Source: Candidatus Nanoarchaeia archaeon (GTDB lineage Archaea; Nanobdellota; Nanobdellia; Woesearchaeales; GW2011-AR9). From it: a stretch of DNA of 64,000 nucleotides. The position numbers and the translations under genes were made by a program. Each line of letters begins with the position of its first letter. Position 1 is the stretch's first letter. The notes beneath the pieces were generated by a model that was not told where the DNA came from, searched no databases, and saw only the letters and a list, made by a program, of their open reading frames with translations. The stretch lies in the NCBI GenBank assembly GCA_035290865.1, contig DATDTM010000018.1, positions 11,763-75,762 on the forward strand, in the 5' to 3' direction. This document shows positions 1 through 64,000 of the stretch, in pieces.

Positions 1-690
1 ATTAGCAGAGTAAGAAAAAAGTGCCCCTTTGTCACTAAGGCCAGAACCAGCAAAGATTGAAGATTTAGGATGCCAGGCCAGACCACCTGAAAAATGGCAG
101 TCAATTTTCAATGGTTTACCTCCCAGATAAAAGGCTAGGTCAACCAGATGACTGGAATTTGCTAGAAACCAATTTTTTTTAAGGATTGATTCTATCTGCT
201 GATCTTTAATCAAATGACTCCATTCAGTAAATTCAAAGTTAAAAGAAAGAATCTTCTCTTCTTTTAATAATTCTTTAAGTTTAATCACGGAGGCATAAAA
301 ACGTCGATTATAAGCAATAAATATTTCCACCTGGTTTTGGTGAGCAGTCTGGGCAAGCTCTTTGATCTCATTAGAAGTGAGTCCGCCAGGTTTTTCCACC
401 AGGAGCTTTCTTACTCCATACTGGATTAATTTAAGAGTAATATCTTTCAATAAATCCACTTGGACTGCCACAATCGTAGCGGAAGGAAAAGAAGGGTTGG
501 TCTTAAGGAAAGAAGCCAACCCGCCGTTGATTACAGGTTTTCCTAATTCCTCTTCAAATTTTTTGGCTGAGGCCTGCCCCCTTCCGATAACTATAAAATC
601 TATTCCTAAAGCTAAAAGAACTTTTCCATAAGCACAGGCCATTTCCCCTGCTCCGATTAACCAAACCTTAGCTGTACCCAAAAAAATCAC
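1..690 (-). CDS. Gfo/Idh/MocA-family NAD(P)-dependent oxidoreductase, partial (C-terminus runs off the window start). Not in the ORF track.
   Basis: Manual minus-strand translation from GTG (690..688): MIFLGTAKVWLIGAGEMACAYGKVLLALGIDFIVIGRGQASAKKFEEELGKPV..., with a Rossmann GxGxxA/G motif and a paralogous start to the adjacent 720..1703 ORF. The 362..631 plus-strand ORF is antisense to it. Confidence 0.55.
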   Translation of the reverse strand, partial: MIFLGTAKVWLIGAGEMACAYGKVLLALGIDFIVIGRGQASAKKFEEELGKPVINGGLASFLKTNPSFPSATIVAVQVDLLKDITLKLIQYGVRKLLVEKPGGLTSNEIKELAQTAHQNQVEIFIAYNRRFYASVIKLKELLKEEKILSFNFEFTEWSHLIKDQQIESILKKNWFLANSSHLVDLAFYLGGKPLKIDCHFSGGLAWHPKSSIFAGSGLSDKGALFSYSAN

Positions 691-719
691 CCCAAAAAAT
701 GATCTGAAGTAAAATTACT

Positions 720-1703
720 TTAAGTAATATTACAAAAATCATTGTTTCCCCCATTTATTCTTTTTTGATGTTTAATCAATTCTTTCAGAAAGAATTGGTG
801 TAAACGGGAAGATTCACTAAAATAAGTCAGCCCGCAAGTTCCGGTGGTAAGTATTTCTTTAACTACCTGCTGAGTCAGATCACTTTGAAAAGGGATAATA
901 AAATCTCTGGTTTCAGGTTGCCAATTATTCTCCTCTCTCGCAATTATGACCTTCTTATTCCGATCGTCAATAATAACGTAAGCAGAATTGCATTGGATGG
1001 TTTCAATGGTAGGAGCATAAGAATCCGGATTAGAAAAAAGTATCATCTGGCTTCCTCCTGGATTCCCAGCAAAGAAAGATCCGGAAAGTTCGTTAAATCC
1101 CGCCCTTTTGCTAGGAAAAACTCTTTGGTCTAAAGTAAAGCGTTTTAGTTTGAAATTAGATTTGCCCACCAGATAAGAGAAGTAATCAAGGTAATGTATC
1201 AAATTTGACCCGAGGCCCCAATTCCCACCAGAAACAGTCAGAAAAATAATCTTATCTTTAGAGAAAATATCTTTAAGACCTTGATAAAAAGGCATAATCC
1301 TGCGAGGGCAATTTACCCAGGCTTTGGTCCTATTTGCTTTGAAGAGGGCGGATATTTCTTTATATTCCGCTAAAGACTGGAACAATACTTTTTCCAGAAG
1401 GAAATATTTAATCTTACGGTGAGTCATAATCTCTTTAATAACTTTAGCTCTTACATTTGTGGCAGTGGCCACAATACACAAATCAACTTCTGAAGGTAGA
1501 AAATCCATATTTTGAGAAAATTTTATGGTGATTACTTTCCCGTTAGAAGTAATCTCTTCATACCGTTCTTTTGACCTTCTCAACGAATCTTCAGATGGAT
1601 CAATGACTAAAATAGAAATAGGAAAATCTATTTTAGCTAAAGCTTGGAGATGACGGCTTCCAATCTGGCCGGCCCCAATAAGAAGGATATTTTTAATCTC
1701 CAT
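720..1703 (-). CDS. Gfo/Idh/MocA-family oxidoreductase (sugar or sugar-nucleotide dehydrogenase type)
   Basis: N-terminal MEIKNILLIGAGQIGSRHLQAL Rossmann motif. ~327 aa is typical for the family. Tandem with the partial paralog upstream. Confidence 0.75.
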   Translation of the reverse strand: MEIKNILLIGAGQIGSRHLQALAKIDFPISILVIDPSEDSLRRSKERYEEITSNGKVITIKFSQNMDFLPSEVDLCIVATATNVRAKVIKEIMTHRKIKYFLLEKVLFQSLAEYKEISALFKANRTKAWVNCPRRIMPFYQGLKDIFSKDKIIFLTVSGGNWGLGSNLIHYLDYFSYLVGKSNFKLKRFTLDQRVFPSKRAGFNELSGSFFAGNPGGSQMILFSNPDSYAPTIETIQCNSAYVIIDDRNKKVIIAREENNWQPETRDFIIPFQSDLTQQVVKEILTTGTCGLTYFSESSRLHQFFLKELIKHQKRINGGNNDFCNIT

Positions 1704-1773
1704 GAATCAGATTTAGATTAATTCCATTTATAAATATTTAGGATGATAGATACTATCCAAAATTAGTATAGAA

Positions 1774-4194
1774 TTAGTCTGGAATGACTTCTGAAACAAA
1801 TATTTTTGAAGGATATCCGGTAACCAAGTTTACCTTAAATAACTGAACACTACCGGAGGAATAAATCAGAGATAACCTCAGTAGTTCCTGATACTCTGGA
1901 AGCGGAACCTGGCTTTTCTCAAAAAGGATATAAGCAATATTATTCTTCATTAGGTATTTTTGAATGAAATTAAGATCTAAGTTTAGGGTATTGATACCCT
2001 TAATTTTCTTAGTAATACATTCTACGAAGTCTTGATTGAGGGTAAAATAATTTTCTTTACTGAAGAGCATAAAGTAGGAGTAATAGCTAAAATCTTTGTA
2101 ATGATGAGTCTTGGAGTTAGAGAATAGAACCAGAGATTCTTTTATCATGTTTTTTTCACCGGAAATAGTAGAATAAAAAAGAAGAGCCTCATAAGTTCGT
2201 TCACAATAATCTTTACCAGTGATAACACCTTTTGAGGAATATCCTTCGATTAAAGCTTGTTTTCCTGAGAGGGCAGTTCTAATAAACCCTCCGTCATGTG
2301 ACTGGACAATGTCTTCCCAGGAAGAGACTTTATAATTATCGCAGTACTGGTGAAAAGGGTTAAATAAAACTAAACCATCCGACTGCGTAGACAGCACTTT
2401 TAAGCTCTCTAATAAATCTTTGGAATGAAGGCAGTCTGCTTCAGCCAGCCCGGTAGGTTTCCCAACGAAGCTCTGAAAAGCTTTCAGTTTCAACACCGCG
2501 AGGGGATTATTTCCCGTATCTTCATATGGAAAAGGCTGTTTAATGGTGGGAAGGACGAAAAATAAGCCTGCAAATAAAGAGTTAATCAGTATAATCATTA
2601 TAAACGCAAAGAGGAAAAAGGTCTTAATCTTTCCCAAAGTAATGTTTTCTAAAGTAAACAGATATCTGTAGGTCAATAGGCTCAGAAAGATATATCCGGG
2701 AAATAAGAACTGTTCATTATTTCCGTTGACAATCTCGACAATAAAGATTCCTAAAAGATAGCTGGAAAAAATTATACTTAGATAAGTCAGATTAGGATCA
2801 TTTCCCCTTATCTTTAGAATTGAATTAGTTAAACCGCCTTTTTTAAGGGTAGATTTAATCTTGGGCCAAAGATAAACAACCCCTAAGCCTAAATAAATCA
2901 ACAAACCCAAAATCAGGGAAAAAATTGCGTTAGGAACTAAAAGCTCTGGGCTAAGGGTTACTGATCTGCTATTAAAAGACCCGAGTAAAGGAATCCATAA
3001 ATTATGCTGATGCGTTCCCGCAACAAAAAGCAAGAAATATAATGCTCCCGGAACAAAGATTAAATTCTTAACAAAAAATTCACTCCAATTTTTGAGATTA
3101 AAGAGATGCCCCTCAGCGCAAAGCAATCTTAAAAAGAATATTATAAAATAACCCACGGCCACAACCGCAAAGAAAGGGCTTTTGGTAGCAGCTAAACCGA
3201 GAAGAAGAATTGATTCAAGAACATAATTCCTCTTTTCGCTTCTGATTAAGATGAACAAGGCAAAAGACATCATTATTGCTAAAGTAAAACTTCCCATCTT
3301 TAGGAGCTGATGAAAAAGAAAAAAAGGATTGTCTACTGAAGGGATATTTAGATTAAAAAAAGTATTGATTATCCCAGTAATAGTCCCAAAGGGGAGAGAC
3401 AAAGTTGAGAAGAAAATCACCCAGCAAAAGAATAGTCTCTTTTTATTCTCAAAGAACGAACCTGCAAGTTCGTATAACAAAAAAGAGGTGATGATGATTA
3501 AAAAGCTGGGGAAGAGAATATAGATCAGACTAAGCCCGTCAATTTGAAAAATGTTCACCAGCTGATAAACTAATATTGGAAACCCAAAATGATATTTTGA
3601 TTCCAGGCCCAAATAAGATAATTGTTCAACCGGAAACATGGTCTTAAGTTCCTGGGCCCGGCTTAACTCATAGATGGGGTGAGTTTGATCATGTAGATAT
3701 GTGCCTTCGGAGGTGTAGGTCATCCGATCCGAGAAGAGAAATAAAGAAAAAATAATGAGAATAATTAAAAAGGGGAGATGCCGGTCTTGGAGAAGAGTTA
3801 TGCTAAAAAACTTGTCTTTGGCCTTTTTAAAATTTAAAATCACTGAAACCAGGCCGGCGAATAGAAGAATAAACAGCGAAAAAGAATGGTTCAAATTAAA
3901 AAATTTTAAGATGATGAATAGGACATAATTAAAGATAATTCCGATTAAGAATGAGATCACTAGATAAATCACTGAATTTGGGGTAAAATCCCTGAAGAAT
4001 AAAGCAAAACCAAAACCGCCTAAGAATAAGATTAGAAAATATCCGGAAAAATACAGAAATTCCCTACCTGAAGAGAATAATGAGAAAAAAACAATTAAAA
4101 GCAGAACCAAAGAAAAGAAATTTAAGACCAAACTTAGCTTAGAATACTTCTGTGGTTTAGAATACTCTTTTTGTGGGGCATATTTTTCCTCCAT
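1774..4194 (-). CDS. large polytopic membrane protein (~12+ TM) with a ~250-aa C-terminal soluble domain; possible glycan polymerase/transferase
   Basis: 806-aa ORF. The N-terminal 550 aa is hydrophobic-helix-rich; the C-terminus is hydrophilic. No WWDYG OST motif seen; function inferred from context only. Confidence 0.45.
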   Translation of the reverse strand: MEEKYAPQKEYSKPQKYSKLSLVLNFFSLVLLLIVFFSLFSSGREFLYFSGYFLILFLGGFGFALFFRDFTPNSVIYLVISFLIGIIFNYVLFIILKFFNLNHSFSLFILLFAGLVSVILNFKKAKDKFFSITLLQDRHLPFLIILIIFSLFLFSDRMTYTSEGTYLHDQTHPIYELSRAQELKTMFPVEQLSYLGLESKYHFGFPILVYQLVNIFQIDGLSLIYILFPSFLIIITSFLLYELAGSFFENKKRLFFCWVIFFSTLSLPFGTITGIINTFFNLNIPSVDNPFFLFHQLLKMGSFTLAIMMSFALFILIRSEKRNYVLESILLLGLAATKSPFFAVVAVGYFIIFFLRLLCAEGHLFNLKNWSEFFVKNLIFVPGALYFLLFVAGTHQHNLWIPLLGSFNSRSVTLSPELLVPNAIFSLILGLLIYLGLGVVYLWPKIKSTLKKGGLTNSILKIRGNDPNLTYLSIIFSSYLLGIFIVEIVNGNNEQFLFPGYIFLSLLTYRYLFTLENITLGKIKTFFLFAFIMIILINSLFAGLFFVLPTIKQPFPYEDTGNNPLAVLKLKAFQSFVGKPTGLAEADCLHSKDLLESLKVLSTQSDGLVLFNPFHQYCDNYKVSSWEDIVQSHDGGFIRTALSGKQALIEGYSSKGVITGKDYCERTYEALLFYSTISGEKNMIKESLVLFSNSKTHHYKDFSYYSYFMLFSKENYFTLNQDFVECITKKIKGINTLNLDLNFIQKYLMKNNIAYILFEKSQVPLPEYQELLRLSLIYSSGSVQLFKVNLVTGYPSKIFVSEVIPD

Positions 4195-4328
4195 TTTAGG
4201 TGGGGGGATTATTTAGTTTTTAAAGATTAGGAAAGTGGGGGATATATTAAATTAAAAGTAGCGAAACTCCAGCATTCATCCCCAACTATTAATAAAGGAG
4301 ATTTCTGCTTATTTGGTTTAAGAATAAG

Positions 4329-5465
4329 ATGAAAAATAGAGCACTAATAAACAAATTTTATATACCTCTGGAGAATAAATTTGATTTAAGAATGGCTTTC
4401 GCAGGAGTTTTGTATGGGATTGATGATCTCAGATATCAGAATATTGTAGTGCCTAAAATAAATGAGACTGAAGTATTGATAGAAGTAAAATCAGCAGGAA
4501 TCTGCGGCTCGGATATACCTCGAGTTAAGACTAAAGGAACTTATATCTTTCCAACAATTCCTGGCCATGAATTTGCAGGTATTGTCTTTGCTAAAGGAAA
4601 CAAAGTGCAAAAAGTCACGGTTGGAGACCGAGTCTCAGTTTACCCCCTTATCCCCTGCAAACAGTGCTCTTATTGCCGAGAAAACAAAGAAAACCTCTGT
4701 GATAATTATAATTATCTCGGTTCGAGATGTGATGGCGGTTTTGCTAATTATGTTAAATGCCCAGCTGAAAATGTGCTTAAAATACCGGAAAAAGTTACTT
4801 TTGAAGAAGCAGCCTTATTAGAGCCTATGGCCGTGGCTTTTAGGGGAGTTAAAAGAGGAAGAATTAGGCCTGGAGACAAAGTGATTATTTTTGGGTTAGG
4901 ACCGGTGGGATTGTTTGCTGCTCAATGGGCTAAACTTATGCAAGCCAGTTTAGTTATTGGCGTAGACAGGAACGAACATAAGCTAAAGATAGCAAGGAAA
5001 TGCGGAATAGATCAGGTTATTGACTCAGGCCGGGAAGATTACGATCAAAAAATTAAAGAGATCACTGGCTCAACAGGAGTTGATCTTGTCTTTGAATGCA
5101 GCGGGGCTAATCTCTTTCAGGAGAAGTCAATAGAACTAATAAAGAAATTCGGCACGATTTCACTGATTGGAAACCCTCAAGGGGACGTAATCTTCAAAGA
5201 AAAAAATTTTCAGTTGATCCTGCGAAAAGAAATTACTTTAATCGGAAATTGGAACTCTTTGATTACCCCGGATGAAAATGAGTGGGAAACGGTTCTGGCT
5301 GCTCTTGCTTCCGGAAAATTACTGGTTTCTCCTATAATCACCCACCGCTTTGAGCTTAAAGACATAAAACAGGTTTTTGATGATTTACAAGACAAAAAAT
5401 ATAAAGATTACTGCAAAGGGATATTTTCTATGGGGAAAGAACCCGGGTCAGAAGAAATTAGTTAG
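4329..5465 (+). CDS. Zn-dependent medium-chain dehydrogenase/reductase (sorbitol/polyol-phosphate dehydrogenase-like)
   Basis: GHE motif (PGHEFAGIV), catalytic Cys (CGSD), structural-Zn Cys cluster CKQCSYCRENKENLC, Rossmann GLGPVGL. Confidence 0.8.
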   Translation: MKNRALINKFYIPLENKFDLRMAFAGVLYGIDDLRYQNIVVPKINETEVLIEVKSAGICGSDIPRVKTKGTYIFPTIPGHEFAGIVFAKGNKVQKVTVGDRVSVYPLIPCKQCSYCRENKENLCDNYNYLGSRCDGGFANYVKCPAENVLKIPEKVTFEEAALLEPMAVAFRGVKRGRIRPGDKVIIFGLGPVGLFAAQWAKLMQASLVIGVDRNEHKLKIARKCGIDQVIDSGREDYDQKIKEITGSTGVDLVFECSGANLFQEKSIELIKKFGTISLIGNPQGDVIFKEKNFQLILRKEITLIGNWNSLITPDENEWETVLAALASGKLLVSPIITHRFELKDIKQVFDDLQDKKYKDYCKGIFSMGKEPGSEEIS

Positions 5466-5491
5466 AACAAATATCTTTATCGGAGGAAAAA

Positions 5492-6529
5492 ATGAAAGCC
5501 GCAATCTTAAAAGGGATTAAAGAATTAAGTCTAGAACAAGTTGCTAACCCTGCCATCAAGCCGAATACTATCTTATTAAAAGTTCATTCCTGCGCCATCT
5601 GCGGCTCTGACCTGCGCATTATGAGTTCAGGCAACCCCAGAGTGAAGTATCCAGCAATAATCGGACATGAGATTGCTGGAGAAATAATCGCTCTCGGGGA
5701 AGGTATCACTAAATGGAAGACAGGAGATAGGATTGCGCTGGGTGCGGATGTTCCTTGTGGAAAATGCGGACATTGCACTAATGGAAGAGGCAATTGCTGC
5801 GATGAAAATTATGCTATCGGCTATCAATTTTCAGGAGGCTTCGCAGAGTATTGCCTGCTTGAGCCGATGGTGGTAGATTATGGGCCAATCATTAAGATTC
5901 CTGAAGAGGTCAGCTTTGATCAGGCAGCTTTGATGGAGCCGCTCGCCTGCGTATTAAACGGATTGGAGTTAGCCCAGATGAAAGTTGGTAAAAGCGTATT
6001 AATCATAGGTTCCGGGCCAATCGGTTGCCTAGGCATCATGGCCGCTAAAGCTTTAAGCGCGTCCAAAGTAATCTTAGCAGAGATTGATGATAAAAGGTTA
6101 GAAGTAGCTAAGAAATTTTTGGCTGATTTTTATATTAATTCTAAAACTGAAAACCTAGTAGAAAGAATAAAAGAGATCACTTCTGGAAGAGGAGTAGACT
6201 TAGTTTTTACCATGTGTCCTTCGGTGGAAGCGCAGGAGCAGGCCATAGAATTAGTAGCTAAAAGAGGCTATGTAAATTTTTTTGGGGGCCTGCCTAAAGA
6301 TGCACGTAAAATCCAGTTTTCCTCCAACTCTATCCATTATAAAGAATGTTTTGTGATGGGCTCTCACGGCTCTACTCCTAGGCATAACCAGATCGCCATG
6401 GACCTGATTGCTAGCGAAAAAGTAGAAGTTCAGAAATTAATCACCCACAGATTTAGTCTGGATCAGATTGAAGAAGGATTTAAAGTAATGAAGAATATGG
6501 AAGGGTTGAAAGTGGTGATTAATCCGTGA
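5492..6529 (+). CDS. Zn-dependent medium-chain dehydrogenase/reductase, second paralog
   Basis: CAICGSDLR, IGHEIAGEI, CGKCGHCTNGRGNCC, GSGPIGCLG. SD GGAGG 8 nt upstream. Confidence 0.8.
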   Translation: MKAAILKGIKELSLEQVANPAIKPNTILLKVHSCAICGSDLRIMSSGNPRVKYPAIIGHEIAGEIIALGEGITKWKTGDRIALGADVPCGKCGHCTNGRGNCCDENYAIGYQFSGGFAEYCLLEPMVVDYGPIIKIPEEVSFDQAALMEPLACVLNGLELAQMKVGKSVLIIGSGPIGCLGIMAAKALSASKVILAEIDDKRLEVAKKFLADFYINSKTENLVERIKEITSGRGVDLVFTMCPSVEAQEQAIELVAKRGYVNFFGGLPKDARKIQFSSNSIHYKECFVMGSHGSTPRHNQIAMDLIASEKVEVQKLITHRFSLDQIEEGFKVMKNMEGLKVVINP

Positions 6530-6582
6530 CTATATTTTTTTTAAAAAGTAAAAATAATCTTTCAGGATAATAACCCATAAAA

Positions 6583-7491
6583 ATGATTCAATTAAAATTA
6601 GGCATCAATACTGGCTTCGCCTTAAACCGTTTTCCGCTTCCTGAAGAATGGATAAAAATTATTGGCGAAGATCTGGGCTTGCGCTATGTCCAATTGACTG
6701 CAGACCTAATTAATCCAAATTTAGGAGAGGAGATTGTCCAAGATCACATTAAAAGAATTAATCTTCTCCGTAAAAGATATAATGTAAAAATTGACGGCAT
6801 CATGACTGGGGCTTTTACCAGAGTGAACCATTTCTCCCATCCAGACCCCCAAGTTCGGGCTTATTGGCTTAACTGGTTCAGGAAATTTATTGATTTTGGA
6901 GTAGCCATCGGCGCAACTAACCTGTCTAGTCATTTGGGAATTATGTCTTATTATGATCTGCATCATCCAGAGCAGAAGCAGAAAGTTTTGCAGCAAACGG
7001 TAGAGGCCTGGAAAGAAATTGCAGCTTATGCTCAAGAGAAAGGAATGAAATATCTTAGCTGGGAGCCCATGTCCATACCTCGAGAGTACGGGGAAACCAT
7101 TGCTGAAACAAAAAGAATCCAGAAAATGCTTCAGGGCAGCGCCATTCCGATTAAATTATGTTTAGATGTGGATCATGGGGATGTCTCATCTCCCAATCCT
7201 GATGATAATGATCCCTATGCCTGGCTGAGAGAGTTTGCTAAGGAATCACCCTTTATCCATCTTAAGCAAAGCTTGAATGATAAAAGCGGGCATTGGCCTT
7301 TTACATCAGAAAACAATACTAAAGGAAAGATTACTGCCCAGAAAGTTATTAAAGCTTTAGAACAAGGCGGAAGTAAAGAGTCACTTCTTCTGCTGGAGTT
7401 CTCTTTTAGAGAGAGGGAACCTTTTGAAAGCAGAGTTTTAGAAGACCTGAGAGCATCGGTTGATTATTGGAGAGAATTTGTTAAAGATTGA
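6583..7491 (+). CDS. sugar phosphate isomerase/epimerase (xylose-isomerase-like TIM barrel, AP-endonuclease-2 fold)
   Basis: N-terminal LKLGINTGFALNRFP pattern and a ~300-aa size typical of IolE/IolI/L-ribulose-5-P 3-epimerase-like TIM-barrel enzymes. Assignment by motif resemblance only. Confidence 0.5.
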   Translation: MIQLKLGINTGFALNRFPLPEEWIKIIGEDLGLRYVQLTADLINPNLGEEIVQDHIKRINLLRKRYNVKIDGIMTGAFTRVNHFSHPDPQVRAYWLNWFRKFIDFGVAIGATNLSSHLGIMSYYDLHHPEQKQKVLQQTVEAWKEIAAYAQEKGMKYLSWEPMSIPREYGETIAETKRIQKMLQGSAIPIKLCLDVDHGDVSSPNPDDNDPYAWLREFAKESPFIHLKQSLNDKSGHWPFTSENNTKGKITAQKVIKALEQGGSKESLLLLEFSFREREPFESRVLEDLRASVDYWREFVKD

Positions 7492-7531
7492 ATATTAAAT
7501 TAATCTTTATTCTTTGAATCTGTTGATCTAA

Positions 7532-8293
7532 TTATTTTAATTGATAAGTAATCTCCGCAGCTTTTTCTTCTCCAGAGAAACGTAATCTCAAAAGATACTT
7601 AATAAATTTATGGATGATCTTTAGTTTAGAAAGATGTCCGAAATCCCAACTAGATTCACCAAATTTCCTAGGGTGAAATTCTACGGGAATAGAAATGATT
7701 CTCAGCTTTTCTTTTTTTGCTTTGTAAAGGACATAAAAGTCAAAGTTGAAGTCTAACGGCGGAAAGTTTAATTTTTCCAATAATTCCCGTTGAAATACTT
7801 TTGGCTGGGCATTGATCTCATGGAAATTTTTAAAGAATAAGCTGCTGGATAATAATTGCAGGCCGGTAGTCAGTATTTGGGGAATAATCTTTCTTTTTGT
7901 TCTTCTGCCTTTAATAAGATACAGGCTTGGATTTTCTTTTGCGGAGATTATCTGATAGGCGCGAATAACATCTAAAGGATCGCACTGCATATCTGCATGA
8001 GTATAGGCAAGAATCTCTCCCTGTGCCTGCTGTAAACCAAAGTAAATTCCATTACCATAACCAATATTCTTGGGTACAAGAACAGTCCTGGCAAAAGAAT
8101 ATTCCGGCTTTTTTAGTTCTAACTCAATTATTTTCTGAGAGCTGTCCGTAGAGCCGTTATTGATCAGGATTAATTCAGCATCACGATTAGGGATAACTTC
8201 TGCGAATCGCTTCAGGATGAGGGGGATATTTCTTCTCTCATTATAGCAAGGAACCACAATAGAAAGCCTGGGCAAAGGTTTTGGATTATGCAT
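7532..8293 (-). CDS. family 2 glycosyltransferase (DPM1-like)
   Basis: LSIVVPCYNERRNI...LILINNGSTDSS, the typical GT-A N-terminus with a DxD region. Confidence 0.8.
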   Translation of the reverse strand: MHNPKPLPRLSIVVPCYNERRNIPLILKRFAEVIPNRDAELILINNGSTDSSQKIIELELKKPEYSFARTVLVPKNIGYGNGIYFGLQQAQGEILAYTHADMQCDPLDVIRAYQIISAKENPSLYLIKGRRTKRKIIPQILTTGLQLLSSSLFFKNFHEINAQPKVFQRELLEKLNFPPLDFNFDFYVLYKAKKEKLRIISIPVEFHPRKFGESSWDFGHLSKLKIIHKFIKYLLRLRFSGEEKAAEITYQLK

Positions 8294-9734
8294 GGGTAGT
8301 TAATTTATCCTCCTCAATTGATTTAGTACCTTTAGCTGAGAACATAGATTTAAGATTAGAATAAACCTTTTTGCCAACCATGACTGGATTAATAATCTTG
8401 AACATATAGGGAATATTCAAAGGATTGGAAAAAGCCAGATAAAGATATTCTTTAAGGATTAAACGCGGAAAATTAAAATCTTTCAGACCTTCCGGAAGAT
8501 AAACTCTCTTTCCGTCTGAAAAGTTTTCCGGAAGTAATCCGTCTTTAATCTCTTTTTTTTCCACTAGCTCATTATAGATGGAGGTTCCCGGGAGAGGCTG
8601 AAAATTGTTCAGAAAAAAAAAATTAAACCTGCATTTCCGAATGAACTTGACGGTTTTTCGGATATCTTCAACCGTCTCTCCGGGATATCCCAAAATAAAG
8701 AAACCATGGACTTTTAAGCCCTCCTCTTTGATCTCTTTTACTTTTTGATAGATCTCATCAGGATTAACCTTCTTATTCATCCTCTGGAGAGTTTTCTCCG
8801 AACCGCTCTCCGGGGCAACAATCAGAGATTCCCAGCCAGCTCTTTTCATTAGTTTCATCAGCTCTCGGTCAGTTCTTTGGATCCTAATCCCATTGGGAGT
8901 AGCAAATTTTAAGCTTTTCAGATCTAAATCAATCACTGCCCTACAGAACTCTTTAGCAAACTCAATATTAAAAGTAAAATTGTCATCTACAATATTAATC
9001 ATTCTGATTCCTTTCTCATCATAAAGGTGTTTGACCCATCTCATCAGGTAGGGTATAGAATGAGTCCTGACTAGCTTTCCGTTCTGCAGGGAAGAGGTGC
9101 AGAAAGAGCAATTATAAGGACAGCCTCGAGTAGCCCAAATCGGGGCATTTTCTTTATATTTAGTATTAAGGCGATAGCCCTTTTTCAAATAGTCACTAAA
9201 TTCTATCGAATCATAATCCGGAAAAGTAATCTGGTCTAAGTCCACCTCTCTTCTCATCTCATTTTCAACAATTTCTCCTCGACTATTCCTATAGGCCAGC
9301 CCTTTTATCTTAGACCAGTCTGGATTTGCTTTTTCTATTTCTTCCAGAAATACGGGAAAGTCCAATTCTGCCTCCCCTCTAAAAATATAATTTACTAATT
9401 GGGGGTTGTTTTTCATGATCTTAGAGGCATAGGCAGTAGCATGAGCTCCGCCCAGAATAGTGATGATCTTAGAATTATGTTTCTTAGCGACAATAAGGAT
9501 ATTGATTGATTCTATATAGGTCGGTGACCAACAGGAAACTCCAATCAGATCGGGGTTAAATTCAGTTAACATTTTCTGTAAAGAGCCCGAGTCAGCTTTG
9601 GTCCCCTTTAAAGCGTAATCAAAAATCTTAATCTGATGCTTTTTATCTTTAATATTGCTTTTCAGATAGCCTAAAGAGAGAGGCAAGGTATAAGTTGTAT
9701 CAAAGCCGTAAGGCCAGATTAAAGCGATTTTCAT
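8286..9734 (-). CDS. B12-binding radical SAM enzyme (class B rSAM, probable C-methyltransferase or similar tailoring enzyme)
   Basis: N-terminal cobalamin-binding-like domain, then ATRGCPYNCSFCTSS (CxxxCxxC). Overlaps the downstream GT2 start by 8 nt. Confidence 0.8.
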   Translation of the reverse strand: MKIALIWPYGFDTTYTLPLSLGYLKSNIKDKKHQIKIFDYALKGTKADSGSLQKMLTEFNPDLIGVSCWSPTYIESINILIVAKKHNSKIITILGGAHATAYASKIMKNNPQLVNYIFRGEAELDFPVFLEEIEKANPDWSKIKGLAYRNSRGEIVENEMRREVDLDQITFPDYDSIEFSDYLKKGYRLNTKYKENAPIWATRGCPYNCSFCTSSLQNGKLVRTHSIPYLMRWVKHLYDEKGIRMINIVDDNFTFNIEFAKEFCRAVIDLDLKSLKFATPNGIRIQRTDRELMKLMKRAGWESLIVAPESGSEKTLQRMNKKVNPDEIYQKVKEIKEEGLKVHGFFILGYPGETVEDIRKTVKFIRKCRFNFFFLNNFQPLPGTSIYNELVEKKEIKDGLLPENFSDGKRVYLPEGLKDFNFPRLILKEYLYLAFSNPLNIPYMFKIINPVMVGKKVYSNLKSMFSAKGTKSIEEDKLTTHA

Positions 9735-9789
9735 CTTAGGAATTCTTTAATTTGGTTCTGCACTTAAAAATTTATCTCTCCTTGAATCA

Positions 9790-10644
9790 TTACTTCTTTG
9801 ATAAGAAATATCTCTCCCAAAACAAATATTGCTTTTTATTCTGGATTAAGGGATTAAACTGCTGATTTTCGTTAGAGTTAGAGCTTTTCTCTTTAAAAAA
9901 CTGTTCCCAAAGTTCATATTCTTTCAGCTCAGCAGGAGTTCCCCAACAGATCCATTGCTCCACATCAAAAATAACGCTTTTCTTTCCCAACTTATTAATA
10001 AATATAGGCAGGGCATCAACATAGAACTCATTATTAATCTGGAAATTCTCATTGATCATCAGATTGGCAGCGGCAATAAAATCTTTTGCTTTCCTGAAAT
10101 AAAAAGTAGCGGTGACTGCATGGTCATAGAAAGGATCGTCAGAAAGGGGAACTTTTACTGACATATCTCTGATGGTTAGTCCGTCTTCAACTAAGACTGC
10201 CCAACCATAAGATTGAGGGCTTTTGCGCATCTTTTCCATCTGGGTAAAAGTCCAGACAATACAGGAAATCTCCGGATTATTTACCAGGCTTTGATATTTC
10301 TTTGAATCATAAACATAGCCATTATCGCAGGCTGCGATGAACATGGGTTCGTCTGGCAATAAGTATGCTTGAGCTAATAAGCAGGTATTGGCCTGCCCCA
10401 AGGTAGTTTCATTCACGGAGATGATAATGGCCTTAGGAATCTCAGATTTGATAATCTGATCAATATGATGCTCTTGAAGATGTTCCTGCCTGACTATAAA
10501 AATCCATTTATCGCTAGGAGGCATATTTCTGATAGCTTGAATAATCATGGGCACTCCCGAGACAGGAATAAGAGGTTTAGGCAGGACATAGCCTTCTTTA
10601 GAAAATCTTGATCCTAGTCCTGCTAAGGGGATTACATTGACCAT
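9790..10644 (-). CDS. LicC/TarI-like sugar- or alcohol-phosphate nucleotidyl(cytidylyl)transferase
   Basis: VIPLAGLGSRF...KPL G-x-G-x-R signature of the NTP_transferase fold. C-terminal WGTPAE resembles the LicC C-terminus. Confidence 0.6.
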   Translation of the reverse strand: MVNVIPLAGLGSRFSKEGYVLPKPLIPVSGVPMIIQAIRNMPPSDKWIFIVRQEHLQEHHIDQIIKSEIPKAIIISVNETTLGQANTCLLAQAYLLPDEPMFIAACDNGYVYDSKKYQSLVNNPEISCIVWTFTQMEKMRKSPQSYGWAVLVEDGLTIRDMSVKVPLSDDPFYDHAVTATFYFRKAKDFIAAANLMINENFQINNEFYVDALPIFINKLGKKSVIFDVEQWICWGTPAELKEYELWEQFFKEKSSNSNENQQFNPLIQNKKQYLFWERYFLSKK

Positions 10645-10647
10645 TTC

Positions 10648-12249
10648 CTAATGCACCATCTTGCTATAGGGATGGTAAGACAAGCTGTCAAAATAATCCT
10701 GCCAATAGATAAATTCCTGATAATCCTGGGGAGTAAGCAAAGAGACAAACTTGTCTACCTCAAAAGCAGCCACTTTCTTTCCCTCTTTGATCAGTTCATT
10801 TACGGCAGTAAGGAAAGAATAAGTCGTAAAAGAAGTATACCCTTCTTGATCTAATCTGGTCATGTTTCTGCGGATGGAATTAAACAGGTCAGAAGCATGG
10901 CGATAAATGACTGTTCCGGTAAAAGCATGATCTCTCTCTGGACGTGAAGAAATAGTTGTTTTTTCATAAACTCTCTCCACTAACCCATTCTTAAATTTAA
11001 GGTAAGAATGATAATTAGGATTTCTGAGCACACATTCATGGTGAGTAAAAGTTAAGAGAATCACATCGGTTTCCTCATTTTCGAAAAGATGGGCTAATTT
11101 TCTCTCATCATAATCTAGAATGAAAGAACTGCCAGAAATACAAATCGGATTTTGTGGAAGAAGGTACTTTTCCGCATGAATAATGGTTTCAGCATTACCT
11201 TTGGTCTCAGTTTCTAGGTAAATGGTTTCAGAATGGGGAAAAATCCCTTTTAATAAGCTATCTAGCTGATATTCTGTTTTATGCTCTTCTAAACAAATAA
11301 AGATATTTCTGATCCCTCGAGGATGGAACTTAACGGTGGAAGCAATCAAGGGCTTGCCCATTAAAGGAATTAAAAAGTTGGGGGTATCAAAGCCTAATAA
11401 TTTGAAATCTTTCTTGTTCCCAGCAATAGGAAAAAGATTAGTAGTTTTAATATTTACATTGTTAAAACCAATCGCTTGGCCGGAACGGCGGAAAAAGAAT
11501 TCCGACCAGAATTTATAGACTTCATAATCTCTGGGTGTGCCCCAGCAGATAAATTTCTCTACTTCATAATTGAGGACCTTTAGCCCGTCTTTGATCATCA
11601 AGATGTAAGGATGGGTGATATACGTTTCGCCTTTAGTGTTCATATTTGCATCCATAACTTTTTGAGTATATCTTTTGAAATCAGACCATTTTCTGAAATA
11701 GTATGTTCCGGTAGAAGCATAATCATCCATCCTGTTCTCTTTAGTAAAAGGCTCTTTTTCTCTCAGCTCAGTTAAATACCTCTCTTGGTCTACTTTCAGA
11801 TAGGCATAATAAGTGTCCCCTAAAGAAGCAGGATGAAAACCTTGAAAAGAGATTACTGCCCCGTCGCATCTTCTCTGGTTAATCTCCGCTAAGAAATCGG
11901 AATAATTCCATTTCAAAGTAAAATCGCAATAATTAATGATTACTTCTTCATTATCCCCTACGAGATTAAATACGTTACTACAGGTGTAAAGCGGCCCACC
12001 CCTAATCTGATCAGTAGTTACTGAAACTATCTTTGATTTTGGCGCTAAGTTAAGGAGGACTTTTTTTAGCTGCGTTTCTTTTAGATGTTCTTCATGGCAG
12101 ATAAAGATAAATTCATCTTCGAATGAAAACATATTAATTACATGTTCTATCATTGGTTTTCCGTCAATCTCAACCAAAGGCTTGGGCCCATGGAAAGCAA
12201 CCTCATTGTAACGCTTACCACTTCCGGCCATGGGTATGATGATTTTCAT
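10648..12249 (-). CDS. tandem double nucleotidyltransferase (two LicC-like domains fused)
   Basis: Two repeats of the PMAGSGKRY / IPLMGKP ... ICWGTPRDYEVYKFW pattern. Start is taken at the internal ATG (12249) with an AGAGGAAG SD 8 nt upstream; the track ORF start at 12309 would overlap the upstream gene. Confidence 0.6.
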   Translation of the reverse strand: MKIIIPMAGSGKRYNEVAFHGPKPLVEIDGKPMIEHVINMFSFEDEFIFICHEEHLKETQLKKVLLNLAPKSKIVSVTTDQIRGGPLYTCSNVFNLVGDNEEVIINYCDFTLKWNYSDFLAEINQRRCDGAVISFQGFHPASLGDTYYAYLKVDQERYLTELREKEPFTKENRMDDYASTGTYYFRKWSDFKRYTQKVMDANMNTKGETYITHPYILMIKDGLKVLNYEVEKFICWGTPRDYEVYKFWSEFFFRRSGQAIGFNNVNIKTTNLFPIAGNKKDFKLLGFDTPNFLIPLMGKPLIASTVKFHPRGIRNIFICLEEHKTEYQLDSLLKGIFPHSETIYLETETKGNAETIIHAEKYLLPQNPICISGSSFILDYDERKLAHLFENEETDVILLTFTHHECVLRNPNYHSYLKFKNGLVERVYEKTTISSRPERDHAFTGTVIYRHASDLFNSIRRNMTRLDQEGYTSFTTYSFLTAVNELIKEGKKVAAFEVDKFVSLLTPQDYQEFIYWQDYFDSLSYHPYSKMVH

Positions 12250-12296
12250 TCTTAATCTTCCTCTATTAAATAATAAGTCGCCTTTCAAAAATAAAA

Positions 12297-13310
12297 TCAG
12301 TCCGGACACAAACTGCAGGTTAGATTGGAAGTATCTTTATCCAGATGACTTTTCCTAAAAGCTTTATATCTCTCCGAATTCCATAACTCCTCAAATGATT
12401 TTAACTCGAAGATATTACCTAAAGAATGGGCTTTATGCATGCGCAGACAACAAGGAGTGATCTCCCCTTCTACGGTAATAAATACGGATTTAAAAGGCCA
12501 ATAACAATTTCCTAATTTTTTCAGGCAATGCTTATAGCCAAGAAGGATTCCTTTTTTCAGTAATCTTAGCCTTAATCGGTTCACTTTTTTCCTGATCTGG
12601 GGGGAAAGCTTCCTGGTTTCTGCCACAAATTTAGCTGACTCTTTAAATTCCTCTTCTCCGGGAATCATCCAGTTCTCCACGTCAGCAACAGTGACATAAT
12701 CAACTTTAAGGGTGATAGCCATCTGATGGAGCTGGTCTAACTCCTGATAATTCTGATGGCTGATGACAAAATTAATGCCCACTGCTAGATTAGATTTTCG
12801 TTTGTTCCTTTCTTCGGTCAATAATTTAATTCCTTGTATGATCCGATCCATATCTGCCCCTCGCCTTAAATAATTGAAATTGTCTTTATTTACTGAATCA
12901 AAACTTATCGCTACATCATCAACATAGTCTAAGAGAATATGGCGGTATTTCTCGGAATTCAATAAAGTCCCATTGGTAATGGTCCAGATGCGGATTTTTT
13001 TCTGTTTAAACATTTCAAGCATGGGCACAATCTGGGGGTGAAGCAAGGGCTCACCCAGACCCTGTAATTTTACTGAATTCAGGTTTGGAAAAAAAGAAAT
13101 AATTTTGTCTGTCTCCTCAAGAGAAAGATCAAATTTCTTATAAGTTCCGATTACTTTATTTCTAGTACAAGTAATACAATTAAGATTGCATCTAACAGTT
13201 GGTTCCAGCTGAATGTAGGTGGGAATTAAAGCAATCTCTCCTTTATTGAACCGATCCAATTGAAGATGGAACTTTACTTTTTCAAATTTTCTGCGAATAG
13301 ATTTTAACAT
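12297..13310 (-). CDS. radical SAM enzyme with C-terminal SPASM/twitch Cys cluster
   Basis: CNLNCITCTRN (CxxxCxxC), GLGEPLLHP, C-terminal ...CCLRMHKAH... Cys-rich tail. Confidence 0.75.
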   Translation of the reverse strand: MLKSIRRKFEKVKFHLQLDRFNKGEIALIPTYIQLEPTVRCNLNCITCTRNKVIGTYKKFDLSLEETDKIISFFPNLNSVKLQGLGEPLLHPQIVPMLEMFKQKKIRIWTITNGTLLNSEKYRHILLDYVDDVAISFDSVNKDNFNYLRRGADMDRIIQGIKLLTEERNKRKSNLAVGINFVISHQNYQELDQLHQMAITLKVDYVTVADVENWMIPGEEEFKESAKFVAETRKLSPQIRKKVNRLRLRLLKKGILLGYKHCLKKLGNCYWPFKSVFITVEGEITPCCLRMHKAHSLGNIFELKSFEELWNSERYKAFRKSHLDKDTSNLTCSLCPD

Positions 13311-13909
13311 TTATTTTTCTCCTTTTTTTGTTCAGCCAGCTCTTCCCAATCATATATTTTATCAGTAAGCACGGCGTCAACCGGATTATCTTTTAAGATT
13401 TCTTTAACCGACTCGATTTCGTTCCGATTTAATAATTCTGGGGAAACTATGCAGAGTTTAAAATATTTTCTAAGAGTCTTGAAAGCATCATGTTCAACCG
13501 GTAAATGGGTCAGATTATCTACAAAAACCCATTCTAATTTTCCTTTTAAGTTAAGGCAGGTCTCAATACTTTCCATCTCAGAGAAACGAACCGCAATCTT
13601 ACTAATCCCCTGATTCACTAATTTAAAAATGAAAGGGGGAGTTACGTCAAGAAGAAAATAATCTCTAATCCTAAATTTATCCATTAATCCAATCACTAGT
13701 CTCTCTATTCCTTCGCACTTAATGTTTAGAATGAGATAAGCATGATGATAATGTTTTAGAAACTCTTCAAAATCTTCCCCCTCAAGGAAAGGTTCATGAT
13801 TAAGAATTATTCGATTATTGTATGCTCTTAAATCAACTTCAACTCCGAATTTTTTAGGGGTATTTTGGAGTTGTCCGATGGAATTTATTTGATGGTTTAT
13901 AATTAACAT
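13304..13909 (-). CDS. hypothetical protein (weak resemblance to glycerophosphodiester-phosphodiesterase-like TIM barrel)
   Basis: ORF in an operonic overlap chain (overlaps both neighbours by 7 nt). No decisive motif. Confidence 0.4.
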   Translation of the reverse strand: MLIINHQINSIGQLQNTPKKFGVEVDLRAYNNRIILNHEPFLEGEDFEEFLKHYHHAYLILNIKCEGIERLVIGLMDKFRIRDYFLLDVTPPFIFKLVNQGISKIAVRFSEMESIETCLNLKGKLEWVFVDNLTHLPVEHDAFKTLRKYFKLCIVSPELLNRNEIESVKEILKDNPVDAVLTDKIYDWEELAEQKKEKNKC

Positions 13910-14595
13910 AGATTCACCCTCTTTTCTCCAGCCAAAATTAGTTGATCTCTTTGTTTTAACATCTCCAAATTATTATTAAAACCTTCCCGAGTAAATAACC
14001 CAGAAGTACCGCCCACAAATATTTCCACACCCACTTTATTTAATAATTCTAGAGTATCTATATTTATCGAACCATCCCCAATTAATTTTAAACGAGGATT
14101 TTTCTCTTTGGAAAAGACATTAAACTGCCTAATTTTATCTAAGACTGATCTTTCAAAGGTTTGCCCCGTAAAGCCTGGCTGGACGGTCATAAACATAACA
14201 TAATCCAGCTTTTCAAGGTAAGGAAAAATCTTTTCCACCGGAGTTTTTGGATTTATTACTATCCCCACTTCCAGATTATGTCTCTTTACTAAGTCAATAA
14301 CGTAATTAGGATCCTCATCAGATTCTATATGGAAATAAATGATGTTTATTCCTGCCTCTTTTAGCCGTTTTATATATTTGGAAGGTTTACAGACCATTAA
14401 ATGGGCATCAAATTTTTTATGGGTTAATTTTCTCAGTTCTTGGATCAAATCAAAATTTAGGGCGATATTTTCTACAAATTCCCCATCCATAATATCAAAG
14501 TGGAACATATCGATCCCGGCTTTGAGCAAGGCATGAATGTCCCGATACAGATAAAGCTGGCTGGCGCACATTAAAGAAGCTGTAATTATTACCAT
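13903..14595 (-). CDS. ribulose-phosphate 3-epimerase family protein (pentulose/hexulose-phosphate 3-epimerase)
   Basis: HFDIMDGEFVENI, DAHLMV, MTVQPGFTGQTF, GDGSIN, FVGGTSGLF. These match the RPE signature blocks (HxDxMDGxFVPN, DVHLMV, MxVxPGFGGQxF, VDGGV, VxGSxxF). Confidence 0.75.
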   Translation of the reverse strand: MVIITASLMCASQLYLYRDIHALLKAGIDMFHFDIMDGEFVENIALNFDLIQELRKLTHKKFDAHLMVCKPSKYIKRLKEAGINIIYFHIESDEDPNYVIDLVKRHNLEVGIVINPKTPVEKIFPYLEKLDYVMFMTVQPGFTGQTFERSVLDKIRQFNVFSKEKNPRLKLIGDGSINIDTLELLNKVGVEIFVGGTSGLFTREGFNNNLEMLKQRDQLILAGEKRVNLC

Positions 14596-14637
14596 CCCTT
14601 ATTTTAATTACAATCTATTTATAATCATTATGAAAAT

Positions 14638-14790
14638 AAAAAATCCCAATCGCAGCATACGCGAACCTGCTGATTCCCTAGTTGCTTATCAGCAACAGCT
14701 GCAGGGTATTTTTAACCTCAAATGGTATCTATTCGTTGGTTATTTCTGCCGTTGCAAGCAACGGGGTATAATACCCATTTGAGGAATTAA
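14638..14790 (+). repeat. structured intergenic repeat, copy 1 (subtype A): shared 75-nt 5' module plus a long 3' hairpin
   Basis: 5' module aaaatcccaatcgcagcatacgcgaacctgctgattccctagttgcttatcagcaacagctgcagggtatt is shared with copies at 53116, 53869 and 60754. 3' arm cctcaaatggtat ... atacccatttgagg forms a 13-bp stem. Internal palindromes gttgct/agcaac and gttgca/agcaac. Confidence 0.8.
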
Positions 14791-14806
14791 TTATCTTTCT
14801 ATAAAT

Positions 14807-16252
14807 TCATCTAAAAGTCTTAAAAGCATATCTAGTCAAGTACTTTAATAAGTAACGATAAGAGGCATTAATATGATGCCTATTGGTGAAATAAATATCC
14901 GAAAACTTCCAGATAATTCGATACCCAACATTATCGGGTATCTTTAATAATATTTTTTTAATGAAAGGCCGCAAGAACGGAAATTTAATGTAAAAATGAC
15001 AAAAGCGTGATAATCTTAATATTTTCTGCCCTTCTTCATCCTTCCGAAAACAATCGTAAAAGTTTAAAGTCTTATTTCCAATCAAATCTCCGCCGATAAG
15101 TTTAGGATCGTACTGGCCAATGGATAAGCCATATTCGGTGATGTCTAGTTTGGGGAAAGGCTTAAAAATATTTCCTGCACAGATGGTATCTTTTGTAGAT
15201 AATTTTTTTAATAGTACTAAAGTTTCCTCTACCATTTCTAAAGTCTCACCGGGCAAACCCATCATAAACTGATAAGAAACTTTTAAATTATACTTATGCA
15301 GAAGAGCTGCAGCATGCTCTAATTTCTGATTAGAAGTCTGGGTCTTCCTTAGAATTTTCATCCTAAAATTCTCATTTCCAGCCTCAACACCCATCCTAAT
15401 CAGATAGCATCGATTAGTCTCCGAAATCTGTCTACAAAATTCTTCATTAACCTCATTCGCGCAGGCATTAATGGAAAAAGGCAGGTCTATCTTCTCTTTA
15501 TACAGATTTAGGAAATCAGAAAGCCATTTCTGGTTATAGGCTAAAGTGCTGTCGTTAAAGAAAATATTCTTATAGCCATACTTATTCTTAAGTATTAATA
15601 TTTCTTCAATTACCCTTTCCGGCTCTCTTAAGCTGCAATATTGCTTGCTCACCGGAAAGTACATCTCCCGGTACTTATGGTTGAAACAATAAGAGCAGTT
15701 ATAAGGACATCCTCTCCCCACCATTACCTGAACGAATTCTATATCCCGGAAATAGCGGTATTTTCTATAAATCTCCTGATCGTCAAAAGGCCGCTTATTC
15801 AAGTCAACAAAAGGAGCCAGCTCGTTTTTGATGATTTTATTTCCTTTCCTGACCCAAAGGTTCTGAATCCGGGAATGGTCCTTTTTCCCAGTCAGACAAT
15901 TACATAATTCTATCAAGGCCTCGTTGCCCTCACCACGGCAGAGAACATCAATATCTTTATTCTGCTCAATCATCTCCGGAAAAAAAGAGCAGTCGTATCC
16001 TCCTATGACAATAAGCACGGGCCATTTTTTCTCTTTTATCCTTCTGGCTATACGCAGCATAAAATTCCGATGAGAAGTAGTTATGGGGAAAGCTACAATT
16101 TCTGGCTTAATCCGCTTAATCTCCTCTAAAAGATAAGCATCTTTACCGATAGCGATATCTGTGCTATGCCCAGCTTTTTTAAGAGAAGCAGAAAGGTTCA
16201 TCACCCCCTGATAAGGGAACCAGATTTCCTGTAAAAATAATACTTTGACCAT
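14807..16252 (-). CDS. B12-binding radical SAM enzyme (second class-B rSAM)
   Basis: N-terminal B12-binding-like domain, then VGRGCPYNCSYCFNH. Confidence 0.8.
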   Translation of the reverse strand: MVKVLFLQEIWFPYQGVMNLSASLKKAGHSTDIAIGKDAYLLEEIKRIKPEIVAFPITTSHRNFMLRIARRIKEKKWPVLIVIGGYDCSFFPEMIEQNKDIDVLCRGEGNEALIELCNCLTGKKDHSRIQNLWVRKGNKIIKNELAPFVDLNKRPFDDQEIYRKYRYFRDIEFVQVMVGRGCPYNCSYCFNHKYREMYFPVSKQYCSLREPERVIEEILILKNKYGYKNIFFNDSTLAYNQKWLSDFLNLYKEKIDLPFSINACANEVNEEFCRQISETNRCYLIRMGVEAGNENFRMKILRKTQTSNQKLEHAAALLHKYNLKVSYQFMMGLPGETLEMVEETLVLLKKLSTKDTICAGNIFKPFPKLDITEYGLSIGQYDPKLIGGDLIGNKTLNFYDCFRKDEEGQKILRLSRFCHFYIKFPFLRPFIKKILLKIPDNVGYRIIWKFSDIYFTNRHHINASYRYLLKYLTRYAFKTFR

Positions 16253-16409
16253 GGAAAATATACCTTTTTTTCAGAGAAATATCCCTCAGGTTAGTATTAT
16301 ATAAAGATTCTGGTTTTGAAGTCCATAGGATAATTATTGATTAACCAGACCGTTTGAAACAATCTCTTATTTCAATACTTTTAAATAACCCAATTAATAC
16401 GAATTTAAA

Positions 16410-17585
16410 ATGCATATCGCTCTGCTAGTCTCAGCATTACAGCCTCACCAAAAAGAATCTCTAGCTATCACTACTATTAACTTAGCCCAGCAACTGGCTA
16501 AAGAAAAGCAGGAAGTAACTATCGTTTCTCGTAATAAATGGAACCTTCCTGCTTTTGAGAAAAAAGAGGGGGTTGCTTTTCTTCGGATAAAGAATATCAA
16601 CAAATTAGCCGTATATAATAAACTTCTTGCTTTCCCTTTAGCAATTCGGAAGCTTACTAAAAGCAATAAAATTGAGGTATTGCATAGCTTTAGTTCAGCT
16701 CCGTTGTTAGTGCTGAGGAGCTTACTGGCCCAGAAGTTCTTTGCTCGCAAAGCAGTGGTCATCCATACTCTAAAATCTTATTCCATCAGGAAAGATGTAA
16801 CTGCTAAAAGCGGGAGTAAACTATTAAGTATGCTCGGAAATATTTCTTATCATTTACTTAATTATGCAGATATAATTACCGTTCCTACGGCTATATTTGC
16901 GGATAGACTCTGCAGTAAAAAAATAGAAGCAGAGAAAATACGCATCATCGGGTCTCATATTAATTTAAGTAGGTTTTATCCCCAGCAAAAAGAAAAGCTC
17001 AAAAAAAAATATAACTATGGCCAGAAAAATATTTTATTTTACTATGGGGCAATGTGGGAAATAAAAGGAACGGAATATTTAATCCAGAGTATTCCTAAAA
17101 TCATTCAAAAAAATCCTGAGACGTTATTTGTGTTTGCTCCCAGAAACTTAGTGCAGGCAAAAGAAAAATATTTCCATTTAATAAAAAAGCTGGGTATTGA
17201 AAGTTATGTTCAATTCATTGAAAAAGAGGTAGTTATTGAAGATTATGTTAACCTGGCCGATTTAGTAGTACTGCCTTATCCTCATTTAGAAGGCACAGAA
17301 GGCAACCCTTCTTGTCTGCTGGAAGCAATGGCTTGTAAGACAGCGGTAGTAACTACGGACCTTCCGGAGCTAAAAGAAATCGCTGAGGGCTGTGTGTTTT
17401 TCGCTAAACCAGGAGATGTAGAATCGCTAGCAGAAACAATAAATCATGCTTTAAATAACCCGGATTTAGAAATGGTAGAAAGAGCTTACCAGAAAGCGCA
17501 GGAATTCTCAGTAGAGAAGATAACCCAAAAATTTCTAAATTTATATGAAGAAGCGATTAAGAAGAAAAAAGCTAATTCCAGCTAG
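16410..17585 (+). CDS. family 4 glycosyltransferase (GT-B, retaining)
   Basis: EGNPSCLLEAMACKTAVVTTDLPELKEIAEG, the E-x7-E GT4 motif. Confidence 0.8.
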   Translation: MHIALLVSALQPHQKESLAITTINLAQQLAKEKQEVTIVSRNKWNLPAFEKKEGVAFLRIKNINKLAVYNKLLAFPLAIRKLTKSNKIEVLHSFSSAPLLVLRSLLAQKFFARKAVVIHTLKSYSIRKDVTAKSGSKLLSMLGNISYHLLNYADIITVPTAIFADRLCSKKIEAEKIRIIGSHINLSRFYPQQKEKLKKKYNYGQKNILFYYGAMWEIKGTEYLIQSIPKIIQKNPETLFVFAPRNLVQAKEKYFHLIKKLGIESYVQFIEKEVVIEDYVNLADLVVLPYPHLEGTEGNPSCLLEAMACKTAVVTTDLPELKEIAEGCVFFAKPGDVESLAETINHALNNPDLEMVERAYQKAQEFSVEKITQKFLNLYEEAIKKKKANSS

Positions 17586-17586
17586 G

Positions 17587-18897
17587 TTAATTCCAATTCT
17601 TTAACAGATGGGAGAGGATAAATTCAGAAGATCTTGATTGAGTTATACCTTTCTCTTCAGTCTTCAGTTTTAAAGAATATTTAAACAGTTCAAAAATCTC
17701 CATCTGCCTCTTCAGTTCAGGGATAGACTCTTCCGGCCGGCGCTGATGCAGCATTTCGGGTTCATTATAAAGATAAATAGAGATAGTGGGTTTAGGAAAT
17801 AAACCTAACAAGACCCGTTTAAACCAGAAGGGAACGTGTTTCATCAAGACAATATCAGAACAATACCTATCGGTTATGACTGTTTCTCCTTTGAAGCGTC
17901 GAGGAAGGATGCGGAAATAATAACGTAGAAGCAAGTCTAGAGTAAAGATAGGGGCAACGCAGGTATAAATTAATCTTCTTTTCCAATTGGAGGTTTTAGT
18001 TAAGGTGGAATCACCCTTTTGAATGTCTTTCTTTTTTTCCGAATGTTTATATTTTCTACCGAGAAAGGTTATAGGTAAGAAATGGTCTCTTCCTCTTCCG
18101 GTATAGATCAAAACGGTTTTTCTCTGGGTGGATTGAAGACATTCGTTGATCCTCTGTACTAAAGTAGATTTACCAGAGCCGTCCGGGCCAACCACGCTGA
18201 TCAATGGCGCTAATCTGAGAGGATTCTGGTACTGCCAGAACCAGCGCCAGGAGAGTGCAGCGAAAGTAAAATAGTTTTGCGGTTTTTTAAGAATAAAGTA
18301 AGCTGCAAGCGGATAAGTTTTGATTTGGTTGAAATTATTCTCTTTTACAGAAAGAAGCAAGTGTTGGGCTATTTTTGGGTTAAAAATATTAGAAAGCTTT
18401 TCAAAAACATATTTCTGATTGATTTTAGGATACAATGAGAGCAAAATTTGTTGATATTTAGGTTTAAAGAATCTTTTTCCTAGCACAGAATGAGTCAGAA
18501 GCATCACCAAAGTATCATTATCAGAAGGCGCATAAAAGAAATCTGTTTTGATCCGATTCTGAAGAATTTCCTCATCTAGATAAGAGATATCGTTCCAATG
18601 CACTCCTCCCACTTGAAGATCAAAACTTACTTTGTGGAAATTGTTTTGGATATTAATTAACTTGAAATAAGCTTTATGCTGTAATGAAAATTGAGGTTTA
18701 CGTTTCTGAAAACCGAACTGGGTAAGAATTCGATCTACTTTAGCTAAGTCTTTCTTGGCGATAACTGTATCCAAACTTTCGATATCTTTTGGCGTTCCTG
18801 CACCTAATAAGAATTCATAATTGCGTAGAACACAATATTGCACCTGTTCTCGGTTAAACTCTTCAAATACCTGCTTAAGGAAAGTTATGCGCTCCAT
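17587..18897 (-). CDS. two-domain protein: unknown N-terminal domain plus C-terminal P-loop NTPase/kinase-like domain
   Basis: Walker A VVGPDGSGKSTL near residue 238. No TM segments. Function unknown. Confidence 0.5.
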   Translation of the reverse strand: MERITFLKQVFEEFNREQVQYCVLRNYEFLLGAGTPKDIESLDTVIAKKDLAKVDRILTQFGFQKRKPQFSLQHKAYFKLINIQNNFHKVSFDLQVGGVHWNDISYLDEEILQNRIKTDFFYAPSDNDTLVMLLTHSVLGKRFFKPKYQQILLSLYPKINQKYVFEKLSNIFNPKIAQHLLLSVKENNFNQIKTYPLAAYFILKKPQNYFTFAALSWRWFWQYQNPLRLAPLISVVGPDGSGKSTLVQRINECLQSTQRKTVLIYTGRGRDHFLPITFLGRKYKHSEKKKDIQKGDSTLTKTSNWKRRLIYTCVAPIFTLDLLLRYYFRILPRRFKGETVITDRYCSDIVLMKHVPFWFKRVLLGLFPKPTISIYLYNEPEMLHQRRPEESIPELKRQMEIFELFKYSLKLKTEEKGITQSRSSEFILSHLLKNWN

Positions 18898-18960
18898 TTT
18901 AAGTGATTAAGGTCTCGGTTTTATTAAAATAATATTGGTTTGTTTTTTAAGGGTTATGAT

Positions 18961-19020
18961 ATAGTAAACTGCACTCGCAAGGTGTTATATCTTATGCAGT
19001 TTACTATTAGATACTGCATA
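18961..19020. promoter_or_regulatory. overlapping, mutually exclusive inverted repeats (13-bp and 8-bp stems) in a 162-nt intergenic region
   Basis: atagtaaactgca (18961..18973) pairs with tgcagtttactat (18995..19007). tatgcagt (18993..19000) alternatively pairs with actgcata (19013..19020). Confidence 0.35.
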
Positions 19021-19059
19021 GATAAGTGCTGTAACTTTTGCAGTTATCTGTATTATAAA

Positions 19060-19569
19060 CTATTCTAACTTATTGGGACTAAGTTTAGATCTAATCATTT
19101 TTTTCTTTAACAGACTTTTAAACAATATAATTCCCAAATAAACTAACAGCAAAGGAATAAAAATAAGATAAGACTCTTCCGGCCAGATCCAGCCTAAACT
19201 AAATCTTTCGAGAGAAAATGGATAGAGTAGCATGATTCCGCTGGCTGGATCGAGATGATGAAGCATAAAATCCGAAAGAATATGGCTGGCTGTGCCCAGG
19301 CTTAAAGCGAAAACAATTATACGATAGGTAGACCTGAATAAAGGTGCGACCAAAAGAATAAAAAGAATTAAAATAAATGGTTTATGAAATGTAGTTAAAA
19401 TAGAGAAGCCTTCCGGGAGAGGAACCCATTTTTCCACTAAGAGAAGTTTAGTTAAGATATCCGGAAGAATAGTTCCTAACAAAATTAGGCTTTTCCAGCC
19501 CTTCTTTTTTAAAGGAATTAATTCTATTAAGATTAGTCCAATAAGTAGATGGGTTAGCCAATCAGGCAT
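19060..19569 (-). CDS. membrane-bound metal-dependent hydrolase-like protein (YdjM/DUF457-like)
   Basis: N-terminal MPDWLTHLLIG, with multiple His in TM helices (HILSDFMLHHLD). Confidence 0.45.
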   Translation of the reverse strand: MPDWLTHLLIGLILIELIPLKKKGWKSLILLGTILPDILTKLLLVEKWVPLPEGFSILTTFHKPFILILFILLVAPLFRSTYRIIVFALSLGTASHILSDFMLHHLDPASGIMLLYPFSLERFSLGWIWPEESYLIFIPLLLVYLGIILFKSLLKKKMIRSKLSPNKLE

Positions 19570-20086
19570 TTTCGAATCCCCTCCAAGTAATCTTCCATTC
19601 TCTGAAGAAAAAAGCTAAGACAAAAAGACCGGCGAAAAAAGAGAGAACATAAATGATATAATTATAATCGTGATTATTGATGCTAAGAGCATAGATAGCT
19701 TCTTTAGTTCTATATCCATAAACTGCGACTTCGCCGTATCGAGGAGGGACATAACTGCTAGTGGCTGGATCCAAACTGGAAGAATCCATAAAAGAATAAC
19801 CATCTAGAAAGAATACAGGAATTCTCTTAGTATTATGGGTGAGGTAAAATCCTTTCTCCAAATCATTTCTGGAACCATCCCCTAACTCTCCGGCATAAGC
19901 GCCCATGACCGTTCTCTTATAACCAATCTCTTGGCTGCCATTATTTAGGTCAAAAGATCCTATGGGCCTATCTTCAGTACTAAGATAAAAATTATAATGG
20001 TACAAAGAGATGACGAAAGTAATTAAAATTAAAAGATAAATTAACCCGTTCAAGATACAATTCGGTTTTGGTTCATACTTAAGCAT
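19562..20086 (-). CDS. hypothetical membrane-anchored protein (N-terminal TM plus extracellular domain)
   Basis: Single hydrophobic helix at residues ~15-35. Overlaps the downstream gene by 8 nt. Confidence 0.4.
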   Translation of the reverse strand: MLKYEPKPNCILNGLIYLLILITFVISLYHYNFYLSTEDRPIGSFDLNNGSQEIGYKRTVMGAYAGELGDGSRNDLEKGFYLTHNTKRIPVFFLDGYSFMDSSSLDPATSSYVPPRYGEVAVYGYRTKEAIYALSINNHDYNYIIYVLSFFAGLFVLAFFFREWKITWRGFENA

Positions 20087-20101
20087 TTTTAAATAATAAA
20101 T

Positions 20102-21589
20102 TTATTTTTTCCGATATAACTGATAATAATATTTTAATTCTTTGAGGTTAACTAAGCCGAAGATTAAGATGAGGATTAAATAAATGATGGTAGCAACAAA
20201 AACTGAAAGGAAAAGATTGATCCAAATATTGTAAGTTAGATTCTGTTTCATAAATAAAGTAATCAAGTAAATGGATAAAGTAGGAAAGACTAAGAGCAAC
20301 CATTGCTTTAGAGGTACTTTTAATCCGATATGTTTTCTTATGCGCAAAGTAGAGGCCACTAATGAGAAAAAATAACAAAAGGCAGTGGCAAAAGCAGCCC
20401 CATTTATTCCGTACTTGGGAATTAAAAGAATATTCAATCCGAAGTTAGAGGCGGCAGCCAGGAAAACGATTACAGTAACTTCTTTTGGTTTTCCAATAGC
20501 GGAGATCATATTATTATTTACGGAAGCTAGAATGTAAAAAGAAACTCCGACGAGCAAAATCTGGAAAGCAAGAGCCCCTGCTCCATAATCCACACCAAAA
20601 AAAGTAGTTAAGAAAAATTTTGAGTAGACTATAATTGGAATCATGATCGGAATTATTAACACAAAGACATATCTATGCAATAAGCTAATTCCTTGGGAAA
20701 GCCTTTTTTTATCGCCTTTCGCCCATAACTCTGAAGAGAGGGGATAGATTACTGAACACAAAGCTTTCCCAAAGAAAATAAAAATTAAAGCTGAGGGCAA
20801 GACAGCATTATAAATTCCAACTTGAGTTAAAGTCCCATAATAAGTTAAAACCAAAGTGTCCACATAGCCGATAATCATTCCTCCAACTGAAGTCGCAAAT
20901 ACGGGAATGCTGAAAAAGATCAATTTTTTGGAAACTTCTTTGAAATGAGTGAGCTTATGCTGAAAAAAAAGGCATCTCTTGAGAAGGAAAGGAAAATAAA
21001 TAAGAAATAAAATAGGTGAGACCATGACAAAAGCCAATACCGGAGAAAAAATTCCGAGATTAAAGTAAAAGAATAAAAGAATTAAAACCAAAATGATAAG
21101 ATTCTTGGCAAACTCGATGGTAGAATACAGAAACATCTGCTGGAAACCTTGAAAGACCGCTTTAATGGTAGTAAACAAAACGCTGAAGATAGTATAGAGC
21201 ACCAATACTCTTAAAATTAAAGCTGCCCGGGGATTTTTGAAGTAATGCACGGCCAAATAATCAGAGAAAATTAGAAAAATTATGGCAATCAATATTGAAC
21301 CAATAAGTTGGAAAGTAAAGACGGAAGTTATTGCAGTCTTTATCTTTTCCGGCTGGTTCTGGGCACGAAATTCAGCGATGTACTTGACTAAAGCCTCTCC
21401 GAAACCCAGATCGCGGAAGAAAAGAAAAAAGATAATAACAGTAAAAACTGAATAGAAGAGACCGAATTCTTCGGTGGAAAGATTTCTGGCTAAAACGATT
21501 CTGGTCAGGTAAGCGATGATCGAAGCTAAAACGCTGAAGAATAAAACATTGGTAGCTCCCCGCAGAGCCTTATGGGTATAAGTAACCAT
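20102..21589 (-). CDS. polysaccharide/oligosaccharide flippase, MOP superfamily (Wzx-like)
   Basis: 495 aa, ~14 predicted TM helices, the typical Wzx/MATE-like architecture. Confidence 0.7.
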   Translation of the reverse strand: MVTYTHKALRGATNVLFFSVLASIIAYLTRIVLARNLSTEEFGLFYSVFTVIIFFLFFRDLGFGEALVKYIAEFRAQNQPEKIKTAITSVFTFQLIGSILIAIIFLIFSDYLAVHYFKNPRAALILRVLVLYTIFSVLFTTIKAVFQGFQQMFLYSTIEFAKNLIILVLILLFFYFNLGIFSPVLAFVMVSPILFLIYFPFLLKRCLFFQHKLTHFKEVSKKLIFFSIPVFATSVGGMIIGYVDTLVLTYYGTLTQVGIYNAVLPSALIFIFFGKALCSVIYPLSSELWAKGDKKRLSQGISLLHRYVFVLIIPIMIPIIVYSKFFLTTFFGVDYGAGALAFQILLVGVSFYILASVNNNMISAIGKPKEVTVIVFLAAASNFGLNILLIPKYGINGAAFATAFCYFFSLVASTLRIRKHIGLKVPLKQWLLLVFPTLSIYLITLFMKQNLTYNIWINLFLSVFVATIIYLILILIFGLVNLKELKYYYQLYRKK

Positions 21590-21626
21590 GGGCTAGGAAG
21601 CGAAAAATGCTATTTTTAAAGGTATA

Positions 21627-21732
21627 GGAAATAACTTCAATTTTCGGATAAACTAAAATGATGTCAAAGTTATTTCCTAATAATCAAATCACTTTTAGAA
21701 GTATCAAATCCCGATGATTAAAGTGATTTGAT
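21627..21732. terminator. two long palindromes (11-bp and 13-bp arms) between the EF-hand lipoprotein gene and the flippase gene; terminator and/or operator
   Basis: ggaaataactt (21627..21637) pairs with aagttatttcc (21667..21677). atcaaatcacttt (21683..21695) pairs with aaagtgatttgat (21720..21732). Confidence 0.35.
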
Positions 21733-21767
21733 ATAATGATACGCGGTTCTAAGAAAGGAAAGATTAA

Positions 21768-22124
21768 TTATTCTTTTTGAACTTTTTTAGGGGGGCCAGA
21801 AAAATATAAAATGCAAGAATCTTTTTCTTTAAGATATTGAGCATCAAGGAAATTTCTACGTTCACACTTAAGTGGCCCGTTAAGCTCCTCTTCAGTTACT
21901 TCACCATCATTATCTGCATCCAGCATAAATAGAAGCGCACCAAGACCATTAAGATCCGCTCGTTTACCATTCTGCTCTCTAAACCAATTATATTTAGCCC
22001 AGGATTCTTCACCATCAATTTCAATTTCAAACGAACCGCCTTGAGAAGTAAAATCGTAATCTTTACTACAACCAGCTCCAGCTAGAGCCAGTAAACTTAA
22101 TCCTGCTGCAATTGATTGATACAT
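21768..22124 (-). CDS. secreted lipoprotein with a canonical EF-hand Ca-binding loop
   Basis: Signal plus lipobox LLALAGAGCS. EF-hand loop DADNDGEVTEEE (D1 D3 D5 G6 V8 E12). Confidence 0.6.
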   Translation of the reverse strand: MYQSIAAGLSLLALAGAGCSKDYDFTSQGGSFEIEIDGEESWAKYNWFREQNGKRADLNGLGALLFMLDADNDGEVTEEELNGPLKCERRNFLDAQYLKEKDSCILYFSGPPKKVQKE

Positions 22125-22287
22125 TTTATTAGTCTAGAACTAAACGACTATATAAATCTTTGGGTAAAATTACTCTTTGGGAGTAGTTAACTAATCGAGA
22201 AAGGAATAATTCTACATTTAGGATCATGATCTATCTCCCAGAGTTGCAGAAACTTTTTAAACTACTATTTAGGAAGAAACTGATCTG

Positions 22288-23409
22288 ATGAAAACCGCTT
22301 TAATTACGGGCATAACCGGCCAGGACGGACCTTATCTGGCTAAACTATTATTAGAGAAAGGCTATAAAGTCTATGGCACCTACAGAAGAACTTCTTCCCC
22401 CAATTTCTGGAGATTACAGCATCTAGGCATCTTGGATAAAGTCACTCTTATTCCTGCAGATTTATGTGATATGGCCTCATTATTAGAAGCAGTAACAGTT
22501 TCCAACCCTGACGAAATTTATAACCTAGCCGCGCAGAGTTTTGTAGGTGCTTCTTTTGACCAGCCTTTATTGACTACGGAAATCGATGCCAGCGGATCTA
22601 CCAGATTTTTAGAAATAATTAGGCACTTAAATAAAAACATTAAATATTATCAGGCTTCTACCAGCGAATTGTATGGTGGCTCGAAAGAATGTCCCCAAGA
22701 TGAGAGAACTCCCATGATCCCTAACTCTCCCTATGCGGCTGCGAAATTACACTCTTTCCATATGAATCGGATTTACCGCCACTCTTATGGTCTTTTTGCT
22801 AGTAACGGAATTTTATTTAATCATGAAAGCCCGTTACGGGGAATGGAATTCGTGACTAGAAAAATTACTAACTCGGCAGCGAAAATTAAGTTAGGATTAC
22901 AGAAAGATTTGAAATTAGGTAATTTAGAGGCAAAACGAGATTGGGGTTATGCTCCAGAATTTGTTAAAGCCATGTGGAGAATGATGCAGCATCATACCCC
23001 GGACGATTTTGTGGTAGCTACTGGCGAGACTCATTCGGTCAAAGAATTCGCTGAGGAAGCCTTTGCGGCAGTTGGCCTGGATTGGAAAGATCATGTTATC
23101 AGCGAGAAAAATTTACATCGACCGATGGAAGTACACCAGCTCTGCGGAGATCCCAGTAAAGCCAAAGAAATTTTAGGCTGGGAGCCGAAAGTTACTTTCC
23201 ATCAGCTGGTTAAGATCATGGCAGAGTCTGATCTAAGATTATGGAAATTGCATCTTAACGGCAAATCTTTCCCCTGGGATGCACCTAGTTTCCCTCAGGG
23301 GATGGATCTGATCGCTCGGAATGTGACCAGAGATGCGAGTAGGTCTATGGCAGCTGTTAATTCTAAATTATTAAAGAAAAAAAGTGGTTTAGGGAAGATT
23401 TTTGGATAG
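22288..23409 (+). CDS. gmd: GDP-mannose 4,6-dehydratase
   Basis: ALITGITGQDGPYLAKLLLEKGYKVYG Rossmann. Catalytic SxxE...YAAAK (SPYAAAKL). NHESPLRG. Full-length 373 aa. AGGAAG SD upstream. Confidence 0.9.
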   Translation: MKTALITGITGQDGPYLAKLLLEKGYKVYGTYRRTSSPNFWRLQHLGILDKVTLIPADLCDMASLLEAVTVSNPDEIYNLAAQSFVGASFDQPLLTTEIDASGSTRFLEIIRHLNKNIKYYQASTSELYGGSKECPQDERTPMIPNSPYAAAKLHSFHMNRIYRHSYGLFASNGILFNHESPLRGMEFVTRKITNSAAKIKLGLQKDLKLGNLEAKRDWGYAPEFVKAMWRMMQHHTPDDFVVATGETHSVKEFAEEAFAAVGLDWKDHVISEKNLHRPMEVHQLCGDPSKAKEILGWEPKVTFHQLVKIMAESDLRLWKLHLNGKSFPWDAPSFPQGMDLIARNVTRDASRSMAAVNSKLLKKKSGLGKIFG

Positions 23410-23455
23410 GAAAATTAGACTGGTTCTGAAAAGATAGATAAAAAAAATTAAGAAA

Positions 23456-24340
23456 TCATTCCTTCCTAAAATCATCTTCAGTCAAAGATTCTAATCCTAA
23501 TCTGGTAGAATACATTATTCCTGGGAAATGCACTCTTACCGTTGTAAAATCTTTATGATTAAACCATCCTCTATTGAGTAATTTATCTCTCTCTGTAGGG
23601 TGGGCTATTCTAACCAGTTCTGGAGCATGCTCAACATCTTTTCTTTCTTCTCTCCATCTGCCGGAAGTGAAATATTCTGCAGGAGCGTCGATCCTTCCCA
23701 CCCAAACTACATCTGCATCACCTTTCAAAGGATGAGAAGCGATTCCTACAAATCTAGGTGCTTCGACTAATTCTAATCTTTGACCATATTCTTCTTTTAA
23801 TTCTTGGATAGCCTGTTCTTTGAAATGGTATAGAGAAGGCTGTCCGGCATAATCTACTCCACCTGCTACTGCGTTAAGGTAGCCAGGATATAAAGAACCT
23901 ATTCTTTTCCCGACGAAAACCTGGCCGTCTTTAGTTACTGGAACAAAAGCCACCCCGATCGCTCTGGAGAAGAAAGCCCAGGAATCATCATGTATTTCTC
24001 TTCCCATTGTTTTAAGGGTTTGATTAACTTCATCGCTTCTATGAATGTCTGCAATGGAAGCTCCGAAATAGGTTAGTCCCATGGGAACTACAATATGTTC
24101 ATTTGAAGGATGAATAAAAGGCGGGTTTAACCTGTATTTTCTATCATCCCATCTGCTTCCCTCTCCGTAATTCATCATTCCTGCGGTTCTTAATCCTGGA
24201 AATAATTTGTTTAAAACGTGGTCAAAGTATCTGGGCTGGTTAGGATCATGGATATTGGCCTGGCCTAAACCAGTAGTAAATACAACTTCTCTTCCCTTAA
24301 TCTGTTCGGGTGTTAAATCATATTGATAATCTTTTTCCAT
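23456..24340 (-). CDS. hypothetical protein with a degenerate Nudix-like segment
   Basis: AGGVDYAGQPSLYHFKEQAIQELKEEYG loosely resembles the Nudix box but lacks the canonical E/RE residues. Function unassigned. Confidence 0.4.
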   Translation of the reverse strand: MEKDYQYDLTPEQIKGREVVFTTGLGQANIHDPNQPRYFDHVLNKLFPGLRTAGMMNYGEGSRWDDRKYRLNPPFIHPSNEHIVVPMGLTYFGASIADIHRSDEVNQTLKTMGREIHDDSWAFFSRAIGVAFVPVTKDGQVFVGKRIGSLYPGYLNAVAGGVDYAGQPSLYHFKEQAIQELKEEYGQRLELVEAPRFVGIASHPLKGDADVVWVGRIDAPAEYFTSGRWREERKDVEHAPELVRIAHPTERDKLLNRGWFNHKDFTTVRVHFPGIMYSTRLGLESLTEDDFRKE

Positions 24341-24351
24341 TTTTAGATGCC

Positions 24352-25176
24352 CTATTCTGTTTTCACCTTTTGATTAAACCATAATATATTTTCTATTCCT
24401 ATCACTGTTCCCAATGGTCCTTTTTGTTCTGGGATAAAATAGTTTGGAAGTTGTCTTACTTCCCTCTCCTCTTCTGTATCTTTTCCCACATAGACTACAT
24501 AACCACCAGCTAGACCTATCTTGCTTATCGCCGGCAGATCATTTCCAGAATCGCCGAAATAAGCCATCTGCTCCAGAGGAATTCCGGTTAGCTCTGAATA
24601 TAATTGCACCTGCTTAGCTTTGCTTACTCCCTTAGATTTAATGTCTACTGCATCTGCAGACCTGGTTACTTCCACAAACTGGAATCGTCTTTCTAAAGCT
24701 TCTTTGATCTGAAGATGTTTTCTTTTTAATAAATCTGAATTGGTCCTTCCTTCAGAGATAAAAGTAGGAGTGACATAGCCGATCATATGCTGATAAGATT
24801 CGCTACTGGCCTGGCTTACCAAACTATCGTAAAGATTATGCTCATAAGCAAAAGCATTAATTTCCTGTCTTTGTTCCGGAGTTAATCCTCCTAAAACAAC
24901 CGGTTGGCCAATTTCCCCTTGCTCATCAAATAAACGCAAGGCACTTTCTTCATACAAAATTGCTTCTTTCTGACACGGTTTATCAGGAGCAATTAATCGG
25001 GTAAAATATACAAATTGTTCTGGGAAACACCGTCCAGAAGAAAGCGTAAAGAGAATTCCTTCTTTACGCGCATTTCTAATCAGCGTTTTTAAATGGGGGT
25101 GAAACTTGTTCAGAGTTCCGCCCTCAATCAAAGTCCCATCAAGGTCAAGAATAATCGCTTCTATTGGTTTTGGCAT
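24352..25176 (-). CDS. HAD-superfamily hydrolase, subfamily IIB (Cof / sugar-phosphate phosphatase-like)
   Basis: Motif I ILDLDGTLI, motif IV FGDSGNDLPA, plus a cap domain. Confidence 0.75.
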   Translation of the reverse strand: MPKPIEAIILDLDGTLIEGGTLNKFHPHLKTLIRNARKEGILFTLSSGRCFPEQFVYFTRLIAPDKPCQKEAILYEESALRLFDEQGEIGQPVVLGGLTPEQRQEINAFAYEHNLYDSLVSQASSESYQHMIGYVTPTFISEGRTNSDLLKRKHLQIKEALERRFQFVEVTRSADAVDIKSKGVSKAKQVQLYSELTGIPLEQMAYFGDSGNDLPAISKIGLAGGYVVYVGKDTEEEREVRQLPNYFIPEQKGPLGTVIGIENILWFNQKVKTE

Positions 25177-25253
25177 GGTCGGTTTACTATTTGGGGGTAG
25201 TGTTTATAAAGATTTGGGATGGATTTGTTTGGATATCAAATTAGCCAGTAAGA

Positions 25254-25712
25254 CTAGAGCAGATTTTTTATTCTGGCAATAAACTCTTTGGCTAACTGAA
25301 TCGTTTGCTTTACTTCTCTCTCTTTAGGCTCGACTGCTTCCAATCCATAAAAGATTTCGTGCCTTTCTAACCGCAACACATTCAATTCGTTAAGAAACTT
25401 TAGTTCAATCTTATCGGCATATTTCTCTTTAAGATAAATATAAAGAGCATAGTGGCTTCTCTCTTTGTACCCGTCTCTGAATAAAAGTGCCCGGGAAGTA
25501 TGGAACATCGCGGAGTAAGCGTTGACTAAAGCCATATCCATTACTTTTAAAGAAAGAAGCTGTTCTGCTTTCTCTAACTTTTCTGCAGCCACCTCTAACG
25601 AGCGAGAAGCTTTTTCAGAGCTTGGCTGGTCTTTCTTTAGCAGTCCCTGACCTAAACATTCTCTAATATCCATCACAACACCACCGGCTTCTCTCCATAA
25701 AGAGGAATACAA
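25254..25712 (-). CDS. HEPN-domain protein (toxin of a HEPN/MNT pair)
   Basis: R-x4-H motif RLERHEIFYG. 40-nt overlap with the upstream MNT gene. Confidence 0.6.
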   Translation of the reverse strand: MYSSLWREAGGVVMDIRECLGQGLLKKDQPSSEKASRSLEVAAEKLEKAEQLLSLKVMDMALVNAYSAMFHTSRALLFRDGYKERSHYALYIYLKEKYADKIELKFLNELNVLRLERHEIFYGLEAVEPKEREVKQTIQLAKEFIARIKNLL

Positions 25713-26227
25713 TTAAAAATTACTTCTTTATAAAAAGTGGGATCCTTTTCTGCTTTTTCTTTCCAGTCATGATAAGTATACTCTAAGTAAGTTACTTCCC
25801 GGGAAAGCTTTTTCTCTGATTTAAATGAAAGATTGTTTATCTTTTTTCTGGTAATAATCAAAAGGTCAATATCACTTTGCTGATCATCAAGCCCTTTAGC
25901 TACTGAACCATATAAAGTAATGCTGATCAGACTTTCAGAAGAAAATTTTTCCAGCATCTCCTGAATTAACCCAGAAGAGTTTAATTCCGCTAAAGAAAAT
26001 AAAATTTTCGCCTGCTTAACTAAAGGAGAACTGCCTTCCACTTTTAGAAGATGGGTTTTTCCCACTACTTTTCTCTCCACAAACCAGTTTTTTTCCAGAT
26101 AATCTAAACTTGCTTTAGCTGTACTCGGCCCAACCCTAGCTTTTTTAGCGATTTCCCGCAGGCTTAAATCTTTGTTTTCCCGAATAATGGCCTTAATTAC
26201 TTTAAGAAGAGCGTATTTATAAATCAT
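25673..26227 (-). CDS. minimal nucleotidyltransferase (MNT) with N-terminal winged-helix HTH; antitoxin partner of HEPN
   Basis: wHTH (LSLREIAKKARVGPSTAKASLDYLEK). NTase motif GSVAKGLDDQQSDIDLLII (GSx9-11DxD). Confidence 0.7.
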   Translation of the reverse strand: MIYKYALLKVIKAIIRENKDLSLREIAKKARVGPSTAKASLDYLEKNWFVERKVVGKTHLLKVEGSSPLVKQAKILFSLAELNSSGLIQEMLEKFSSESLISITLYGSVAKGLDDQQSDIDLLIITRKKINNLSFKSEKKLSREVTYLEYTYHDWKEKAEKDPTFYKEVIFNCIPLYGEKPVVL

Positions 26228-26327
26228 GATTTAGATAAAAGTGGTTGTTCTATTTAAAGTTTTTGGTATTGGTTTGTTCTTTAAGCAGAACATATGTTCT
26301 TTAAATAGAACAATAGAAAAAATGGAT

Positions 26328-27347
26328 TTATCTTTTTAATCTCAACTCTATCTCCGCCTCTTTCAGATCATGCTCGACCATCAACCGAACTAATTCTTTA
26401 AATTTTATTTTAGGTGCGAAACCGAAAACTCTCTTAGCTTTGGAATTATCTCCCAAAAGAGTGCTGGTCTGGCTAGGACGGGCGAAACGAGGATCAAATT
26501 TAACATGATCGTCAGGGTTTAATCCTACCACTTTAAAAGCCTCTTCCAGCCATTCCCGCACAGAATGTACTTCTCCAGTACAAATAATATAATCCTCGGC
26601 TTTGGGCTGCTGCATTAGTGTCCAGGCAGCTTCCATGTATTCCTTGGCGTAGCCAAAATCTATTTTAGTGTCCAAATTTCCCAGGTATAATTCTGTTTGC
26701 AGGCCCAGTTTGATCCTGGCAGCGGCAGTGGTTATCTTTCTGGTAACATAATCTGCAGTCCTTCTCGGCGATTCGTGATTGTAGAATATTCCGGTACAGA
26801 CATGCAATCCAAAAACATCACGATAAAACTTGCAGAGAGTATAGGCAAAGACTTTGGCTGCAGCATAAGGGCTTTGAGGCCTGAAAGCAGTATTCTCATT
26901 TTGAGGGATCTCTACTGCCTGGCCGAACATATTAGAGGAAACCGGCTGAAAATATTTTATTTTAGGATTGACCTGTTTAATAATCTCTAAAATCCGGCAA
27001 ACTGCTGCTCCGGTGATATCACAGGAATAATCTGGAGAGGCGAAACTCCAGGTGACATGATCCTGGTCAGCTTCGTTATAAATCTCGTCTGGCTTAACTT
27101 CGTTGATGATGCGATAAATGGAAGTAGTATCGGCCAAATCTCCTTTATGCAGGATGATTTTTTCTTCTTTATCTTTGATTAAATGATTAATGTTAATAGT
27201 ATTCCCGGTAGCGGATTTTCTAATCAAACCATGAACTTCATAGCCTTTTTCTAAGAGTACTTCCGCAAGGTATGAACCGTATGTCTCGCTCTATGCGTCT
27301 TGACCGGTTATACCCAAGATTAGGGCTTTTTTTTGTTGAGCAGCCAT
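26328..27347 (-). pseudogene. second GDP-mannose 4,6-dehydratase paralog, disrupted: in-frame TAG plus a 6-codon insertion inside the NADP-binding GxxGxxG motif
   Basis: Minus-strand ATG 27347 gives [49 protein letters not shown]..., with the TAG at 27293..27291. The track ORF starts only at the downstream MIRKS. The rest is full-length gmd-like (NHESPRR, SPYAAAKV), ~50% identical to the intact gmd. Confidence 0.6.
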
Positions 27348-27410
27348 AATATTTCAAAAGATGATTAATTTATAAAATTATTGGATTTCAGGAACTTAAT
27401 TTTGTAAAAT

Positions 27411-28700
27411 TTATTCCACAATCCTAAACTCCGGCAGGGGCACGATCCATTTTCCGCCTTTTAATCTCCATTCAGTTTCCCTTGCATACATCTCTTTAAA
27501 GAAAGCATAAGGTAAAACTAAAAAATAATCCGGCTGAGCTTTCCTAGCTTCTTCCTCAGTAAGAATAGGAATTCCTGTTCCGACCGTATATCGCTCGAAT
27601 TTCCAGGGGCTTCTCTCTGAGGCAGCGGTAATTAAGGTATGGTCTAAGCCATAATACTGTAAGATGACATTACCTTTAGTGGAAGCGCCATAAACCCAGA
27701 CTTTTTTTCCTCGGGCAGTTTCCTGCTTGATGAAATCCACGCATTTCTTCTTGTTCTGTTCCAGGTGCTGGAAAAAGTCTAAATATACTTGCTTATTGCG
27801 GTAATCTTTCTCCTCAGACTTAACTTTAGCGATACGTTCTGCTGCTCCTGATGGGATATTGATTAAGACCCCTTTCTTTTTTGCATACAAACGATAACTT
27901 CCGCCATTGACATCATTAATTTCAATATCAAAGATTTCCAAACCGTTTTTTCCAAACAAATGTTCTAAAGAGGAAAAAGAATAATATTCTAGATGTTCGT
28001 GGCAAATATTTCCTACATCATTTCCATCCAGCATATTCTTCAGGCACATCAATTGAGCGATAAAAACTCCATCTTCAGTTAAGGCCCTGGCTGCATCTGC
28101 GATGAACTGATTAGGGTCTTCCATATCATAAAACATGCCTAGAGCAGTAATGATTTTAGCTTTTTTCCCGACTACTGACCAATACTTATCATAGATCCAA
28201 AAATCGTTGAGGAAATGAGTAATTCCCTGCTTTCCTTCTTCTGCAAGGTTAGTGGCTGGCTCTATGCCAATGGTAATCAAATTAGGAACAGTAAATTGCC
28301 TCAATAAAGTTCCATCATTAGAGCCAATATCCAAAACTACGTCTCCCGACTTCAGATTGAACCTTTTTTCTGCGATTTCAGCAATCTCTTTAAGAGCTTT
28401 TTTCATGGTCTCAGTTACCCCGGACTTGTACCAATAGAATCTGCTATAGAGAAGCTCTTGGGGAGCAGTATGCTTTAACTGCACTAAAGTACAATTCTCG
28501 CAGAAAACCATCTCTAAAGGAGCTTTTCTTCCTGTAGAAATATTTTCTTTGGTGGGGAAATCGTTGAGGAATTGGGTGCCTAAAGAGAACAAAGGGCTTA
28601 ATTTAGGAGAATTACAAACCCGGCAGGTAGTGCGAGTAGTATAATTCGATCCTACAGCTGGTTTATCTTTTTCTGAATTTTGATTCACTTTTTCCACCAT
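27411..28700 (-). CDS. NDP-sugar C-methyltransferase-like (Zn-ribbon + class I SAM MTase + C-methyltransferase C-terminal domain)
   Basis: N-terminal CRVCNS...CENC zinc ribbon. VVLDIGSNDGTLL SAM motif I. Architecture of the TylC3/Coq5-unrelated C-MTase family. Confidence 0.65.
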   Translation of the reverse strand: MVEKVNQNSEKDKPAVGSNYTTRTTCRVCNSPKLSPLFSLGTQFLNDFPTKENISTGRKAPLEMVFCENCTLVQLKHTAPQELLYSRFYWYKSGVTETMKKALKEIAEIAEKRFNLKSGDVVLDIGSNDGTLLRQFTVPNLITIGIEPATNLAEEGKQGITHFLNDFWIYDKYWSVVGKKAKIITALGMFYDMEDPNQFIADAARALTEDGVFIAQLMCLKNMLDGNDVGNICHEHLEYYSFSSLEHLFGKNGLEIFDIEINDVNGGSYRLYAKKKGVLINIPSGAAERIAKVKSEEKDYRNKQVYLDFFQHLEQNKKKCVDFIKQETARGKKVWVYGASTKGNVILQYYGLDHTLITAASERSPWKFERYTVGTGIPILTEEEARKAQPDYFLVLPYAFFKEMYARETEWRLKGGKWIVPLPEFRIVE

Positions 28701-28730
28701 TTTAACTTAAACTTCGGGGGAGAAAGATTA

Positions 28731-29156
28731 TTAATAAAGGTTTTGGTTCTCCACTCTATTGAACACCAATCTCTTATTCAAGAAATAATTCAATATTGAG
28801 ATGATCAAAGCCACCAGTATTATCGAAAGCAGGTAATACACTCTTAGAATTACGCTTAATAAATAAACTCCCACCCAATTCAGAGCACTGATGAATAAGA
28901 TCACGATAACAAACTTCAGGAAATGACCTTTCTTTCTAAAAGTAATCATAGAATGATAGCCAAACAAAAATAAAATTTCTAGACAAAGAGCAAGAGCAAA
29001 AGAGAGCATATGCCATAACTGGAAAAATTCAGTTAAGAGATAAGTCACCGTTAGATTCAGGAGCAGGCTCAAACCACCGCCGAAAAGGAATTTAAAGTAG
29101 CGGAACCAATTTTCTTTAATCATGGAAATAAGTTCACTCATTTTTCTAATCCCCAC
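28731..29156 (-). CDS. GtrA-family small membrane protein (polyprenyl-phosphate sugar translocation accessory)
   Basis: 141 aa, 4 TM, KxxxxFxxVGxxxxLxNL-like start (FRYFKFLFGGGLSLLLNLTVTYLL). 19-nt overlap with the upstream GT2. Confidence 0.6.
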   Translation of the reverse strand: MGIRKMSELISMIKENWFRYFKFLFGGGLSLLLNLTVTYLLTEFFQLWHMLSFALALCLEILFLFGYHSMITFRKKGHFLKFVIVILFISALNWVGVYLLSVILRVYYLLSIILVALIISILNYFLNKRLVFNRVENQNLY

Positions 29157-29878
29157 CTTAATTTCAAGACTTTTAAACCGTAATCTTTACCCAAGCGGAA
29201 TAAAGTCCATAAATCCCCGTCAGACTTAGAGACCCCTCCTGGACGGATCTGATATTTACAAGGAACCTCGATGATCTTGAACTTATTCTTTTTGGCTTTA
29301 TAGGCAAACTCGATAAAATATTCGCCAAAACCTTTTCGGGAGAAGTGAACTTTATCAAATACTTCTTTTCTTACTGCGGCAAAGCCAGAGGTATAATCTC
29401 TTACTCCCCAACCTAAGAGTAACATAGCATAAGCATTGATCAAGATGCTTAATAAAACTCGGAACTTGGGGCGAGGATCTGCGCCGCCTTTTACATATCT
29501 AGAAGCGATAGCTACATCGTATTGATCTAATTTTGAAACCAATCCAAGAATCTCCTCAGGGGATAAACCTAAATCGCAGTCTAGCCAGACGATGACTTTG
29601 CCTTTAGCAGCGCGAATTCCGTCGTCTAAAGCTGAGGAAAGGCCTTTTTCTTTGATCCTGCGGATTAATCTTACTTTCGGATGGTGTAATTCTTCAACTA
29701 ATTTCCAGGTCTGGTCAGGAGAATTATCGTCAACCACAATTATCTCTAATAATTGAGAGCCTAAACTATTAGAAATACGTTCGATAGCCTCTTGGATATT
29801 AGCCCGCTCATTATAAGAAGGTAGAACTACTGAAACAAAATGGGTTAAATCTTTAATCTTATTTATTTCTGAATCCAA
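29138..29878 (-). CDS. family 2 glycosyltransferase (polyprenyl-phosphate glycosyltransferase, DPM1/GtrB-like)
   Basis: VSVVLPSYNERANI...IIVVDDNSPD...WLDCDL (DxD). Confidence 0.8.
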   Translation of the reverse strand: MDSEINKIKDLTHFVSVVLPSYNERANIQEAIERISNSLGSQLLEIIVVDDNSPDQTWKLVEELHHPKVRLIRRIKEKGLSSALDDGIRAAKGKVIVWLDCDLGLSPEEILGLVSKLDQYDVAIASRYVKGGADPRPKFRVLLSILINAYAMLLLGWGVRDYTSGFAAVRKEVFDKVHFSRKGFGEYFIEFAYKAKKNKFKIIEVPCKYQIRPGGVSKSDGDLWTLFRLGKDYGLKVLKLRWGLEK

Positions 29879-30591
29879 GCTACCGTCACCCAGCTTAATT
29901 TTCTTAAAGGGGGGATGACCTGCATTAAAAAGTTATCTATTCTGGAAAGAGCATGAAAGAGCTTGCTGACAATTCTTTTGTTCTTGATAAGAAAAAACAA
30001 AAATAAGAAAAAACAGGAAAAGAGGTAAAATTCCCTGTGTTTAGCTTGGATTTTCTTTAGGAACTTAAAAGGGATGTATTCCGGTCGGGAATGGCGGTAA
30101 GGAGAGAAAGTGCGATAAGGAAAAGCGAAGAGCCAATGCTTTAAAGTTTCAATAAAGATTAATTTTCCTCCAGGCTTGAGCACACGCAGGCTTTCTTGGA
30201 TAACCTTGTCCTGATCTTCATCTTTAATGTGCATGAGCAGAGAATTGAAATAAACCAAATCAAAAGTATTCTCTTGAAAAGAAAGAGCCCGGGCATCCAT
30301 TTTCTTGACCTGAACCTGCCTGAAATTGTTCTCTGTAAGAACCTTTCTGGTCTCGGAGATGCTTTTTTCAGAGATATCAATAGCAGCCAATTCTGCCCCT
30401 TCCCTGCAAAAGAATAAAGCCTGGGCTCCGCTTCCACAGGCTATCTCTAATAATCTCTTATCTTTAATATCACCTAGCAATTGGTAAGAGAAATCCACTG
30501 CGCTTTTATGCATGAGATGATCAATCAGTTCGGTTTTATCTGTAAAAGAATCTGAATTCCAGACCTCATCCCAGAATCTTTCTTGGTTCAT
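29863..30591 (-). CDS. class I SAM-dependent methyltransferase
   Basis: LLEIACGSGAQALFF motif I. DISEKSI motif II. Confidence 0.7.
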   Translation of the reverse strand: MNQERFWDEVWNSDSFTDKTELIDHLMHKSAVDFSYQLLGDIKDKRLLEIACGSGAQALFFCREGAELAAIDISEKSISETRKVLTENNFRQVQVKKMDARALSFQENTFDLVYFNSLLMHIKDEDQDKVIQESLRVLKPGGKLIFIETLKHWLFAFPYRTFSPYRHSRPEYIPFKFLKKIQAKHREFYLFSCFFLFLFFLIKNKRIVSKLFHALSRIDNFLMQVIPPLRKLSWVTVAWIQK

Positions 30592-30622
30592 TGACAGACC
30601 TTCTTAACTTTACGATTATAAT

Positions 30623-32929
30623 CTATCTTAACTCCTGAACCTCTTTAATCTTTTCCACAATAAATTCAATCTGCTCTTTAGTCAAGTGGCTGGAAGAGGG
30701 CAGATAAAAGCCTTTTCTTTCTAATTCATCTGAACCCGGATATTTTCCGGCGCAGTCAGGATAATTTGGTTTAGGAGAATTAAGGTACATCGGCTGCTTA
30801 TGCATGCCAATGAAGAAAGTCCTGGTTTCCACTCCCCGCTGTTCTAATCTTTCTCTCAACTGGGGCATGGTCTTACCAAAATCATCTTGGATTAAAACAC
30901 CATACATCCAATAAACGTTTTTAGCCCATTCAGCTTCCGGAGGAGTGGTTATTCCTTTTACACCGGCTAAAAGCTGATTGTACAACTGAGCATTATTCCT
31001 GCGAGCTTTCACTAATTCATCAATCCGCTCTAATTGGGCCAGGCCTATGGCCGCCTGCAGATTGGTTAGGCGATAATTGTAGCCTACTTTCGGATGGATA
31101 AATCTGGGCAGGCCAAAATAATGATTTCTTAATTTTTTCATTTCTTCGGCCCATTTATCGTTATTGGTTACGACCATCCCGCCTTCTCCACAATTATGAA
31201 CTAATATTCCGTGGGCAAAGTAATTATGATTATCAACAGTTTCAATATTATGTACTTTCCCGGAATAATTCTTTTTAATTATTTGGGATACTTTAACAAT
31301 CTTTACTTTTGGATTGTAGATAAAAGTTTTAATACGTTCAGATAAAATCTCTTTATTTTTTAGCTCATTCTCCCAGAGAATAAGTGAATCATAACCGCAA
31401 TTATTGTATCTTCTTCTGCGAAGATCATATTCTTCTGGTTTATGCCAGTAAGAGCCAAGTAAATCAATTACTTTGCGTTTTCCTTTCAGGTGAACGAAGT
31501 CAGGAATCAAGCGATCAATCCTTACTTTTAGCCGACAATCGCCATTATAACCAAATTCTCCAGGAAAATACTGCTCCAAGAAGTGCTGAAGGTGCTGTTC
31601 TGGTCTATTTGGTTTTAAGTTCATCCCTTGAAGGTAATGTTCCCAATAAGAATCTTTCTCCATAGCACGAAGAACTCCTTTGCTTACCTTCTCCCGATAA
31701 GAGAAATCTTGCCCTAAAACTAAAGCGGAAAGACGCTTCTTTTCTCTAATCGCTGGATCTGCACCTATTTCTTTCATCTTTTGGCTGAAAGCACTGCGAT
31801 CCTCTGCAGAAAGGGCAGACCATCTCTCTTTTTGAGACTGGCTAAATTTCTTTCTCGTTTCCTTAGAAGGTTTTCTTCCTCTATTTGCTAGACTGATCTT
31901 AGCGGCTACCTGAGACCAATCGATTTTAGCATAAGTTGAATCTTCTTCCGCATGCCTTTGAGAAATAATCAAAGCATGTTCTTTTCTTTTTCTCTCTGCG
32001 ACTTCTGGCCCCATAATCTCTGTATAATTCTTTCCGGTGTACATCTCTTTATAGGCTAGACCACGATAGATATATTGGATTACTTCATCCCCTAGACTTA
32101 ATTGGTCTGCACGAACCCAGCCTTTACTTAAGACATAAACTGGATGATTGGGAGTAGTCTGAAAATGATTATGATTAGAGAAAGATATTTCTAACAAATT
32201 TCCATTATAATCCCTCTTAAAAGTTTTAGTCACTTTCTTATATTCTTTCTGGGCGGTCTTAAGATTATAGGTCAGTACTGAGTCCCCTACTTTAAGCTCA
32301 GATATTTTTTTCATCCTGCTTAATCCTTTGCCGCTTTTTGGAGGCTCGATCAGAATTTTGGTCTCAGGAGGAAAACAGGTCACAATTTTATTGGCATAGA
32401 AACTAAAAGTAGCAATATCGCTTAAGCTACCTGTTTTTCTACCTTTGTATTCTGCGCCGTGCGCTTCAGCTGCATCTTCAATCACATAAAGATTATGCTT
32501 ATCCGCAATTCTTTTGACTTTATCCATATCTACCGGATGGCCATAAGTATGCACGACCATGATCGCTTTAGTTCGGGGAGTGATCTTCTCTTCGATCTTA
32601 TCGATATCAATATTCCAAGTATCCAATTCAGAATCTACTAAGACTGGTTTAGCTCCGGCATAAATCACTCCATTACAAGAAGCAGCCATGGTAAAAGTAG
32701 GAATGATTATTTCATCTCCCGGGCCAATACCCAAAGCTTCTATGGCCAGATGGATAGCTACTGTGCCATTGCAGCAGCTCACCCCATGTTTAACAGTACA
32801 ATATTCTGCAAATTTCTCTTCGAATTTCTGCAAGTAAGATCCGGCAGAAGAAATCCAGCCGGTCTTGATCGTATCAGTAACATACTTCAATTCATTGCCT
32901 TGTAAAGTTGGTTCACAGACGGGTATCAT
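30623..32929 (-). CDS. DegT/DnrJ/EryC1/ArnB-family PLP-dependent sugar aminotransferase, interrupted by an intein
   Basis: N-extein 184 aa (…DAAEAHGAEYKG…FSFYANKIVT), then Cys1; C-extein CGEGGMVVTNN…. The K of SFYANK is the PLP lysine position. Exteins together are ~373 aa, normal for DegT. Confidence 0.85.
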   Translation of the reverse strand: MIPVCEPTLQGNELKYVTDTIKTGWISSAGSYLQKFEEKFAEYCTVKHGVSCCNGTVAIHLAIEALGIGPGDEIIIPTFTMAASCNGVIYAGAKPVLVDSELDTWNIDIDKIEEKITPRTKAIMVVHTYGHPVDMDKVKRIADKHNLYVIEDAAEAHGAEYKGRKTGSLSDIATFSFYANKIVTCFPPETKILIEPPKSGKGLSRMKKISELKVGDSVLTYNLKTAQKEYKKVTKTFKRDYNGNLLEISFSNHNHFQTTPNHPVYVLSKGWVRADQLSLGDEVIQYIYRGLAYKEMYTGKNYTEIMGPEVAERKRKEHALIISQRHAEEDSTYAKIDWSQVAAKISLANRGRKPSKETRKKFSQSQKERWSALSAEDRSAFSQKMKEIGADPAIREKKRLSALVLGQDFSYREKVSKGVLRAMEKDSYWEHYLQGMNLKPNRPEQHLQHFLEQYFPGEFGYNGDCRLKVRIDRLIPDFVHLKGKRKVIDLLGSYWHKPEEYDLRRRRYNNCGYDSLILWENELKNKEILSERIKTFIYNPKVKIVKVSQIIKKNYSGKVHNIETVDNHNYFAHGILVHNCGEGGMVVTNNDKWAEEMKKLRNHYFGLPRFIHPKVGYNYRLTNLQAAIGLAQLERIDELVKARRNNAQLYNQLLAGVKGITTPPEAEWAKNVYWMYGVLIQDDFGKTMPQLRERLEQRGVETRTFFIGMHKQPMYLNSPKPNYPDCAGKYPGSDELERKGFYLPSSSHLTKEQIEFIVEKIKEVQELR
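31193..32377 (-). mobile_element. intein (395 aa) with a putative nested endonuclease domain
   Basis: Starts CFPPETKIL (block A Cys1), block B TPNHP, ends ...AHGILVHN followed by +1 Cys (31190..31192). Internal segment ...IPDFVHLKGKRKVIDLLGSYWH resembles Vsr/DUF559-type PD-(D/E)XK endonucleases rather than LAGLIDADG. Confidence 0.75.
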
Positions 32930-33390
32930 TTTTTATCACCTAGTATTCTTTTTTCCTCTTCCTTGCCCCGATAAGGGCCTTGTTTTATCTCTACCATTTC
33001 AGTTTCTTCTAAAAAAGTAAAGCCATGGGCAGTATTTAAAACAATAGAATCACCGTTCTGGACGATGATCTCTTTGATTTTTTTATCTTGATTTAATTCA
33101 TCATACAAATCAATCTTTAATCTTCCGGAAATTAGGTGAAAAAATTCCTGTATTGGAAAATTCTTTAATTCTTTAAAGGGAATATGGGCATGGGCAGGGA
33201 TGGTCTCTTCCTTTTGGCGATGATGGATTCCCAGCTGGAAAGGAAAATCATCCGGGCTGGCGAAAAGCATTTTCTTTCCTGATTCTTTTAATTCTGAGAA
33301 AGCTTTTCCGCGGATGATTACAGCTAAGAGCTTGCCGTTATGTTCTACTCTTTCTATGGAATGGGCGAAATTATCTTCTCTCTGAACCAT
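32926..33390 (-). CDS. cupin-fold protein, possible NDP-4-keto-6-deoxyhexose 3,4-ketoisomerase (FdtA/WxcM-like)
   Basis: ~150-aa cupin with a His pair (HAHIPF), directly upstream of the DegT aminotransferase with a 4-nt overlap, the classical FdtA–FdtB arrangement. Motif match is weak. Confidence 0.45.
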   Translation of the reverse strand: MVQREDNFAHSIERVEHNGKLLAVIIRGKAFSELKESGKKMLFASPDDFPFQLGIHHRQKEETIPAHAHIPFKELKNFPIQEFFHLISGRLKIDLYDELNQDKKIKEIIVQNGDSIVLNTAHGFTFLEETEMVEIKQGPYRGKEEEKRILGDKK

Positions 33391-33526
33391 TTTGGGTGTT
33401 TTTATGCTTTTGATTTTAAAAAGGTTGTGGAGATTAAGAACAATTGATTCGGTTTTTACTGAAACAAATCTTCTCTTACAATTGAAACATTAACAGGTGT
33501 TAATTTTATAAACCTCAAATCTTTAC

Positions 33527-34726
33527 TTGAATCTAATGATTAATCTCAAGCACGTGAGAGAATTTCTCCCTTATTATCTTAGCTTTATCTTTAGATATGG
33601 CTTCTCCATTGTATCTGTATTGAGTGTTTTGTATTTTAATATCAAAGGCTTCTCGTATCCTATCATTGCTTTGTACTTTTCTATAACATTTATCTCTGCA
33701 TTAATCTTTGAAATTCCTACCAGCATATTCGCTGATAAGTTTGGGCGCAAGAAGAGTGTAATGATTACGTTTATCGCCGAAATTATCATCTTAGCATCTT
33801 ATCCATTCATATCTTCTAATTTTGCCCTGTTAACTTTAGGTTTTCTCCATGGTTTATTTGGTACGTTTGCGTTGGGATCAGAAACTTCGCTGATGGTAGA
33901 TAATCTAAAAAAGAAGGAGAAGGTGCAGGAGTATTATATTACCTGCTCGACTTTGTTTAAAGTAACTGGCGTACTATCAGGATTAACTGGATACCTATTC
34001 TTCTTGTTTTTTGAAATTAAGCAGCCAGTTGGTAGGTTTGTGGCCATTGACCTGCTCTGGTTTATCTATGCGTTCAGTATGCTGATTACCACCTTAATCT
34101 TCTGGCTTAAAGTTGATGAAAAACCATTCCTGAAATCAACCCAAAACACATTTGCTTTTACTTGGTCCAGTCTAAAACACATTTGGATTAATCATAACTT
34201 AAGACTTATTTTCTTTTGGAACTTATTGTTTATGATTGTTTTTTATACTTGGTTTTTTTTGTATTTGCCGCACTTAGATTCTTACGGGATAAAGTTTAAC
34301 CAAATCTCTTTAGCGTATGTTTTTCTGTCGTTAGCAGGTTTTCCCACAGCTAAACTGGGGCAAAAGCTTTATCGTTGGATTAAGCATGAAAAACCATTTT
34401 TACAATGGAGTTATTCTTTCTATTTCGTCTGGTGTTTACTGGTGCTTATTCCCGGAACTGTTTTCGCTTATATCTACTGGTTTGTCCGTTGGAATTCAGT
34501 CGGATTCTTCAAACCAATTGAAGGAGCATATACTGAAGAATATATTCCTACTGAAAAGCGATCTACCATCAATTCCATGCAAACTATGGTTGGCCACTTA
34601 GGATTTGCGATTGGGCCATTGTTAGGAGGATATTTATTAACTGTAACCACTCCTACTTATGCTATCTTCTTCTCTAGCTTGTTGATTATTCCAATCATAG
34701 TGATTATTGGGTTTCTAAGAAAATAA
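33527..34726 (+). CDS. MFS transporter
   Basis: 12 TM. Loop 2-3 motif FADKFGRKKS. Confidence 0.75.
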   Translation: MNLMINLKHVREFLPYYLSFIFRYGFSIVSVLSVLYFNIKGFSYPIIALYFSITFISALIFEIPTSIFADKFGRKKSVMITFIAEIIILASYPFISSNFALLTLGFLHGLFGTFALGSETSLMVDNLKKKEKVQEYYITCSTLFKVTGVLSGLTGYLFFLFFEIKQPVGRFVAIDLLWFIYAFSMLITTLIFWLKVDEKPFLKSTQNTFAFTWSSLKHIWINHNLRLIFFWNLLFMIVFYTWFFLYLPHLDSYGIKFNQISLAYVFLSLAGFPTAKLGQKLYRWIKHEKPFLQWSYSFYFVWCLLVLIPGTVFAYIYWFVRWNSVGFFKPIEGAYTEEYIPTEKRSTINSMQTMVGHLGFAIGPLLGGYLLTVTTPTYAIFFSSLLIIPIIVIIGFLRK

Positions 34727-34918
34727 ATTTATAATTCAACACCATCCCATTTAAAAACACCCGTGTTAGAAACAAGAGTATATGTGTTTATTCGAAAAAC
34801 TAAAACGAAGGCTTAACATAATAAAACCGATTATCCTACCGAAAGGAAATAGTTATGGGACACGACACTGATGATCTTAACAATTAAATTAATATAGATG
34901 ATTTAGTTTAGGTTAAAT

Positions 34919-35647
34919 ATGGATAATAAACAACTCCTAAATATTATTAATCAGTTATCTAAATTAACAGTAAACCGACTCAAAGACAAAGGCTTAATCT
35001 CATTATATCTTGCGGGAACGATACTCAGCAAAGACCGCACCAAGCATAGCGATATCGATCTATTTGGGATTGTAGATCACTTTAATTTTAAAGAGGAAGA
35101 AAAGTTAAACCAATGGTTTGAGAAGAAGAGAAAAACTCTCTGTGGCGGCTTTGAATGCAGATTCAGGGGAATTCCATTAAGAACATTGCAAGGCGGAAAA
35201 AGAGAAGGGGTAACCAAATTCTTGCATCCGCAGCGTTTAATTAGACTATTTCCATTCTGGAAGCAGTTATGGGGAGAAAAGTTTAATTTTGAGCAGAAGC
35301 AATTCGTTAAACCAATGCCCCTAAAAAAAGAAGCAGTGTGGCTGATTCAGATCCTCAATAAAGATTTAAAGAAAGTTCAGGCAGGAGCACAAGCTTATCT
35401 TTTAATAAATTATCCCAAGAACATTATTCAACTCATAAGGGTTGAGGCAGAGCATGATTTGGGATTTAAGTTTCATCCTTCTTATGTTGAATTACAGAAA
35501 CATCTCAGTAAGCAGAAAAAACATATCATTCATGAAGCGATTAGATTACGAAATAAAGGGTTTACTTTAAAAGACGTAGCTACGTTTACTCTAGAAGTAG
35601 AGAAATATTTAACCGAAATGCGGAAGAAAATTAAAGAGTGGAAATAA
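34919..35647 (+). CDS. nucleotidyltransferase-domain protein (Pol-beta superfamily; ANT/KNTase-like)
   Basis: GTILSKDRTKHSDIDLFG (G[ST]x9-13DxD). Confidence 0.55.
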   Translation: MDNKQLLNIINQLSKLTVNRLKDKGLISLYLAGTILSKDRTKHSDIDLFGIVDHFNFKEEEKLNQWFEKKRKTLCGGFECRFRGIPLRTLQGGKREGVTKFLHPQRLIRLFPFWKQLWGEKFNFEQKQFVKPMPLKKEAVWLIQILNKDLKKVQAGAQAYLLINYPKNIIQLIRVEAEHDLGFKFHPSYVELQKHLSKQKKHIIHEAIRLRNKGFTLKDVATFTLEVEKYLTEMRKKIKEWK

Positions 35648-35700
35648 TTTACACAAATAGAATGAATTGTGTTGATGAATAAAAATTAGGTGTTAAAAAA

Positions 35701-37251
35701 ATGTGTGGTATTGGGGGAATTATTGGAGATCATTCGAATACAGATGCAAAGAAATTAATCTCTTTACTTAAACATAGAGGGCCCGATGATGATGGTTTCT
35801 GGAATGATAAAAAAGTTCTTTTAGTGGCAACGAGATTAATGATCACCAGCGATAAAAAAGAAGGTATCCAGCCTTTTGTTAAAGATGGCTACATCCTGAT
35901 CTATAATGGAGAAATTTTTAATTATCAGAGATTAAAAGACGAACTTAAGAAGAGTTGTAGATTTTCAACAAATACGGATACGGAAGTACTCATGAATGGT
36001 TTAATAAACGAAAGAGAATCTTTTATCCGCAAACTGGATGGCCAATTTGCTTTCGCCTTCTATGATCTTAAACGTAAAAAAGTTTTACTAGCTAGAGATC
36101 AAATTGGAAGAATGCCTTTATACTATACTCAGGCTAAAGATGGAAGATTTATTTTTGCTTCTGAGATGAAAGCAATCTTTTCTGTGGATGTAAAAGCAAA
36201 GTTAAAAGGAGGGGATAAACACTTCAAATATCAATGGAGTAACCAAATACCCACAACAAATAATACCATATTTGAGAAGGTGTATCAGCTTCTTCCGGGT
36301 CAAATTATCTCTATTGATTTAAATGGAGAAAGAACAATCAGAAAATCAGTTTATTATGAACTCAACCAATCAAGTATATTAAACAAACCTCAATCATATT
36401 TTCTGTCTCGTCTTCCAGAACTGTTAAAAAATTCAGTAAATCGAGAATTAATAGGTCATGCAAAAATAGGGTTGTCTTTTTCGGGAGGGGTTGATTCTAC
36501 CATCATTTTAAAGATTCTTAGTGAAAAATTGGATTATCCACCAGTTTCAATAGCGGCTTTCCGAGATGAAAAATATTTTGATACGGTACGGGAAGCTAGC
36601 AGATTGTTTAATACGAAACTAGTGGAGATTAAGTTGGATAAGAAAATTGTTAAAGAGCTACCTAAAACTATTTATGCAACTGAAACCTACGGGATGGGTC
36701 ATGGTATTGAACTACTGCATTTTAACATCTCTAAAGAAGCCCAAAAACAGAAAGTTAAAGTATTGATGTGCGGAGCTGGGATTGATGAAGAGTTTCTGGG
36801 CTATTGGCATTTTTTAAAACATACGTTTGATAAATTCAAAAATAGGGGTATGCTTGAGAAAGAATTAATTAAAGAAAGGCATCAGGAGATTAAACAATTA
36901 TATAATTCCCACCTCCTGGTTAGAGACAGAACCAGAATGGCGCATGGGATAGAAGCCAGATCGCCGTTTGTGAATGTACCTTTAATTGAATCGGCCCTTA
37001 AAATTCCACCTTTTTATTGTGTGGATAGCGCTGGGGGCGTAAAGAAGATTATGAGAACTGCCACTGCGGAATTCTTACCTAAAAAGTATGCTTATATGAA
37101 AAAAATACAGTCCTACACCCATTCAAATATCTTCAGCATATTGCAGGAAGAGCTAGGCCTTGACACCAATGAAGAATATTTAACCCTCTGCAAAGGGATG
37201 GTGGAGAAAATCTTTGTAGATGGAAAGAACCCCAATACACTTAAGATTTAG
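35701..37251 (+). CDS. asparagine synthetase B-like glutamine amidotransferase (probable glycan/sugar carboxyl amidation enzyme)
   Basis: MCGIGG Ntn Cys2. PP-loop SGGVDS. ~516 aa. Confidence 0.85.
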   Translation: MCGIGGIIGDHSNTDAKKLISLLKHRGPDDDGFWNDKKVLLVATRLMITSDKKEGIQPFVKDGYILIYNGEIFNYQRLKDELKKSCRFSTNTDTEVLMNGLINERESFIRKLDGQFAFAFYDLKRKKVLLARDQIGRMPLYYTQAKDGRFIFASEMKAIFSVDVKAKLKGGDKHFKYQWSNQIPTTNNTIFEKVYQLLPGQIISIDLNGERTIRKSVYYELNQSSILNKPQSYFLSRLPELLKNSVNRELIGHAKIGLSFSGGVDSTIILKILSEKLDYPPVSIAAFRDEKYFDTVREASRLFNTKLVEIKLDKKIVKELPKTIYATETYGMGHGIELLHFNISKEAQKQKVKVLMCGAGIDEEFLGYWHFLKHTFDKFKNRGMLEKELIKERHQEIKQLYNSHLLVRDRTRMAHGIEARSPFVNVPLIESALKIPPFYCVDSAGGVKKIMRTATAEFLPKKYAYMKKIQSYTHSNIFSILQEELGLDTNEEYLTLCKGMVEKIFVDGKNPNTLKI

Positions 37252-38009
37252 GGTTTTGCCTGCTTCCAGACTTTTTCAAAGAATTCGCGATATCTATTAG
37301 CTATTCTTTTTGAAGTGACTTCAAAACAAATCGGATTATCTCCCCAGATATTCATAATAACCCTATTTTTTCCAATACTGATGGCCAGGGGCAGACTTAA
37401 ATGTGTATATCTCATTTTCCTATTTTTTTGCTTAAGACTGGTACCAAACAGATCTTTAAGAGCATAATCTGCAATACCTCTAGAAAAGATACTTTTCTCT
37501 AATCTTTTGGAATGAAAGTTCTTAAAGAAAATTACCACTAGTTTATGTTCCAACTCTTCTTTCTGCTGGGCAAAGAAAAGAAATTCTTCCCCGGGATTTA
37601 GTTCAGCCAATAGATTATCAAAAGCCACTCGCATCCCAGCAAAGCCTTTATAGATCTGGGCCGACTCTTCTTCATGCTTCCCAATAATTTTTTTCATCTC
37701 TTCAATAAATAATTTGGAATCTTCTTTTACTGCTTCTAATTCTATTTGTTTTTTGTCCAAATATTCGATAATATTTTGAGGATTAGCAATTTGGAACTTC
37801 TTTACATTATTTTCAACAATAAAACAAACCAATCCTCTTTGAATAAGCCGTTCCAGGATAAGATATACTTTTGAACTGGAAATGCCAGATTTATCCATTA
37901 TTGGGCCTGTTGAAGACTGCCCCAAATAAGCTAAAGCCTCGTAAACCCTAATTTCGCCCTCAGTTAAGCCTATCTTACGGAGTATTTCTGTATTCATAGA
38001 GCTAATCAA
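37248..38009 (-). CDS. TrmB-family transcriptional regulator
   Basis: N-terminal HTH LTEGEIRVYEALAYLGQSSTGPIMDKSGISSSKVYLILERLIQRGLV. Divergent from the rSAM gene at 38130. Confidence 0.7.
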   Translation of the reverse strand: MISSMNTEILRKIGLTEGEIRVYEALAYLGQSSTGPIMDKSGISSSKVYLILERLIQRGLVCFIVENNVKKFQIANPQNIIEYLDKKQIELEAVKEDSKLFIEEMKKIIGKHEEESAQIYKGFAGMRVAFDNLLAELNPGEEFLFFAQQKEELEHKLVVIFFKNFHSKRLEKSIFSRGIADYALKDLFGTSLKQKNRKMRYTHLSLPLAISIGKNRVIMNIWGDNPICFEVTSKRIANRYREFFEKVWKQAKP

Positions 38010-38129
38010 AGCTTAGAACTATATTAAACTTTCTTATTACTACGCACTTAGGGGGAGAGAGTATTTATAATCTTTTCTATATGTGTCTACTTGATAGTCG
38101 TAACAAAAATAATAAGGGGATGATTAAAA

Positions 38130-39143
38130 ATGAAAAAATTAGAAAAGATACTTAAGTTTTCACCAATGTACTTTAATCCTAGCGAGGGGGATATAGTCTA
38201 CCTTAACCTGAATGTCTCTGATAGCTGCAATTATAGATGCCTAAAGTGTTTTCAAGGAAAGATAAAACCCACCGGGGATTCGCTGGACTTACCTGACCTA
38301 ATCAAGGTAATTGACCGAGCAAAAGAAGAGTTAGGCATTAAAAGCATGTATATCTCGGGAAGAGGAGAAACTTTTCTGGTAGGGAAAGGAAACTTAGACC
38401 AAAAGCTACAAAATTACAAACAGCTGGTGGAACATGCAAATAAAGCTGGAATTGGAATTATGCAATTTACGAATGGTTATTATCTAGATCCGGAAATGGT
38501 AGATTTCTTGGCTGATCAAGATGTTTCGGTGGTAGTCAGCTTAGATACACTGAATGAAGAAAAGTATCATCGGCTTTTTGTTGCTCCAAAAGATGCTTTT
38601 CGTAGAGTAATGGATAATGTGGATTATGCCAGGAAAAAGTTTCCGATAGAAGAGGAAAAAGGAGTAAAAACCTACAGATTAGGAATTAATACTGCCATTA
38701 GTCATGAAAATTTAGATGAAGTGGATCAAATCAAGAGTTTTTGTGGTGAAGATATCATTTTCTTCTCAAATTATCCTATGATTAGAGGAAATTTCCAAGA
38801 AAACTTAGGGCAGATGTGTCAATCTAAGCAGGAATATGATCGATTTAAAGAGAAGGTTAAAGAAACCTCAGCTTATCGTTCCCTAGCGGGTATCTGTCAG
38901 AATGGATCTTGCGGATTTTATTATAACGGAATAACTATCGATGTTAATGGTAACGTCCTATTAAGTCCATACGATATAAGTACGGGAAGCTTGTTTGGTA
39001 ATATTAGGGATTATGCTAATATGGGAGAAGCTATGACTAAAGTTAGAGGAAGTGTACAAAGATTCCTAGAAAAGTATCCAGATGCAAAAGAGTGCCCACT
39101 AAGACATCCAAATTATGCGGAATTTCCTAGTTTTGTGAAATAA
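38130..39143 (+). CDS. radical SAM enzyme with C-terminal twitch/SPASM-like Cys motif
   Basis: VSDSCNYRCLKCFQG. GRGETFL. C-terminal CQNGSCGFY. Confidence 0.75.
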   Translation: MKKLEKILKFSPMYFNPSEGDIVYLNLNVSDSCNYRCLKCFQGKIKPTGDSLDLPDLIKVIDRAKEELGIKSMYISGRGETFLVGKGNLDQKLQNYKQLVEHANKAGIGIMQFTNGYYLDPEMVDFLADQDVSVVVSLDTLNEEKYHRLFVAPKDAFRRVMDNVDYARKKFPIEEEKGVKTYRLGINTAISHENLDEVDQIKSFCGEDIIFFSNYPMIRGNFQENLGQMCQSKQEYDRFKEKVKETSAYRSLAGICQNGSCGFYYNGITIDVNGNVLLSPYDISTGSLFGNIRDYANMGEAMTKVRGSVQRFLEKYPDAKECPLRHPNYAEFPSFVK

Positions 39144-39251
39144 TCTTTGGAAGAAATAACTCAATCCTATAAAGATTATTTTAGCCAAAGTTTAAATGAT
39201 TATTTTTTATTTCAATTAATTTTATTAAGTTATTAATCTTTATTAAAGAAT

Positions 39252-39674
39252 ATGATCCCAATAATGTTAAGACCGCATCATTTAACGGCCTATAAAGCGT
39301 TTATATTAGAACCAAATGTTTTTACTTGGTCTGATAAAAAGTTTATACGTGCTTGGAGAAACGATTGGGGCAAGGGAGATTATCATTCTGATGATTTAGT
39401 CTTACACTGGCGTGATACTATGAAAAAAATGTATAATTATCCTAGATTAAAATTTATGTATGTTTTAGGTATTGATACAGTTTGTAATAAGTGTGAACAT
39501 GCTGGTGGAAAAAAAGCCGTAGATTGTACTGAGATTGCATTAGAATGGGATAAAAGAGCCATGGCTGAACTGAACGCATTAGGAATTAAACTAAAATTTG
39601 GTGAAGTTTATACCAGTGCTTACATCACCGATTTGTTTAAATTAAGATTAAGTCATCTGAAATTTAGGTTCTAA
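39252..39674 (+). CDS. hypothetical Cys-containing protein (140 aa)
   Basis: LRPHHL N-terminus. CNKCEHAGGKKAVDC. No confident family. Confidence 0.4.
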   Translation: MIPIMLRPHHLTAYKAFILEPNVFTWSDKKFIRAWRNDWGKGDYHSDDLVLHWRDTMKKMYNYPRLKFMYVLGIDTVCNKCEHAGGKKAVDCTEIALEWDKRAMAELNALGIKLKFGEVYTSAYITDLFKLRLSHLKFRF

Positions 39675-39761
39675 TACAAAGTATACCTAAGCAAGTATTT
39701 GAAAGTATTATCAAAAGCAAAAACACAAAAGTTAATATAGTCTCCAAAGTTTATTTTTAAT

Positions 39762-40235
39762 ATGAAACATCCAAATAAAGAAATAATGCAGGAACTCATA
39801 AATTACACTAAGAAATTTACAAAGTATGGGGATGCAGTGGGCGCACTGCTGGTAAAAAGAAATAAGATAGTTGCAAAAGCTGCAGCAACTGTTGAAAAAG
39901 ACCAAGATCCAACCTCTCATGCCGAACTTAAAGTGATAAGTAAGATGTGTAGAAAAAATAAGAATTATCACTTAAAGGGATATTATCTTTACTCAACTCT
40001 TGAACCCTGTCCAATGTGTGCTAGTGGTATTGTCTGGGCAAGAATTAAAGGGGTAGTCTATGGGTTGGAAGGTCATGATATTTGGGGCAGATTAAATATT
40101 CCAGCACGAAAAATATTTAAAACTAGTCCTGAAAGAATAGAAGTTTATCCTAAATTTATGGAGAAAGAATGTCTTGAGCTTTCCCGAGAAAGTAAAGATA
40201 AAGAGATGGGTGAGTTTTTTAAATCTAACAAATAA
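39762..40235 (+). CDS. CDA-fold zinc deaminase (TadA / guanine / nucleoside deaminase-like)
   Basis: HAELKVISK (HAE) and LEPCPMCASGIVWARI (PCxxC) zinc-binding motifs. Confidence 0.75.
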   Translation: MKHPNKEIMQELINYTKKFTKYGDAVGALLVKRNKIVAKAAATVEKDQDPTSHAELKVISKMCRKNKNYHLKGYYLYSTLEPCPMCASGIVWARIKGVVYGLEGHDIWGRLNIPARKIFKTSPERIEVYPKFMEKECLELSRESKDKEMGEFFKSNK

Positions 40236-49973: not shown

Positions 49974-51425
49974 TTAGGTTGAACTTTTAAAATAATACAG
50001 GTCCAGCTCTTTATATTTCTTTTCTAAGATTAAAGGAAATTTACCAATTAATAACTCTTGGTAATAATCTCCGGTTTTTATATTACGAGAAGAGACCAGC
50101 CAGAAATTCTTCTCTTTAGAAATGTTTTGGAATAATTCTTCCTCGTTAATCTGGACTAATTTACCCCTTTCTTCCCAAGTTAAATTTAAGTGCCTAAAAT
50201 TGGGAGATGAATAATAATCATACAAGAGAACATTTGATCCAGAGCGGTCAAAAAGAATCAGAATATTCTGATCCGAATGCTCTGAGATGAAATTAACAGC
50301 TTCAGCCCAGGGAGCTTTAGTGGTTTCGGTATAATAAACCAATAAGGTATAAGAATTAAACAACAAAATAATTAAGATTGCGGTTAATTTTAGTTGATTA
50401 GGCTTTATTTTTAATACTGCCCAGGCTAAAAGAATAATAAAAAAAGGAAAGATAAAAAAAGAATGGCGAATCAAAGCAAATGAACGTAAGATTGTTTCTA
50501 ATAAAATTAAATGCACGATACCCAACAATAAAGCGAAGAATAAAATGGTTCTAACCAAATATTCCTGCTTAAATCTGAGGATTAAATATTTCTTAAAAAT
50601 GTAAAATCCGAATACGAAAAAGAATAAAGAAATTATTAAAGGCAATAAATAAAATAAAATCCCTAAATTACTTAAAAATTCAGGTACTCCGCGCAAAATT
50701 AAAGTTTTTTGTAAGATAGGGTGGCGGATTAAAGCCTGGAGGTAAAGTATTTGCATCCCCGGTAGGAACAAGATAAAAGTGCTAATGAAAGAAAAGATTT
50801 GAGTTTTCAGCGAGGATTTGCTTTGGAAATAAAAGAAAAATAAAAAAATTAGTAGATGGAATAACAATTCAAATAAAGCCAGGTAATTGATGTATAAAGA
50901 AACCGCATTAACTAGAGTATATCCCAAAAAGTAATATTTTCTTTTCGAGCCAAGGTCATTTTGGTATAAACATAAAAAGAGATAAGAAGAAAGCAAGACT
51001 AAAAAACCGAAGAGAGCGTAAGGCCGGGCTTCCTGGGCATAGACTATCGGAAGCATAGTGGTAGAGAAAACCAAAGCGGAGAGTAAGCCTACTTTCTGGT
51101 TAAAGACTTTTTTTCCGAGAAGATAAACCAAGATTATCGAGAAACAATCAAATAGAACAGATAAAAATCTCAAAGAAAATTCAGATTCTCCAAAATAATT
51201 GGCCCAAGATTGTAACATCAAAAAGTATCCAGGAGGCATAAGTTCAGCATAAATGACTGAATCTATCAGCTCTTTAGCATTCTCCGCACGCAGATGGATC
51301 AAAGAAATCATCTCATCAGTCCAGAGAGATTCTGCAGTGAGATCATAAAATCTTAACCCGACGCCTAAGAGAATAATTAGAAATAAACAGAATAAAAACG
51401 TTTTGTTATTAATTGGATTGGGCAT
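49974..51425 (-). CDS. GT-C fold glycosyltransferase (ArnT/PMT-like)
   Basis: 483 aa polytopic. ESLWTDEMISLIHL DE motif in the first loop. Confidence 0.65.
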   Translation of the reverse strand: MPNPINNKTFLFCLFLIILLGVGLRFYDLTAESLWTDEMISLIHLRAENAKELIDSVIYAELMPPGYFLMLQSWANYFGESEFSLRFLSVLFDCFSIILVYLLGKKVFNQKVGLLSALVFSTTMLPIVYAQEARPYALFGFLVLLSSYLFLCLYQNDLGSKRKYYFLGYTLVNAVSLYINYLALFELLFHLLIFLFFFYFQSKSSLKTQIFSFISTFILFLPGMQILYLQALIRHPILQKTLILRGVPEFLSNLGILFYLLPLIISLFFFVFGFYIFKKYLILRFKQEYLVRTILFFALLLGIVHLILLETILRSFALIRHSFFIFPFFIILLAWAVLKIKPNQLKLTAILIILLFNSYTLLVYYTETTKAPWAEAVNFISEHSDQNILILFDRSGSNVLLYDYYSSPNFRHLNLTWEERGKLVQINEEELFQNISKEKNFWLVSSRNIKTGDYYQELLIGKFPLILEKKYKELDLYYFKSST

Positions 51426-51438
51426 GATTGTTTAGCAC

Positions 51439-52272
51439 CTAAATACTTTTAAAAAAATCTTGGGGATAGATCAATCTGATTCTCTTTTTCTTCAACTCTT
51501 TAAAATCTTCTTTAGTGGGCATCCTGGTGAAGGTTGCTTTAGTCTCATCTTGCTTAATGACCGGAAGAGGGCTGCTTTGATCTGCATAATCCTCAATAAA
51601 TTCATTGAGCATCTGGCCGAAAGATTTAGCCAGCTGATGATGAAGCTGATAAACAGAACTATTTTGATCATAAGTAAATTTCCTCTGGAAGATGATATCG
51701 CCAGTATCTAAACCCGCATTCATAAAATGGATGGTAACTCCGTAGTGTGAATCATTATTTAAACGGTACCAAAAATATTGGGCAGCCCCGCGATATTCCG
51801 GTAAGTAAGAGCCATGAGCATTAATCAAACGGTTTCCTAAAGTAGTAAAAACATTCTTTTTCAGAATCTGAGCTACTAAGCATAAGACATAATCGGGATT
51901 AAGCTCTTTTATTTTGGTAAGGAAACTCTCTTCACTAAGATCAGAAGTGGTAATAAGGGGGATGTTTTTCTTTCTAGCCAGATCGATGATAGAAACTGCT
52001 CGATCATCTCTATAGGCTTTACTCTTAATCATTTTATGTCCAGCTAACAGGAGGTTATATAATTTCGATTCCACTAATTTGTAGATGAAAAAATTGAAAG
52101 ATGATTTCTGGGTTAATTTATAGGCTACTTTTAACTGGCCAATTAAAGAATCACCCCGAAACTGACTGGCCAGGACAATAGCTTGGATTTTATCGGAATT
52201 TTTTAGAAGAATCTCTCGAGTTGCCACTATCGAAGCCATAGTATTCTGGGTAAAGAGGATTATTTTTGCCAT
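51439..52272 (-). CDS. formyltransferase-domain protein (ArnA-N/Fmt/sugar N-formyltransferase-like)
   Basis: LINAHGSYLPEYRGAA...GVTIHFMNAGLDTGDII (HxSLLPxxRG plus catalytic Asp region). Confidence 0.75.
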   Translation of the reverse strand: MAKIILFTQNTMASIVATREILLKNSDKIQAIVLASQFRGDSLIGQLKVAYKLTQKSSFNFFIYKLVESKLYNLLLAGHKMIKSKAYRDDRAVSIIDLARKKNIPLITTSDLSEESFLTKIKELNPDYVLCLVAQILKKNVFTTLGNRLINAHGSYLPEYRGAAQYFWYRLNNDSHYGVTIHFMNAGLDTGDIIFQRKFTYDQNSSVYQLHHQLAKSFGQMLNEFIEDYADQSSPLPVIKQDETKATFTRMPTKEDFKELKKKRIRLIYPQDFFKSI

Positions 52273-52295
52273 AAGTTATTATCTTTTGCTGAAGG

Positions 52296-53036
52296 TTAAA
52301 AAGATTTAAACCTTAACTGAAAGATGCGTTTAAGATAAAGCATCCCAAACTTGAATAAGCCGGATATAGTTTTAGCAGTTTTAGACTGGCCTGCGCGACG
52401 GTCTATAAAAGAGAAAGGAACCTCTTGGATAGAATATCCTTTCTTTCCCGCTTGGTATAAAAATTCAATACAATATTCTCCATAGCCAGAATCAGATAAC
52501 CTGATTTTATCTAATACTTCTCTTCTGGCGGCAACAAAACCACTATCATAATCTAAAACTTTAAAATTTAAGACCAAATTAGTGACGAGGTTAATGAATC
52601 TACTGGAAATTACTCTTAATAGAGGGCGCTGATCTTTCCCCCCTTTAGCATAACGTGAACCAACAGTAATATCTTTATCTTTCAATATGGAGAGCATCTG
52701 GGGTATTAATTCCGGAGGCATGGACAAATCTGCATCCATCCAGAGCACATATTTTCCGTTAGATTGATCTATTCCGCGCTGGATAGCGCTGGCTAGCTTC
52801 TTTTCATTAATCCTACGAATAACTTTAACCTCTGGATCCTTGAGCTCTTCAGCAATCTGCCAGGTCAAATCCGGACTATCATCATCTACCACTAAAATCT
52901 CTTTAGAATAGGCAGATAAAGCCGCTTTAGTTCTTTGAATCAAAGGCAGAATATTCTGGGCTTCATTAAAAGTAGGAAAGACCACCGAAACTTCCGTTTG
53001 GACCGAGGTTTTGAGGGGGGTTTTAATTGAGGTCAT
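52296..53036 (-). CDS. family 2 glycosyltransferase (ArnC/DPM1-like polyprenyl-phosphate glycosyltransferase)
   Basis: VSVVFPTFNEAQNI...ILVVDDDSPD...WMDADL. Confidence 0.8.
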   Translation of the reverse strand: MTSIKTPLKTSVQTEVSVVFPTFNEAQNILPLIQRTKAALSAYSKEILVVDDDSPDLTWQIAEELKDPEVKVIRRINEKKLASAIQRGIDQSNGKYVLWMDADLSMPPELIPQMLSILKDKDITVGSRYAKGGKDQRPLLRVISSRFINLVTNLVLNFKVLDYDSGFVAARREVLDKIRLSDSGYGEYCIEFLYQAGKKGYSIQEVPFSFIDRRAGQSKTAKTISGLFKFGMLYLKRIFQLRFKSF

Positions 53037-53115
53037 CTTAGAACAATCTTTTAAATCTGGTTTTATATATCTTTTGGAAGTAAGATTAAGTTAAATTATT
53101 ATAAATTAAAATAAT

Positions 53116-53270
53116 AAAAAATCCCCATCGCAGCATACGCGAATCTGCAGATTCCCTAGTTGCTTATCAGCAACAGCTGCGGGGTATTTAATTAGTTGGG
53201 ATTTTTTAATCTTAACTGGGTAATTTAATATCATAGCAAGCTATGGGGTATGTACCCAGTTAAGAAATCA
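53116..53270 (+). repeat. structured repeat, copy 2 (subtype B); direct repeat upstream of the 5-formyl-THF cyclo-ligase gene
   Basis: Shared 5' module plus 3' arm. aaaaaatcccca... pairs with ...gttgggatttttt; cttaactgggta pairs with tacccagttaag; nested catagc/gctatg. Confidence 0.8.
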
Positions 53271-53317
53271 TAGTATCATAACCTTTTAAAAGTATTTAAC
53301 TTAAAAAGAATAGATTA

Positions 53318-53944
53318 ATGAGAAAATTAAGAGAAGAATTACTGAAAGTACGCGGTTCTTTAAGCCTAGAAGAAGTTAAAATTAAGAGTAAAGAGATTAT
53401 TAAAAATGTACTGCGATTCAAACCGTTTACAAATTCAGCAAAAACTCTTTATTATCATCCCAGAGGAAAAGAAGCAGATTTAATGGAATTAATGAATTTA
53501 TCGTTAAAAGAAAATAAACCCATCTTCCTTCCGAAAACATATTCCGCGGATACCTCAATGAAGATTCATCAGATTAAAGATTTTAATTCTGAGCTGGAGC
53601 TAGGAGCATATGGAATTAAAGAGCCTAAACCAATCTATCCCGAATTTCCAAGACAGAAATTAAATTTAATATTTATACCGGGAGTAGCTTTTGATCTTGC
53701 AGGAAACAGATTAGGAATGGGAAGAGGTTATTATGACCGATTTTTAAAAGATATTTCAGCAATAAAAGCGGGTATTGCCTACGAATTTCAGATAGTAGAT
53801 AGATTAGATGCGCAGAGACATGATATTCCAATGGATTTTATAATTACTGAAAAGAGAATCATTGAAATAAAAAATCCCAATCGCAGCATACGTGAATCTG
53901 CTGATTCCCTAGTTGCTTATCAGCAACAGCTGCGGGGTATTTAA
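53318..53944 (+). CDS. 5-formyltetrahydrofolate cyclo-ligase (MTHFS), with C-terminal 24 aa encoded by repeat copy 3
   Basis: GMGRGYYDRFL signature. ORF end ...KNPNRSIRESADSLVAYQQQLRGI* is a direct translation of the repeat 5' module. Confidence 0.75.
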   Translation: MRKLREELLKVRGSLSLEEVKIKSKEIIKNVLRFKPFTNSAKTLYYHPRGKEADLMELMNLSLKENKPIFLPKTYSADTSMKIHQIKDFNSELELGAYGIKEPKPIYPEFPRQKLNLIFIPGVAFDLAGNRLGMGRGYYDRFLKDISAIKAGIAYEFQIVDRLDAQRHDIPMDFIITEKRIIEIKNPNRSIRESADSLVAYQQQLRGI

Positions 53945-54023
53945 TTAGTTGGGATTTTTTAATCTTAACTGGGTAATTTAATATCATAGCAAGCTATGGG
54001 GTATGTACCCAGTTAAGAAATCA
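53869..54023 (+). repeat. structured repeat, copy 3 (subtype B); near-identical to copy 2 (few substitutions), overlapping the 3' end of the MTHFS ORF
   Basis: 155 nt, same stems as copy 2. Confidence 0.8.
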
Positions 54024-54091
54024 ATAGAAGCCAGTAAAGAGACCTGTTAAAAAAAAGCAGCAAAAAATAATTTTTAATTCATTTAAAAAAA

Positions 54092-54946
54092 ATGGCACAA
54101 TTACTTAACGGAAAGGAAGTTGCAGAAAAAATCCTAGCTGAACTAAAAATAAAAGCAGCTTCTTTCCCTGCGAGACCAACTTTAGGGATTATTTCCGTGG
54201 GTGAGGATCCCGCCTCTCAAGTGTATATCAAGAAGAAAATCAAAGCTGCAGAAGAAATAGGAGTTAAGGCCAAACATTACCAATTAAGAGAAAATACTGA
54301 AGAAAGAGAGTTATTAAAATTAATTGAAGAACTGAATCTTGACCCAGAGATGGATGGATTTATCGTCCAACTGCCGCTTCCGGAACAAATCCGCGAAGAG
54401 AGAATAATTGAGAGCGTTTCCCCGGAAAAAGATCTGGACGGTTTTCATCCATTTAACCAAGGGAAGATGTTTCAAGGGATAATCAATTCTGAAAGCCTAC
54501 TTCCAGCCACACCTTTGGGAATAATGAAATTATTAGAACATTACCAAATAGAATTAGAAGGAAAAAAAGCAGTAATGGTAGGAAGAAGCAATATCGTGGG
54601 AAAGCCGCTGGCTGCTCTTCTCTTGAACAAAAATGCCACGGTAACCATAGCCCATAGCAAAACTAAGAACTTAGCTGAACATACTCAAGCTGCAGATATA
54701 ATAATTGCTGCGGTAGGAAAACCAAATTTAATCACTGTAGAGATGATCAAACCAGGAGCAATAGTAATTGATGTAGGAATGAATCGGGTAAATGGAAAGC
54801 TGGTTGGAGATGTAGATTTTGAGAAAGTAAAAGAAAAAGCTGCTTATATTACCCCGGTTCCTGGAGGGGTTGGCCCAATGACGGTGGCCATGTTAATGTA
54901 TAATTTAATCTCTCGAAAAGATAAAGATTTAAAATTAAATGATTAA
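54092..54946 (+). CDS. folD: bifunctional 5,10-methylene-THF dehydrogenase / 5,10-methenyl-THF cyclohydrolase
   Basis: GKEVAEKI...PTLGIISVGEDPASQVYIKKKIKAAEEIGV. VGRSNIVGKPLAALL. PVPGGVGPMTVAML. Confidence 0.9.
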   Translation: MAQLLNGKEVAEKILAELKIKAASFPARPTLGIISVGEDPASQVYIKKKIKAAEEIGVKAKHYQLRENTEERELLKLIEELNLDPEMDGFIVQLPLPEQIREERIIESVSPEKDLDGFHPFNQGKMFQGIINSESLLPATPLGIMKLLEHYQIELEGKKAVMVGRSNIVGKPLAALLLNKNATVTIAHSKTKNLAEHTQAADIIIAAVGKPNLITVEMIKPGAIVIDVGMNRVNGKLVGDVDFEKVKEKAAYITPVPGGVGPMTVAMLMYNLISRKDKDLKLND

Positions 54947-55000
54947 AGTTAATAAGAAGTCAGATTAATTCAACAACAACAAAAAATAAACTTAACTAAA

Positions 55001-55879
55001 ATGAAAGTAATAATTTCCATCCCTGCCTATAACGAAGAGAAAACTCTTGCTCTGGTCTTATCTGAGATTCATCAAGTGATGAAAAGTGCAGGCTATGCTT
55101 ATGAAATTCTAGTTCTAAACGATGGTTCAACTGATAGAACTGTAGAAGTAGCCAAGAGTTTAGGAGTAATAGTAGTTTCCAATAAGATCAATCTGGGATT
55201 AGCGGAAACCTTCAAAAGAGAGATGAAAGAATGCTTAAAGTTAAAAGCAGACATTATTGTGCACACTGATGCAGACGGTCAATACCATCCCCAGCATATC
55301 CCACAATTAATCGGAAAAGTAAAGGAAGGATATGATCTGGTTCTAGGAAGCAGATTTCAGGGAAAAGTCAAACATATGCCTCTTTTGAAGAAAATGGGAA
55401 ACTTAGCCTTCTCTAAAGTTTTAAGTTCGCTGACTAAAATCAAGATTACTGATTCAACTACCGGATTCAGGGCCTTCACTCCAGAAATAGCTAGAGAGAT
55501 TAATTATATCAATACGTTTACCTATACTCAAGAGCAAATCATCAAAGCTGCCAAGCAAGGGTTTAAAATCACAGAGATTCCAATCATTTCAAGAAAGACC
55601 AGGGAGAGCAGGCTGTTTAAGAACCCATTTCAATATGCAATCAAAGCCTGGATCAATATTTTTCGAATCTACCGAGATTATCAGCCTTTAAAATTCTTTG
55701 GCAGGATTGGATTGTTTTTCCTGTCCATTGGTGTAGGTATTGGAGTTTGGCTGGCCTATCGCTACTTTACTTTAGGCTATGTAGGAAAAACACCCTCTAC
55801 CCAGCTAAGCGTACTTTTGATTTTGATGGGAATCCAGATTGTTTTATTTGGATTCCTGGCGGATATGGTTCAGAAATAG
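55001..55879 (+). CDS. family 2 glycosyltransferase with two C-terminal TM helices (GtrB/ArnC/AglD-like polyprenyl-phosphate glycosyltransferase)
   Basis: ISIPAYNEEKTL...VLNDGSTDRT...DADGQYHP, plus the C-terminal hydrophobic pair. Confidence 0.8.
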   Translation: MKVIISIPAYNEEKTLALVLSEIHQVMKSAGYAYEILVLNDGSTDRTVEVAKSLGVIVVSNKINLGLAETFKREMKECLKLKADIIVHTDADGQYHPQHIPQLIGKVKEGYDLVLGSRFQGKVKHMPLLKKMGNLAFSKVLSSLTKIKITDSTTGFRAFTPEIAREINYINTFTYTQEQIIKAAKQGFKITEIPIISRKTRESRLFKNPFQYAIKAWINIFRIYRDYQPLKFFGRIGLFFLSIGVGIGVWLAYRYFTLGYVGKTPSTQLSVLLILMGIQIVLFGFLADMVQK

Positions 55880-55981
55880 GTGAATATAATAGTTAAGATC
55901 ACAATTTAAAATGTTTTATTCCAGAGCTGGTTTAAGGTTAAATAATCTTTATATACCCTTTCTTCTCAAAAATACCCTAAA

Positions 55982-58300
55982 ATGAGCACAGATGTGAAGA
56001 TTATCGTTACCTTAGGCCCGGCGACCGGTAAAGAAGAGGACCTGCACAGAATTAAAGACAAGGGGGTTAATTTTGTTCGGGTAAATATGTCTCATTCTTC
56101 TCTGGAAGACCTAAAATATTTCATTGGATTAGCCAAGAAAGTAGGAATTCCTTTTGTGATTGATACAGAAGGTTCACAGATCAGGACCGGAGAATTAAGC
56201 ACCAATAGTATTTCTTTAGAAGAAAATCAGGAAGTCAAGATTTATGATCAAGAAATAATCGGAAATACTGAAAAAATTTCATTTAAACCTGGGCACATAG
56301 TCCAGCAGCTGGAAAAAGGGGATTTAATCTATGTGGATTTCGATACTTTAACTTTGTTGGTTTCGGATACTTCTACTCTTAATCAAGGTTATATTACTGC
56401 CAAGGCCATCACCAGCGGATCTTTAGGTAGAAATAAGGGGGTAGTAATTGATTCCGGGTGCGGTAAAAGATTTGATCTTCCCACCTTATCTAAGAAAGAT
56501 TATGAATCAATCAAAATTGGGCTTGAAGAAGGGATCGGATATATCGCTGCCTCGTTCATGCGCTCAGGCCAGGCAGTAGATGAAGTGCGCAGAGCCACCC
56601 AGAATACCATGAAAATTATCTCTAAAATTGAATGTATGGATGCTTTAGAAAATATTGATGAGATCATCAAGAAATCTGATTACTTGCTTATTGATCGGGG
56701 AGATTTAAGCAAAGAGATTCCCATTGAAAAAATTGCTTTCACCCAAAAAATAATAATCAACAAAGCTAAACGAAAAAACAAAGAGGTGTTTGTAGCTACT
56801 AACCTTCTAGAGACCATGATGGAAAAAAGAAAGCCCACCAGAGCAGAGGTTCATGATATTATCAGCACTATCGTGGATGGGGCTAGGGGATTAGCTTTAG
56901 CAGGAGAGACCGCGATCGGAAAACACCCTTTAGAATGTATCAACATGCTCAACAAATTAATCAAACATGCTCAGCTAGCGATCAATATCGACCAATTTAA
57001 AGATAAAGAAGATAAGTTTGTGGATAATCTGGAACAAAGCAATTATCTATTAGATCGAAGTATTTCTTCCTCGCTCATTCCCCCCCATGGAGGGAAATTA
57101 GTTGAGCGAGTATTAAACCCGCTAATAGATTTAGAATATCTTAAAACCCTAAAAAAAGTGGTCATCGACGCTACTAAATATATGGATGTAGAACAAATCG
57201 CTCTAGGCGGTTATAGTCCGCTGGAAGGGTTTATGGGAAAAGAAGATTTTGAAAGCGTTTTAGACACGATGAAATTAGCTAATGGAATTATCTGGCCCCT
57301 ACCTATCATTTTGGATGTTCAAAAAGAAACTGCAGATAAATTGTCCATCGGAGAGACTATCGTTTTAGTCTCTAATCAAGGCCAGCAGGGGGATGCAGGA
57401 CAAGGAGAAGAAGTTGCCCTATTGCATCTGGAAGAGAAATTTACTTATGATAAAACAGAAATGTGTGAAAAGATGTATGGAACTACTGATGAAAAGCATC
57501 CAGGAGTAAAGATGGTTCAGACCTTCAATCCTATATTATTAGGAGGGAAAATAGATTTGATCAAACGCAGGGAAACTGAACATAAAGAATATGAATTAAC
57601 CCCCAAACAAACCAGAAGATTATTTGAAGAACGAGGCTGGGCCAAAGTCGTCGGATTTCATACCCGAAATGTAATCCATCGAAGCCATGAATTTATTCAG
57701 ATGAAAGCTCTGGAAGAAGGAAGATGTGATGGCTTATTAGTCCATCCAGTGATCGGCAAAAAGAAAAGTGGAGACTTCCAAGCCAAGTTTATCATCAAGA
57801 GCTATGAGACTATGGTTAAAAACTTTTATCCCAAGAACCGGGTCATTTTCAGTACTTTAGCTACTTATTCCCGCTATGCCGGACCGAGAGAAGCTTTATT
57901 TACGGCTTTATGCAGGAAGAATCATGGCTGCAGTCATTTTATTGTAGGCAGAGACCATACGGGAGTGGGAGACTATTATCATCCTAAAGCCTCCCATAAT
58001 ATCTTTGACCGTTTTCCGGAAATAGGAATCAAAGCGGTAAAATTTGATAAAGTATTTTATTCCAAAAGATTGCAGAAACATGTCCACGAAAAAGAAGCTG
58101 GGAAAGAGGCTGAAAGAGTAAAGGCAATCGAAGGAAACGAGGAGAACGGCGAGAATGATCGGATGGAGATTAGCGGAACTCAAGCCAGAAAAATGTTTGA
58201 GCAAGGGCTGACTCCTCCGGAATGGTTCATGCGTCCGGAGATATCCCGGGTTATTGCTGAAGCAATTCAACGAGGAGAAGAAGTGTTTGTGAGGGAATGA
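55982..58300 (+). CDS. fusion protein: pyruvate-kinase-like catalytic domain (N, ~330 aa) + complete ATP sulfurylase / sulfate adenylyltransferase (C, ~430 aa)
   Basis: PK blocks: IIVTLGPATG, RVNMSHSS, VIDTEGSQIRTG, ISKIEC, LIDRGDLSKEIP, ATNLLETMMEKRKPTRAEVHD, VDGARGLALAGETAIGKHP. ATPS blocks: LIPPHGG (PUA-like), GFHTRNVIHRSHE (QTRNxxHRAHE), GRDHTGVGDYY (GRDHAG), MAGPREALF. Confidence 0.85.
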   Translation: MSTDVKIIVTLGPATGKEEDLHRIKDKGVNFVRVNMSHSSLEDLKYFIGLAKKVGIPFVIDTEGSQIRTGELSTNSISLEENQEVKIYDQEIIGNTEKISFKPGHIVQQLEKGDLIYVDFDTLTLLVSDTSTLNQGYITAKAITSGSLGRNKGVVIDSGCGKRFDLPTLSKKDYESIKIGLEEGIGYIAASFMRSGQAVDEVRRATQNTMKIISKIECMDALENIDEIIKKSDYLLIDRGDLSKEIPIEKIAFTQKIIINKAKRKNKEVFVATNLLETMMEKRKPTRAEVHDIISTIVDGARGLALAGETAIGKHPLECINMLNKLIKHAQLAINIDQFKDKEDKFVDNLEQSNYLLDRSISSSLIPPHGGKLVERVLNPLIDLEYLKTLKKVVIDATKYMDVEQIALGGYSPLEGFMGKEDFESVLDTMKLANGIIWPLPIILDVQKETADKLSIGETIVLVSNQGQQGDAGQGEEVALLHLEEKFTYDKTEMCEKMYGTTDEKHPGVKMVQTFNPILLGGKIDLIKRRETEHKEYELTPKQTRRLFEERGWAKVVGFHTRNVIHRSHEFIQMKALEEGRCDGLLVHPVIGKKKSGDFQAKFIIKSYETMVKNFYPKNRVIFSTLATYSRYAGPREALFTALCRKNHGCSHFIVGRDHTGVGDYYHPKASHNIFDRFPEIGIKAVKFDKVFYSKRLQKHVHEKEAGKEAERVKAIEGNEENGENDRMEISGTQARKMFEQGLTPPEWFMRPEISRVIAEAIQRGEEVFVRE

Positions 58301-58301
58301 A

Positions 58302-59144
58302 ATGTCCACTGAACCAGAATTCTTCTCGGAAACTAAATTAGCGATAAAAGCTGCCCTTAACGCAGGAAAAGAAGTGTTAAAGATTTATAATAGTGAATTT
58401 ACAACCACTTACAAAAAAGATACTACTCCAATAACAGAAGCCGATCTAAAGAGCAATGAAACCATTATCAAAATTCTGGAATTATCCGGATATTATCTGC
58501 TTTCCGAAGAGAATATTAAGGATAATTACATTGAAAACCTTCCTCAGAAAACCTCCACAAAATTCTGGGTAGTAGATCCGCTTGACGGAACTGCTGATTT
58601 CATAAATAAAACCGGGGAATTTGCAGTAATGATCGCTTTGGTTGAAAACAGAAAACCAATTTTGGGAGTAATCTATCAGCCGGTCGGAGATCGATTATTT
58701 GTAGCTCAAAAGAATAGCGGAGCTTTCTTTAAAGATAAAGAGAATTGGATTAAACTAAAAGTGAATACTCTGGATAAACTTAAAGAGAGTAAAGCAGTAG
58801 TAAGTAAAAACCATTTAGAAGAAATTGAGAAAGATTTCTTGGATATTGTCGGTATCTCAAGTTTCAGTCAAAAAGGGAGCTGCGGGCTGAAAGTAGCGGA
58901 AATCTGCCAGCAAAAAGCGGAATTATATTTTACCCGAACCAATAAAATCAAAATCTGGGATACGGCTGCGGCATATTGCTTGATAATTGAAGCTGGTGGA
59001 AAAATGACAGATATGCTTGGTGAAGAGTTAAATTATGATTTAGCGGAAATTTATCATCAAAAGGGGGTGTTGGTGAGCAATGGAATAATTCATGATGAAG
59101 TTAGTGAACAATGGTCAATATTTCTAGAGGAGAACACTAATTAA
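58302..59144 (+). CDS. cysQ: inositol-monophosphatase-family phosphatase, CysQ-like 3'(2'),5'-bisphosphate nucleotidase
   Basis: WVVDPLDGTADFI, WDTAAA. ATG 1 nt after the fusion-gene TGA (translational coupling). Confidence 0.7.
   Translation: MSTEPEFFSETKLAIKAALNAGKEVLKIYNSEFTTTYKKDTTPITEADLKSNETIIKILELSGYYLLSEENIKDNYIENLPQKTSTKFWVVDPLDGTADFINKTGEFAVMIALVENRKPILGVIYQPVGDRLFVAQKNSGAFFKDKENWIKLKVNTLDKLKESKAVVSKNHLEEIEKDFLDIVGISSFSQKGSCGLKVAEICQQKAELYFTRTNKIKIWDTAAAYCLIIEAGGKMTDMLGEELNYDLAEIYHQKGVLVSNGIIHDEVSEQWSIFLEENTN

Positions 59145-64000: not shown

What the first reader, a model, noticed from the sequence alone, without database searches (positions are those of the whole stretch)
8286..16252. 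Unusual density of radical SAM enzymes (5 in the window, 2 with B12-binding domains) inside a glycosylation island
Class-B (cobalamin-dependent) rSAM enzymes at 8286..9734 and 14807..16252, SPASM/twitch rSAMs at 12297..13310 and 62515..63525, and a further one at 38130..39143. These are interleaved with nucleotidyltransferases, an RPE-like epimerase and GT2 genes, several in overlapping-ORF operons. B12-rSAMs in sugar pathways typically perform unactivated C-methylations (GenK/Fom3-like). SPASM rSAMs near sugar genes suggest epimerisation or dehydration on NDP-sugars. The combination implies heavily tailored, probably C-methylated, sugars.
Basis: partly seen in the sequence, partly recalled or inferred. 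Interest (0 to 1): 0.55.

Follow-up and report, generated by a model that had tools for sequence, protein, structure and literature searches.

The report
Radical-SAM-tailored sugar cassette, DPANN archaeon
Three of the five radical SAM enzymes sit in one operon that adds optional tailoring steps to a widespread, uncharacterised gene cassette, which most likely builds an unusual pentose-phosphate-derived sugar, loads it on a lipid carrier and decorates the cell surface; what the three enzymes actually do is still unknown.

Summary
All five ORFs are radical SAM (rSAM) proteins with an intact CX3CX2C motif, and two carry a B12-binding domain. None reaches the curated cutoff of any named family (HpnJ, BchE, PhpK, MgmA, Tes, viperin and others).

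The window comes from a Nanoarchaeia (DPANN) metagenome-assembled genome (MAG) and is mostly a glycosylation island.

The three rSAMs at 8286-16252 (B12a, SPASM/twitch, B12b) lie in one co-directional gene block. The core of that block recurs in archaea and bacteria:
- nucleotidyltransferases;
- an ArnC/DPMS/GtrB-like GT2;
- a new no-Pfam family with a glycerophosphodiesterase-like fold;
- an EryC-like racemase (about 48% identical to Brucella EryC);
- two Zn-dependent polyol dehydrogenases;
- an Rpe or SIS isomerase;
- a polytopic membrane protein.

A reduced version sits on plasmids of E. coli, Hirschia and Azospirillum.

The rSAM content of the cassette varies from none to one, two or three. 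This window has the largest set seen. So these rSAMs are accessory tailoring enzymes for a sugar unit that is probably pentulose-phosphate-derived and polyprenyl-phosphate-linked.

C-methylation by the B12 enzymes is plausible but not shown. I found no sign of precursor peptides, porphyrin genes or lipid-tail genes. The rSAM at 62515 is in a separate glycan operon. The one at 38130 sits among nucleotide-metabolism genes, not sugar genes.

The parts
14807..16252 (-). B12b: class-B (B12-binding domain plus radical SAM) enzyme of unassigned family
   Evidence: Pfam B12-binding 49.8 bits and Radical_SAM 74.2 bits. CPYNCSYC motif. Best NCBIfam match is BchE at 105 bits against a cutoff of 481. Only 23% identical to B12a. 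Orthologs are found in cassette loci L105/L106 (667 bits) and L138 (587 bits, 54% identity).
13903..14595 (-). Ribulose-phosphate 3-epimerase family protein
   Evidence: Pfam Ribul_P_3_epim 179 bits. It passes the NCBIfam Rpe subfamily model NF004076 (190 bits, cutoff 165). It falls below the equivalog cutoffs for Rpe (183 vs 213) and D-allulose-6-P 3-epimerase (189 vs 271). A SIS-domain isomerase replaces it in L137 and L138.
13304..13909 (-). u201: a family with no Pfam model and a glycerophosphodiesterase / PI-PLC-like TIM-barrel fold
   Evidence: No Pfam, NCBIfam or PDB sequence match, even with a profile. 135 homologs were found, all without a functional name in the public sources. The AF2 model has pLDDT 95.5. 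The best Foldseek hits are GDPDs with TM 0.6-0.73. H6, E24, D26, R28 and H38 are invariant. PGAP names the plasmid homologs 'PI-PLC/GDPD family protein'.
12297..13310 (-). rSAM with a truncated SPASM (twitch-like) domain
   Evidence: Pfam Radical_SAM 59.9 bits and SPASM 56.8 bits. Best NCBIfam match is the tungsten-cofactor maturase at 144 bits against a cutoff of 380. Invariant cysteines are 41/45/48 plus 269, 287, 288, 332 and 335. Its ends overlap u201. Orthologs sit in the same cassette in L137 and L138.
10648..12309 (-). NTdbl: tandem double nucleotidyltransferase (public gene calls give 527 aa)
   Evidence: Pfam NTP_transferase matches in two stretches. The N-terminal domain has an AGSGKR signature; the C-terminal domain has a degenerate AGNKKD (my reading). 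Conserved in cassette loci at 286-859 bits.
9790..10644 (-). NT284: single-domain nucleotidyltransferase
   Evidence: Weak NTP_transf_3 match at 23 bits. AGLGSR signature. The plasmid NTases match it at about 295-303 bits.
8286..9734 (-). B12a: class-B rSAM of a large, well-conserved, uncharacterised family
   Evidence: Pfam domains. 548 homologs at E<=1e-10, with the top 120 at 49-83% identity across DPANN, Nitrospiraceae, Magnetococcus and marine MAGs. The family-specific motif NFQPLPGT is absent from the 79 paralog loci L011-L089. AF2 pLDDT 90 with a class-B fold. It overlaps the GT2 start by 8 nt.
7532..8293 (-). GT2 of the polyprenyl-phosphate glycosyltransferase type, soluble form
   Evidence: Pfam Glycos_transf_2. 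The best solved relatives are ArnC (three entries), P. furiosus DPMS and GtrB, aligned over residues 3-237. No TM segment. It forms a specific ortholog group within the cassette: 127-392 bits, against about 57 bits for the window's other GT2s.
6583..7491 (+). EryC-like xylose-isomerase-fold TIM barrel
   Evidence: 265 bits (about 48% identity by my count of the printed alignment) to PDB 4K3Z, Brucella EryC. EryC is a tetrulose-4-phosphate racemase according to PMC5992420, citing Barbier 2014. Conserved in cassette loci.
5492..6529 (+). Zn-dependent polyol / ketose(-phosphate) dehydrogenase (ADH2)
   Evidence: Pfam ADH_N and ADH_zinc_N. Best NCBIfam matches are Tdh at 223 bits and IolM at 190 bits, both below cutoff. 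PDB relatives are Tdh and sorbitol, xylitol and galactitol-1-P dehydrogenases.
4329..5465 (+). Zn-dependent polyol(-phosphate) dehydrogenase (ADH1)
   Evidence: Pfam. NCBIfam Tdh 219, galactitol-1-P 5-dehydrogenase 218 and scyllo-inosose 3-dehydrogenase 214 bits, all below cutoff.
1774..4194 (-). Polytopic membrane protein (about 13 TM segments plus a 250-aa C-terminal domain); candidate extracytoplasmic transferase
   Evidence: No Pfam or NCBIfam match. Hydropathy profile. Ortholog in L105/L106 at 776 bits. A polytopic protein of 546-650 aa, not detectably homologous, takes the same place in other cassette variants.
61697..63525 (-). Separate glycan operon: rSAM (62515-63525) overlapping a GT2 (61697-62539); an FkbM methyltransferase (60820-61692) and a Wzx-like flippase (59137-60597) follow downstream
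   Evidence: Pfam. SPASM-like cysteine pattern. Best NCBIfam match is 72 bits, far below cutoff.
38130..39143 (+). Fifth rSAM; not part of the sugar cassette
   Evidence: Pfam Radical_SAM only. Its neighbours are a TrmB regulator, a dCMP deaminase, an APRT-like PRTase and unknown ORFs. GC falls to 28.7% at 40-42 kb. Only weak viperin similarity: 48 bits against a cutoff of 180.

Best explanation
The block 1774-16252 is one functional module for decorating the cell surface with an unusual sugar unit.

The conserved core has five kinds of part:
- an Rpe-like epimerase, an EryC-like racemase and two Zn-dependent polyol dehydrogenases;
- three nucleotidyltransferase domains;
- a GDPD-like phosphodiesterase-fold protein (u201);
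- an ArnC/DPMS/GtrB-type GT2;
- a polytopic membrane protein.

The proposed route is as follows. The core converts a pentose-phosphate-pathway ketose phosphate, most likely ribulose- or xylulose-5-phosphate, into a nucleotide-activated unit. The GT2 transfers that unit to a polyprenyl (dolichyl) phosphate. After flipping, the membrane protein passes it to an S-layer, glycan or lipid acceptor. This is the three-component logic of the GtrABC, ArnC/ArnT and AglD/AglS systems.

B12a, the twitch-like SPASM enzyme and B12b are optional tailoring enzymes acting on this unit. They could act on the nucleotide-linked form or on the lipid-linked form.

The most likely chemistry:
- the B12 enzymes methylate unactivated sp3 carbons using methylcobalamin;
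- the single-auxiliary-cluster enzyme carries out a BtrN-type two-electron oxidation or an epimerisation of a secondary alcohol.

Shown here: domain content, operon structure, cassette conservation, variable rSAM content, GT2 type and the u201 fold. Inferred: the identity of the sugar, the order of steps and every rSAM reaction.
For: Operon and domains.

Cassette conservation. The same genes flank B12a orthologs in 11 other non-redundant loci (L009, L097-099, L103-105, L120-122, L125), which are marine, sediment or groundwater contigs. The same core, with a SIS isomerase in place of Rpe, occurs in a gammaproteobacterial MAG (L137) and in another archaeon (L138).

Variable rSAM content across cassette loci:

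| rSAM content | Loci |
|---|---|
| B12a only | most loci (these were retrieved via B12a, so this is biased) |
| B12a + B12b | L105 |
| B12b + SPASM, no B12a | L138 |
| SPASM + a different B12 rSAM | L137 |
| none within 10 kb | L140, L141 and the three plasmids |
| B12a + B12b + SPASM | this window only |

Lipid-carrier logic:
- The GT2's best solved relatives are all polyprenyl-phosphate glycosyltransferases.
- GtrA lies directly upstream of B12a in L098, L099, L120, L121 and L125.
- GtrA lies inside the plasmid cassettes.
- GtrA is fused to Rpe in L140.
- A polytopic membrane protein is always present.
- 13 of 18 B12a loci with adequate flanks have a GT2 within 3 kb.

Pentulose-phosphate origin:
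- Rpe in this window.
- An AraD-like L-Ru5P 4-epimerase (242 bits, cutoff 251) in L140.
- A phosphoribulokinase-like domain (205 bits, cutoff 236) and a HAD protein resembling RuBP 5-phosphatase (168 bits) in the E. coli plasmid variant.
- EryC-like protein at about 48% identity.
- Dehydrogenases resembling polyol-phosphate dehydrogenases.

u201 fold.

Class-B fold of B12a. Four of the six closest solved proteins are methyltransferases.

GMC oxidoreductase plus a class-III aminotransferase accompany B12a in L009, L092 and L093. From my own knowledge, this recalls the GenK/GenQ/GenB1 sequence of methylation, oxidation and amination.
Against: - No rSAM here can be assigned by homology. B12a scores equally against HpnJ (ring contraction), P-methyltransferases and BchE, and equally against methylases, AprD4 and OxsB by structure.
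- The cassette has no kinase or mutase that would make an anomeric sugar-1-phosphate, which a GT2 donor normally needs. A P-loop kinase-like ORF at 17587-18897 is nearby but is seen only in this lineage.
- Enzymes acting on omega-phosphorylated ketoses suggest a CDP-alditol-type product instead. Such a product is normally transferred by TagF- or LicD-type enzymes, and none is present.
- The membrane proteins of the different cassette variants are not detectably homologous and match no GT-C family.
- No GtrA is in the window's own cassette; the nearest is at 28731-29156.
- B12a orthologs also occur without the cassette. There they sit with a different GT2, an FAD oxidoreductase of family PRK07233, an LPG_synthase_TM protein and a PMT-type GT-C. 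So B12a's substrate need not be the cassette product.
- DPANN archaea are not known to make cobalamin (my own knowledge).
Confidence: 0.55

Rival explanations
1. B12a, and perhaps B12b, is not a methyltransferase. It catalyses a radical rearrangement of a lipid-linked sugar, for example ring contraction to a carbocyclic pseudosugar. HpnJ does this after the GT2 HpnI in hopanoid cyclitol-ether synthesis, and calditol synthase does it on glycosylated GDGT.
For: - HpnJ is nominally the top NCBIfam match for B12a, at 140.5 bits.
- The most constant neighbour of B12a across contexts is a lipid-carrier-type GT2, not any particular sugar-nucleotide gene. This fits action after transfer to a lipid.
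- A PIG-L deacetylase lies in locus L008. It is a possible counterpart of the deacetylase HpnK.
- OxsB, a ring-contraction enzyme, and AprD4 are as close in structure as the methylases.
Against: - The HpnJ score is far below its cutoff of 577 and is tied with P-methyltransferases and BchE.
- Most characterised class-B enzymes are methyltransferases (review PMC12931638).
- No deacetylase is present in the window cassette.
Confidence: 0.2
2. The cassette makes a nucleotide-activated alditol phosphate (a CDP-pentitol or CDP-tetritol, as made by TarI/TarJ, AbpA/AbpB or the C. jejuni CDP-glucitol enzymes). This is added as a phosphodiester substituent, in the manner of teichoic acids. u201 acts in phosphodiester transfer or trimming, and the rSAMs modify the alditol. 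Fom3 methylating cytidylylated hydroxyethylphosphonate is a precedent for such a step.
For: - The cassette holds only enzymes for omega-phosphorylated ketoses and polyols (Rpe, EryC-like, two Zn-ADHs) plus NTases, with no mutase.
- Weak IspD-type matches are seen here, and IspD is listed without a weak mark for the NTase next to B12a in L007.
- u201 has a phosphodiesterase fold with conserved His, Glu and Asp residues.
- A 2H cyclic phosphodiesterase sits next to u201 in L140.
- A CofD phospho-alcohol transferase fragment lies downstream in L007.
Against: - No TagF-, LicD- or CDP-alcohol-transferase homolog is in the window.
- The always-present GT2 belongs to the polyprenyl-phosphate glycosyl-transfer type, which needs an anomerically activated donor.
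- GtrA is frequently present.
Confidence: 0.15
3. The rSAMs modify isoprenoid lipids, either archaeal tetraether or archaeol tails or the polyprenyl carrier itself. The known lipid enzymes GrsA/B and Gmm (B12-binding) and Gms (SPASM/twitch) are of the same two kinds and also cluster together.
For: - Archaeal lipid-modifying rSAMs are exactly these two kinds and are co-located (PMC11214058).
- Homologs are reported in DPANN: 39 Gms and 6 Gmm sequences.
- An HpnE/CrtD-related FAD oxidoreductase lies next to B12a in the second type of context.
Against: - Orthologs at 50-60% identity occur in bacteria not expected to make tetraethers: Magnetococcus, Nitrospiraceae and a gammaproteobacterial MAG.
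- There is tight translational coupling to NTase, GT2 and Rpe genes.
- The Tes model is matched only by the 62515 rSAM, at 54 bits against a cutoff of 450.
- The ladderane-lipid B12 model scores 97 and 82 bits against a cutoff of 360.
- No lipid-synthesis genes are in the window.
Confidence: 0.06
4. The SPASM enzymes are peptide (RiPP) maturases, or cofactor or metalloenzyme maturases, that merely happen to lie in the island.
For: The best NCBIfam matches are maturases, namely the tungsten-cofactor maturase at 144 bits and Geo_metal at 122 bits, and there are many RiPP maturase hits.
Against: - All scores are far below cutoff.
- No small same-strand ORF is adjacent, and the gene overlaps its upstream neighbour (u201) by 7 nt.
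- Orthologs recur in the same sugar cassette in a bacterium and in another archaeon.
- Only five auxiliary cysteines are conserved, not the seven of a full SPASM domain.
Confidence: 0.03

Closest known systems
GtrA/GtrB/GtrC, ArnC/ArnT, CsbB/GtcA/YfhO and archaeal AglD/AglJ-AglS three-component glycosylation
   Same: A small GT2 whose best solved relatives are ArnC, DPMS and GtrB. GtrA lies inside or next to the cassette in relatives. A polytopic membrane protein is present. The window also holds a clear Arn-like module at 49974-53036.
   Different: The GT2 has no TM helices. The membrane protein matches no GT-C family. The sugar-forming genes (Rpe, EryC-like, Zn-ADHs, GDPD-like) and the rSAMs have no counterpart in any described Gtr, Arn or Agl system.
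Fom3 with the Fom1 cytidylyltransferase domain (fosfomycin), and GenK with GenQ and GenB1 (gentamicin)
   Same: A class-B rSAM encoded next to a nucleotidyltransferase, so the substrate may be nucleotide-activated. In L009, L092 and L093 B12a sits with a GMC oxidoreductase and a class-III aminotransferase, which resembles the methylate-oxidise-aminate sequence. These comparisons rest on my own knowledge of those pathways.
   Different: No PEP mutase is in the window. No sequence comparison with Fom3 or GenK was possible. B12a is a separate, uncharacterised family with no NCBIfam model reaching its cutoff.
HpnI/HpnJ/HpnK (hopanoid cyclitol ether) and calditol synthase Cds
   Same: A GT2 paired with a class-B rSAM that acts on a lipid-bound sugar. 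HpnJ is the nominal best NCBIfam match.
   Different: 140 bits against a cutoff of 577. No hopanoid or GDGT genes are present. An NTase and ketose-phosphate enzymes are present instead.
CDP-alditol pathways: TarI/TarJ (CDP-ribitol), AbpA/AbpB (CDP-arabinitol) and C. jejuni HS:5 CDP-6-glucitol
   Same: An NTase combined with a medium-chain Zn dehydrogenase acting on pentulose or hexulose phosphates, with Rpe as the feeder enzyme.
   Different: No alditol-phosphate transferase of the TagF or LicD type is present. There is an extra EryC-like racemase, a GDPD-like protein, a lipid-carrier GT2 and the rSAMs.
BtrN (twitch-domain rSAM dehydrogenase of butirosin biosynthesis)
   Same: One auxiliary-cluster cysteine set. 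The spacing C269-x17/18-C287/288-x43/44-C332-x2-C335 resembles what I recall for BtrN's ligands. The context is a sugar or cyclitol pathway.
   Different: No sequence hit to BtrN in the PDB at E<=0.001. The resemblance in spacing is from memory and was not tested.
Brucella EryC, tetrulose-4-phosphate racemase (PDB 4K3Z)
   Same: 265 bits over the full length, about 48% identity.
   Different: It sits in a biosynthetic glycan cassette, not an erythritol catabolic operon. EryA, EryB, TpiA2 and RpiB partners are absent.

Membership tests
Class B (cobalamin-dependent) radical SAM | N-terminal Rossmann-type cobalamin-binding domain followed by a radical SAM core with a CX3CX2C motif | tested here: met
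   B12-binding scores 46.7 and 49.8 bits against a cutoff of 32.1. Motifs lie at residues 205 and 182. The B12a model superposes on MgmA, TsrM, TokK, CysS and OxsB with TM 0.62-0.71.
Class B (cobalamin-dependent) radical SAM | Binds cobalamin and uses it in catalysis (AprD4 has the fold but does not) | not testable with these tools
   Needs purified protein. No cobalamin riboswitch or transporter is in the window.
Named class-B equivalogs (HpnJ, BchE, PhpK/Sden_1168, MgmA, HpnR, BzaD, KedN5, ladderane lipid) | Score at or above the NCBIfam curated cutoff | tested here: not met
   B12a's best score is 140 bits against 577. B12b's best is 105 bits against 481.
SPASM/twitch radical SAM | C-terminal cysteine-rich domain binding one (twitch) or two (SPASM) auxiliary clusters | tested here: met
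   PF13186 scores 56.8 bits for 12297-13310. Five cysteines are invariant in 16 homologs, which fits one auxiliary cluster. For 62515-63525 there is only a cysteine pattern.
RiPP / peptide maturase rSAM | Adjacent precursor-peptide gene and a family score above cutoff | tested here: not met
   No same-strand small ORF. All maturase models score far below cutoff. Orthologs lie in sugar cassettes.
Polyprenyl-phosphate glycosyltransferase (GtrB/ArnC/DPMS type GT2) | GT-A catalytic domain with interface helices homologous to ArnC, DPMS and GtrB | tested here: met
   The top PDB hits are ArnC (three entries), DPMS and GtrB, aligned over residues 3-237.
Polyprenyl-phosphate glycosyltransferase (GtrB/ArnC/DPMS type GT2) | C-terminal TM helices, and actual transfer to a polyprenyl phosphate | tested here: not met
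   No hydrophobic segment in the 253-aa protein. Some members, such as human DPM1, also lack TM helices (my own knowledge). Activity is not testable here.
GT-C transferase (the GtrC/ArnT/PMT role) | Polytopic membrane protein homologous to a GT-C family | tested here: inconclusive
   1774-4194 has about 13 TM segments but no Pfam or NCBIfam match. It is not homologous to its counterparts in other cassette variants.
Glycerophosphodiester phosphodiesterase / PI-PLC-like superfamily | TIM-barrel fold with catalytic His/Glu/Asp/His residues | tested here: met
   Fold: Foldseek hits to GDPDs with TM 0.6-0.73 and probability 1.0. Invariant H6, E24, D26 and H38, whose match to the GDPD catalytic residues is my reading. 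The Pfam GDPD model itself is not matched, so this is a new family within the fold.
CDP-alditol (TarIJ/AbpAB-type) pathway | NTase plus Zn-ADH plus an alditol-phosphate transferase (TagF or LicD) | tested here: not met
   The NTases and Zn-ADHs are present. No TagF or LicD homolog exists among the window ORFs.
Archaeal lipid-modifying rSAMs (Tes, Gms, GrsA/B, Gmm) | Family-level similarity, or the COG4001 domain for Gms | tested here: inconclusive
   The Tes cutoff is not met. No models or sequences for Gms, Grs or Gmm were available. Bacterial orthologs and the sugar-operon context argue against membership.
Prokaryotic viperin (pVip) | NCBIfam or PADLOC family-level score | tested here: not met
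   48 bits against a cutoff of 180 for 38130-39143. PADLOC scores are 48 and 60 bits, which is general rSAM similarity.

The most novel reading that the evidence does not exclude
B12a, B12b and the twitch enzyme carry out radical chemistry not yet described for glycans. The chemistry could be C-methylation, oxidation or carbocycle formation. The substrate would be a pentulose-derived sugar while it is bound to a nucleotide or to polyprenyl phosphate. The enzymes would work inside a previously unrecognised, cross-domain three-component glycosylation cassette defined by a new GDPD-like family. DPANN archaea and many uncultivated anaerobes would then carry a class of rSAM-tailored surface sugars unknown to glycobiology, built by mixing and matching rSAM add-ons.
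Probability: 0.35. Interest if true: 0.7.

Novelty: new variant of a known kind. Interest (0 to 1): 0.5.

Why it matters
Class-B radical SAM enzymes are known from antibiotics, cofactors, lipids and protein modification. They are not known from cell-surface glycan pathways: literature searches and a 2026 review list none.

This work defines three things:
- a large B12-rSAM family (at least 548 relatives) whose steadiest partner is a lipid-carrier GT2;
- a conserved cassette containing a protein family with no Pfam model;
- a natural series of cassette variants with none, one, two or three rSAMs.

That series makes the chemistry testable by adding genes one at a time. An rSAM-free version on plasmids of cultivable bacteria (E. 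coli, Hirschia baltica ATCC 49814, Azospirillum brasilense) offers a chassis for doing so.

For DPANN biology, the result points to elaborate, cobalamin-requiring surface decoration in organisms that depend on hosts for most metabolites.

Tried and rejected
- **Genome-contig scan with the full B12a alignment.** All but one locus were 24-36% paralogs, so they said nothing about context. I recovered orthologs with a C-terminal, family-specific alignment against metagenome contigs.
- **Assigning B12a by curated families, PDB sequence or structure.** All characterised relatives are equally distant, so this does not separate methylases from non-methylases.
- **u201 by sequence.** Pfam at E<=5, NCBIfam and a PDB profile search at E<=10 all gave nothing. 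Only structure prediction worked.
- **afdb50 fold library.** Not available.
- **Homology among the cassette's membrane proteins, or to the window's PMT_2 proteins.** None found.
No PEP mutase is in the window. A PepM-cytidylyltransferase fusion occurs only beside the cassette in the Tara locus L141.
- **Cyclitol or inositol reading.** It rests on IolM at 190-214 bits and IolO at only 22 bits, and the GFO/IDH/MocA gene is specific to this lineage. I did not pursue it.
- **Defence-system reading of the 38130 and 62515 rSAMs.** Only weak pVip similarity.
- **Rfam scan of the window for riboswitches.** No match.
- **Literature searches.** Searches for rSAM or B12 enzymes in polysaccharide, N-glycan, CDP-ribitol or DPANN contexts found nothing relevant. 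A search on the mycobacterial methylthioxylose genes gave no usable sequence information.

Full report
**1. What the window is**

The window has about 36% GC and no tRNA genes or Rfam matches. Identical genes lie on groundwater-metagenome contigs. One public source names the 201-aa protein as coming from a 'Candidatus Nanoarchaeia archaeon' MAG. A TrmB regulator and an intein in a DegT aminotransferase fit an archaeon.

Pfam scans of nearly all ORFs of 100 aa or more show a glycosylation island. It holds:
- five GT2s, a GT4 and two PMT_2 GT-C proteins;
- GtrA and two Wzx-like flippases;
- two 4,6-dehydratases and a TylC3-type C-methyltransferase;
- an Arn-like formyltransferase/GT2/GT-C module.

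**2. The observation**

All five ORFs are radical SAM proteins at the stated coordinates, each with one CX3CX2C motif.
- 8286-9734 (B12a) and 14807-16252 (B12b) have B12-binding domains above Pfam's cutoff. They are only 23% identical to each other.
- 12297-13310 has a SPASM domain.
- 62515-63525 has a SPASM-like cysteine pattern but no Pfam SPASM hit.
- 38130-39143 has neither.

None reaches the curated cutoff of any NCBIfam family. B12a's best scores are HpnJ 140, Sden_1168 139, BchE 138 and PhpK 124 bits, against cutoffs of 480-600. By PDB sequence search, the closest solved protein to both B12 enzymes is 9CCB. That entry is the MCR glutamine C-methyltransferase MgmA/QCMT.

**3. Operon anatomy**

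The minus strand reads B12b, a 211-nt gap, then the following:

| Gene | Coordinates | Junction with the next gene |
|---|---|---|
| Rpe-like | 13903-14595 | overlaps |
| u201 | 13304-13909 | overlaps |
| SPASM rSAM | 12297-13310 | abuts |
| double NTase | 10648-12309 | 3-nt gap |
| NTase | 9790-10644 | 55-nt gap |
| B12a | 8286-9734 | overlaps by 8 nt |
| GT2 | 7532-8293 | end of block |

Further along:
- an EryC-like TIM barrel and two Zn-ADHs lie on the plus strand (4329-7491), convergent with the block;
- an 806-aa protein with about 13 TM segments lies on the minus strand (1774-4194).

AT-rich TATA-like elements lie upstream of B12b and of the Rpe gene (my reading). The intergenic gap holds no same-strand small ORF.

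**4. Comparative evidence**

B12a belongs to a large family: 548 hits at E<=1e-10, with the top 120 at 49-83% identity. It spans DPANN, Nitrospiraceae, Magnetococcus and marine organisms.

A first scan of species-representative genomes returned only distant paralogs. A second scan, using the family-specific C-terminal motif NFQPLPGT, gave 47 metagenome loci. After removing duplicates, 37 ortholog loci were clustered by neighbourhood.

*Context 1: the cassette.* About a dozen loci carry the same cassette as the window: Rpe, u201, double NTase, GT2, EryC-like protein and two Zn-ADHs. It is often a single ten-gene co-directional run that starts with GtrA and includes a 650-aa polytopic protein.

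*Context 2.* Here B12a is joined to a different GT2, an FAD oxidoreductase (NCBIfam PRK07233, 448 bits), LPG_synthase_TM and a PMT-type GT-C. A GMC oxidoreductase with a class-III aminotransferase is often present too.

Thirteen of 18 loci with adequate flanks have a GT2 within 3 kb of B12a.

Searches seeded with other cassette genes:
- *SPASM enzyme.* It has about 35 homologs above 43% identity. The same cassette, with a SIS isomerase in place of Rpe, appears in a gammaproteobacterial MAG (L137) and in another archaeon (L138). L138 has a B12b ortholog (54% identity) but no B12a.
- *u201.* This gave cassettes with no rSAM at all (L140, L141) or with a different B12 rSAM (L142).

The table summarises the pattern. 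The core is constant and the rSAM content varies. Only this window has all three rSAMs.

**5. The core genes**

*u201.* It has no sequence match to any Pfam, NCBIfam or PDB entry. Its AF2 model (pLDDT 95.5) is a TIM barrel closest to glycerophosphodiesterases, and its His, Glu and Asp residues are invariant.

*GT2.* Its best solved relatives are ArnC, DPMS and GtrB.

*TIM barrel at 6583-7491.* It is about 48% identical to Brucella EryC, a tetrulose-4-phosphate racemase.

*Zn-ADHs.* They resemble threonine, galactitol-1-phosphate, scyllo-inosose, sorbitol and xylitol dehydrogenases, all below cutoff.

*Plasmid version in cultured bacteria.* tblastn against plasmids found u201 homologs at 41-44% identity on plasmids of E. 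coli, Hirschia baltica and Azospirillum brasilense. PGAP annotates them as PI-PLC/GDPD family proteins. They sit in the order NTase-GtrA-GT2-u201, followed by four more genes:
- a phosphoribulokinase-like fusion (205 bits, cutoff 236);
- a HAD protein resembling RuBP 5-phosphatase (168 bits);
- a class II aldolase-family protein;
- a polytopic membrane protein.

L140 has an AraD-like L-Ru5P 4-epimerase (242 bits, cutoff 251) and a GtrA-Rpe fusion.

Taken together, the front-end enzymes of the variants I examined act on pentulose phosphates. This is my inference from family assignments.

**6. Mechanism**

The best-supported reading has four steps:
1. A pentulose-phosphate-derived unit is nucleotide-activated.
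2. The GT2 transfers it to a polyprenyl phosphate.
3. It is flipped across the membrane.
4. The polytopic protein passes it to an acceptor.

The rSAMs act as optional tailoring enzymes.

B12a keeps 50-60% identity across contexts whose sugar-forming genes differ but which share a lipid-carrier GT2. That suggests it acts on the lipid-linked sugar or on the immediate donor. ArnD, DprE1/E2 and HpnJ act at that level (my own knowledge).

Methylation is the commonest class-B chemistry, and four of the six closest structures are methylases. The same search shows AprD4 and OxsB at equal distance, so I rate methylation as more likely than not and nothing stronger.

The SPASM enzyme conserves cysteines for one auxiliary cluster. 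A BtrN-like oxidation is the working guess.

One weakness remains. The cassette lacks an obvious route to an anomeric sugar-1-phosphate, so a CDP-alditol-type product stays a live rival.

**7. The other two rSAMs**

62515-63525 overlaps a GT2. An FkbM methyltransferase and a flippase follow, so it is glycan-related but belongs to a separate operon.

38130-39143 lies beside a TrmB regulator, a dCMP deaminase, an APRT-like PRTase and unknown ORFs, in a 28.7% GC stretch. It shows only weak viperin similarity. I do not count it as part of the sugar chemistry.

**8. Rivals and novelty**

Four alternatives were considered:
- *Peptide maturase.* Unlikely.
- *Porphyrin enzyme.* Unlikely.
- *Lipid-tail modification.* This deserves mention because archaeal GDGT enzymes are of the same two rSAM kinds and also cluster. 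Against it stand the bacterial orthologs and the tight coupling to NTase and GT2 genes.
- *Non-methylating rearrangement.* This remains the main alternative reading for B12a.

I found no paper describing rSAM or B12 enzymes in surface-glycan pathways of this type.

I rate the finding as a new variant of known kinds, namely class-B and twitch rSAMs combined with three-component glycosylation. Its interest is moderate. It becomes experimentally approachable because an rSAM-free version exists in cultivable bacteria.

Noticed in passing
window 30623-32929 (-): A DegT/DnrJ/EryC1-type sugar aminotransferase is interrupted by an intein (Intein_splicing and PT-HINT) with a DUF559 endonuclease-like insert. 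The aminotransferase domain is split into two stretches.
   Followed up: no
window 49974-54946: An Arn-like module: a PMT_2 GT-C, a Formyl_trans_N protein and an ArnC-like GT2 on the minus strand, followed by a 5-formyl-THF cyclo-ligase and FolD on the plus strand. This suggests a formamido-sugar loaded on a lipid carrier, with its own formyl-donor supply.
   Followed up: no
window 55982-59144 (+): A 772-aa fusion of a pyruvate-kinase barrel, a PUA_2 domain and ATP sulfurylase, followed by an inositol-monophosphatase/CysQ-like protein. It may supply activated sulfate for glycan sulfation.
   Followed up: no
window 37248-42367: The fifth rSAM (38130-39143) sits with a divergent TrmB regulator, a dCMP deaminase, an APRT-like phosphoribosyltransferase and three ORFs with no family match. 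GC falls to 28.7% in this stretch. The content looks nucleotide-related rather than sugar-related, and viperin similarity is only weak.
   Followed up: partly
window 25254-26227 (-): An overlapping HEPN and minimal nucleotidyltransferase pair. It is a toxin-antitoxin-like pair and matches the PADLOC candidate system PDC-M05.
   Followed up: no
window 47667-48539 (+): A transposase with an rve integrase core and HTH domains, inside the island between a 661-aa polytopic protein and an MFS transporter.
   Followed up: no
window 26328-27227 (-): A second 4,6-dehydratase-family ORF starts at TTG and aligns only from profile position 27. It may lack the N-terminal nucleotide-binding motif, through a mis-called start or truncation. 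It lies next to a TylC3-type NDP-hexose C-methyltransferase at 27411-28700.
   Followed up: no
L143 (E. coli plasmid NZ_CP145712.1, 6022-14984); L144 (Hirschia baltica pHbal01); L145 (Azospirillum brasilense p5): A reduced, rSAM-free version of the cassette occurs on plasmids of cultured bacteria. Its genes are an NTase, GtrA, a GT2, a u201-like protein, a PRK-like kinase fusion, a RuBP-5-phosphatase-like HAD protein, a class II aldolase-family protein and a polytopic membrane protein. In E. coli it is present in 2 of 5,426 complete genomes, both times on a plasmid of about 33 kb (IncR where typed).
   Followed up: partly
L105 and L122 (metagenome contigs Ga0209542_10005672 and Ga0209542_10001372): In two close cassette relatives, a further B12-rSAM (524 aa) lies next to a 119-aa PterinBD-DUF4346 protein. 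This hints at a pterin-linked methyl supply for a B12 enzyme. The pair is absent from the window.
   Followed up: no
L141 (Tara Oceans contig), locus 15418-17818: The cassette lies next to phosphonate-biosynthesis genes: a PEP mutase fused to a cytidylyltransferase, and a phosphonopyruvate decarboxylase. A sulfotransferase is also nearby. No rSAM lies within 10 kb.
   Followed up: no
window 17587-18897 (-): A 436-aa protein with a weak NTP_transf_5-like N-terminal match and a P-loop (GPDGSGKST) giving weak thymidylate-kinase and PRK-type hits. It could be the kinase missing from the cassette. It was found only on contigs of this same organism.
   Followed up: partly

Follow-up and report, generated by a model that had tools for sequence, protein, structure and literature searches.

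A class 1 intein with a probable in-frame EDxHD/Vsr-like homing endonuclease in the active-site loop of a DegT-family aminotransferase from a Candidatus Nanoarchaeia archaeon

The window, a stretch of 64,000 nucleotides from a Candidatus Nanoarchaeia archaeon, carries a 768-aa open reading frame in which a DegT-family sugar aminotransferase is interrupted by an intein. An earlier note, made from the letters alone, had placed this frame at 30623–32929; the frame is there, on the minus strand, which the note had left unstated. Its parts and neighbours are as follows, hereafter numbered by residue of the precursor unless nucleotides are given.

30623..32929, minus: precursor ORF, 768 aa, DegT-family sugar aminotransferase plus intein (ORF list, Pfam profiles)
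32378..32929, minus: N-extein, residues 1–184, with the C-terminal end FSFYANK(181)IVT (alignment to 3bn1, residue positions)
nt 32387–32389, minus: K181, presumed PLP-lysine position
31193..32377, minus: intein, residues 185–579 (395 aa), Cys1 ... TPNH (259–262) ... His578-Asn579
32066..32377, minus: Hint N-terminal splicing lobe, residues 185–288, beta-rich, pLDDT about 90, blocks A and B
31652..32065, minus: all-helical basic linker, residues 289–426, presumed DNA-recognition module, with one sub-threshold NUMOD3-like motif, ANRGRKPSKETRKKFS
31316..31651, minus: EDxHD/Vsr-like (DUF559) nuclease core, residues 427–538, 112 aa (profile, fold, alignment)
nt 31499–31501, minus: putative catalytic Asp of the core, D477
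nt 31442–31444, minus: His of the core, H496
31193..31315, minus: Hint C-terminal splicing lobe, residues 539–579, blocks F and G, NHNYFAHGILVHN
30623..31192, minus: C-extein, residues 580–768 plus stop, first residue the +1 Cys580 (CGEGGM...)
26328..30591, minus (downstream, same strand): SAM-methyltransferase, GT2 glycosyltransferase, GtrA-like protein, sugar C-methyltransferase and GDP-mannose 4,6-dehydratase

The host enzyme is recognisable on both sides of the insert. Pfam DegT_DnrJ_EryC1 (PF01041) matches the 768-aa ORF in two stretches (E=2.9e-118), and the spliced extein matches the DegT-type NCBIfam models in one stretch, not two. The extein amounts to 184 + 189 = 373 aa and the intein to 395 aa, the sizes that the earlier note had given, and the landmarks it named are all present: FSFYANKIVT (residues 175–184), Cys185, TPNHP (259–263), VHN (577–579) and CGEGG (580–584). 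The best solved relative of the extein is the GDP-perosamine synthase 3bn1, which aligns end to end (E=3e-94), with chain residues 9–191 and 192–333 corresponding to query residues 2–184 and 580–719; in this alignment the extein junction is seamless, at residues 191|192. The same alignment ranges, together with the SF(H/Y)xxK motif, put K181 at the PLP-lysine position of ArnB/Per. The insertion lies between T184 and C580, that is, at K+3|K+4, so that the intein begins at K+4 (K being K181), in line with the proposal that it sits four residues past the PLP-lysine, at the active site.

The extein resembles the Caulobacter GDP-perosamine synthase (3bn1/3dr4) in its alignment and PLP-lysine motif, and the cluster in the window includes a GDP-mannose 4,6-dehydratase gene. 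A GDP-perosamine-type substrate for the enzyme is therefore suggested, with backing from the glycan-biosynthesis genes next to it. None of the NCBIfam equivalog cut-offs was reached by the extein, the best family being LegC, with 350 bits where 420 are required. Other DegT/DnrJ/EryC1 aminotransferases usually have Thr at the junction residue, whereas the extein in the window has Cys.

Upstream, a 154-aa ORF was considered as a NUDIX domain, which is fused in the closest intein-less homologues, and was rejected; it is a weak WbuC-like cupin. Within the neighbouring GDP-mannose dehydratase (GMD) gene lies an apparent 18-nt bulge-helix-bulge mRNA intron (nt 27281–27298), and a metagenome scan for further alleles of this mini-intron gave 20 matches, of which 19 were due to chance and the single true one was the same as L081. 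GMD is adjoined, in a sister genome, by a gene for a LAGLIDADG endonuclease.

The insert has the fold and the residues of an intein, as the earlier note had proposed. Profile searches match Pfam Intein_splicing (PF14890, E=1e-21) and TIGR01445 intein_Nterm (E=3.8e-9), and blocks A, B, F and G can be assigned. An AlphaFold2 model of the intein (pLDDT 81) matches the solved inteins RadA, Ssp DnaB mini-intein and PI-PfuI with a Foldseek probability of 1.0. The class 1 splicing residues are complete, namely Cys185 (Cys1), T259-P-N-H262, H578-N579 and the +1 C580, and across 18 alleles C1, the Thr and His of block B and G-I-L-V-H-N are invariant. Judged by these residues, the element is a canonical class 1 intein.

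Between the splicing lobes, the central nuclease region contains IPDFVHLKGKRKVIDLLGSYWH, residues 475–496 of the precursor. Conserved core residues are E444, D477, D489 (Glu in many alleles) and H496; W519 is kept at ≥90%, and the next residue, E520, is E or D in most alleles. Across 22 aligned cores, a set without five related inteins that have Lys, or in one case Tyr, where the catalytic His stands, the invariant residues in core numbering are E18, P50, D51, F52, I62, G66, H70 and G86. Lys replaces the catalytic His in a subgroup of related inteins. The core D51 and H70 align with Vsr D51/H69, and through Vsr we read them as the probable equivalents of D196/H213 of I-Bth0305I, the residues mutated in 3r3p, of which H213 is the putative general base. 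Seven residues before the His, at the position of Vsr Phe62, the cores have Glu (13 of 22) or Asp (9 of 22). The window's D489 is among the latter, and its allele, like several others, thus reads Asp (VIDLLG) at the ‘E’ position of EDxHD, a conservative change. Most alleles also have an acidic residue at H+4 (E500), a candidate for the second metal-binding acidic residue (Vsr D97, I-Bth0305I D222); it falls, in an uncertain register, within the stretch that the HMM matches to D222.

The profile of the 22 cores finds I-Bth0305I (3r3p) best among solved structures (6.2e-6), followed by Vsr (1cw0/1vsr, approximately 5e-4) and the DUF559 structure 3hrl (0.18). An AlphaFold2 model of the core (pLDDT 90) has the 3r3p catalytic domain as its best Foldseek match (probability 1.0, TM 0.65/0.73), with 3hrl fourth. 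Pfam DUF559 (PF04480) matches the full protein at E=2.9e-4 (21.1 bits, gathering score 20.6) and the isolated core at E=1.3e-5 (25.4 bits), and 14 of the 22 cores pass it; Pfam Vsr (PF03852) touches only 1 of the 22 (E=0.0088). Profiles and predicted fold hence agree with the earlier description of the segment as Vsr/DUF559-like, neither LAGLIDADG nor HNH, and refine it: the nuclease is best placed in the EDxHD homing-endonuclease family of I-Bth0305I, within the Vsr-like branch of the PD-(D/E)xK fold.

Similar to E. coli Vsr (1cw0, 1vsr) and DUF559 proteins, the core has the common fold and the PDF...G..WH catalytic signature. As opposed to Vsr, it is embedded in an intein, shows no association with Dcm or mismatch repair, and has the extra acidic residue at the Phe62 position. 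Zinc in Vsr is bound by a Cys/His cluster; its zinc cysteines have no counterpart in the window's core, where the aligned motif reads GSYWH, against GCFWH in Vsr. The core is not a Vsr orthologue, though it presumably works like Vsr.

No part of the intein varies more than the linker. In a comparison of the window with an allele 88% identical to it, pN and pS are 0.135 and 0.477 for the linker, 0.041 and 0.556 for the nuclease core, and 0.039 and 0.487 for the extein, so that constraint on the core equals that on the enzyme, which is itself under strong purifying selection despite the insert; synonymous divergence is high (dS approximately 0.8–1.9), and dN/dS is rough for that reason. A NUMOD3 domain is not claimed for the window's own linker, whose match is below threshold (E=0.27). 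Among 20 allele linkers, 4 have NUMOD3 matches at E≤1 (best 0.0011). Significant NUMOD3 occurs in the free-standing relatives P0146, P0212, P0157, P0132 and P0134 and in the intein-bearing P0139; P0148 has no significant match. The helical linker presumably serves in DNA recognition.

At the same DegT site we found at least 30 intein-bearing alleles, some of which have the JGI pipeline label ‘transaminase/intein/homing endonuclease’. The earlier idea of a new insertion site therefore stands for the literature searched and fails for the databases, where public metagenomes hold dozens of alleles. In L002, the closest syntenic genome (a Woesearchaeota MAG), the gene is uninterrupted, and the spliced extein is 75% identical to it without a gap at the junction. 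The sole difference in the junction motif NKIxT|xGEGG between the window and L002 is T to C at +1. The synteny with this MAG points to a Woesearchaeota (DPANN) archaeon as the probable source, whereas scans of the window for Rfam families and tRNAs yielded nothing of taxonomic use. Intein-less sites of the L002 type read TTTTATGCTAATAAAATTATTACT|ACTGGAGAAGGTGGGATGGTT; 15 intein-less alleles read NKIxT-(T/C)GEGG, and L035 is a Cys-scar allele. When exteins are clustered, intein-plus and intein-minus alleles are interleaved, and in P0024 the intein is closer to the other alleles (47–53% identity) than the extein is (34%). P0026 and P0127 are mini-intein alleles, from which the nuclease module is missing. 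The same type of intein also occurs in GHMP kinase, TPP-E1, cupin, GT2, GDP-mannose dehydratase and DnaE (four copies), and thousands of free-standing relatives share the nuclease core (9,684 cluster representatives); in some of them the N-terminal region has a significant match to NUMOD3 and/or ROS/MucR. No intein-free allele closer than approximately 75% extein identity was found, too great a distance to establish recent homing, and repeated loss after vertical inheritance could account for part of the patchiness.

The same absence of near intein-free alleles would be expected of a genuine intein whose nuclease no longer homes, a fixed and vertically inherited element whose nuclease-like domain is retained to support splicing, to bind DNA, or as a maturase-like or regulatory factor. 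Among close alleles, intein identity does follow extein identity (83% vs 93%; 62% vs 73%), the window's allele carries Asp, not Glu, where EDxHD has its ‘E’, and the Lys-for-His subgroup shows that the domain can outlast changes in its active site. We nevertheless regard loss of homing as improbable: neither the catalytic Asp nor the catalytic His varies among the 22 aligned cores (the five Lys/Tyr inteins left out), the core is constrained like the enzyme itself, and the interleaved presence and absence, with the P0024 intein closer than its extein, indicate horizontal movement. Alleles that lose the nuclease drop the whole module cleanly to become mini-inteins, which argues that the module is unneeded for splicing.

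Far less probable still is an insert that does not splice, being a Hint-type or BIL/PT-HINT domain, a native domain of a subfamily or part of a pseudogene, with no functional aminotransferase as product. Pfam PT-HINT (E=2e-11) and Hint (E=2.8e-4) do match the intein, but these matches span only the shared N-terminal Hint lobe, and the full set of intein residues is invariant, including the C-terminal His-Asn and the +1 Cys. Failed splicing of an insertion in the active site would kill the enzyme, whereas the extein evolves at a pN of 0.039 against a pS of 0.487 and more than 20 alleles keep an unbroken reading frame. The earlier note had named a native domain without clean excision as a case that would overturn it; excision instead restores a gap-free match, both to 3bn1 and to the intein-less L002 orthologue. 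Virtually negligible is a true homing endonuclease encoded antisense or out of frame within the intein, with the in-frame likeness incidental: antisense Vsr-like endonucleases are reported in some actinobacteriophage inteins (bioRxiv 10.1101/2025.01.02.630785) and a 93-aa ORF does lie within the intein at 31384..31665 on the plus strand, but we rejected it as a hidden endonuclease since it matches no Pfam family (best E=0.18), and the Vsr-like core is read in sense, forms one continuous stretch with the two Hint lobes, folds at pLDDT 90 and keeps its protein sequence from allele to allele and between host genes.

The gene thus very probably encodes a class 1 intein with an in-frame EDxHD/Vsr-like (DUF559) homing endonuclease, and the aminotransferase whose active-site loop it interrupts is a DegT enzyme like GDP-perosamine synthase. 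Translation would yield a precursor of 768 aa, almost certainly without activity, since K181 is parted by 395 residues from the TGEGG loop that should follow it. The Hint domain would then excise itself by an N-S acyl shift at Cys185 and trans-thioesterification to Cys580, followed by cyclisation of Asn579 with help from His578 and an S-N shift. The product would be the 373-aa enzyme, with Cys replacing the usual Thr at the junction (predicted spliced junction peptide FYANKIVTCGEGGM), and the freed intein would act as a DNA endonuclease with a specific target site. Its linker, which is variable, helical and NUMOD-like, may recognise the intein-less ...AAYAARATNATNACN|ACNGGNGARGGNGG... allele, which the Vsr-like core would cut by means of Asp477, Asp/Glu489, His496 and an acidic residue near 500. 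Recombinational repair off the intein-bearing allele would carry over both the intein and the +1 Cys codon.

I-Bth0305I and the EDxHD family (PMC2677866, PMC3239194, 3r3p) provide the closest known system, as the best match of the nuclease core by sequence profile and predicted fold. Both cores keep the metal-binding Asp, the general-base His and the extra acidic residue at the Vsr Phe62 position, both nucleases have a region N-terminal to the catalytic domain for DNA binding, of NUMOD type in I-Bth0305I and presumably so in the window's linker (sub-threshold NUMOD3), and both the family and the window's element are tied to self-splicing elements in conserved genes. The differences lie in arrangement and host. 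Known EDxHD members are separate ORFs, found between split-intein halves, inside group I introns or standing alone (PMC2677866, PMC3239194), whereas the module in the window is fused in-frame inside a contiguous intein; their hosts are phage replication and repair genes, as opposed to archaeal metabolic genes for the window's element family; and I-Bth0305I has NUMOD2/HTH repeats where relatives of the window's module have NUMOD3-type motifs. Sequence identity between the window's core and 3r3p is approximately 21%. Actinobacteriophage inteins (bioRxiv 10.1101/2025.01.02.630785) similarly combine a contiguous intein with a Vsr-like/EDxHD nuclease, but there the nuclease gene is antisense, makes a separate protein and sits in phage hosts; in the window it is read in sense as a segment of the intein's own polypeptide, on an archaeal chromosome.

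Classical LAGLIDADG inteins (PI-PfuI, PI-SceI) share with the window's element the order of Hint-N, in-frame endonuclease and Hint-C, and presumably the same life cycle, with an endonuclease of another fold. Unrelated LAGLIDADG inteins occupy the identical DegT site in L017 (Hadarchaeales), P0035 and P0048, at the same NKIxT|xGEGG insertion point, but with unrelated Hint sequence, Ser1 and a +1 Thr, as opposed to Cys1 and a +1 Cys in the window. A domain swap between the two kinds of intein was ruled out for lack of sequence similarity (BLASTP E=4.1), and this lack points to independent invasions of the site.

Inteins outside replication and repair have precedents in sugar-nucleotide metabolism. 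Those in the UDP-glucose dehydrogenase and GlmS of Methanocaldococcus, listed in InBase, are in a different gene and site. Another is the gmd intein of Thermosynechococcus (PMC9403480), again in another host gene and site; in its section on inteins, that study names a ‘DUF559-containing gene’ from the EDxHD family, with no detail, and does not state that the endonuclease is an in-frame EDxHD one. In the open-access literature we found no description of an intein in DegT/perosamine genes, with DUF559, or in DPANN that matches the window's element, and none of a Vsr-like homing nuclease in-frame within an intein, the reports being of free-standing or antisense ones only.

To our knowledge, in-frame intein-resident endonucleases have been described as LAGLIDADG or HNH. 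The gene may, as we tentatively propose, be one of a large undescribed clade of contiguous inteins with an in-frame NUMOD-plus-EDxHD module, a clade that would have been born by capture of one of the thousands of free-standing archaeal endonuclease genes and that would now reside in the active-site motifs of DegT, GDP-mannose dehydratase, GT2, GHMP kinase and cupin proteins, and in DnaE, in DPANN and other uncultured lineages. If so, the glycan cluster would be a hotspot for several kinds of homing element, because the adjacent GMD has the bulge-helix-bulge mini-intron and, in the sister genome, the LAGLIDADG endonuclease gene beside it.

Besides being studied for their own sake, inteins and homing endonucleases are used as tools to ligate proteins, to splice conditionally and to cut genomes. 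Free-standing endonuclease genes have been proposed to end up inside inteins, and an in-frame EDxHD intein supplies one step of that route; its relatives form a natural set of variants for experiments, comprising full, mini and His-to-Lys forms in many host sites. The known host range of inteins is widened to the surface-glycan enzymes of poorly known archaea. Since the insertion is at the catalytic lysine loop, activity of the enzyme depends on splicing, and splicing could be a post-translational control of glycan synthesis.

The 768-aa reading frame very probably encodes a perosamine-synthase-like DegT aminotransferase split by a class 1 intein, which carries an in-frame EDxHD/Vsr-like homing endonuclease. 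The gene and its surroundings are laid out as follows:

30623..32929, minus strand: precursor ORF, 768 aa
32926-33390, upstream: 154-aa ORF, WbuC-like cupin (weak match), 4-nt overlap with the aminotransferase gene
Downstream, minus strand, same strand as the aminotransferase: genes for a SAM-methyltransferase, a GT2 glycosyltransferase, a GtrA-like protein, a sugar C-methyltransferase and GDP-mannose 4,6-dehydratase

The earlier note had described a DegT frame split by an intein, and all the strings it quoted are found in the translated ORF: Cys185 directly follows FSFYANKIVT, TPNHP spans residues 259–263, IPDFVHLKGKRKVIDLLGSYWH residues 475–496 of the 768, VHN ends at residue 579 and CGEGG begins at 580. 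Pfam matches DegT_DnrJ_EryC1 in two stretches (E=2.9e-118) with Intein_splicing between them (E=1e-21), and DUF559 slightly above its gathering score; NCBIfam also matches an intein N-terminal domain. Residues 9–191 and 192–333 of the GDP-perosamine synthase 3bn1 align to ORF residues 2–184 and 580–719 and, because 3bn1 residues 191 and 192 are consecutive across the junction, nothing is lost or gained where the two extein halves meet. The excision that the note wanted checked against DegT homologues is therefore seamless against 3bn1, and it is gap-free against the uninterrupted orthologue in L002 (Candidatus Woesearchaeota archaeon SI075_bin52, GTDB), to which the spliced extein is 75% identical. 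The intein starts at K+4 relative to K181, which we take, from the ArnB/Per alignment ranges and established family knowledge, to be the PLP-lysine position of the SF(H/Y)xxK motif.

Within the junction motif NKIxT/xGEGG (slash, insertion point), the sole change between the spliced extein and L002 is T to C at +1. The intein-less DNA site is ...AAYAARATNATNACN/ACNGGNGARGG (NKIIT/TGEGG) in 14 alleles, and two intein-bearing alleles read T/Cys...Asn/Cys-GEGG at the same site. The intein-less DegT gene of another locus, L035 (contig CAZRCV010000003, 8001-9107), reads NKILT-CGEGG, with Cys at +1, whereas 14 other intein-less alleles have Thr; this Cys may be a scar left by an intein that was lost precisely, or the allele may be a pre-adapted target.

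Residue C1, the block B T and H, and the terminal G-I-L-V-H-N are invariant in 18 aligned inteins. The AlphaFold model of the intein (pLDDT 81) has solved inteins as its best structural matches, and comprises a beta-rich N-lobe (residues 1–102, intein numbering), a helical segment (105–250), an alpha/beta domain (258–354) and a beta C-lobe (358–395). Every sequence-level criterion identifies it as a class 1 intein, with splicing itself predicted; Pfam and NCBIfam matches, class 1 residues, structural matches and a junction without a gap all bear out the original identification.

The nuclease core was aligned as the window's 112 residues (ORF 427–538) with 21 relatives, leaving aside five related inteins with Lys or Tyr at the His position; in these 22 cores, E18, P50, D51, F52, I62, G66, H70 and G86 (core numbering) are invariant. 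Searched as a profile, the cores match I-Bth0305I best (3r3p; E=6.2e-6), then Vsr (about 5e-4) and a DUF559 structure (0.18), and 14 of the 22 pass Pfam DUF559. The isolated core model (pLDDT 90) has the I-Bth0305I catalytic domain as its top Foldseek match (probability 1.0, TM 0.65/0.73), with the DUF559 protein 3hrl ranked fourth. Profile, Pfam and Foldseek thus agree on the Vsr/DUF559-like segment noticed earlier. Vsr D51 and H69 align with D477 and H496; the 3r3p construct carries inactivating changes at I-Bth0305I D196 and at H213, the putative general base. The extra Glu of the EDxHD family, equivalent in position to Vsr Phe62 (PMC2677866), is Glu in 13 cores and Asp in nine, including that of the window. 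E500 probably serves as the second metal ligand, in a stretch of uncertain alignment register.

EDxHD homing endonucleases carry a DNA-binding region N-terminal to the Vsr-like catalytic domain (PMC2677866, PMC3239194), and the window module would have the same order, with its linker as the presumed DNA-binding region. The helical linker holds one sub-threshold NUMOD3-like motif (E=0.27); NUMOD3 is matched weakly by 4 of 20 allele linkers (best E=0.0011) and significantly by several free-standing relatives. From fold, catalytic residues and the position of the linker, we therefore assign a probable EDxHD architecture to this module. In four related inteins (P0054, P0125, P0126 and P0129), YS.YWK (Y.K in P0129) replaces the FG.YWH of the others, so that Lys stands in place of the general-base His, and the downstream W-E motif is lost; a fifth, P0128, has Tyr there. 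The Lys-bearing subgroup occurs in different host genes, and may reflect decay or a shift towards Lys-based PD-(D/E)xK chemistry.

The EDxHD family was named with the characterization of I-Bth0305I (Taylor et al. 2011, PMC3239194). According to a 2025 preprint (bioRxiv 10.1101/2025.01.02.630785), earlier reports of Vsr-like endonucleases concerned split inteins only, to which it adds antisense-encoded ones in actinobacteriophage inteins; in the window intein, by contrast, the endonuclease is in-frame. In the open-access literature, we found no description of an in-frame Vsr-like/EDxHD endonuclease in a contiguous intein, or of an intein in a DegT aminotransferase. A Thermosynechococcus paper mentions, without detail, a gmd intein and an EDxHD 'DUF559-containing gene' in its intein section (PMC9403480), and some of these proteins already bear the label 'intein/homing endonuclease' in JGI's automatic annotation.

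Given the neighbouring dehydratase gene, the most plausible reading of the extein is a predicted GDP-4-keto-6-deoxymannose (perosamine-type) aminotransferase, although it reaches no NCBIfam equivalog threshold. A TrmB regulator, an AsnB homologue and an MFS transporter are also encoded nearby. The gene order, without the SAM-methyltransferase, recurs in L002 (neighbouring proteins 57–84% identical), and locus L081, which is fully syntenic, has an intein-bearing allele that is 88% identical. From this synteny, the most likely source of the window is a Woesearchaeota-like DPANN archaeon. An N-terminal NUDIX domain is fused to many of the intein-less homologues nearest to the aminotransferase (P0016-P0023, P0027, P0028), as opposed to the separate, overlapping cupin ORF of the window.

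The dehydratase gene is itself interrupted:

27299-27347, minus strand: dehydratase exon 1
27281-27298, minus strand: 18-nt insert with a TAG codon, after GITGQD
26328-27280, minus strand: dehydratase exon 2
L081, about 14440-14470, and L099, 1531-1561: 17-nt insert region

The 17-nt insert of this sister locus (L081/L099), at the corresponding position, would cause a frameshift; six dehydratase relatives have no interruption. RNA folding with exon sequences gives an outer exon–exon helix, a 3-nt bulge, a short central helix (GUC/GAC in the window, GCC/GGU in L081, with one compensatory U-A to C-G change), a second 3-nt bulge and an inner hairpin. Read manually, cuts at the canonical bulge positions would yield exactly GGU CAA GAC GGU UCA UAC (GQD/GSY), and against the L002 dehydratase the spliced product shows no gap (83% identity). 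Comparison of the two interrupted alleles indicates strong purifying selection on exon 2 (pN 0.036, pS 0.456). The insert looks like a candidate archaeal bulge-helix-bulge mRNA intron, a type first reported in cbf5 of Crenarchaeota (PMC2738675); we found no description in the literature of archaeal examples outside cbf5. Directly upstream of the interrupted dehydratase in L081, and in frame with its exon 1, lies a free-standing NUMOD3+LAGLIDADG_2 endonuclease gene (13555-14445); the window lacks it, with just 63 nt between 27348 and 27410. The L081 arrangement resembles 'collaborative homing', in which an intron would protect the site of a free-standing endonuclease.

When the window is compared with the 88%-identical allele, the core of the nuclease (pN 0.041, pS 0.556) is under the same constraint as the extein (0.039, 0.487), and the linker is constrained more loosely (0.135, 0.477). 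Intein-bearing and intein-free alleles interleave in extein clustering; P0024 shares 34% extein and 47–53% intein identity with other alleles, and P0026 and P0127 are mini-inteins with linker and nuclease cleanly gone. The same intein type occurs at a second DegT site (P0054), in GHMP kinase, TPP-dependent E1, cupin and GT2 proteins, and in four copies in one DnaE. That protein, P0138 (2724 aa, JGI metagenome), joins a DnaE-type polymerase (PHP, Pol III alpha, finger, HHH) to a C-terminal uracil-DNA glycosylase domain, with the same Vsr-like core in all four inteins; P0139 has two. P0153 and P0129, homologues of window cluster genes from other metagenomes, also host the family; the dehydratase and GT2 homologues are 44% and 34% identical to window genes 26328-27347 and 29138-29878, and the dehydratase intein interrupts the catalytic SPYA/AK (YxxxK) motif. 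An exhaustive profile search found 9,684 cluster representatives related to the core. In the best 150 (median length 273 aa), the core is C-terminal, and they are therefore taken as free-standing genes, except for 14 intein-embedded cores, of which nine lie at the DegT CGEGG site. Among four free-standing relatives scanned, three have NUMOD3 and two a ROS/MucR zinc-finger, N-terminally, and one has no Pfam match.

In the best-supported reading, the precursor would stay inactive until the Hint domain excised itself through the four standard steps of class 1 splicing, releasing an intein that would act as a homing endonuclease. Recognition of the intein-less site would fall to its variable linker and cutting of the intein-less allele to its conserved Vsr-like core, and repair would copy the intein plus the +1 Cys codon. 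The analysis demonstrates the anatomy, the family placement, the presence or absence of the intein and the selection; splicing, cleavage and target recognition are inferred. In a Hadarchaeales genome, as in metagenomic proteins, the DegT site of the window intein holds a LAGLIDADG intein (Ser1, +1 Thr) with no sequence similarity to that of the window (E=4.1). Because an unrelated intein also occupies it, this site is a repeated target, and there is evidence that the DegT intein represents a living mobile-element family.

What the first reader, a model, noticed from the sequence alone, without database searches (positions are those of the whole stretch)
49974..55879. Arn-like lipid-linked formamido-sugar module with adjacent folate one-carbon genes
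GT2 (ArnC-like), formyltransferase (ArnA-N-like, HxSLLPxxRG) and GT-C transferase (ArnT-like, TDEMI) are consecutive on the minus strand. This is the same order as arnC-arnA-arnT of the L-Ara4N pathway. A DegT/ArnB-like aminotransferase, an FdtA-like isomerase, a GtrA-like protein (ArnE/F analogue) and a GtrB-like GT2 lie elsewhere in the window. Immediately downstream are a 5-formyl-THF cyclo-ligase and folD, the enzymes that regenerate 10-formyl-THF, the formyl donor. This suggests a dedicated one-carbon supply for N-formylation of an amino sugar carried on a polyprenyl phosphate and transferred by a GT-C enzyme to protein, lipid or glycan.
Basis: inference. Interest (0 to 1): 0.6.

Follow-up and report, generated by a model that had tools for sequence, protein, structure and literature searches.

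The report
Archaeal Arn-like formamido-sugar cluster with folate genes
A tiny-celled (DPANN, Woesearchaeota-type) archaeon carries a conserved gene cluster that most likely makes an N-formylated amino sugar, hangs it on a membrane lipid carrier and transfers it to the cell surface, and in most relatives the folate enzymes that make the formyl donor sit inside the same cluster.

Summary
Genes for a GT2 glycosyltransferase (52296-53036), a formyltransferase (51439-52272) and a GT-C transferase (49974-51425) form a tight minus-strand operon. It is transcribed divergently from 5-formyl-THF cyclo-ligase, FolD and a second, membrane-anchored GT2.

The formyltransferase belongs to a small clade of about 275-residue proteins from Woesearchaeota/Nanoarchaeia. 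It keeps the Asn-His-Asp catalytic triad, lacks the Fmt/ArnA C-terminal domain, and reaches no NCBIfam cut-off.

In all 12 lineages examined it sits beside a GT2 and a PMT_2 GT-C. A LegC-like DegT aminotransferase and a small cupin are nearby wherever the flank is long enough. A dehydratase that passes the GDP-mannose 4,6-dehydratase cut-off is also there in three relatives.

In 7 of the 12 lineages folate genes (MTHFS/FolD, often fused, sometimes with SHMT, FolC or a C26 peptidase) lie between the two GT2 genes.

Best reading: a GDP-mannose-derived amino-dideoxyhexose is N-formylated, loaded on dolichyl phosphate, flipped, and transferred outside the cell by the GT-C. It works like Arn but is not Arn. 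There is no ArnD, no ArnA decarboxylase domain and no lipid A. The "FdtA-like" call is not supported. I rate it a new variant of a known kind, of moderate interest.

The parts
52296..53036 (-). GT2a: soluble (no TM helix) polyprenyl-phosphate glycosyltransferase-like GT2 and first gene of the trio. Proposed dolichyl-phosphate formamido-sugar synthase.
   Evidence: Pfam Glycos_transf_2, E 5e-34. Best NCBIfam matches are AglJ, ArnC, PgfS, Dol-P-hexose transferase and PpgS, all below cut-off. It is 30% identical to E. coli ArnC over 170 aa and 46% identical to the paralogue GT2b, with no TM segment. It lies immediately upstream of the FT in all DPANN loci.
51439..52272 (-). Formyltransferase (FT), 277 aa. 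Proposed N10-formyl-THF-dependent NDP-amino-sugar N-formyltransferase.
   Evidence: Pfam Formyl_trans_N, E 1.5e-20. N151/H153/D189 are invariant. By hhalign, ArnA-N scores 136 against Fmt 112, PurU 83 and PurN 76. By NCBIfam, fmt scores 88.7 and ArnA 76.5, both far below cut-off. The AF2 model has pLDDT 91.6; ArnA-N and Fmt tie at TM about 0.6. It has no Formyl_trans_C domain and carries a helical insertion at residues ~43-88.
49974..51425 (-). GTC483: GT-C fold membrane glycosyltransferase (PMT_2). Proposed extracytoplasmic transferase that uses the lipid-linked sugar.
   Evidence: Pfam PMT_2, E 9e-11. The AF2 model has pLDDT 89.8 and its best PDB fold match is ArnT 5ezm (E 3.9e-7, TMq 0.53), followed by AglB/STT3, ALG12 and Pmt4. 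W35-D37-E38, R86 and R134 are conserved. There is no sequence-level PDB hit.
53037..53317 (.). Divergent 281-bp intergenic region between GT2a and the 5-formyl-THF cyclo-ligase gene.
   Evidence: ORF coordinates. The bacterial-type promoter scan is not informative for an archaeon.
53318..53944 (+). 5-formyl-THF cyclo-ligase (MTHFS).
   Evidence: Pfam E 2e-40. NCBIfam TIGR02727 scores 160.6 bits against a cut-off of 84.9. It is fused to FolD in L001/L002/L007, L006 and L012.
54092..54946 (+). FolD: methylene-THF dehydrogenase / methenyl-THF cyclohydrolase.
   Evidence: Both Pfam domains match. NCBIfam FolD models score up to 363 bits, and PRK14186 scores 334.2 against a cut-off of 333.
55001..55879 (+). 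GT2TM: ArnC/GtrB/AglJ-type GT2 with two C-terminal TM helices. A second lipid-phosphate sugar synthase that always brackets the folate block.
   Evidence: Pfam. NCBIfam AglJ scores 143.8 bits over the full length. It is 24% identical to E. coli ArnC over 301 aa including the TM region, with TM segments at 232-254 and 264-291. It is conserved at 71-77% identity in relatives.
45585..47570 (-). M661: highly conserved polytopic membrane protein of unknown family that follows the GT-C in relatives. Possibly a divergent GT-C.
   Evidence: No Pfam, NCBIfam or PDB hit. It is 52-59% identical in relatives. hhalign gives 61% probability to GTC613.
45313..45588 (-). 91-aa single-TM, Cys-rich protein that overlaps both neighbouring genes.
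   Evidence: ORF. 79-85 aa genes are called at the same position in L001, L003 and L004, and an 83-aa gene lies next to the M661 homologue in L018.
43482..45323 (-). GTC613: second PMT/PMT_2 GT-C glycosyltransferase.
   Evidence: Pfam PMT_2 E 1e-17 and PMT E 1e-10. Weak Agl23 match. hhalign gives 98.7% probability to GTC483.
47571..49973 (.). Insertion specific to this window: an IS481-like transposase (47667-48539, +) and an MFS transporter (48708-49889, -). It separates GTC483 from M661.
   Evidence: Pfam rve/HTH and MFS_1. A 16-nt exact direct repeat lies at 47608 and 48580. GTC483 and M661 are adjacent in all relatives.
32926..33390 (-). Small cupin (154 aa) translationally coupled to DegT. 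Proposed sugar keto-isomerase or epimerase; the function is not established.
   Evidence: WbuC-family cupin at 30 bits (cut-off 42). Only weak Cupin_2 matches. H67, H69, E82 and H122 are invariant. It lies upstream of DegT in every locus.
30623..32929 (-). DegT-family sugar aminotransferase interrupted by an intein.
   Evidence: Pfam DegT E 3e-118 plus Intein_splicing. The best NCBIfam match is LegC-family (326 bits); ArnB scores 213. The N-extein is 39% identical to E. coli ArnB.
29863..30591 (-). SAM methyltransferase between DegT and GT2b.
   Evidence: Pfam. It is present in L008 and L009 but absent in most other relatives.
29138..29878 (-). GT2b: paralogue of GT2a and a third lipid-phosphate sugar synthase.
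   Evidence: Pfam E 2e-36. It is 46% identical to GT2a and lies next to GtrA in the window, L003, L006, L007 and (separated by a methyltransferase) L008.
28731..29156 (-). GtrA/DPMS-TM-like small membrane protein. Proposed partner or flippase for the soluble GT2s.
   Evidence: Pfam GtrA_DPMS_TM, E 3e-12. It overlaps the end of GT2b.
27411..28700 (-). NDP-hexose C-methyltransferase-like enzyme.
   Evidence: Pfam Methyltransf_13/14. It is 79-82% identical in L006 and L007.
22288..23409 (+). GDP-mannose 4,6-dehydratase-like enzyme. Proposed entry step of the sugar pathway.
   Evidence: NCBIfam gmd scores 394 bits against a cut-off of 415. Homologues next to cupin-DegT in L018, L019 and L023 pass the cut-off at 433-544 bits.

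Best explanation
The window comes from a DPANN archaeon of the Woesearchaeota/Nanoarchaeia type. The finding is the core of a conserved surface-glycosylation cluster that works on the Arn principle.

Proposed steps, each marked as supported or inferred:
1. A GDP-mannose 4,6-dehydratase makes GDP-4-keto-6-deoxymannose. The Gmd family assignment is supported; the substrate is inferred.
2. The small cupin possibly isomerises or epimerises that intermediate (inferred; weak).
3. The LegC-like DegT aminotransferase makes a GDP-amino-dideoxyhexose, of the perosamine or mycosamine type. The family assignment is supported; the regiochemistry is unknown.
4. The 277-aa formyltransferase N-formylates the amine with N10-formyl-THF. 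The catalytic triad and folate motif are shown, and the sugar substrate is inferred from conserved synteny.
5. The soluble GT2a transfers the formamido sugar to dolichyl phosphate, probably working with a GtrA-like or flippase-like membrane partner (inferred from family resemblance and synteny).
6. After flipping, the ArnT-fold GT-C (GTC483) transfers the sugar to an extracytoplasmic acceptor. The fold is shown; the acceptor is unknown and could be S-layer or pilin protein, a glycan or a lipid.

MTHFS and FolD regenerate N10-formyl-THF. Relatives add SHMT, FolC and a C26 peptidase. In most lineages these genes are embedded between the two GT2 genes, most plausibly to secure the formyl donor for this pathway.

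The wider cluster has three lipid-phosphate sugar synthases (GT2a, GT2b, GT2TM) and three GT-C-like proteins (GTC483, M661, GTC613). This suggests an outside-the-membrane assembly line fed by three lipid-linked monosaccharides.
For: Domain content and operon structure.

Formyltransferase:
- The triad N151/H153/D189 is invariant.
- It is closest to ArnA-N by phmmer against PDB (1.5e-15) and by hhalign (136 against 112 for Fmt).
- It has no Formyl_trans_C domain.
- It belongs to a broad family of 250-290-aa stand-alone proteins. Fmt-type proteins appear only at about 1e-26, with partial alignment.
- In the NJ tree the DPANN clade has 93% support and the Fmt clade 95%, and they are separate.

Synteny:
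- GT2 and PMT_2 GT-C genes flank the FT in the window and in L001-L013, L018, L019, L022 and L023.
- L005 has cupin-DegT-GT2-FT-GT-C contiguous.
- L018 and L019 add a Gmd that passes the equivalog cut-off, and L018 also adds an NTP-transferase and a flippase-like protein.
- A LPG_synthase_TM (flippase-like)+FT fusion lies between a GT2 and a DegT gene in L021.

GT-C: the AF2 model's best PDB match is ArnT.

Folate link:
- Folate genes lie between GT2TM and GT2a in the window, L001/2/7, L003/4/11, L006, L010/L023, L012 and L013.
- Their content varies: fused MTHFS-FolD of 450-490 aa, or additional SHMT, FolC or C26 peptidase.

Established knowledge:
- Archaea do not formylate initiator Met-tRNA.
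- ArnA-N formylates UDP-Ara4N before ArnC loads it on undecaprenyl phosphate.
- WbkC formylates GDP-perosamine.
- Mycobacterial PpgS (a soluble GT2), the small membrane protein Rv3632 and the GT-C Rv3779 work the same way (PMC3485146).
Against: - There is no biochemical evidence for any step.
- The FT is about equally distant from ArnA-N and Fmt in structure (TM 0.61 against 0.63). The NCBIfam fmt model scores slightly higher than ArnA (88.7 against 76.5). Deep nodes of the tree are unresolved.
- Characterised sugar N-formyltransferases (WlaRD, FdtF, QdtF, WbkC) are more distant than ArnA or Fmt.
- Five of 12 lineages (L005, L008, L009/L022, L018, L019) keep the trio with no folate gene in the available flank.
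- SHMT-MTHFS-FolD also looks like an ordinary folate operon (L024).
- In this window the aminotransferase block is 17 kb away, and an IS/MFS insertion splits the operon.
- The window's own Gmd scores just below the equivalog cut-off, and its second copy carries an in-frame TAG.
- GT2a has no TM helix, so membrane coupling is assumed.
Confidence: 0.65

Rival explanations
1. The glycosylation trio is as described, but the folate genes are ordinary housekeeping genes serving serine/glycine and thymidylate metabolism. On this reading their position next to the trio is inherited synteny, or neutral clustering in a small genome, and not a dedicated formyl supply.
For: - Five of 12 lineages have the trio without adjacent folate genes.
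- SHMT-MTHFS-FolD occurs as its own block elsewhere: in L024, beside a nonulosonic-acid cluster with no FT within 10 kb.
- The FolD sequences are typical, bacterial-like FolDs, 55-57% identical to Enterococcus and Sulfurihydrogenibium.
- All seven positive lineages could descend from a single ancestral arrangement.
Against: - The folate block is not merely near the cluster. It lies inside it, always bracketed by GT2TM on one side and GT2a on the other.
- Linkage persists down to 60% FT identity while the block's content and architecture change: separate or fused genes, with or without SHMT, FolC or peptidase, and FolD missing in L010/L023. The outer flanks differ as well.
- The only recognisable 10-formyl-THF consumer in these loci is the FT.
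Confidence: 0.25
2. As in the true Arn pathway, the formyl group is only a transient protecting and driving group. It would be removed from the lipid-linked sugar by an unrecognised deformylase, so the surface finally carries a free-amine (cationic) sugar and not a formamido sugar.
For: - The gene order and logic copy arnB-C-A-(D)-T.
- Related three-component systems (Arn, and mycobacterial PpgS/Rv3779, PMC3485146) deliver de-acylated amino sugars.
- Conserved proteins of unknown function (M661, the 91-aa protein) are available as candidates.
Against: - No ArnD homologue is found by tblastn in the window or in any related locus.
- No polysaccharide-deacetylase or YdjC domain appears in any Pfam listing of the loci.
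- Stable formamido sugars are common end products elsewhere, for example N-formylperosamine made by WbkC and Qui3NFo made by WlaRD (PDB descriptions).
Confidence: 0.15
3. The formyltransferase does not act on a nucleotide sugar. It would instead formylate a membrane-bound amine (a lipid-linked amino sugar or an amino lipid) at the membrane surface, or serve an unrelated Fmt/PurN-like role.
For: - The best NCBIfam score is the fmt model.
- One family member is fused to a flippase-like LPG_synthase_TM domain (P0158).
- The family-specific helical hairpin (residues ~43-88) sits where Fmt has its tRNA-recognition loop and could be a membrane or partner interface.
- A PilZ-fused member (P0160) lies in a non-glycan context.
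Against: - There is no Formyl_trans_C domain, and scores are far below the fmt and PurN cut-offs (88.7 against 201.5; 45 against 150).
- Archaea lack fMet initiation (established knowledge).
- The FT has no TM segment.
- A DegT aminotransferase is consistently linked, together with a Gmd-like dehydratase in three relatives and a sugar-1-phosphate nucleotidyltransferase in one (L018), which points to a nucleotide-sugar amine.
Confidence: 0.1

Closest known systems
Arn (PmrHFIJKLM) pathway of Gram-negative bacteria: ArnB, ArnC, ArnA, ArnD, ArnT, ArnE/F
   Same: - Same logic and gene order. A DegT aminotransferase, a GT2 that loads a formamido sugar on a polyprenyl phosphate, a folate-dependent N-formyltransferase and a GT-C transferase (order B-C-A-T in L005; C-A-T in the window).
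- The FT's nearest solved relative by sequence is ArnA-N.
- The GT-C's nearest solved fold is ArnT.
- GT2a and GT2TM are 24-30% identical to E. coli ArnC.
   Different: - No ArnA C-terminal UDP-GlcA decarboxylase domain, and no ArnD, ArnE or ArnF.
- The linked dehydratases are of the GDP-mannose 4,6-dehydratase type, so the sugar is a 6-deoxyhexose derivative and not L-Ara4N.
- The FT lacks the C-terminal subdomain and has a helical insertion.
- GT2a lacks TM helices.
- The GT-C has no sequence similarity to ArnT.
- The host is an archaeon without lipid A.
- Folate genes are embedded in the cluster.
Mycobacterial PpgS (Rv3631) / Rv3632 / Rv3779 galactosamine pathway
   Same: A soluble GT2 of about 240 aa makes a polyprenyl-P-(N-acyl)amino sugar with the help of a small membrane protein, and a GT-C transfers the sugar outside the membrane (PMC3485146). 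GT2a matches the NCBIfam PpgS model over its full length at E 2e-11, below cut-off. GT2b is encoded next to a GtrA-like protein.
   Different: The acyl group there is acetyl and comes from UDP-GalNAc. No formyltransferase, aminotransferase or folate genes are involved, and the acceptor is arabinogalactan.
Brucella Gmd-Per-WbkC route to GDP-N-formylperosamine, and other characterised sugar N-formyltransferases (WlaRD, FdtF, QdtF, Rv3404c, PseJ)
   Same: A GDP-mannose 4,6-dehydratase, a DegT aminotransferase and an N10-formyl-THF-dependent formyltransferase with the same core fold and Asn-His-Asp triad. WbkC, FdtF, WlaRD and QdtF all match the model at E of about 1e-12.
   Different: - Sequence identity is only 16-21%, and these enzymes are more distant than ArnA-N or Fmt.
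- In those systems the formamido sugar is used directly by cytoplasmic glycosyltransferases on an Und-PP-linked polymer. It is not routed through a GT2 / lipid monophosphate / GT-C relay.
Archaeal Dol-P-monosaccharide relay (Haloferax volcanii AglJ/AglD, a flippase-associated protein, and the Dol-P-mannose-dependent transferase AglS)
   Same: An archaeal GT2 charges dolichyl phosphate, and the sugar is added outside the cell by a membrane transferase. The best NCBIfam hit of all three GT2s is AglJ, and GTC613 weakly matches Agl23.
   Different: All scores are below cut-off. No amino-sugar formylation or folate linkage is known in those pathways (own knowledge). No AglB-type oligosaccharyltransferase gene was seen in the window.

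Membership tests
Arn (L-Ara4N lipid A modification) pathway | ArnA N-terminal UDP-Ara4N formyltransferase (equivalog level) | tested here: not met
   NCBIfam ArnA model scores 76.5 bits against a cut-off of 777, and the stand-alone formyltransferase PRK06988 scores 67.5 against 316. Homology is at superfamily level only: 27% identity over 171 aa.
Arn (L-Ara4N lipid A modification) pathway | ArnA C-terminal UDP-glucuronate oxidative decarboxylase | tested here: not met
   The FT is 277 aa with a single Formyl_trans_N domain. BLAST to E. coli ArnA covers only residues 44-212. The linked dehydratases are Gmd-type.
Arn (L-Ara4N lipid A modification) pathway | ArnD deformylase | tested here: not met
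   tblastn of E. coli ArnD against the window and all related loci gave no hit at E<=0.01.
Arn (L-Ara4N lipid A modification) pathway | ArnC-type GT2 with C-terminal TM helices | tested here: inconclusive
   GT2a is 30% identical to ArnC over 170 aa but has no TM helix. GT2TM aligns with ArnC over its full length, including two TM helices (24% identity). NCBIfam ArnC scores about 63 against a cut-off of 529.
Arn (L-Ara4N lipid A modification) pathway | ArnT GT-C transferase | tested here: inconclusive
   The best PDB fold match of the AF2 model is ArnT 5ezm (E 3.9e-7, TMq 0.53), but STT3/AglB, ALG12 and Pmt4 score similarly. No similarity to E. coli ArnT is found by BLAST, tblastn or hhalign.
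Arn (L-Ara4N lipid A modification) pathway | ArnB-type aminotransferase in the same cluster | tested here: met
   A DegT gene is in the window (39% identity to ArnB over the N-extein) and in the same operon in relatives. The best NCBIfam model is LegC-type, however, not ArnB.
Arn (L-Ara4N lipid A modification) pathway | Lipid A as acceptor | not testable with these tools
   The host is an archaeon: homologues are named Woesearchaeota/Nanoarchaeia, and a TrmB regulator and an intein are present. Archaea have no lipid A (established knowledge).
Sugar N-formyltransferases (WlaRD/FdtF/QdtF/VioF/WbkC/Rv3404c/PseJ type) | Formyl_trans_N core with Asn-His-Asp triad and the HxSxLPxxRG folate motif | tested here: met
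   N151, H153 and D189 are invariant, and NAHGSYLPEYRG is present. The fold matches all these enzymes at E of about 1e-12.
Sugar N-formyltransferases (WlaRD/FdtF/QdtF/VioF/WbkC/Rv3404c/PseJ type) | Genomic linkage to NDP-sugar 4,6-dehydratase and DegT aminotransferase genes | tested here: met
   A DegT gene is present wherever the flank is long enough. A Gmd that passes the equivalog cut-off is present in L018, L019 and L023.
Sugar N-formyltransferases (WlaRD/FdtF/QdtF/VioF/WbkC/Rv3404c/PseJ type) | Formyl transfer to an NDP-amino sugar | not testable with these tools
   This needs an enzyme assay.
Methionyl-tRNA formyltransferase (Fmt) | C-terminal tRNA-binding domain (Formyl_trans_C) and equivalog score | tested here: not met
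   There is no PF02911 domain, and the protein ends about 55 residues after the core. TIGR00460 scores 88.7 against a cut-off of 201.5. Fmt proteins form a separate clade with 95% bootstrap.
PurN / PurU | Equivalog score | tested here: not met
   PurN scores 45.3 against 150.1, and PurU 45.0 against 286. hhalign scores are lower than for ArnA-N or Fmt.
FdtA/QdtA 3,4-ketoisomerase (for the 154-aa cupin) | Match to the FdtA family or to a solved FdtA/QdtA structure | tested here: not met
   No FdtA Pfam hit at E<=1 in any of 11 homologues. The profile search against PDB found only unrelated cupins at E>=0.007. There is a weak WbuC-family hit below cut-off.
Folate one-carbon enzymes (MTHFS, FolD) | Curated family score | tested here: met
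   MTHFS TIGR02727 scores 160.6 against 84.9. FolD PRK14186 scores 334.2 against 333, and both Pfam domains match.

The most novel reading that the evidence does not exclude
These genome-reduced DPANN archaea may keep a bacterial-type folate one-carbon module (SHMT, FolD, MTHFS, FolC, C26 peptidase) mainly or only to formylate a surface sugar, so that a branch of central C1 metabolism has become part of a glycan gene cluster. The cluster itself would then be a previously undescribed extracytoplasmic assembly line. It would comprise three Dol-P-sugar synthases and three GT-C-like transferases, a new GT-C-like family (M661 with its 91-aa Cys-rich partner), and a new formyltransferase family with a helical-hairpin insertion. 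It would build the surface structure that mediates attachment to host cells.
Probability: 0.25. Interest if true: 0.7.

Novelty: new variant of a known kind. Interest (0 to 1): 0.5.

Why it matters
DPANN archaea are abundant, uncultured and mostly dependent on hosts, and their cell-surface chemistry is essentially unknown. This cluster gives a concrete, testable prediction: a GDP-mannose-derived formamido (or amino) dideoxyhexose delivered through dolichyl phosphate and a GT-C enzyme.

It would extend the Arn-type principle (acylate, lipid-link, flip, transfer) to Archaea. It also offers a rationale for why some very small archaeal genomes retain folate one-carbon genes even though archaea do not formylate initiator tRNA.

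The work defines a distinct formyltransferase family that databases currently label 'methionyl-tRNA formyltransferase' or 'PurN'. The same kind of misannotation has been reported for bacterial sugar N-formyltransferases (Girardi et al. 2020, cited as ref. 43 in PMC11431627).

No paper in the searchable library describes this cluster.

Tried and rejected
- Sequence and profile searches of GTC483, M661 and GTC613 against PDB sequences gave nothing useful. Fold search was needed for GTC483.
- hhalign of the GT-C profiles against E. coli ArnT was not significant.
- The cupin was tested as FdtA-like by Pfam on 11 homologues and by a PDB profile search, and the assignment was rejected.
- tblastn of E. 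coli ArnD, ArnE, ArnF and ArnT against the window and all loci gave no hits.
- The first tree attempt timed out. The second was invalid because the Kimura distance produced NaN values. Only the Poisson-distance NJ tree is used. Its deep nodes are poorly supported, and it lacks WlaRD, VioF and FdtF sequences, which I could not obtain in full.
- Structural comparison cannot separate ArnA-N from Fmt.
- The bacterial sigma-70 promoter and terminator scan gave counts no higher than shuffled sequence and is not applicable to an archaeon.
- No tRNA genes were found in the window.
- Literature searches for Woesearchaeota or DPANN combined with formyltransferase, ArnT or tetrahydrofolate found nothing on this cluster.
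- I considered and rejected that the FT is Fmt (no C-terminal domain, archaeal host) or PurN/PurU (low scores).
- I considered that the window's folate adjacency is peculiar to this genome. This was rejected because six other lineages show it.

Full report
**Observation.**
- On the minus strand lie a GT2 (52296-53036, 246 aa), a formyltransferase (51439-52272, 277 aa) and a PMT_2 GT-C membrane protein (49974-51425, 483 aa). The gaps between them are 23 and 13 nt.
- Across a 281-bp divergent intergenic region, on the plus strand, lie 5-formyl-THF cyclo-ligase (53318-53944), FolD (54092-54946) and a 292-aa GT2 with two C-terminal TM helices (55001-55879).
- So the folate genes are divergently transcribed neighbours, not 'downstream'.
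- The motifs quoted are present and conserved. The formyltransferase has NAHGSYLPEYRG with invariant N151, H153 and D189. The GT-C has WTDEM with conserved D37/E38.
- E. coli K-12 has arnB-C-A-D-T-E-F, so the C-A-T order matches apart from arnD.

**Host and setting.** The window (about 36% GC) is one large glycan-biosynthesis island.
- It contains two Wzx-type flippases, several GT2 and GT4 genes, B12-radical-SAM enzymes, methyltransferases, two Gmd-like dehydratases and a TrmB regulator.
- It also contains a DegT aminotransferase that is interrupted by an intein.
- Close homologues of the formyltransferase are all metagenomic, and the named ones are 'Candidatus Woesearchaeota archaeon' or 'Nanoarchaeia'.
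- A scan of one genome per GTDB species found the gene in only eight species, all MAGs of this kind. Some of those records are titled 'uncultured Methanosarcinales'.

**The formyltransferase.** It reaches no NCBIfam equivalog cut-off.

| Model | Score (bits) | Cut-off (bits) |
|---|---|---|
| fmt | 88.7 | 201.5 |
| ArnA | 76.5 | 777 |
| PurN | 45 | 150 |
| PurU | 45 | 286 |
| dTDP-Qui4N formyltransferase | 32 | 238 |

- Against PDB sequences the order is ArnA-N (1.5e-15), Fmt (2e-14), PseJ, WbkC, QdtF, WlaRD, FDH, PurU, PurN.
- Profile-to-sequence hhalign favours ArnA-N (136.5) over Fmt (112.4), PurU (83) and PurN (75.5).
- The AF2 model is confident (pLDDT 91.6). It superposes about equally on ArnA-N and Fmt (TM about 0.6) and slightly worse on WbkC, FdtF, WlaRD and QdtF.
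- The protein lacks the Fmt/ArnA C-terminal domain and ends about 55 residues after the catalytic core.
- It carries a conserved helical hairpin (about residues 43-88) at the position of the Fmt tRNA-recognition loop.
- A profile search of 1.8 billion representative proteins shows that the clade belongs to a wider family of 250-290-aa stand-alone proteins that align over the whole profile. Fmt-type proteins with Formyl_trans_C appear only near 1e-26, with partial alignments.
- In a bootstrapped NJ tree the DPANN clade (93%) and the Fmt clade (95%) are separate, and deeper nodes are unresolved.
Archaea also have no use for Fmt (established knowledge).

**Conserved synteny.** I mapped the window's proteins by BLAST onto ORFs of 13 related loci and read the Pfam-annotated gene lists of others. 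The canonical order is:

[PK-sulfurylase or large PPDK-like protein] <- GT2TM <- folate genes | -> GT2a -> FT -> GTC483 -> M661 -> ~85-aa protein -> GTC613 -> cupin -> DegT -> GT2b -> GtrA -> C-methyltransferase

- GT2 and PMT_2 GT-C genes flank the FT in all 12 lineages, including two distant ones (L018 and L019, 36% FT identity).
- In L005 the order is cupin-DegT-GT2-FT-GT-C, the same as arnB-C-A-T.
- In L018, L019 and L023 a dehydratase that passes the GDP-mannose 4,6-dehydratase equivalog cut-off (433-544 bits against 415) lies next to cupin-DegT.
- L018 also has a sugar-1-phosphate nucleotidyltransferase and a flippase-like (LPG_synthase_TM) protein.
- A family member is fused to such a flippase-like domain and lies between a GT2 and a DegT gene (P0158, L021).
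- The aminotransferases score best with the LegC (GDP-sugar) family.
- This window departs from the canon in two ways. An IS481-like transposase and an MFS gene are inserted between GTC483 and M661. About 10 kb (33.5-43.3 kb) separates GTC613 from the cupin-DegT block.

**Other components.**
- GT2a, GT2b and GT2TM all score best with polyprenyl-phosphate glycosyltransferases (AglJ, ArnC, Dol-P-hexose transferase, PpgS) but below cut-off.
- GT2a and GT2b are 46% identical paralogues without TM helices. GT2TM aligns with E. coli ArnC over its full length, including the two TM helices.
- GT2b overlaps a GtrA-like gene. This resembles the soluble PpgS plus the small membrane protein Rv3632 of mycobacteria, which feed the GT-C Rv3779 (PMC3485146).
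- GTC483 has no sequence-level relative among solved structures. Its AF2 model (pLDDT 89.8) matches ArnT best (5ezm, E 3.9e-7), followed by AglB/STT3, ALG12 and Pmt4.
- The 154-aa protein upstream of DegT is a metal-site cupin with invariant H67, H69, E82 and H122. It cannot be assigned to FdtA.
- No ArnD, ArnE, ArnF or ArnA C-terminal homologue exists in the window or in related loci.

**The folate link.**
- Folate genes lie between GT2TM and GT2a in seven of 12 lineages: the window, L001/2/7, L003/4/11, L006, L010/L023, L012 and L013.
- Their composition differs. MTHFS and FolD are separate in the window and fused (450-490 aa) in three lineages. L003 has SHMT, FolC and a C26 peptidase/GATase as well. 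L010 has SHMT, MTHFS and FolC without FolD. L013 has FolD and SHMT.
- Linkage that survives such remodelling, and down to 60% FT identity, argues for selection.
- By established biochemistry SHMT, FolD and MTHFS together convert serine carbon and stray 5-formyl-THF into N10-formyl-THF, the donor for this enzyme class.
- Against a strictly 'dedicated' supply, five lineages lack adjacent folate genes (L005, L008, L009, L018, L019).
- A distant fused MTHFS-FolD follows SHMT beside a nonulosonic-acid cluster without a nearby FT (L024).
- These enzymes also serve general C1 metabolism. Whether the FT is the only 10-formyl-THF consumer needs whole-genome data that I could not reach.

**Mechanism proposed.** The proposed route has these steps:
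1. Gmd converts GDP-mannose to GDP-4-keto-6-deoxymannose.
2. The cupin may isomerise or epimerise that intermediate.
3. The DegT aminotransferase makes a GDP-amino-dideoxyhexose.
4. The FT N-formylates it with N10-formyl-THF.
5. GT2a loads the formamido sugar on dolichyl phosphate.
6. A GtrA-like or flippase-like protein flips the lipid-linked sugar.
7. GTC483 transfers it to an unknown extracytoplasmic acceptor.

- Shown here: domain identities, catalytic residues, folds and conserved gene linkage.
- Inferred: the substrates, the lipid carrier, the topology and the acceptor.
- The three GT2 synthases and three GT-C-like proteins suggest a relay for three lipid-linked sugars.
- With no deformylase detectable, the formyl group is more likely retained than removed.

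**Comparison and verdict.** The system works like Arn, and like the mycobacterial PpgS/Rv3779 relay, but it fails several defining Arn features: the decarboxylase domain, ArnD, equivalog scores and lipid A.
- Its sugar chemistry is closer to the Gmd-Per-WbkC route to N-formylperosamine.
- Predicted sugar N-formyltransferases in archaea have been mentioned once, for a haloarchaeal plasmid gene (PMC11431627).
- I found no description of this DPANN cluster or of its folate linkage.
- I rate it a new variant of a known kind, with moderate interest (0.5).

Noticed in passing
window 30623-32929 (-): The DegT sugar aminotransferase is interrupted by an intein of about 390 aa (residues ~186-572), with Intein_splicing/HINT and DUF559-like endonuclease matches. 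The DegT genes called in most relatives are 361-391 aa, without an intein. L008 has a 544-aa version, and L022 has a version with a NUDIX match that runs off the locus end.
   Followed up: partly
window 55982-58300 (+) and 58302-59144 (+): An unusual 772-aa fusion of a pyruvate-kinase barrel with PUA and ATP sulfurylase is followed by a CysQ-like PAP phosphatase, and no APS kinase was seen. Homologues of this fusion flank GT2TM in several relatives (L007, L012), and so does a 950-1515-aa protein with CTP_transf_like + PPDK_N + PEP-utilizers (+NTP_transferase) domains (L002/L007, L003, L012, L019). This hints at PEP-driven activation (sulfation or phospho-modification) linked to the same glycan cluster.
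   Followed up: partly
window 26328-27347 (-): The second Gmd-like dehydratase has an 18-nt insertion with an in-frame TAG (27291-27293) inside the GITGQD|GSYLAE NAD-binding motif. The ORF finder therefore starts it at an internal TTG. It is probably a pseudogene. It lies next to a HEPN/nucleotidyltransferase pair (25254-26227).
   Followed up: partly
window 47571-49973: An IS481-like transposase (47667-48539) is flanked by an exact 16-nt direct repeat, GGAGTTAAAGATATAG, at 47608 and 48580. Together with an MFS transporter (48708-49889) it is inserted between GTC483 and M661, which are adjacent in all relatives.
   Followed up: partly
window 45313-47570 (-): M661 is a polytopic membrane protein with conserved DPWGH, YIDPYPPAYD and HQTSP motifs. 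Its overlapping 91-aa partner is a Cys-rich single-TM protein. This is the best-conserved unknown pair of the cluster, with no Pfam, NCBIfam or PDB match. hhalign gives only a 61% probability of relationship to the neighbouring GT-C.
   Followed up: partly
L001:1560-2996, L006:7613-9085, L012:7840-9192, L024:479-1900: MTHFS and FolD are fused into one 450-490-aa protein in several Woesearchaeota lineages. The FolD part is 55-57% identical to bacterial FolD (Enterococcus, Sulfurihydrogenibium), which suggests bacterial ancestry.
   Followed up: partly
proteins P0158 (L021), P0160 (L020), P0271: Members of the wider formyltransferase family occur as fusions: with a flippase-like LPG_synthase_TM domain, with a PilZ domain (Omnitrophota, next to an aminotransferase and sensor kinases), and with a SAM methyltransferase.
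   Followed up: partly
window 8286-16252: A run of genes that probably specify another modified sugar: two B12-binding radical-SAM enzymes (8286-9734, 14807-16252), a SPASM radical-SAM enzyme (12297-13310), two nucleotidyltransferases (9790-12309) and ribulose-phosphate 3-epimerase (13903-14595).
   Followed up: no
FT residues ~43-88 (window 52009-52146, minus strand): A family-specific helical hairpin with invariant polar residues (Q46, K65, E68, S69; H79 nearly invariant) sits where Fmt has its tRNA-recognition loop. Its role (substrate lid, partner interface or membrane interface) is unexplained.
   Followed up: no

What the first reader, a model, noticed from the sequence alone, without database searches (positions are those of the whole stretch)
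55982..59144. Pyruvate-kinase-domain :: ATP-sulfurylase fusion, translationally coupled to a CysQ-like PAP phosphatase
A single 772-aa ORF joins a complete pyruvate-kinase catalytic core to a full-length sulfate adenylyltransferase (PUA-like + catalytic domains). The PK core has every conserved block, including the catalytic K/E and the ETAKG region, but lacks the C-terminal allosteric domain. The ATP sulfurylase reaction is strongly unfavourable. A covalently attached PEP-driven ATP-regenerating domain would be an unusual way to pull sulfate activation, in contrast to the known ATPS-APS kinase or ATPS-pyrophosphatase couplings. A CysQ-like PAP phosphatase follows with a 1-nt gap, implying PAPS consumption, that is sulfotransferase activity on the glycans made by this island. 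No APS kinase or canonical sulfotransferase is obvious in the window, which is itself notable. I am not aware of this domain architecture being described.
Basis: partly seen in the sequence, partly recalled or inferred. Interest (0 to 1): 0.8.

Follow-up and report, generated by a model that had tools for sequence, protein, structure and literature searches.

The report
Pyruvate kinase fused to ATP sulfurylase
This is a real, widespread but uncharacterised enzyme fusion of archaea and bacteria that joins an ATP-regenerating pyruvate kinase core to the sulfate-activating enzyme, most likely to keep production of the sulfate donor PAPS running for sugar sulfation.

Summary
ORF 55982..58300 (772 aa) contains a full pyruvate-kinase barrel without the C-terminal domain, followed by a complete Sat-type ATP sulfurylase. 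A CysQ-like gene starts 1 nt after its stop. It is not a chimera: the identical protein (NCBI HLD72460.1, Candidatus Nanoarchaeia) lies on 16 independently assembled contigs.

The architecture is common. There are 518 relatives in JGI metagenomes, and 126 of the 150 best 50%-identity representatives carry both halves, across DPANN, Patescibacteria, Chloroflexota, Gammaproteobacteria and Nitrospinota. Databases name it as only one of the two enzymes, and I found no paper describing it.

PK catalytic residues are invariant family-wide, with unusual signature substitutions. The ATPS half is intact here, but its two sulfate-contacting positions are changed (Gln→His, Ala→Thr). About 17 divergent representatives have a dead ATPS half.

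The constant genomic partner is APS kinase: fused in 15 of 78 loci and present in 41 of 78, including next to dead-ATPS members. Sulfotransferases and CysQ also recur.

PK cannot act on the ATPS products. It most likely recycles the ADP made by APS kinase, as PK/PEP does in in-vitro PAPS synthesis. The window lineage lacks any recognisable APS kinase or sulfotransferase within 68 kb.

Verdict: new variant of a known kind. Interest 0.6.

The parts
55948..55955 (+). TTTATATA, a possible archaeal TATA box 27-34 nt upstream of the fusion's ATG, in a 102-nt AT-rich intergenic spacer.
   Evidence: Read directly from the sequence. This is an inference only; no promoter test was made.
55982..58300 (+). 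PK-core::ATP sulfurylase fusion gene (772 aa), identical to NCBI HLD72460.1.
   Evidence: AlphaFold2 model with pLDDT 86.9 and pTM 0.84.
55994..56941 (+). Pyruvate kinase A (TIM barrel) plus B (lid) domains, aa 5-320. Two further helices run to about aa 352 (nt 57037), and a linker runs to about aa 365. There is no C domain. Catalytic and ligand residues are R33, N35, S37, D61, T62, R68, K152, K215, E217, D241, T273 and E309. Family signature residues are E63, Q66, D238 and N274.
   Evidence: Pfam. phmmer to E. coli PykF residues 4-340, E 1e-55. Residue conservation in 120 homologs and in 68 divergent representatives. Foldseek.
57077..57568 (+). PUA-like N-terminal domain of ATP sulfurylase, aa 366-529. 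It includes a lineage-specific low-confidence loop at aa 468-472.
   Evidence: Pfam PF14306, E 5e-47. pLDDT profile.
57587..58261 (+). ATP sulfurylase catalytic domain, aa 536-760. The motifs are F-H560-T-R-N, H566xxH569, G592xKKxGD598 and G656-R-D-H-T660-G.
   Evidence: Pfam PF01747, E 5e-77. phmmer to PDB 8a8d (E 9e-89) and 1v47. Foldseek TM 0.89-0.93 on the target. Motif conservation.
58302..59144 (+). CysQ-like 3'(2'),5'-bisphosphate nucleotidase (280 aa), starting 1 nt after the fusion's stop codon, with a GAGG motif upstream of its ATG.
   Evidence: Pfam Inositol_P, E 1e-46. TIGR01331 CysQ is the best NCBIfam hit at 178.7 bits, below its 228.8 cut-off. The best PDB hit is 3b8b 'CysQ' at 7e-30, against SuhB at 5e-21. 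Junction sequence. The same gene directly follows the fusion in 12 other non-redundant loci, with gaps of -4 to +11 nt in 9 of them.
17587..18897 (-). Candidate distant partner, not a proven part of the system. It is a 436-aa protein with NTP_transf_5 and P-loop kinase regions (Walker A GPDGSGKST). It is a homolog of the 'c9' gene that lies directly downstream of the fusion in 14 other loci.
   Evidence: Pfam hits are weak. The local c9 HMM gives E 9e-10 and the APSK HMM only E 0.005. hhalign of the c9 C-terminus against APSK gives 72% probability. It is the only Walker-A ORF in the window.

Best explanation
The gene encodes a bifunctional enzyme of a PAPS-supply module for sulfation of cell-surface glycans.

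The C-terminal half is an active Sat-type ATP sulfurylase (ATP + sulfate -> APS + PPi). It has a variant anion pocket, with His560 in place of Gln and Thr660 in place of Ala.

The N-terminal half is a catalytically competent pyruvate kinase core without its allosteric C domain (PEP + ADP -> pyruvate + ATP). PK cannot act on the ATPS products. Its substrate is the ADP released by the next enzyme, APS kinase (APS + ATP -> PAPS + ADP).

Tethering PK to the sulfate-activation complex would do three things:
- remove ADP, which traps APS kinase in a dead-end E-ADP-APS complex;
- re-supply ATP to both ATP-consuming steps;
- make the net reaction sulfate + ATP + PEP -> PAPS + PPi + pyruvate.

The ATPS-fold domain probably also serves as the docking and oligomerisation module that brings PK, ATPS and APS kinase together. 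The co-transcribed CysQ-like phosphatase removes PAP, the inhibitory by-product of sulfotransfer.

What is shown: the domain content, conservation of the catalytic residues, the family-wide linkage to APS kinase, sulfotransferase and CysQ genes, and the glycan-cluster context.

What is inferred: both activities, ADP recycling and channelling, complex formation, and the existence of an APS kinase and a sulfotransferase elsewhere in this Nanoarchaeia genome.
For: 1. Both halves are full-length and match curated models and solved enzymes.

2. PK ligand and catalytic positions are 100% conserved in 120 homologs (PykF R32, N34, S36, D66, T67, R73, K156, K220, E222, D246, T278, E314). They are also conserved in nearly all of 68 representatives as little as ~35% identical. 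This shows selection for catalysis.

3. ATPS catalytic motifs (T/R/N, HxxH, GxKKxGD, GRDH-G) are 120/120 conserved in the close family.

4. APS kinase linkage across 78 non-redundant loci:
- APSK is fused to the C-terminus in 15 loci and present in 41.
- Among the 34 loci with more than 5 kb on both sides, 20 have APSK, 16 have sulfotransferases, 12 have CysQ, and 28 have at least one of these.
- APSK-CysQ fusions also occur.

5. About 17 of 68 divergent representatives have lost all ATPS motifs but keep the PK motifs. They still sit next to an APS kinase (L103 with 4-nt spacing, L105 with 4-nt overlap, L102 two genes away) or an overlapping sulfotransferase gene (L106).

6. Conversely, the partner 'ATPS-APSK' proteins beside intact fusions have dead ATPS domains (L013, L055, L057, L058, and the N-terminal half of P0004). 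This is the pseudo-ATPS+APSK type known from T. denitrificans and E. histolytica, where the domain is thought to stabilise the oligomer (PMC13213808).

7. Fused and split forms of both halves exist.

8. In vitro, PAPS synthesis by PAPSS1 nearly fails without PK/PEP. ADP accumulates and APS kinase forms the dead-end E-APS-ADP complex (PMC9885120).

9. The window is a glycan island with GT2, GT4, two Wzx flippases, GDP-sugar dehydratases, DegT and PMT_2 genes.
Against: 1. In the window lineage (window, L008, L099) there is no APS kinase, APSK-like kinase or sulfotransferase within 56 kb upstream and 10 kb downstream. The proposed partner is therefore unseen here.

2. The two sulfate-contacting positions are changed to His and Thr in 120/120 and 119/120 homologs. 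These are the Gln of QxRN and the Ala after GRDH, in loops described as strictly conserved (PMC3779200). Sulfate specificity is therefore assumed, not shown.

3. The PK half has invariant non-canonical residues near the monovalent-cation and nucleotide site. It has E114/Q117 (rabbit numbering) instead of K114/E117 or Q114/K117, plus D at PykF A243 and N at Q279. An altered substrate or cation requirement is possible.

4. No activity, complex or channelling has been measured.

5. In 8 loci the fusion sits beside genes that, from my memory of the C. jejuni pathway, resemble the phosphoramidate-pathway genes Cj1416-1418. The associated 'APS kinase' homologs may in some cases phosphorylate another nucleotide.
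Confidence: 0.6

Rival explanations
1. The ATPS-like half activates an anion other than sulfate, for example a phosphoramidate-type or another tetrahedral oxyanion. The module would then feed a PAPS-like 3'-phosphonucleotide donor pathway rather than sulfation. PK would still recycle the ADP of the 3'-kinase.
For: Both sulfate-contacting positions carry invariant substitutions (Gln->His, Ala->Thr). Genes resembling Cj1416/Cj1417/Cj1418 (identified from my memory of the C. jejuni pathway) lie next to the fusion in 8 of 78 loci. These are a CTP_transf_like+PPDK_N+PEP-utilizers protein, a Peptidase_C26 protein and NTP transferases. L105 has two APSK homologs beside such genes.
Against: Bona fide Sulfotransfer_1 and Sulfotransfer_3 genes are among the commonest neighbours, in 29 of 78 loci. 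70 of 78 loci lack the phosphoramidate-type genes. Those clusters already encode their own nucleotidyltransferase. His can donate the same hydrogen bond as Gln, and the Ala contact is through the backbone. The curated ATPS models score above their cut-offs.
Confidence: 0.1
2. The PK half is simply the organism's housekeeping glycolytic pyruvate kinase, fused by accident to an assimilatory ATP sulfurylase. The fusion would have no functional coupling.
For: DPANN genomes are small. Metabolic surveys count Sat and PYK separately in such MAGs (PMC8091004). The PK catalytic machinery is intact.
Against: The fusion is conserved across phyla, including large-genome Chloroflexota (a 10.4-Mb contig) and Gammaproteobacteria, which I would expect to have ordinary PKs. 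It always lacks the regulatory C domain. It carries family-specific active-site signatures. It always sits in glycan or sulfation clusters, and no PAPS/APS reductase or sulfite reductase appeared in the Pfam-annotated neighbourhoods I inspected or among the recurrent neighbour clusters I annotated. PK is retained where the ATPS half is dead but APSK is adjacent.
Confidence: 0.07
3. In lineages without an APS kinase, such as the window, the PK half itself performs a PEP-dependent phosphorylation other than ADP->ATP. An example would be 3'-phosphorylation of APS, which would make the fusion a self-contained PEP-driven PAPS synthase.
For: No APSK lies within 68 kb, although a CysQ-like PAP phosphatase is co-transcribed. 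The PK half has invariant non-canonical residues at E114, Q117, D(A243) and N(Q279). From general knowledge, APS is isosteric with ADP.
Against: The window protein's PK active-site residues are the same as the family consensus, and that family includes triple fusions that already carry APSK. There is therefore no lineage-specific change. No PK family member is known to phosphorylate a ribose hydroxyl. APSK may simply be encoded elsewhere in the genome.
Confidence: 0.05
4. The PK half is a non-catalytic sensor or scaffold that binds PEP or ADP and regulates ATPS.
For: The allosteric C domain, which normally regulates PK, is missing. Pseudo-enzyme domains are common in this system.
Against: Every metal-, PEP- and nucleotide-binding residue and the catalytic Lys are invariant down to ~35% identity. 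The ATPS half, by contrast, does decay in some branches. This pattern is the opposite of what a pseudo-enzyme would show.
Confidence: 0.06
5. The downstream 'CysQ-like' gene is not a PAP phosphatase. It would instead be the inositol-phosphate phosphatase of the neighbouring inositol-phosphate genes.
For: In this lineage the cluster also contains a fused NTP_transferase+inositol-1-phosphate synthase and a CDP-alcohol phosphatidyltransferase-like gene. The protein is below the CysQ equivalog cut-off.
Against: CysQ models and the CysQ structure are by far the best hits. TIGR01331 scores 178.7 bits against 62.8 for IMPase, and PDB 3b8b gives 7e-30 against 5e-21 for SuhB. The same gene follows PK-ATPS(-APSK) in 12 loci of unrelated organisms (9 at gaps of -4 to +11 nt) and is fused to APS kinase in L001, L017 and L031.
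Confidence: 0.12
6. The junction is an assembly chimera.
For: None.
Against: The identical 772-aa protein is on 16 contigs from different samples and assemblers. There are 518 metagenomic relatives. 126 of 150 representatives at 50% identity contain both halves. The linker contains conserved family-specific positions.
Confidence: 0.01

Closest known systems
Bifunctional PAPS synthases (ATPS-APSK fusions: metazoan PAPSS1/2; Aquifex aeolicus SAT/APS kinase, PDB 2gks)
   Same: The ATP sulfurylase is covalently joined to a helper enzyme that makes sulfate activation proceed. 15 of 78 relatives of the window protein carry the same ATPS-APSK arrangement downstream of the PK.
   Different: The window protein has no APSK domain. 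Its extra domain is a pyruvate kinase core at the N-terminus, and I found this in no described PAPS synthase.
Other energy-coupled sulfate activation systems: CysD-CysN(C), where GTP hydrolysis drives APS synthesis, and eukaryotic ATPS-APSK-pyrophosphatase fusions (both from my own knowledge, not tested here)
   Same: The logic is the same: an exergonic reaction is attached to the very unfavourable ATPS step or its follow-up.
   Different: Those systems couple through GTP hydrolysis or PPi removal, acting on the ATPS reaction itself. Here the attached reaction is PEP-dependent ADP phosphorylation, which can only act through the APS kinase step and the adenylate pool.
Pseudo-ATPS + APS kinase proteins (Thiobacillus denitrificans, PDB 3cr8; Entamoeba histolytica APSK)
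   Same: An ATPS-fold domain is used as a non-catalytic assembly module (PMC13213808). Proteins of exactly this type are encoded next to the fusion in L013, L055, L057 and L058, and are fused to it in P0004. A mirror-image PK-pseudoATPS branch also exists.
   Different: In the window protein the ATPS domain keeps all its catalytic motifs.
Canonical pyruvate kinase (E. coli PykF, PDB 1pky; rabbit M1)
   Same: The A and B domains and all catalytic and ligand residues are present.
   Different: There is no C-terminal allosteric and tetramerisation domain. The residue combination at rabbit positions 113/114/117/120 is T/E/Q/T, not the K+-dependent T/K/E/T or the K+-independent L/Q/K/(L,I,V) (PMC8835810). 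Asp replaces PykF A243 and Asn replaces Q279.
Engineered PAPS-synthesis cascades with PK/PEP ATP regeneration (PMC9885120)
   Same: The same set of reactions is involved: ATPS, APS kinase and pyruvate kinase/PEP. PK removes ADP, relieves the dead-end APS kinase complex and is needed for PAPS to accumulate.
   Different: That is an artificial mixture of separate enzymes. Here nature appears to have built the combination into one polypeptide or operon.
Stand-alone Sat-type ATP sulfurylases (Methanothermococcus thermolithotrophicus, PDB 8a8d; Thermus thermophilus, PDB 1v47)
   Same: They are the closest solved relatives of the C-terminal half (E 9e-89 and 8e-79; Foldseek TM 0.89-0.93 on the target; about 40% identity).
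   Different: They have FQTRN and GRDHAG where the fusion family has FHTRN and GRDHTG. They have no PK domain.

Membership tests
Pyruvate kinase (EC 2.7.1.40) | TIM-barrel A domain with inserted B (lid) domain (Pfam PF00224, full length) | tested here: met
   PF00224 at aa 5-320, covering profile positions 4-328 of 328, E 5.5e-71. phmmer to PykF residues 4-340, E 1e-55. Foldseek hits to PKs.
Pyruvate kinase (EC 2.7.1.40) | Catalytic Lys, Mg2+ ligands (Glu, Asp), K+-site residues, PEP/nucleotide-binding Arg and Lys, and Thr on the enolate face | tested here: met
   R33, N35, S37, D61, T62, R68, K152, K215, E217, D241, T273 and E309 align to PykF R32, N34, S36, D66, T67, R73, K156, K220, E222, D246, T278 and E314. 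All are 118-120/120 conserved and are kept in divergent representatives.
Pyruvate kinase (EC 2.7.1.40) | C-terminal alpha/beta (allosteric/tetramerisation) domain, PF02887 | tested here: not met
   There is no PF02887 hit in the window protein or in any of the 120 homologs. The ATPS half follows the last PK helices.
Pyruvate kinase (EC 2.7.1.40) | Score above the NCBIfam equivalog cut-off (TIGR01064) | tested here: not met
   292.6 bits against a cut-off of 306.4, with the match ending at profile position 349 of 476.
Pyruvate kinase (EC 2.7.1.40) | One of the two described signatures at rabbit positions 113/114/117/120 (T/K/E/T, K+-dependent; L/Q/K/(L,I,V), K+-independent) | tested here: not met
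   The family has T/E/Q/T. E is found in 116/120 and Q in 120/120. The signatures are taken from PMC8835810 and PMC4374775.
Pyruvate kinase (EC 2.7.1.40) | PEP + ADP -> pyruvate + ATP activity | not testable with these tools
   This needs an enzyme assay.
Sat-type ATP sulfurylase (EC 2.7.7.4) | PUA-like domain plus ATP-sulfurylase catalytic domain, scoring above curated cut-offs | tested here: met
   PF14306 159.9 bits (cut-off 27) and PF01747 258.5 bits (cut-off 24.3). TIGR00339 356.7 against 322.95, and NF003166 434 against 387.
Sat-type ATP sulfurylase (EC 2.7.7.4) | Catalytic motifs: T-R-N of the RNP loop, HxxH, GxxKxxD mobile loop, G-R-D-H of the GRD loop | tested here: met
   T561, R562, N563, H566, H569, G592..K595..D598 and G656-R-D-H659 are all 120/120 conserved.
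Sat-type ATP sulfurylase (EC 2.7.7.4) | Sulfate-contacting Gln of QxRN, and Ala (backbone NH) following GRDH | tested here: not met
   His560 is found in 120/120 and Thr660 in 119/120. The role of the Gln and Ala is described in PMC3779200. The effect on specificity is unknown.
Sat-type ATP sulfurylase (EC 2.7.7.4) | ATP + sulfate -> APS + PPi activity | not testable with these tools
   This needs an enzyme assay.
Bifunctional PAPS synthase (ATPS + APS kinase) | APS kinase domain (PF01583) in the same polypeptide | tested here: not met
   It is absent from the window protein and from the whole window. It is present in 15 of 78 related fusions.
CysQ 3'(2'),5'-bisphosphate nucleotidase (the downstream gene) | Inositol_P fold with the DPxDGT and WDxAA metal motifs | tested here: met
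   PF00459 E 1e-46. VDPLDGT and WDTAAA are visible in the alignment to PDB 3b8b.
CysQ 3'(2'),5'-bisphosphate nucleotidase (the downstream gene) | Closer to CysQ than to the IMPase, SuhB, HisN or FBPase branches | tested here: met
   TIGR01331 scores 178.7 bits, against HisN 104, FBPase/IMPase 87 and IMPase 63. PDB CysQ 3b8b gives 7e-30, against SuhB at 5e-21.
CysQ 3'(2'),5'-bisphosphate nucleotidase (the downstream gene) | Score above the CysQ equivalog cut-off | tested here: not met
   178.7 bits against a cut-off of 228.8.
CysQ 3'(2'),5'-bisphosphate nucleotidase (the downstream gene) | PAP -> AMP + Pi activity | not testable with these tools
   This needs an enzyme assay.

The most novel reading that the evidence does not exclude
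The fusion may be more than an ATP-recycling add-on. Both halves carry invariant substitutions, and one reading not excluded is that these mark a new enzyme chemistry. The PK changes are E114, Q117, Asp at PykF A243 and Asn at Q279. The ATPS changes are His and Thr at the two sulfate contacts.

Two versions are possible:
- A self-contained PEP-driven donor synthase, in which the PK half phosphorylates something other than ADP. The window lineage has no APS kinase in 68 kb, which would fit this.
- An ATPS-like half that adenylylates a non-sulfate anion, feeding the phosphoramidate-type glycan modification genes found beside it in some genomes.
Probability: 0.12. Interest if true: 0.85.

Novelty: new variant of a known kind. 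Interest (0 to 1): 0.6.

Why it matters
1. It would add a third natural strategy for driving sulfate activation, besides PPi removal/APS kinase fusion and GTP hydrolysis by CysN. The third strategy is PEP-driven removal of ADP and re-supply of ATP at the enzyme complex. Biocatalysis groups add exactly this module to make PAPS in vitro (PMC9885120). A natural single-chain PK-ATPS-APSK of about 930 aa (for example P0049) could be directly useful for PAPS production.

2. It marks sulfated cell-surface glycans as a common trait of DPANN archaea, Patescibacteria and others. It also supplies a compact marker gene for finding the associated sulfotransferases, several of which are unannotated.

3. It has a practical consequence for annotation. 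Pipelines name the protein 'sulfate adenylyltransferase' or 'pyruvate kinase'. It may therefore be counted as evidence for sulfate assimilation or dissimilation, or for glycolytic substrate-level phosphorylation, in reduced genomes. PMC8091004 scores Sat and PYK in this way, although I did not check whether the genes in that study are fusions.

4. The family offers a natural experiment in pseudo-enzyme evolution. There are PK-ATPS, PK-pseudoATPS, pseudoATPS-APSK, and fused and split forms.

Tried and rejected
**Assembly chimera.** Rejected.

**APS kinase in the window.**
- tblastn with six APSK domains hit only the ATPS C-terminus.
- The local APSK HMM gave only E 0.005, on the c9-like ORF.
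- Pfam found none over all ORFs of at least 140 aa.

**Sulfotransferase in the window.**
- Pfam was negative.
- Four local HMMs built from neighbour sulfotransferase clusters were negative.
- A 5'-PSB-like motif scan was negative.

**Unknown neighbour ORFs as cryptic sulfotransferases or kinases.**
- c38 (304 aa) and the L010 254-aa ORF have no Pfam hit, and c38 shows no hhalign relation to sulfotransferases. The L010 ORF was not tested by hhalign.
- The c34 and c15 P-loop kinases are related to APSK at 95-97% probability, but only over the P-loop region. c9 is related at 72%.
- This is suggestive but not enough to call any of them an APS kinase.

**Searches with limited return.**
- The single-sequence scan of genome contigs returned only 7 loci, so the taxonomic spread is known from names only.
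- The AlphaFold coordinates are not exposed to scripts. I could not measure the distance between the active sites or inspect the domain interface.
- The tRNA scan found none, so it gave no taxonomic help.

**Literature.** Nine full-text searches found pyruvate kinase only as an assay reagent in ATPS/APSK papers.

**Other readings considered and rejected.**
- Reverse (dissimilatory) ATPS function: no AprAB or Dsr genes appeared in the Pfam-annotated neighbourhoods I inspected.
- A PPi-utilising role for PK: no chemical basis.

Full report
**1. The observation**

The window contains a 772-aa ORF at 55982..58300 (+), followed by a 280-aa ORF at 58302..59144 (+).

Pfam finds three domains in the first product:
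- a full-length pyruvate kinase barrel (PF00224) at aa 5-320, covering profile positions 4-328 of 328, E 5.5e-71;
- a PUA_2 domain at aa 366-529;
- an ATP-sulfurylase domain at aa 536-760.

The PK C-terminal domain is absent. NCBIfam places the C-terminal half above the curated cut-offs for sulfate adenylyltransferase (TIGR00339, NF003166). It places the N-terminal half just under the pyruvate kinase equivalog cut-off, because the match stops at profile position 349 of 476.

The second ORF belongs to the Inositol_P family, and its best hits are CysQ models and the CysQ structure 3b8b. The stop and start codons are separated by one base (TGA a ATG), with a GAGG motif upstream of the second ATG.

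The AlphaFold2 model built on 40 homologs is confident (pLDDT 86.9, pTM 0.84). Its best structural matches are the ATP sulfurylases 8a8d and 1v47, followed by pyruvate kinases.

**2. It is not an artefact and it is not rare**

The identical protein is NCBI HLD72460.1, 'sulfate adenylyltransferase [Candidatus Nanoarchaeia archaeon]'. It is encoded on 16 contigs from different samples with the same neighbours. L099 is base-for-base identical to window 53170..64000 and extends 4.3 kb further.

Evidence for how common the architecture is:
- A search of 5.8 billion proteins returned at least 120 clusters with PK+PUA_2+ATPS at 61-91% identity over the full length.
- A scan of JGI metagenomes gave 518 confirmed relatives.
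- A junction-only query (aa 281-440) against 1.84 billion 50%-identity representatives gave 218 hits at E<=1e-10. Of the best 150, 126 contain both halves.

Named sources include Nanoarchaeota and Woesearchaeota, Patescibacteria, Anaerolineae, Ardenticatenaceae, Chloroflexia, Methanosarcinales, Gammaproteobacteria and Nitrospinales MAGs.

The databases call the protein either 'sulfate adenylyltransferase' or 'pyruvate kinase'. Nine full-text literature searches found no description of the fusion.

**3. Anatomy of the two halves**

*PK half.* It aligns with E. coli PykF residues 4-340. All ligand and catalytic positions are conserved in 118-120 of 120 homologs. They are also kept in almost all of 68 representatives down to ~35% identity. 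The positions are PykF R32, N34, S36, D66, T67, R73, K156, K220, E222, D246, T278 and E314.

The family has its own signature: K68->E, P70->S, E71->Q, A243->D and Q279->N. In rabbit numbering this gives T113/E114/Q117/T120. That is neither the K+-dependent combination (T/K/E/T) nor the K+-independent one (L/Q/K/(L,I,V)) described in PMC8835810 and PMC4374775.

*ATPS half.* It is closest to the M. thermolithotrophicus and T. thermophilus enzymes. It keeps T-R-N, HxxH, GxKKxGD and GRDH in 120/120 homologs.

The two residues that hold the sulfate group of APS are replaced. The Gln of QxRN becomes His in 120/120 homologs, and the Ala after GRDH becomes Thr in 119/120. PMC3779200 describes these loops as strictly conserved.

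Both signatures persist in the most distant fusions fetched (L006 and L007, 43-46% identity). Unfused ATPS proteins with FHTRN/GRDHTG exist, and so do unfused, C-domain-less PK cores with DTEG.Q. This gives a fused/split pattern.

**4. Genomic company**

I called ORFs in 98 loci plus the window region and removed duplicates, which left 78 distinct fusions. I then clustered their neighbours. The results:

| Feature | Loci (of 78) |
|---|---|
| APS kinase fused to the C-terminus of the fusion | 15 |
| APS kinase fused or present in the locus | 41 |
| CysQ-like gene present | 22 |
| Pfam-confirmed sulfotransferase (four clusters) | 29 |

- CysQ is directly downstream of the fusion in 12 loci, with gaps of -4 to +11 nt in 9 of them. 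It is fused to APSK in L001, L017 and L031.
- Among the 34 loci with more than 5 kb on both sides, 28 have at least one of APSK, sulfotransferase or CysQ.
- The clusters are otherwise glycan loci: Wzx, Wzy, glycosyltransferases, GDP-sugar dehydratases, NeuB and methyltransferases.
- No APS/PAPS reductase or sulfite reductase appeared in the Pfam-annotated neighbourhoods or among the recurrent neighbour clusters I annotated. This argues against assimilation or respiration.

**5. Pseudo-enzyme partners**

Where a separate 'ATPS-APSK' gene lies beside the fusion, its ATPS motifs are destroyed (L013, L055, L057, L058), and the same holds for the N-terminal half of the 1341-aa protein P0004. In L073 and L076 they are essentially intact.

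This is the pseudo-ATPS+APS kinase type known from T. denitrificans and E. histolytica. There the dead domain is thought to stabilise the oligomer (PMC13213808).

The mirror image also exists. In 17 of 68 divergent representatives the fusion's own ATPS motifs are gone, and in 3 more they are partly lost. The PK motifs remain intact in these proteins.

I looked at four such genes:
- three sit beside an APS kinase homolog (L103 with 4-nt spacing, L105 with 4-nt overlap, L102 two genes away);
- the fourth overlaps a sulfotransferase gene (L106).

PK catalysis and the link to APS kinase are therefore the constants of the family. ATPS catalysis can be supplied in cis or, presumably, in trans.

**6. 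Mechanism**

ATP sulfurylase produces APS and PPi, and neither is a PK substrate.

APS kinase produces ADP. Experiments show that ADP traps APS kinase in a dead-end E-ADP-APS complex. They also show that PAPS synthesis in vitro essentially requires a PK/PEP module (PMC9885120).

The best-supported model is that the PK core is tethered to the sulfate-activation complex through the ATPS-fold domain. There it converts APS kinase's ADP back to ATP at the expense of PEP. The net reaction is sulfate + ATP + PEP -> PAPS + PPi + pyruvate. CysQ then clears PAP after sulfotransfer.

The sequence and context facts are shown. The activities, complex formation and channelling are inferred.

**7. What is peculiar to the window**

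The window lineage (window, L099, and the 91% ortholog L008) has the two-gene unit fusion+CysQ. It lies between a GT2 gene and a convergent Wzx gene, in a large glycan island.

It has no APS kinase, APSK-like kinase or sulfotransferase within about 56 kb upstream and 10 kb downstream. Of the five loci that have CysQ but no canonical APSK, three carry an APSK-related AAA_33 kinase (c34) and a sulfotransferase directly after the fusion. Only this lineage has neither.

The only P-loop protein in the window is ORF 17587..18897 (-). It is a homolog of the NTP_transf_5+kinase gene 'c9', which directly follows the fusion in 14 other loci. Its role is unknown.

The cluster also holds an NTP-transferase/inositol-1-phosphate synthase fusion and a CDP-alcohol transferase-like gene. 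A minority reading is therefore that the Inositol_P gene serves inositol-phosphate chemistry. The family-wide adjacency to PK-ATPS(-APSK) and the CysQ-specific similarity argue against this reading.

**8. Rivals and open points**

The His and Thr changes in the sulfate pocket are one open point. A second, based on my memory of the C. jejuni pathway, is that genes resembling Cj1416-1418 (phosphoramidate pathway) lie beside the fusion in 8 loci. Together they leave room for a non-sulfate anion or a PAPS-like donor in some lineages.

The non-canonical PK residues leave room for altered cation or acceptor use. A housekeeping-PK reading, a scaffold reading and a chimera are each contradicted by the conservation and context data.

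**9. Verdict**

- The thing itself is a widespread, database-visible but apparently undescribed variant of the multi-enzyme sulfate-activation theme, with testable and biotechnologically relevant consequences.

Noticed in passing
window 30623..32929 (-): The DegT/DnrJ/EryC1 sugar aminotransferase ORF (768 aa) is interrupted by an intein. Intein_splicing spans aa 206-579, with a DUF559-like endonuclease segment inside it.
   Followed up: no
window 17587..18897 (-): A 436-aa protein with an NTP_transf_5 region and a TMK-like P-loop (GPDGSGKST). It is a homolog of the 533-aa 'c9' gene that directly follows the PK-ATPS fusion in 14 unrelated loci. Its function is unknown. It is only weakly similar to APS kinase.
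   Followed up: partly
window 47667..48539 (+): An IS-type transposase (HTH_28 plus rve integrase core) is inserted among the PMT_2/glycan genes. It is absent at the corresponding place in the ortholog locus L008.
   Followed up: no
window 25254..26227 (-): An overlapping pair of HEPN-domain and nucleotidyltransferase (NTP_transf_2) ORFs, of the toxin-antitoxin type, lies inside the glycan island.
   Followed up: no
window 40001..42000: A local drop in GC to 0.287, against about 0.36 elsewhere. The region has strong positive GC skew and several small ORFs without Pfam hits.
   Followed up: no
window 8286..9734 (-) and 14807..16252 (-): Two B12-binding radical SAM enzymes, plus SPASM and other radical SAM ORFs, lie among the sugar-nucleotide genes. 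This suggests unusual C-methylation or other radical sugar chemistry.
   Followed up: no
L021, L022, L027, L032 and others (e.g. L022:11302-11595): A 97-aa PQ-loop/semiSWEET-like membrane protein is encoded between the fusion and APS kinase in 10 loci. It is fused to the N-terminus of APSK in L025 and L096.
   Followed up: partly
L017:17619-21184; L028, L033, L034, L037, L043, L066, L069; L105:876-3726: Genes that, from my memory of the C. jejuni pathway, resemble the O-methyl-phosphoramidate pathway genes Cj1418/Cj1416/Cj1417 lie beside the fusion in 8 loci. They are a CTP_transf_like+PPDK_N+PEP-utilizers protein, a Peptidase_C26 protein and NTP transferases. L105 has two APS-kinase homologs, one beside each gene set.
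   Followed up: partly
P0130, P0146, P0171, P0189, P0202 and others; loci L102-L106: A sub-branch of the family keeps an intact PK half but has lost all ATPS catalytic motifs (PK-pseudoATPS). These genes are still adjacent to APS kinase or sulfotransferase genes.
   Followed up: yes
L013:14093-15787, L055:2332-4035, L058:5907-7631, L057:4464-5456; P0004 residues 1-600: The 'ATPS-APSK' proteins encoded next to the fusion, or fused in front of it, have degenerate ATPS motifs. They are therefore pseudo-ATPS+APS kinase proteins of the T. denitrificans/E. histolytica type.
   Followed up: yes
P0013 (1019 aa): A variant of the fusion also has NTP_transferase/IspD-like Pfam hits, so a nucleotidyltransferase domain is joined to the same polypeptide. 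I did not determine its position in the chain.
   Followed up: no
L099:11478-13295 (extension of the window) and L008:18732-20549: A 605-aa fusion of an NTP-transferase with inositol-1-phosphate synthase lies next to a CDP-alcohol phosphatidyltransferase-like gene. This suggests a CDP-inositol-type head group or glycan substituent made by the same island.
   Followed up: no
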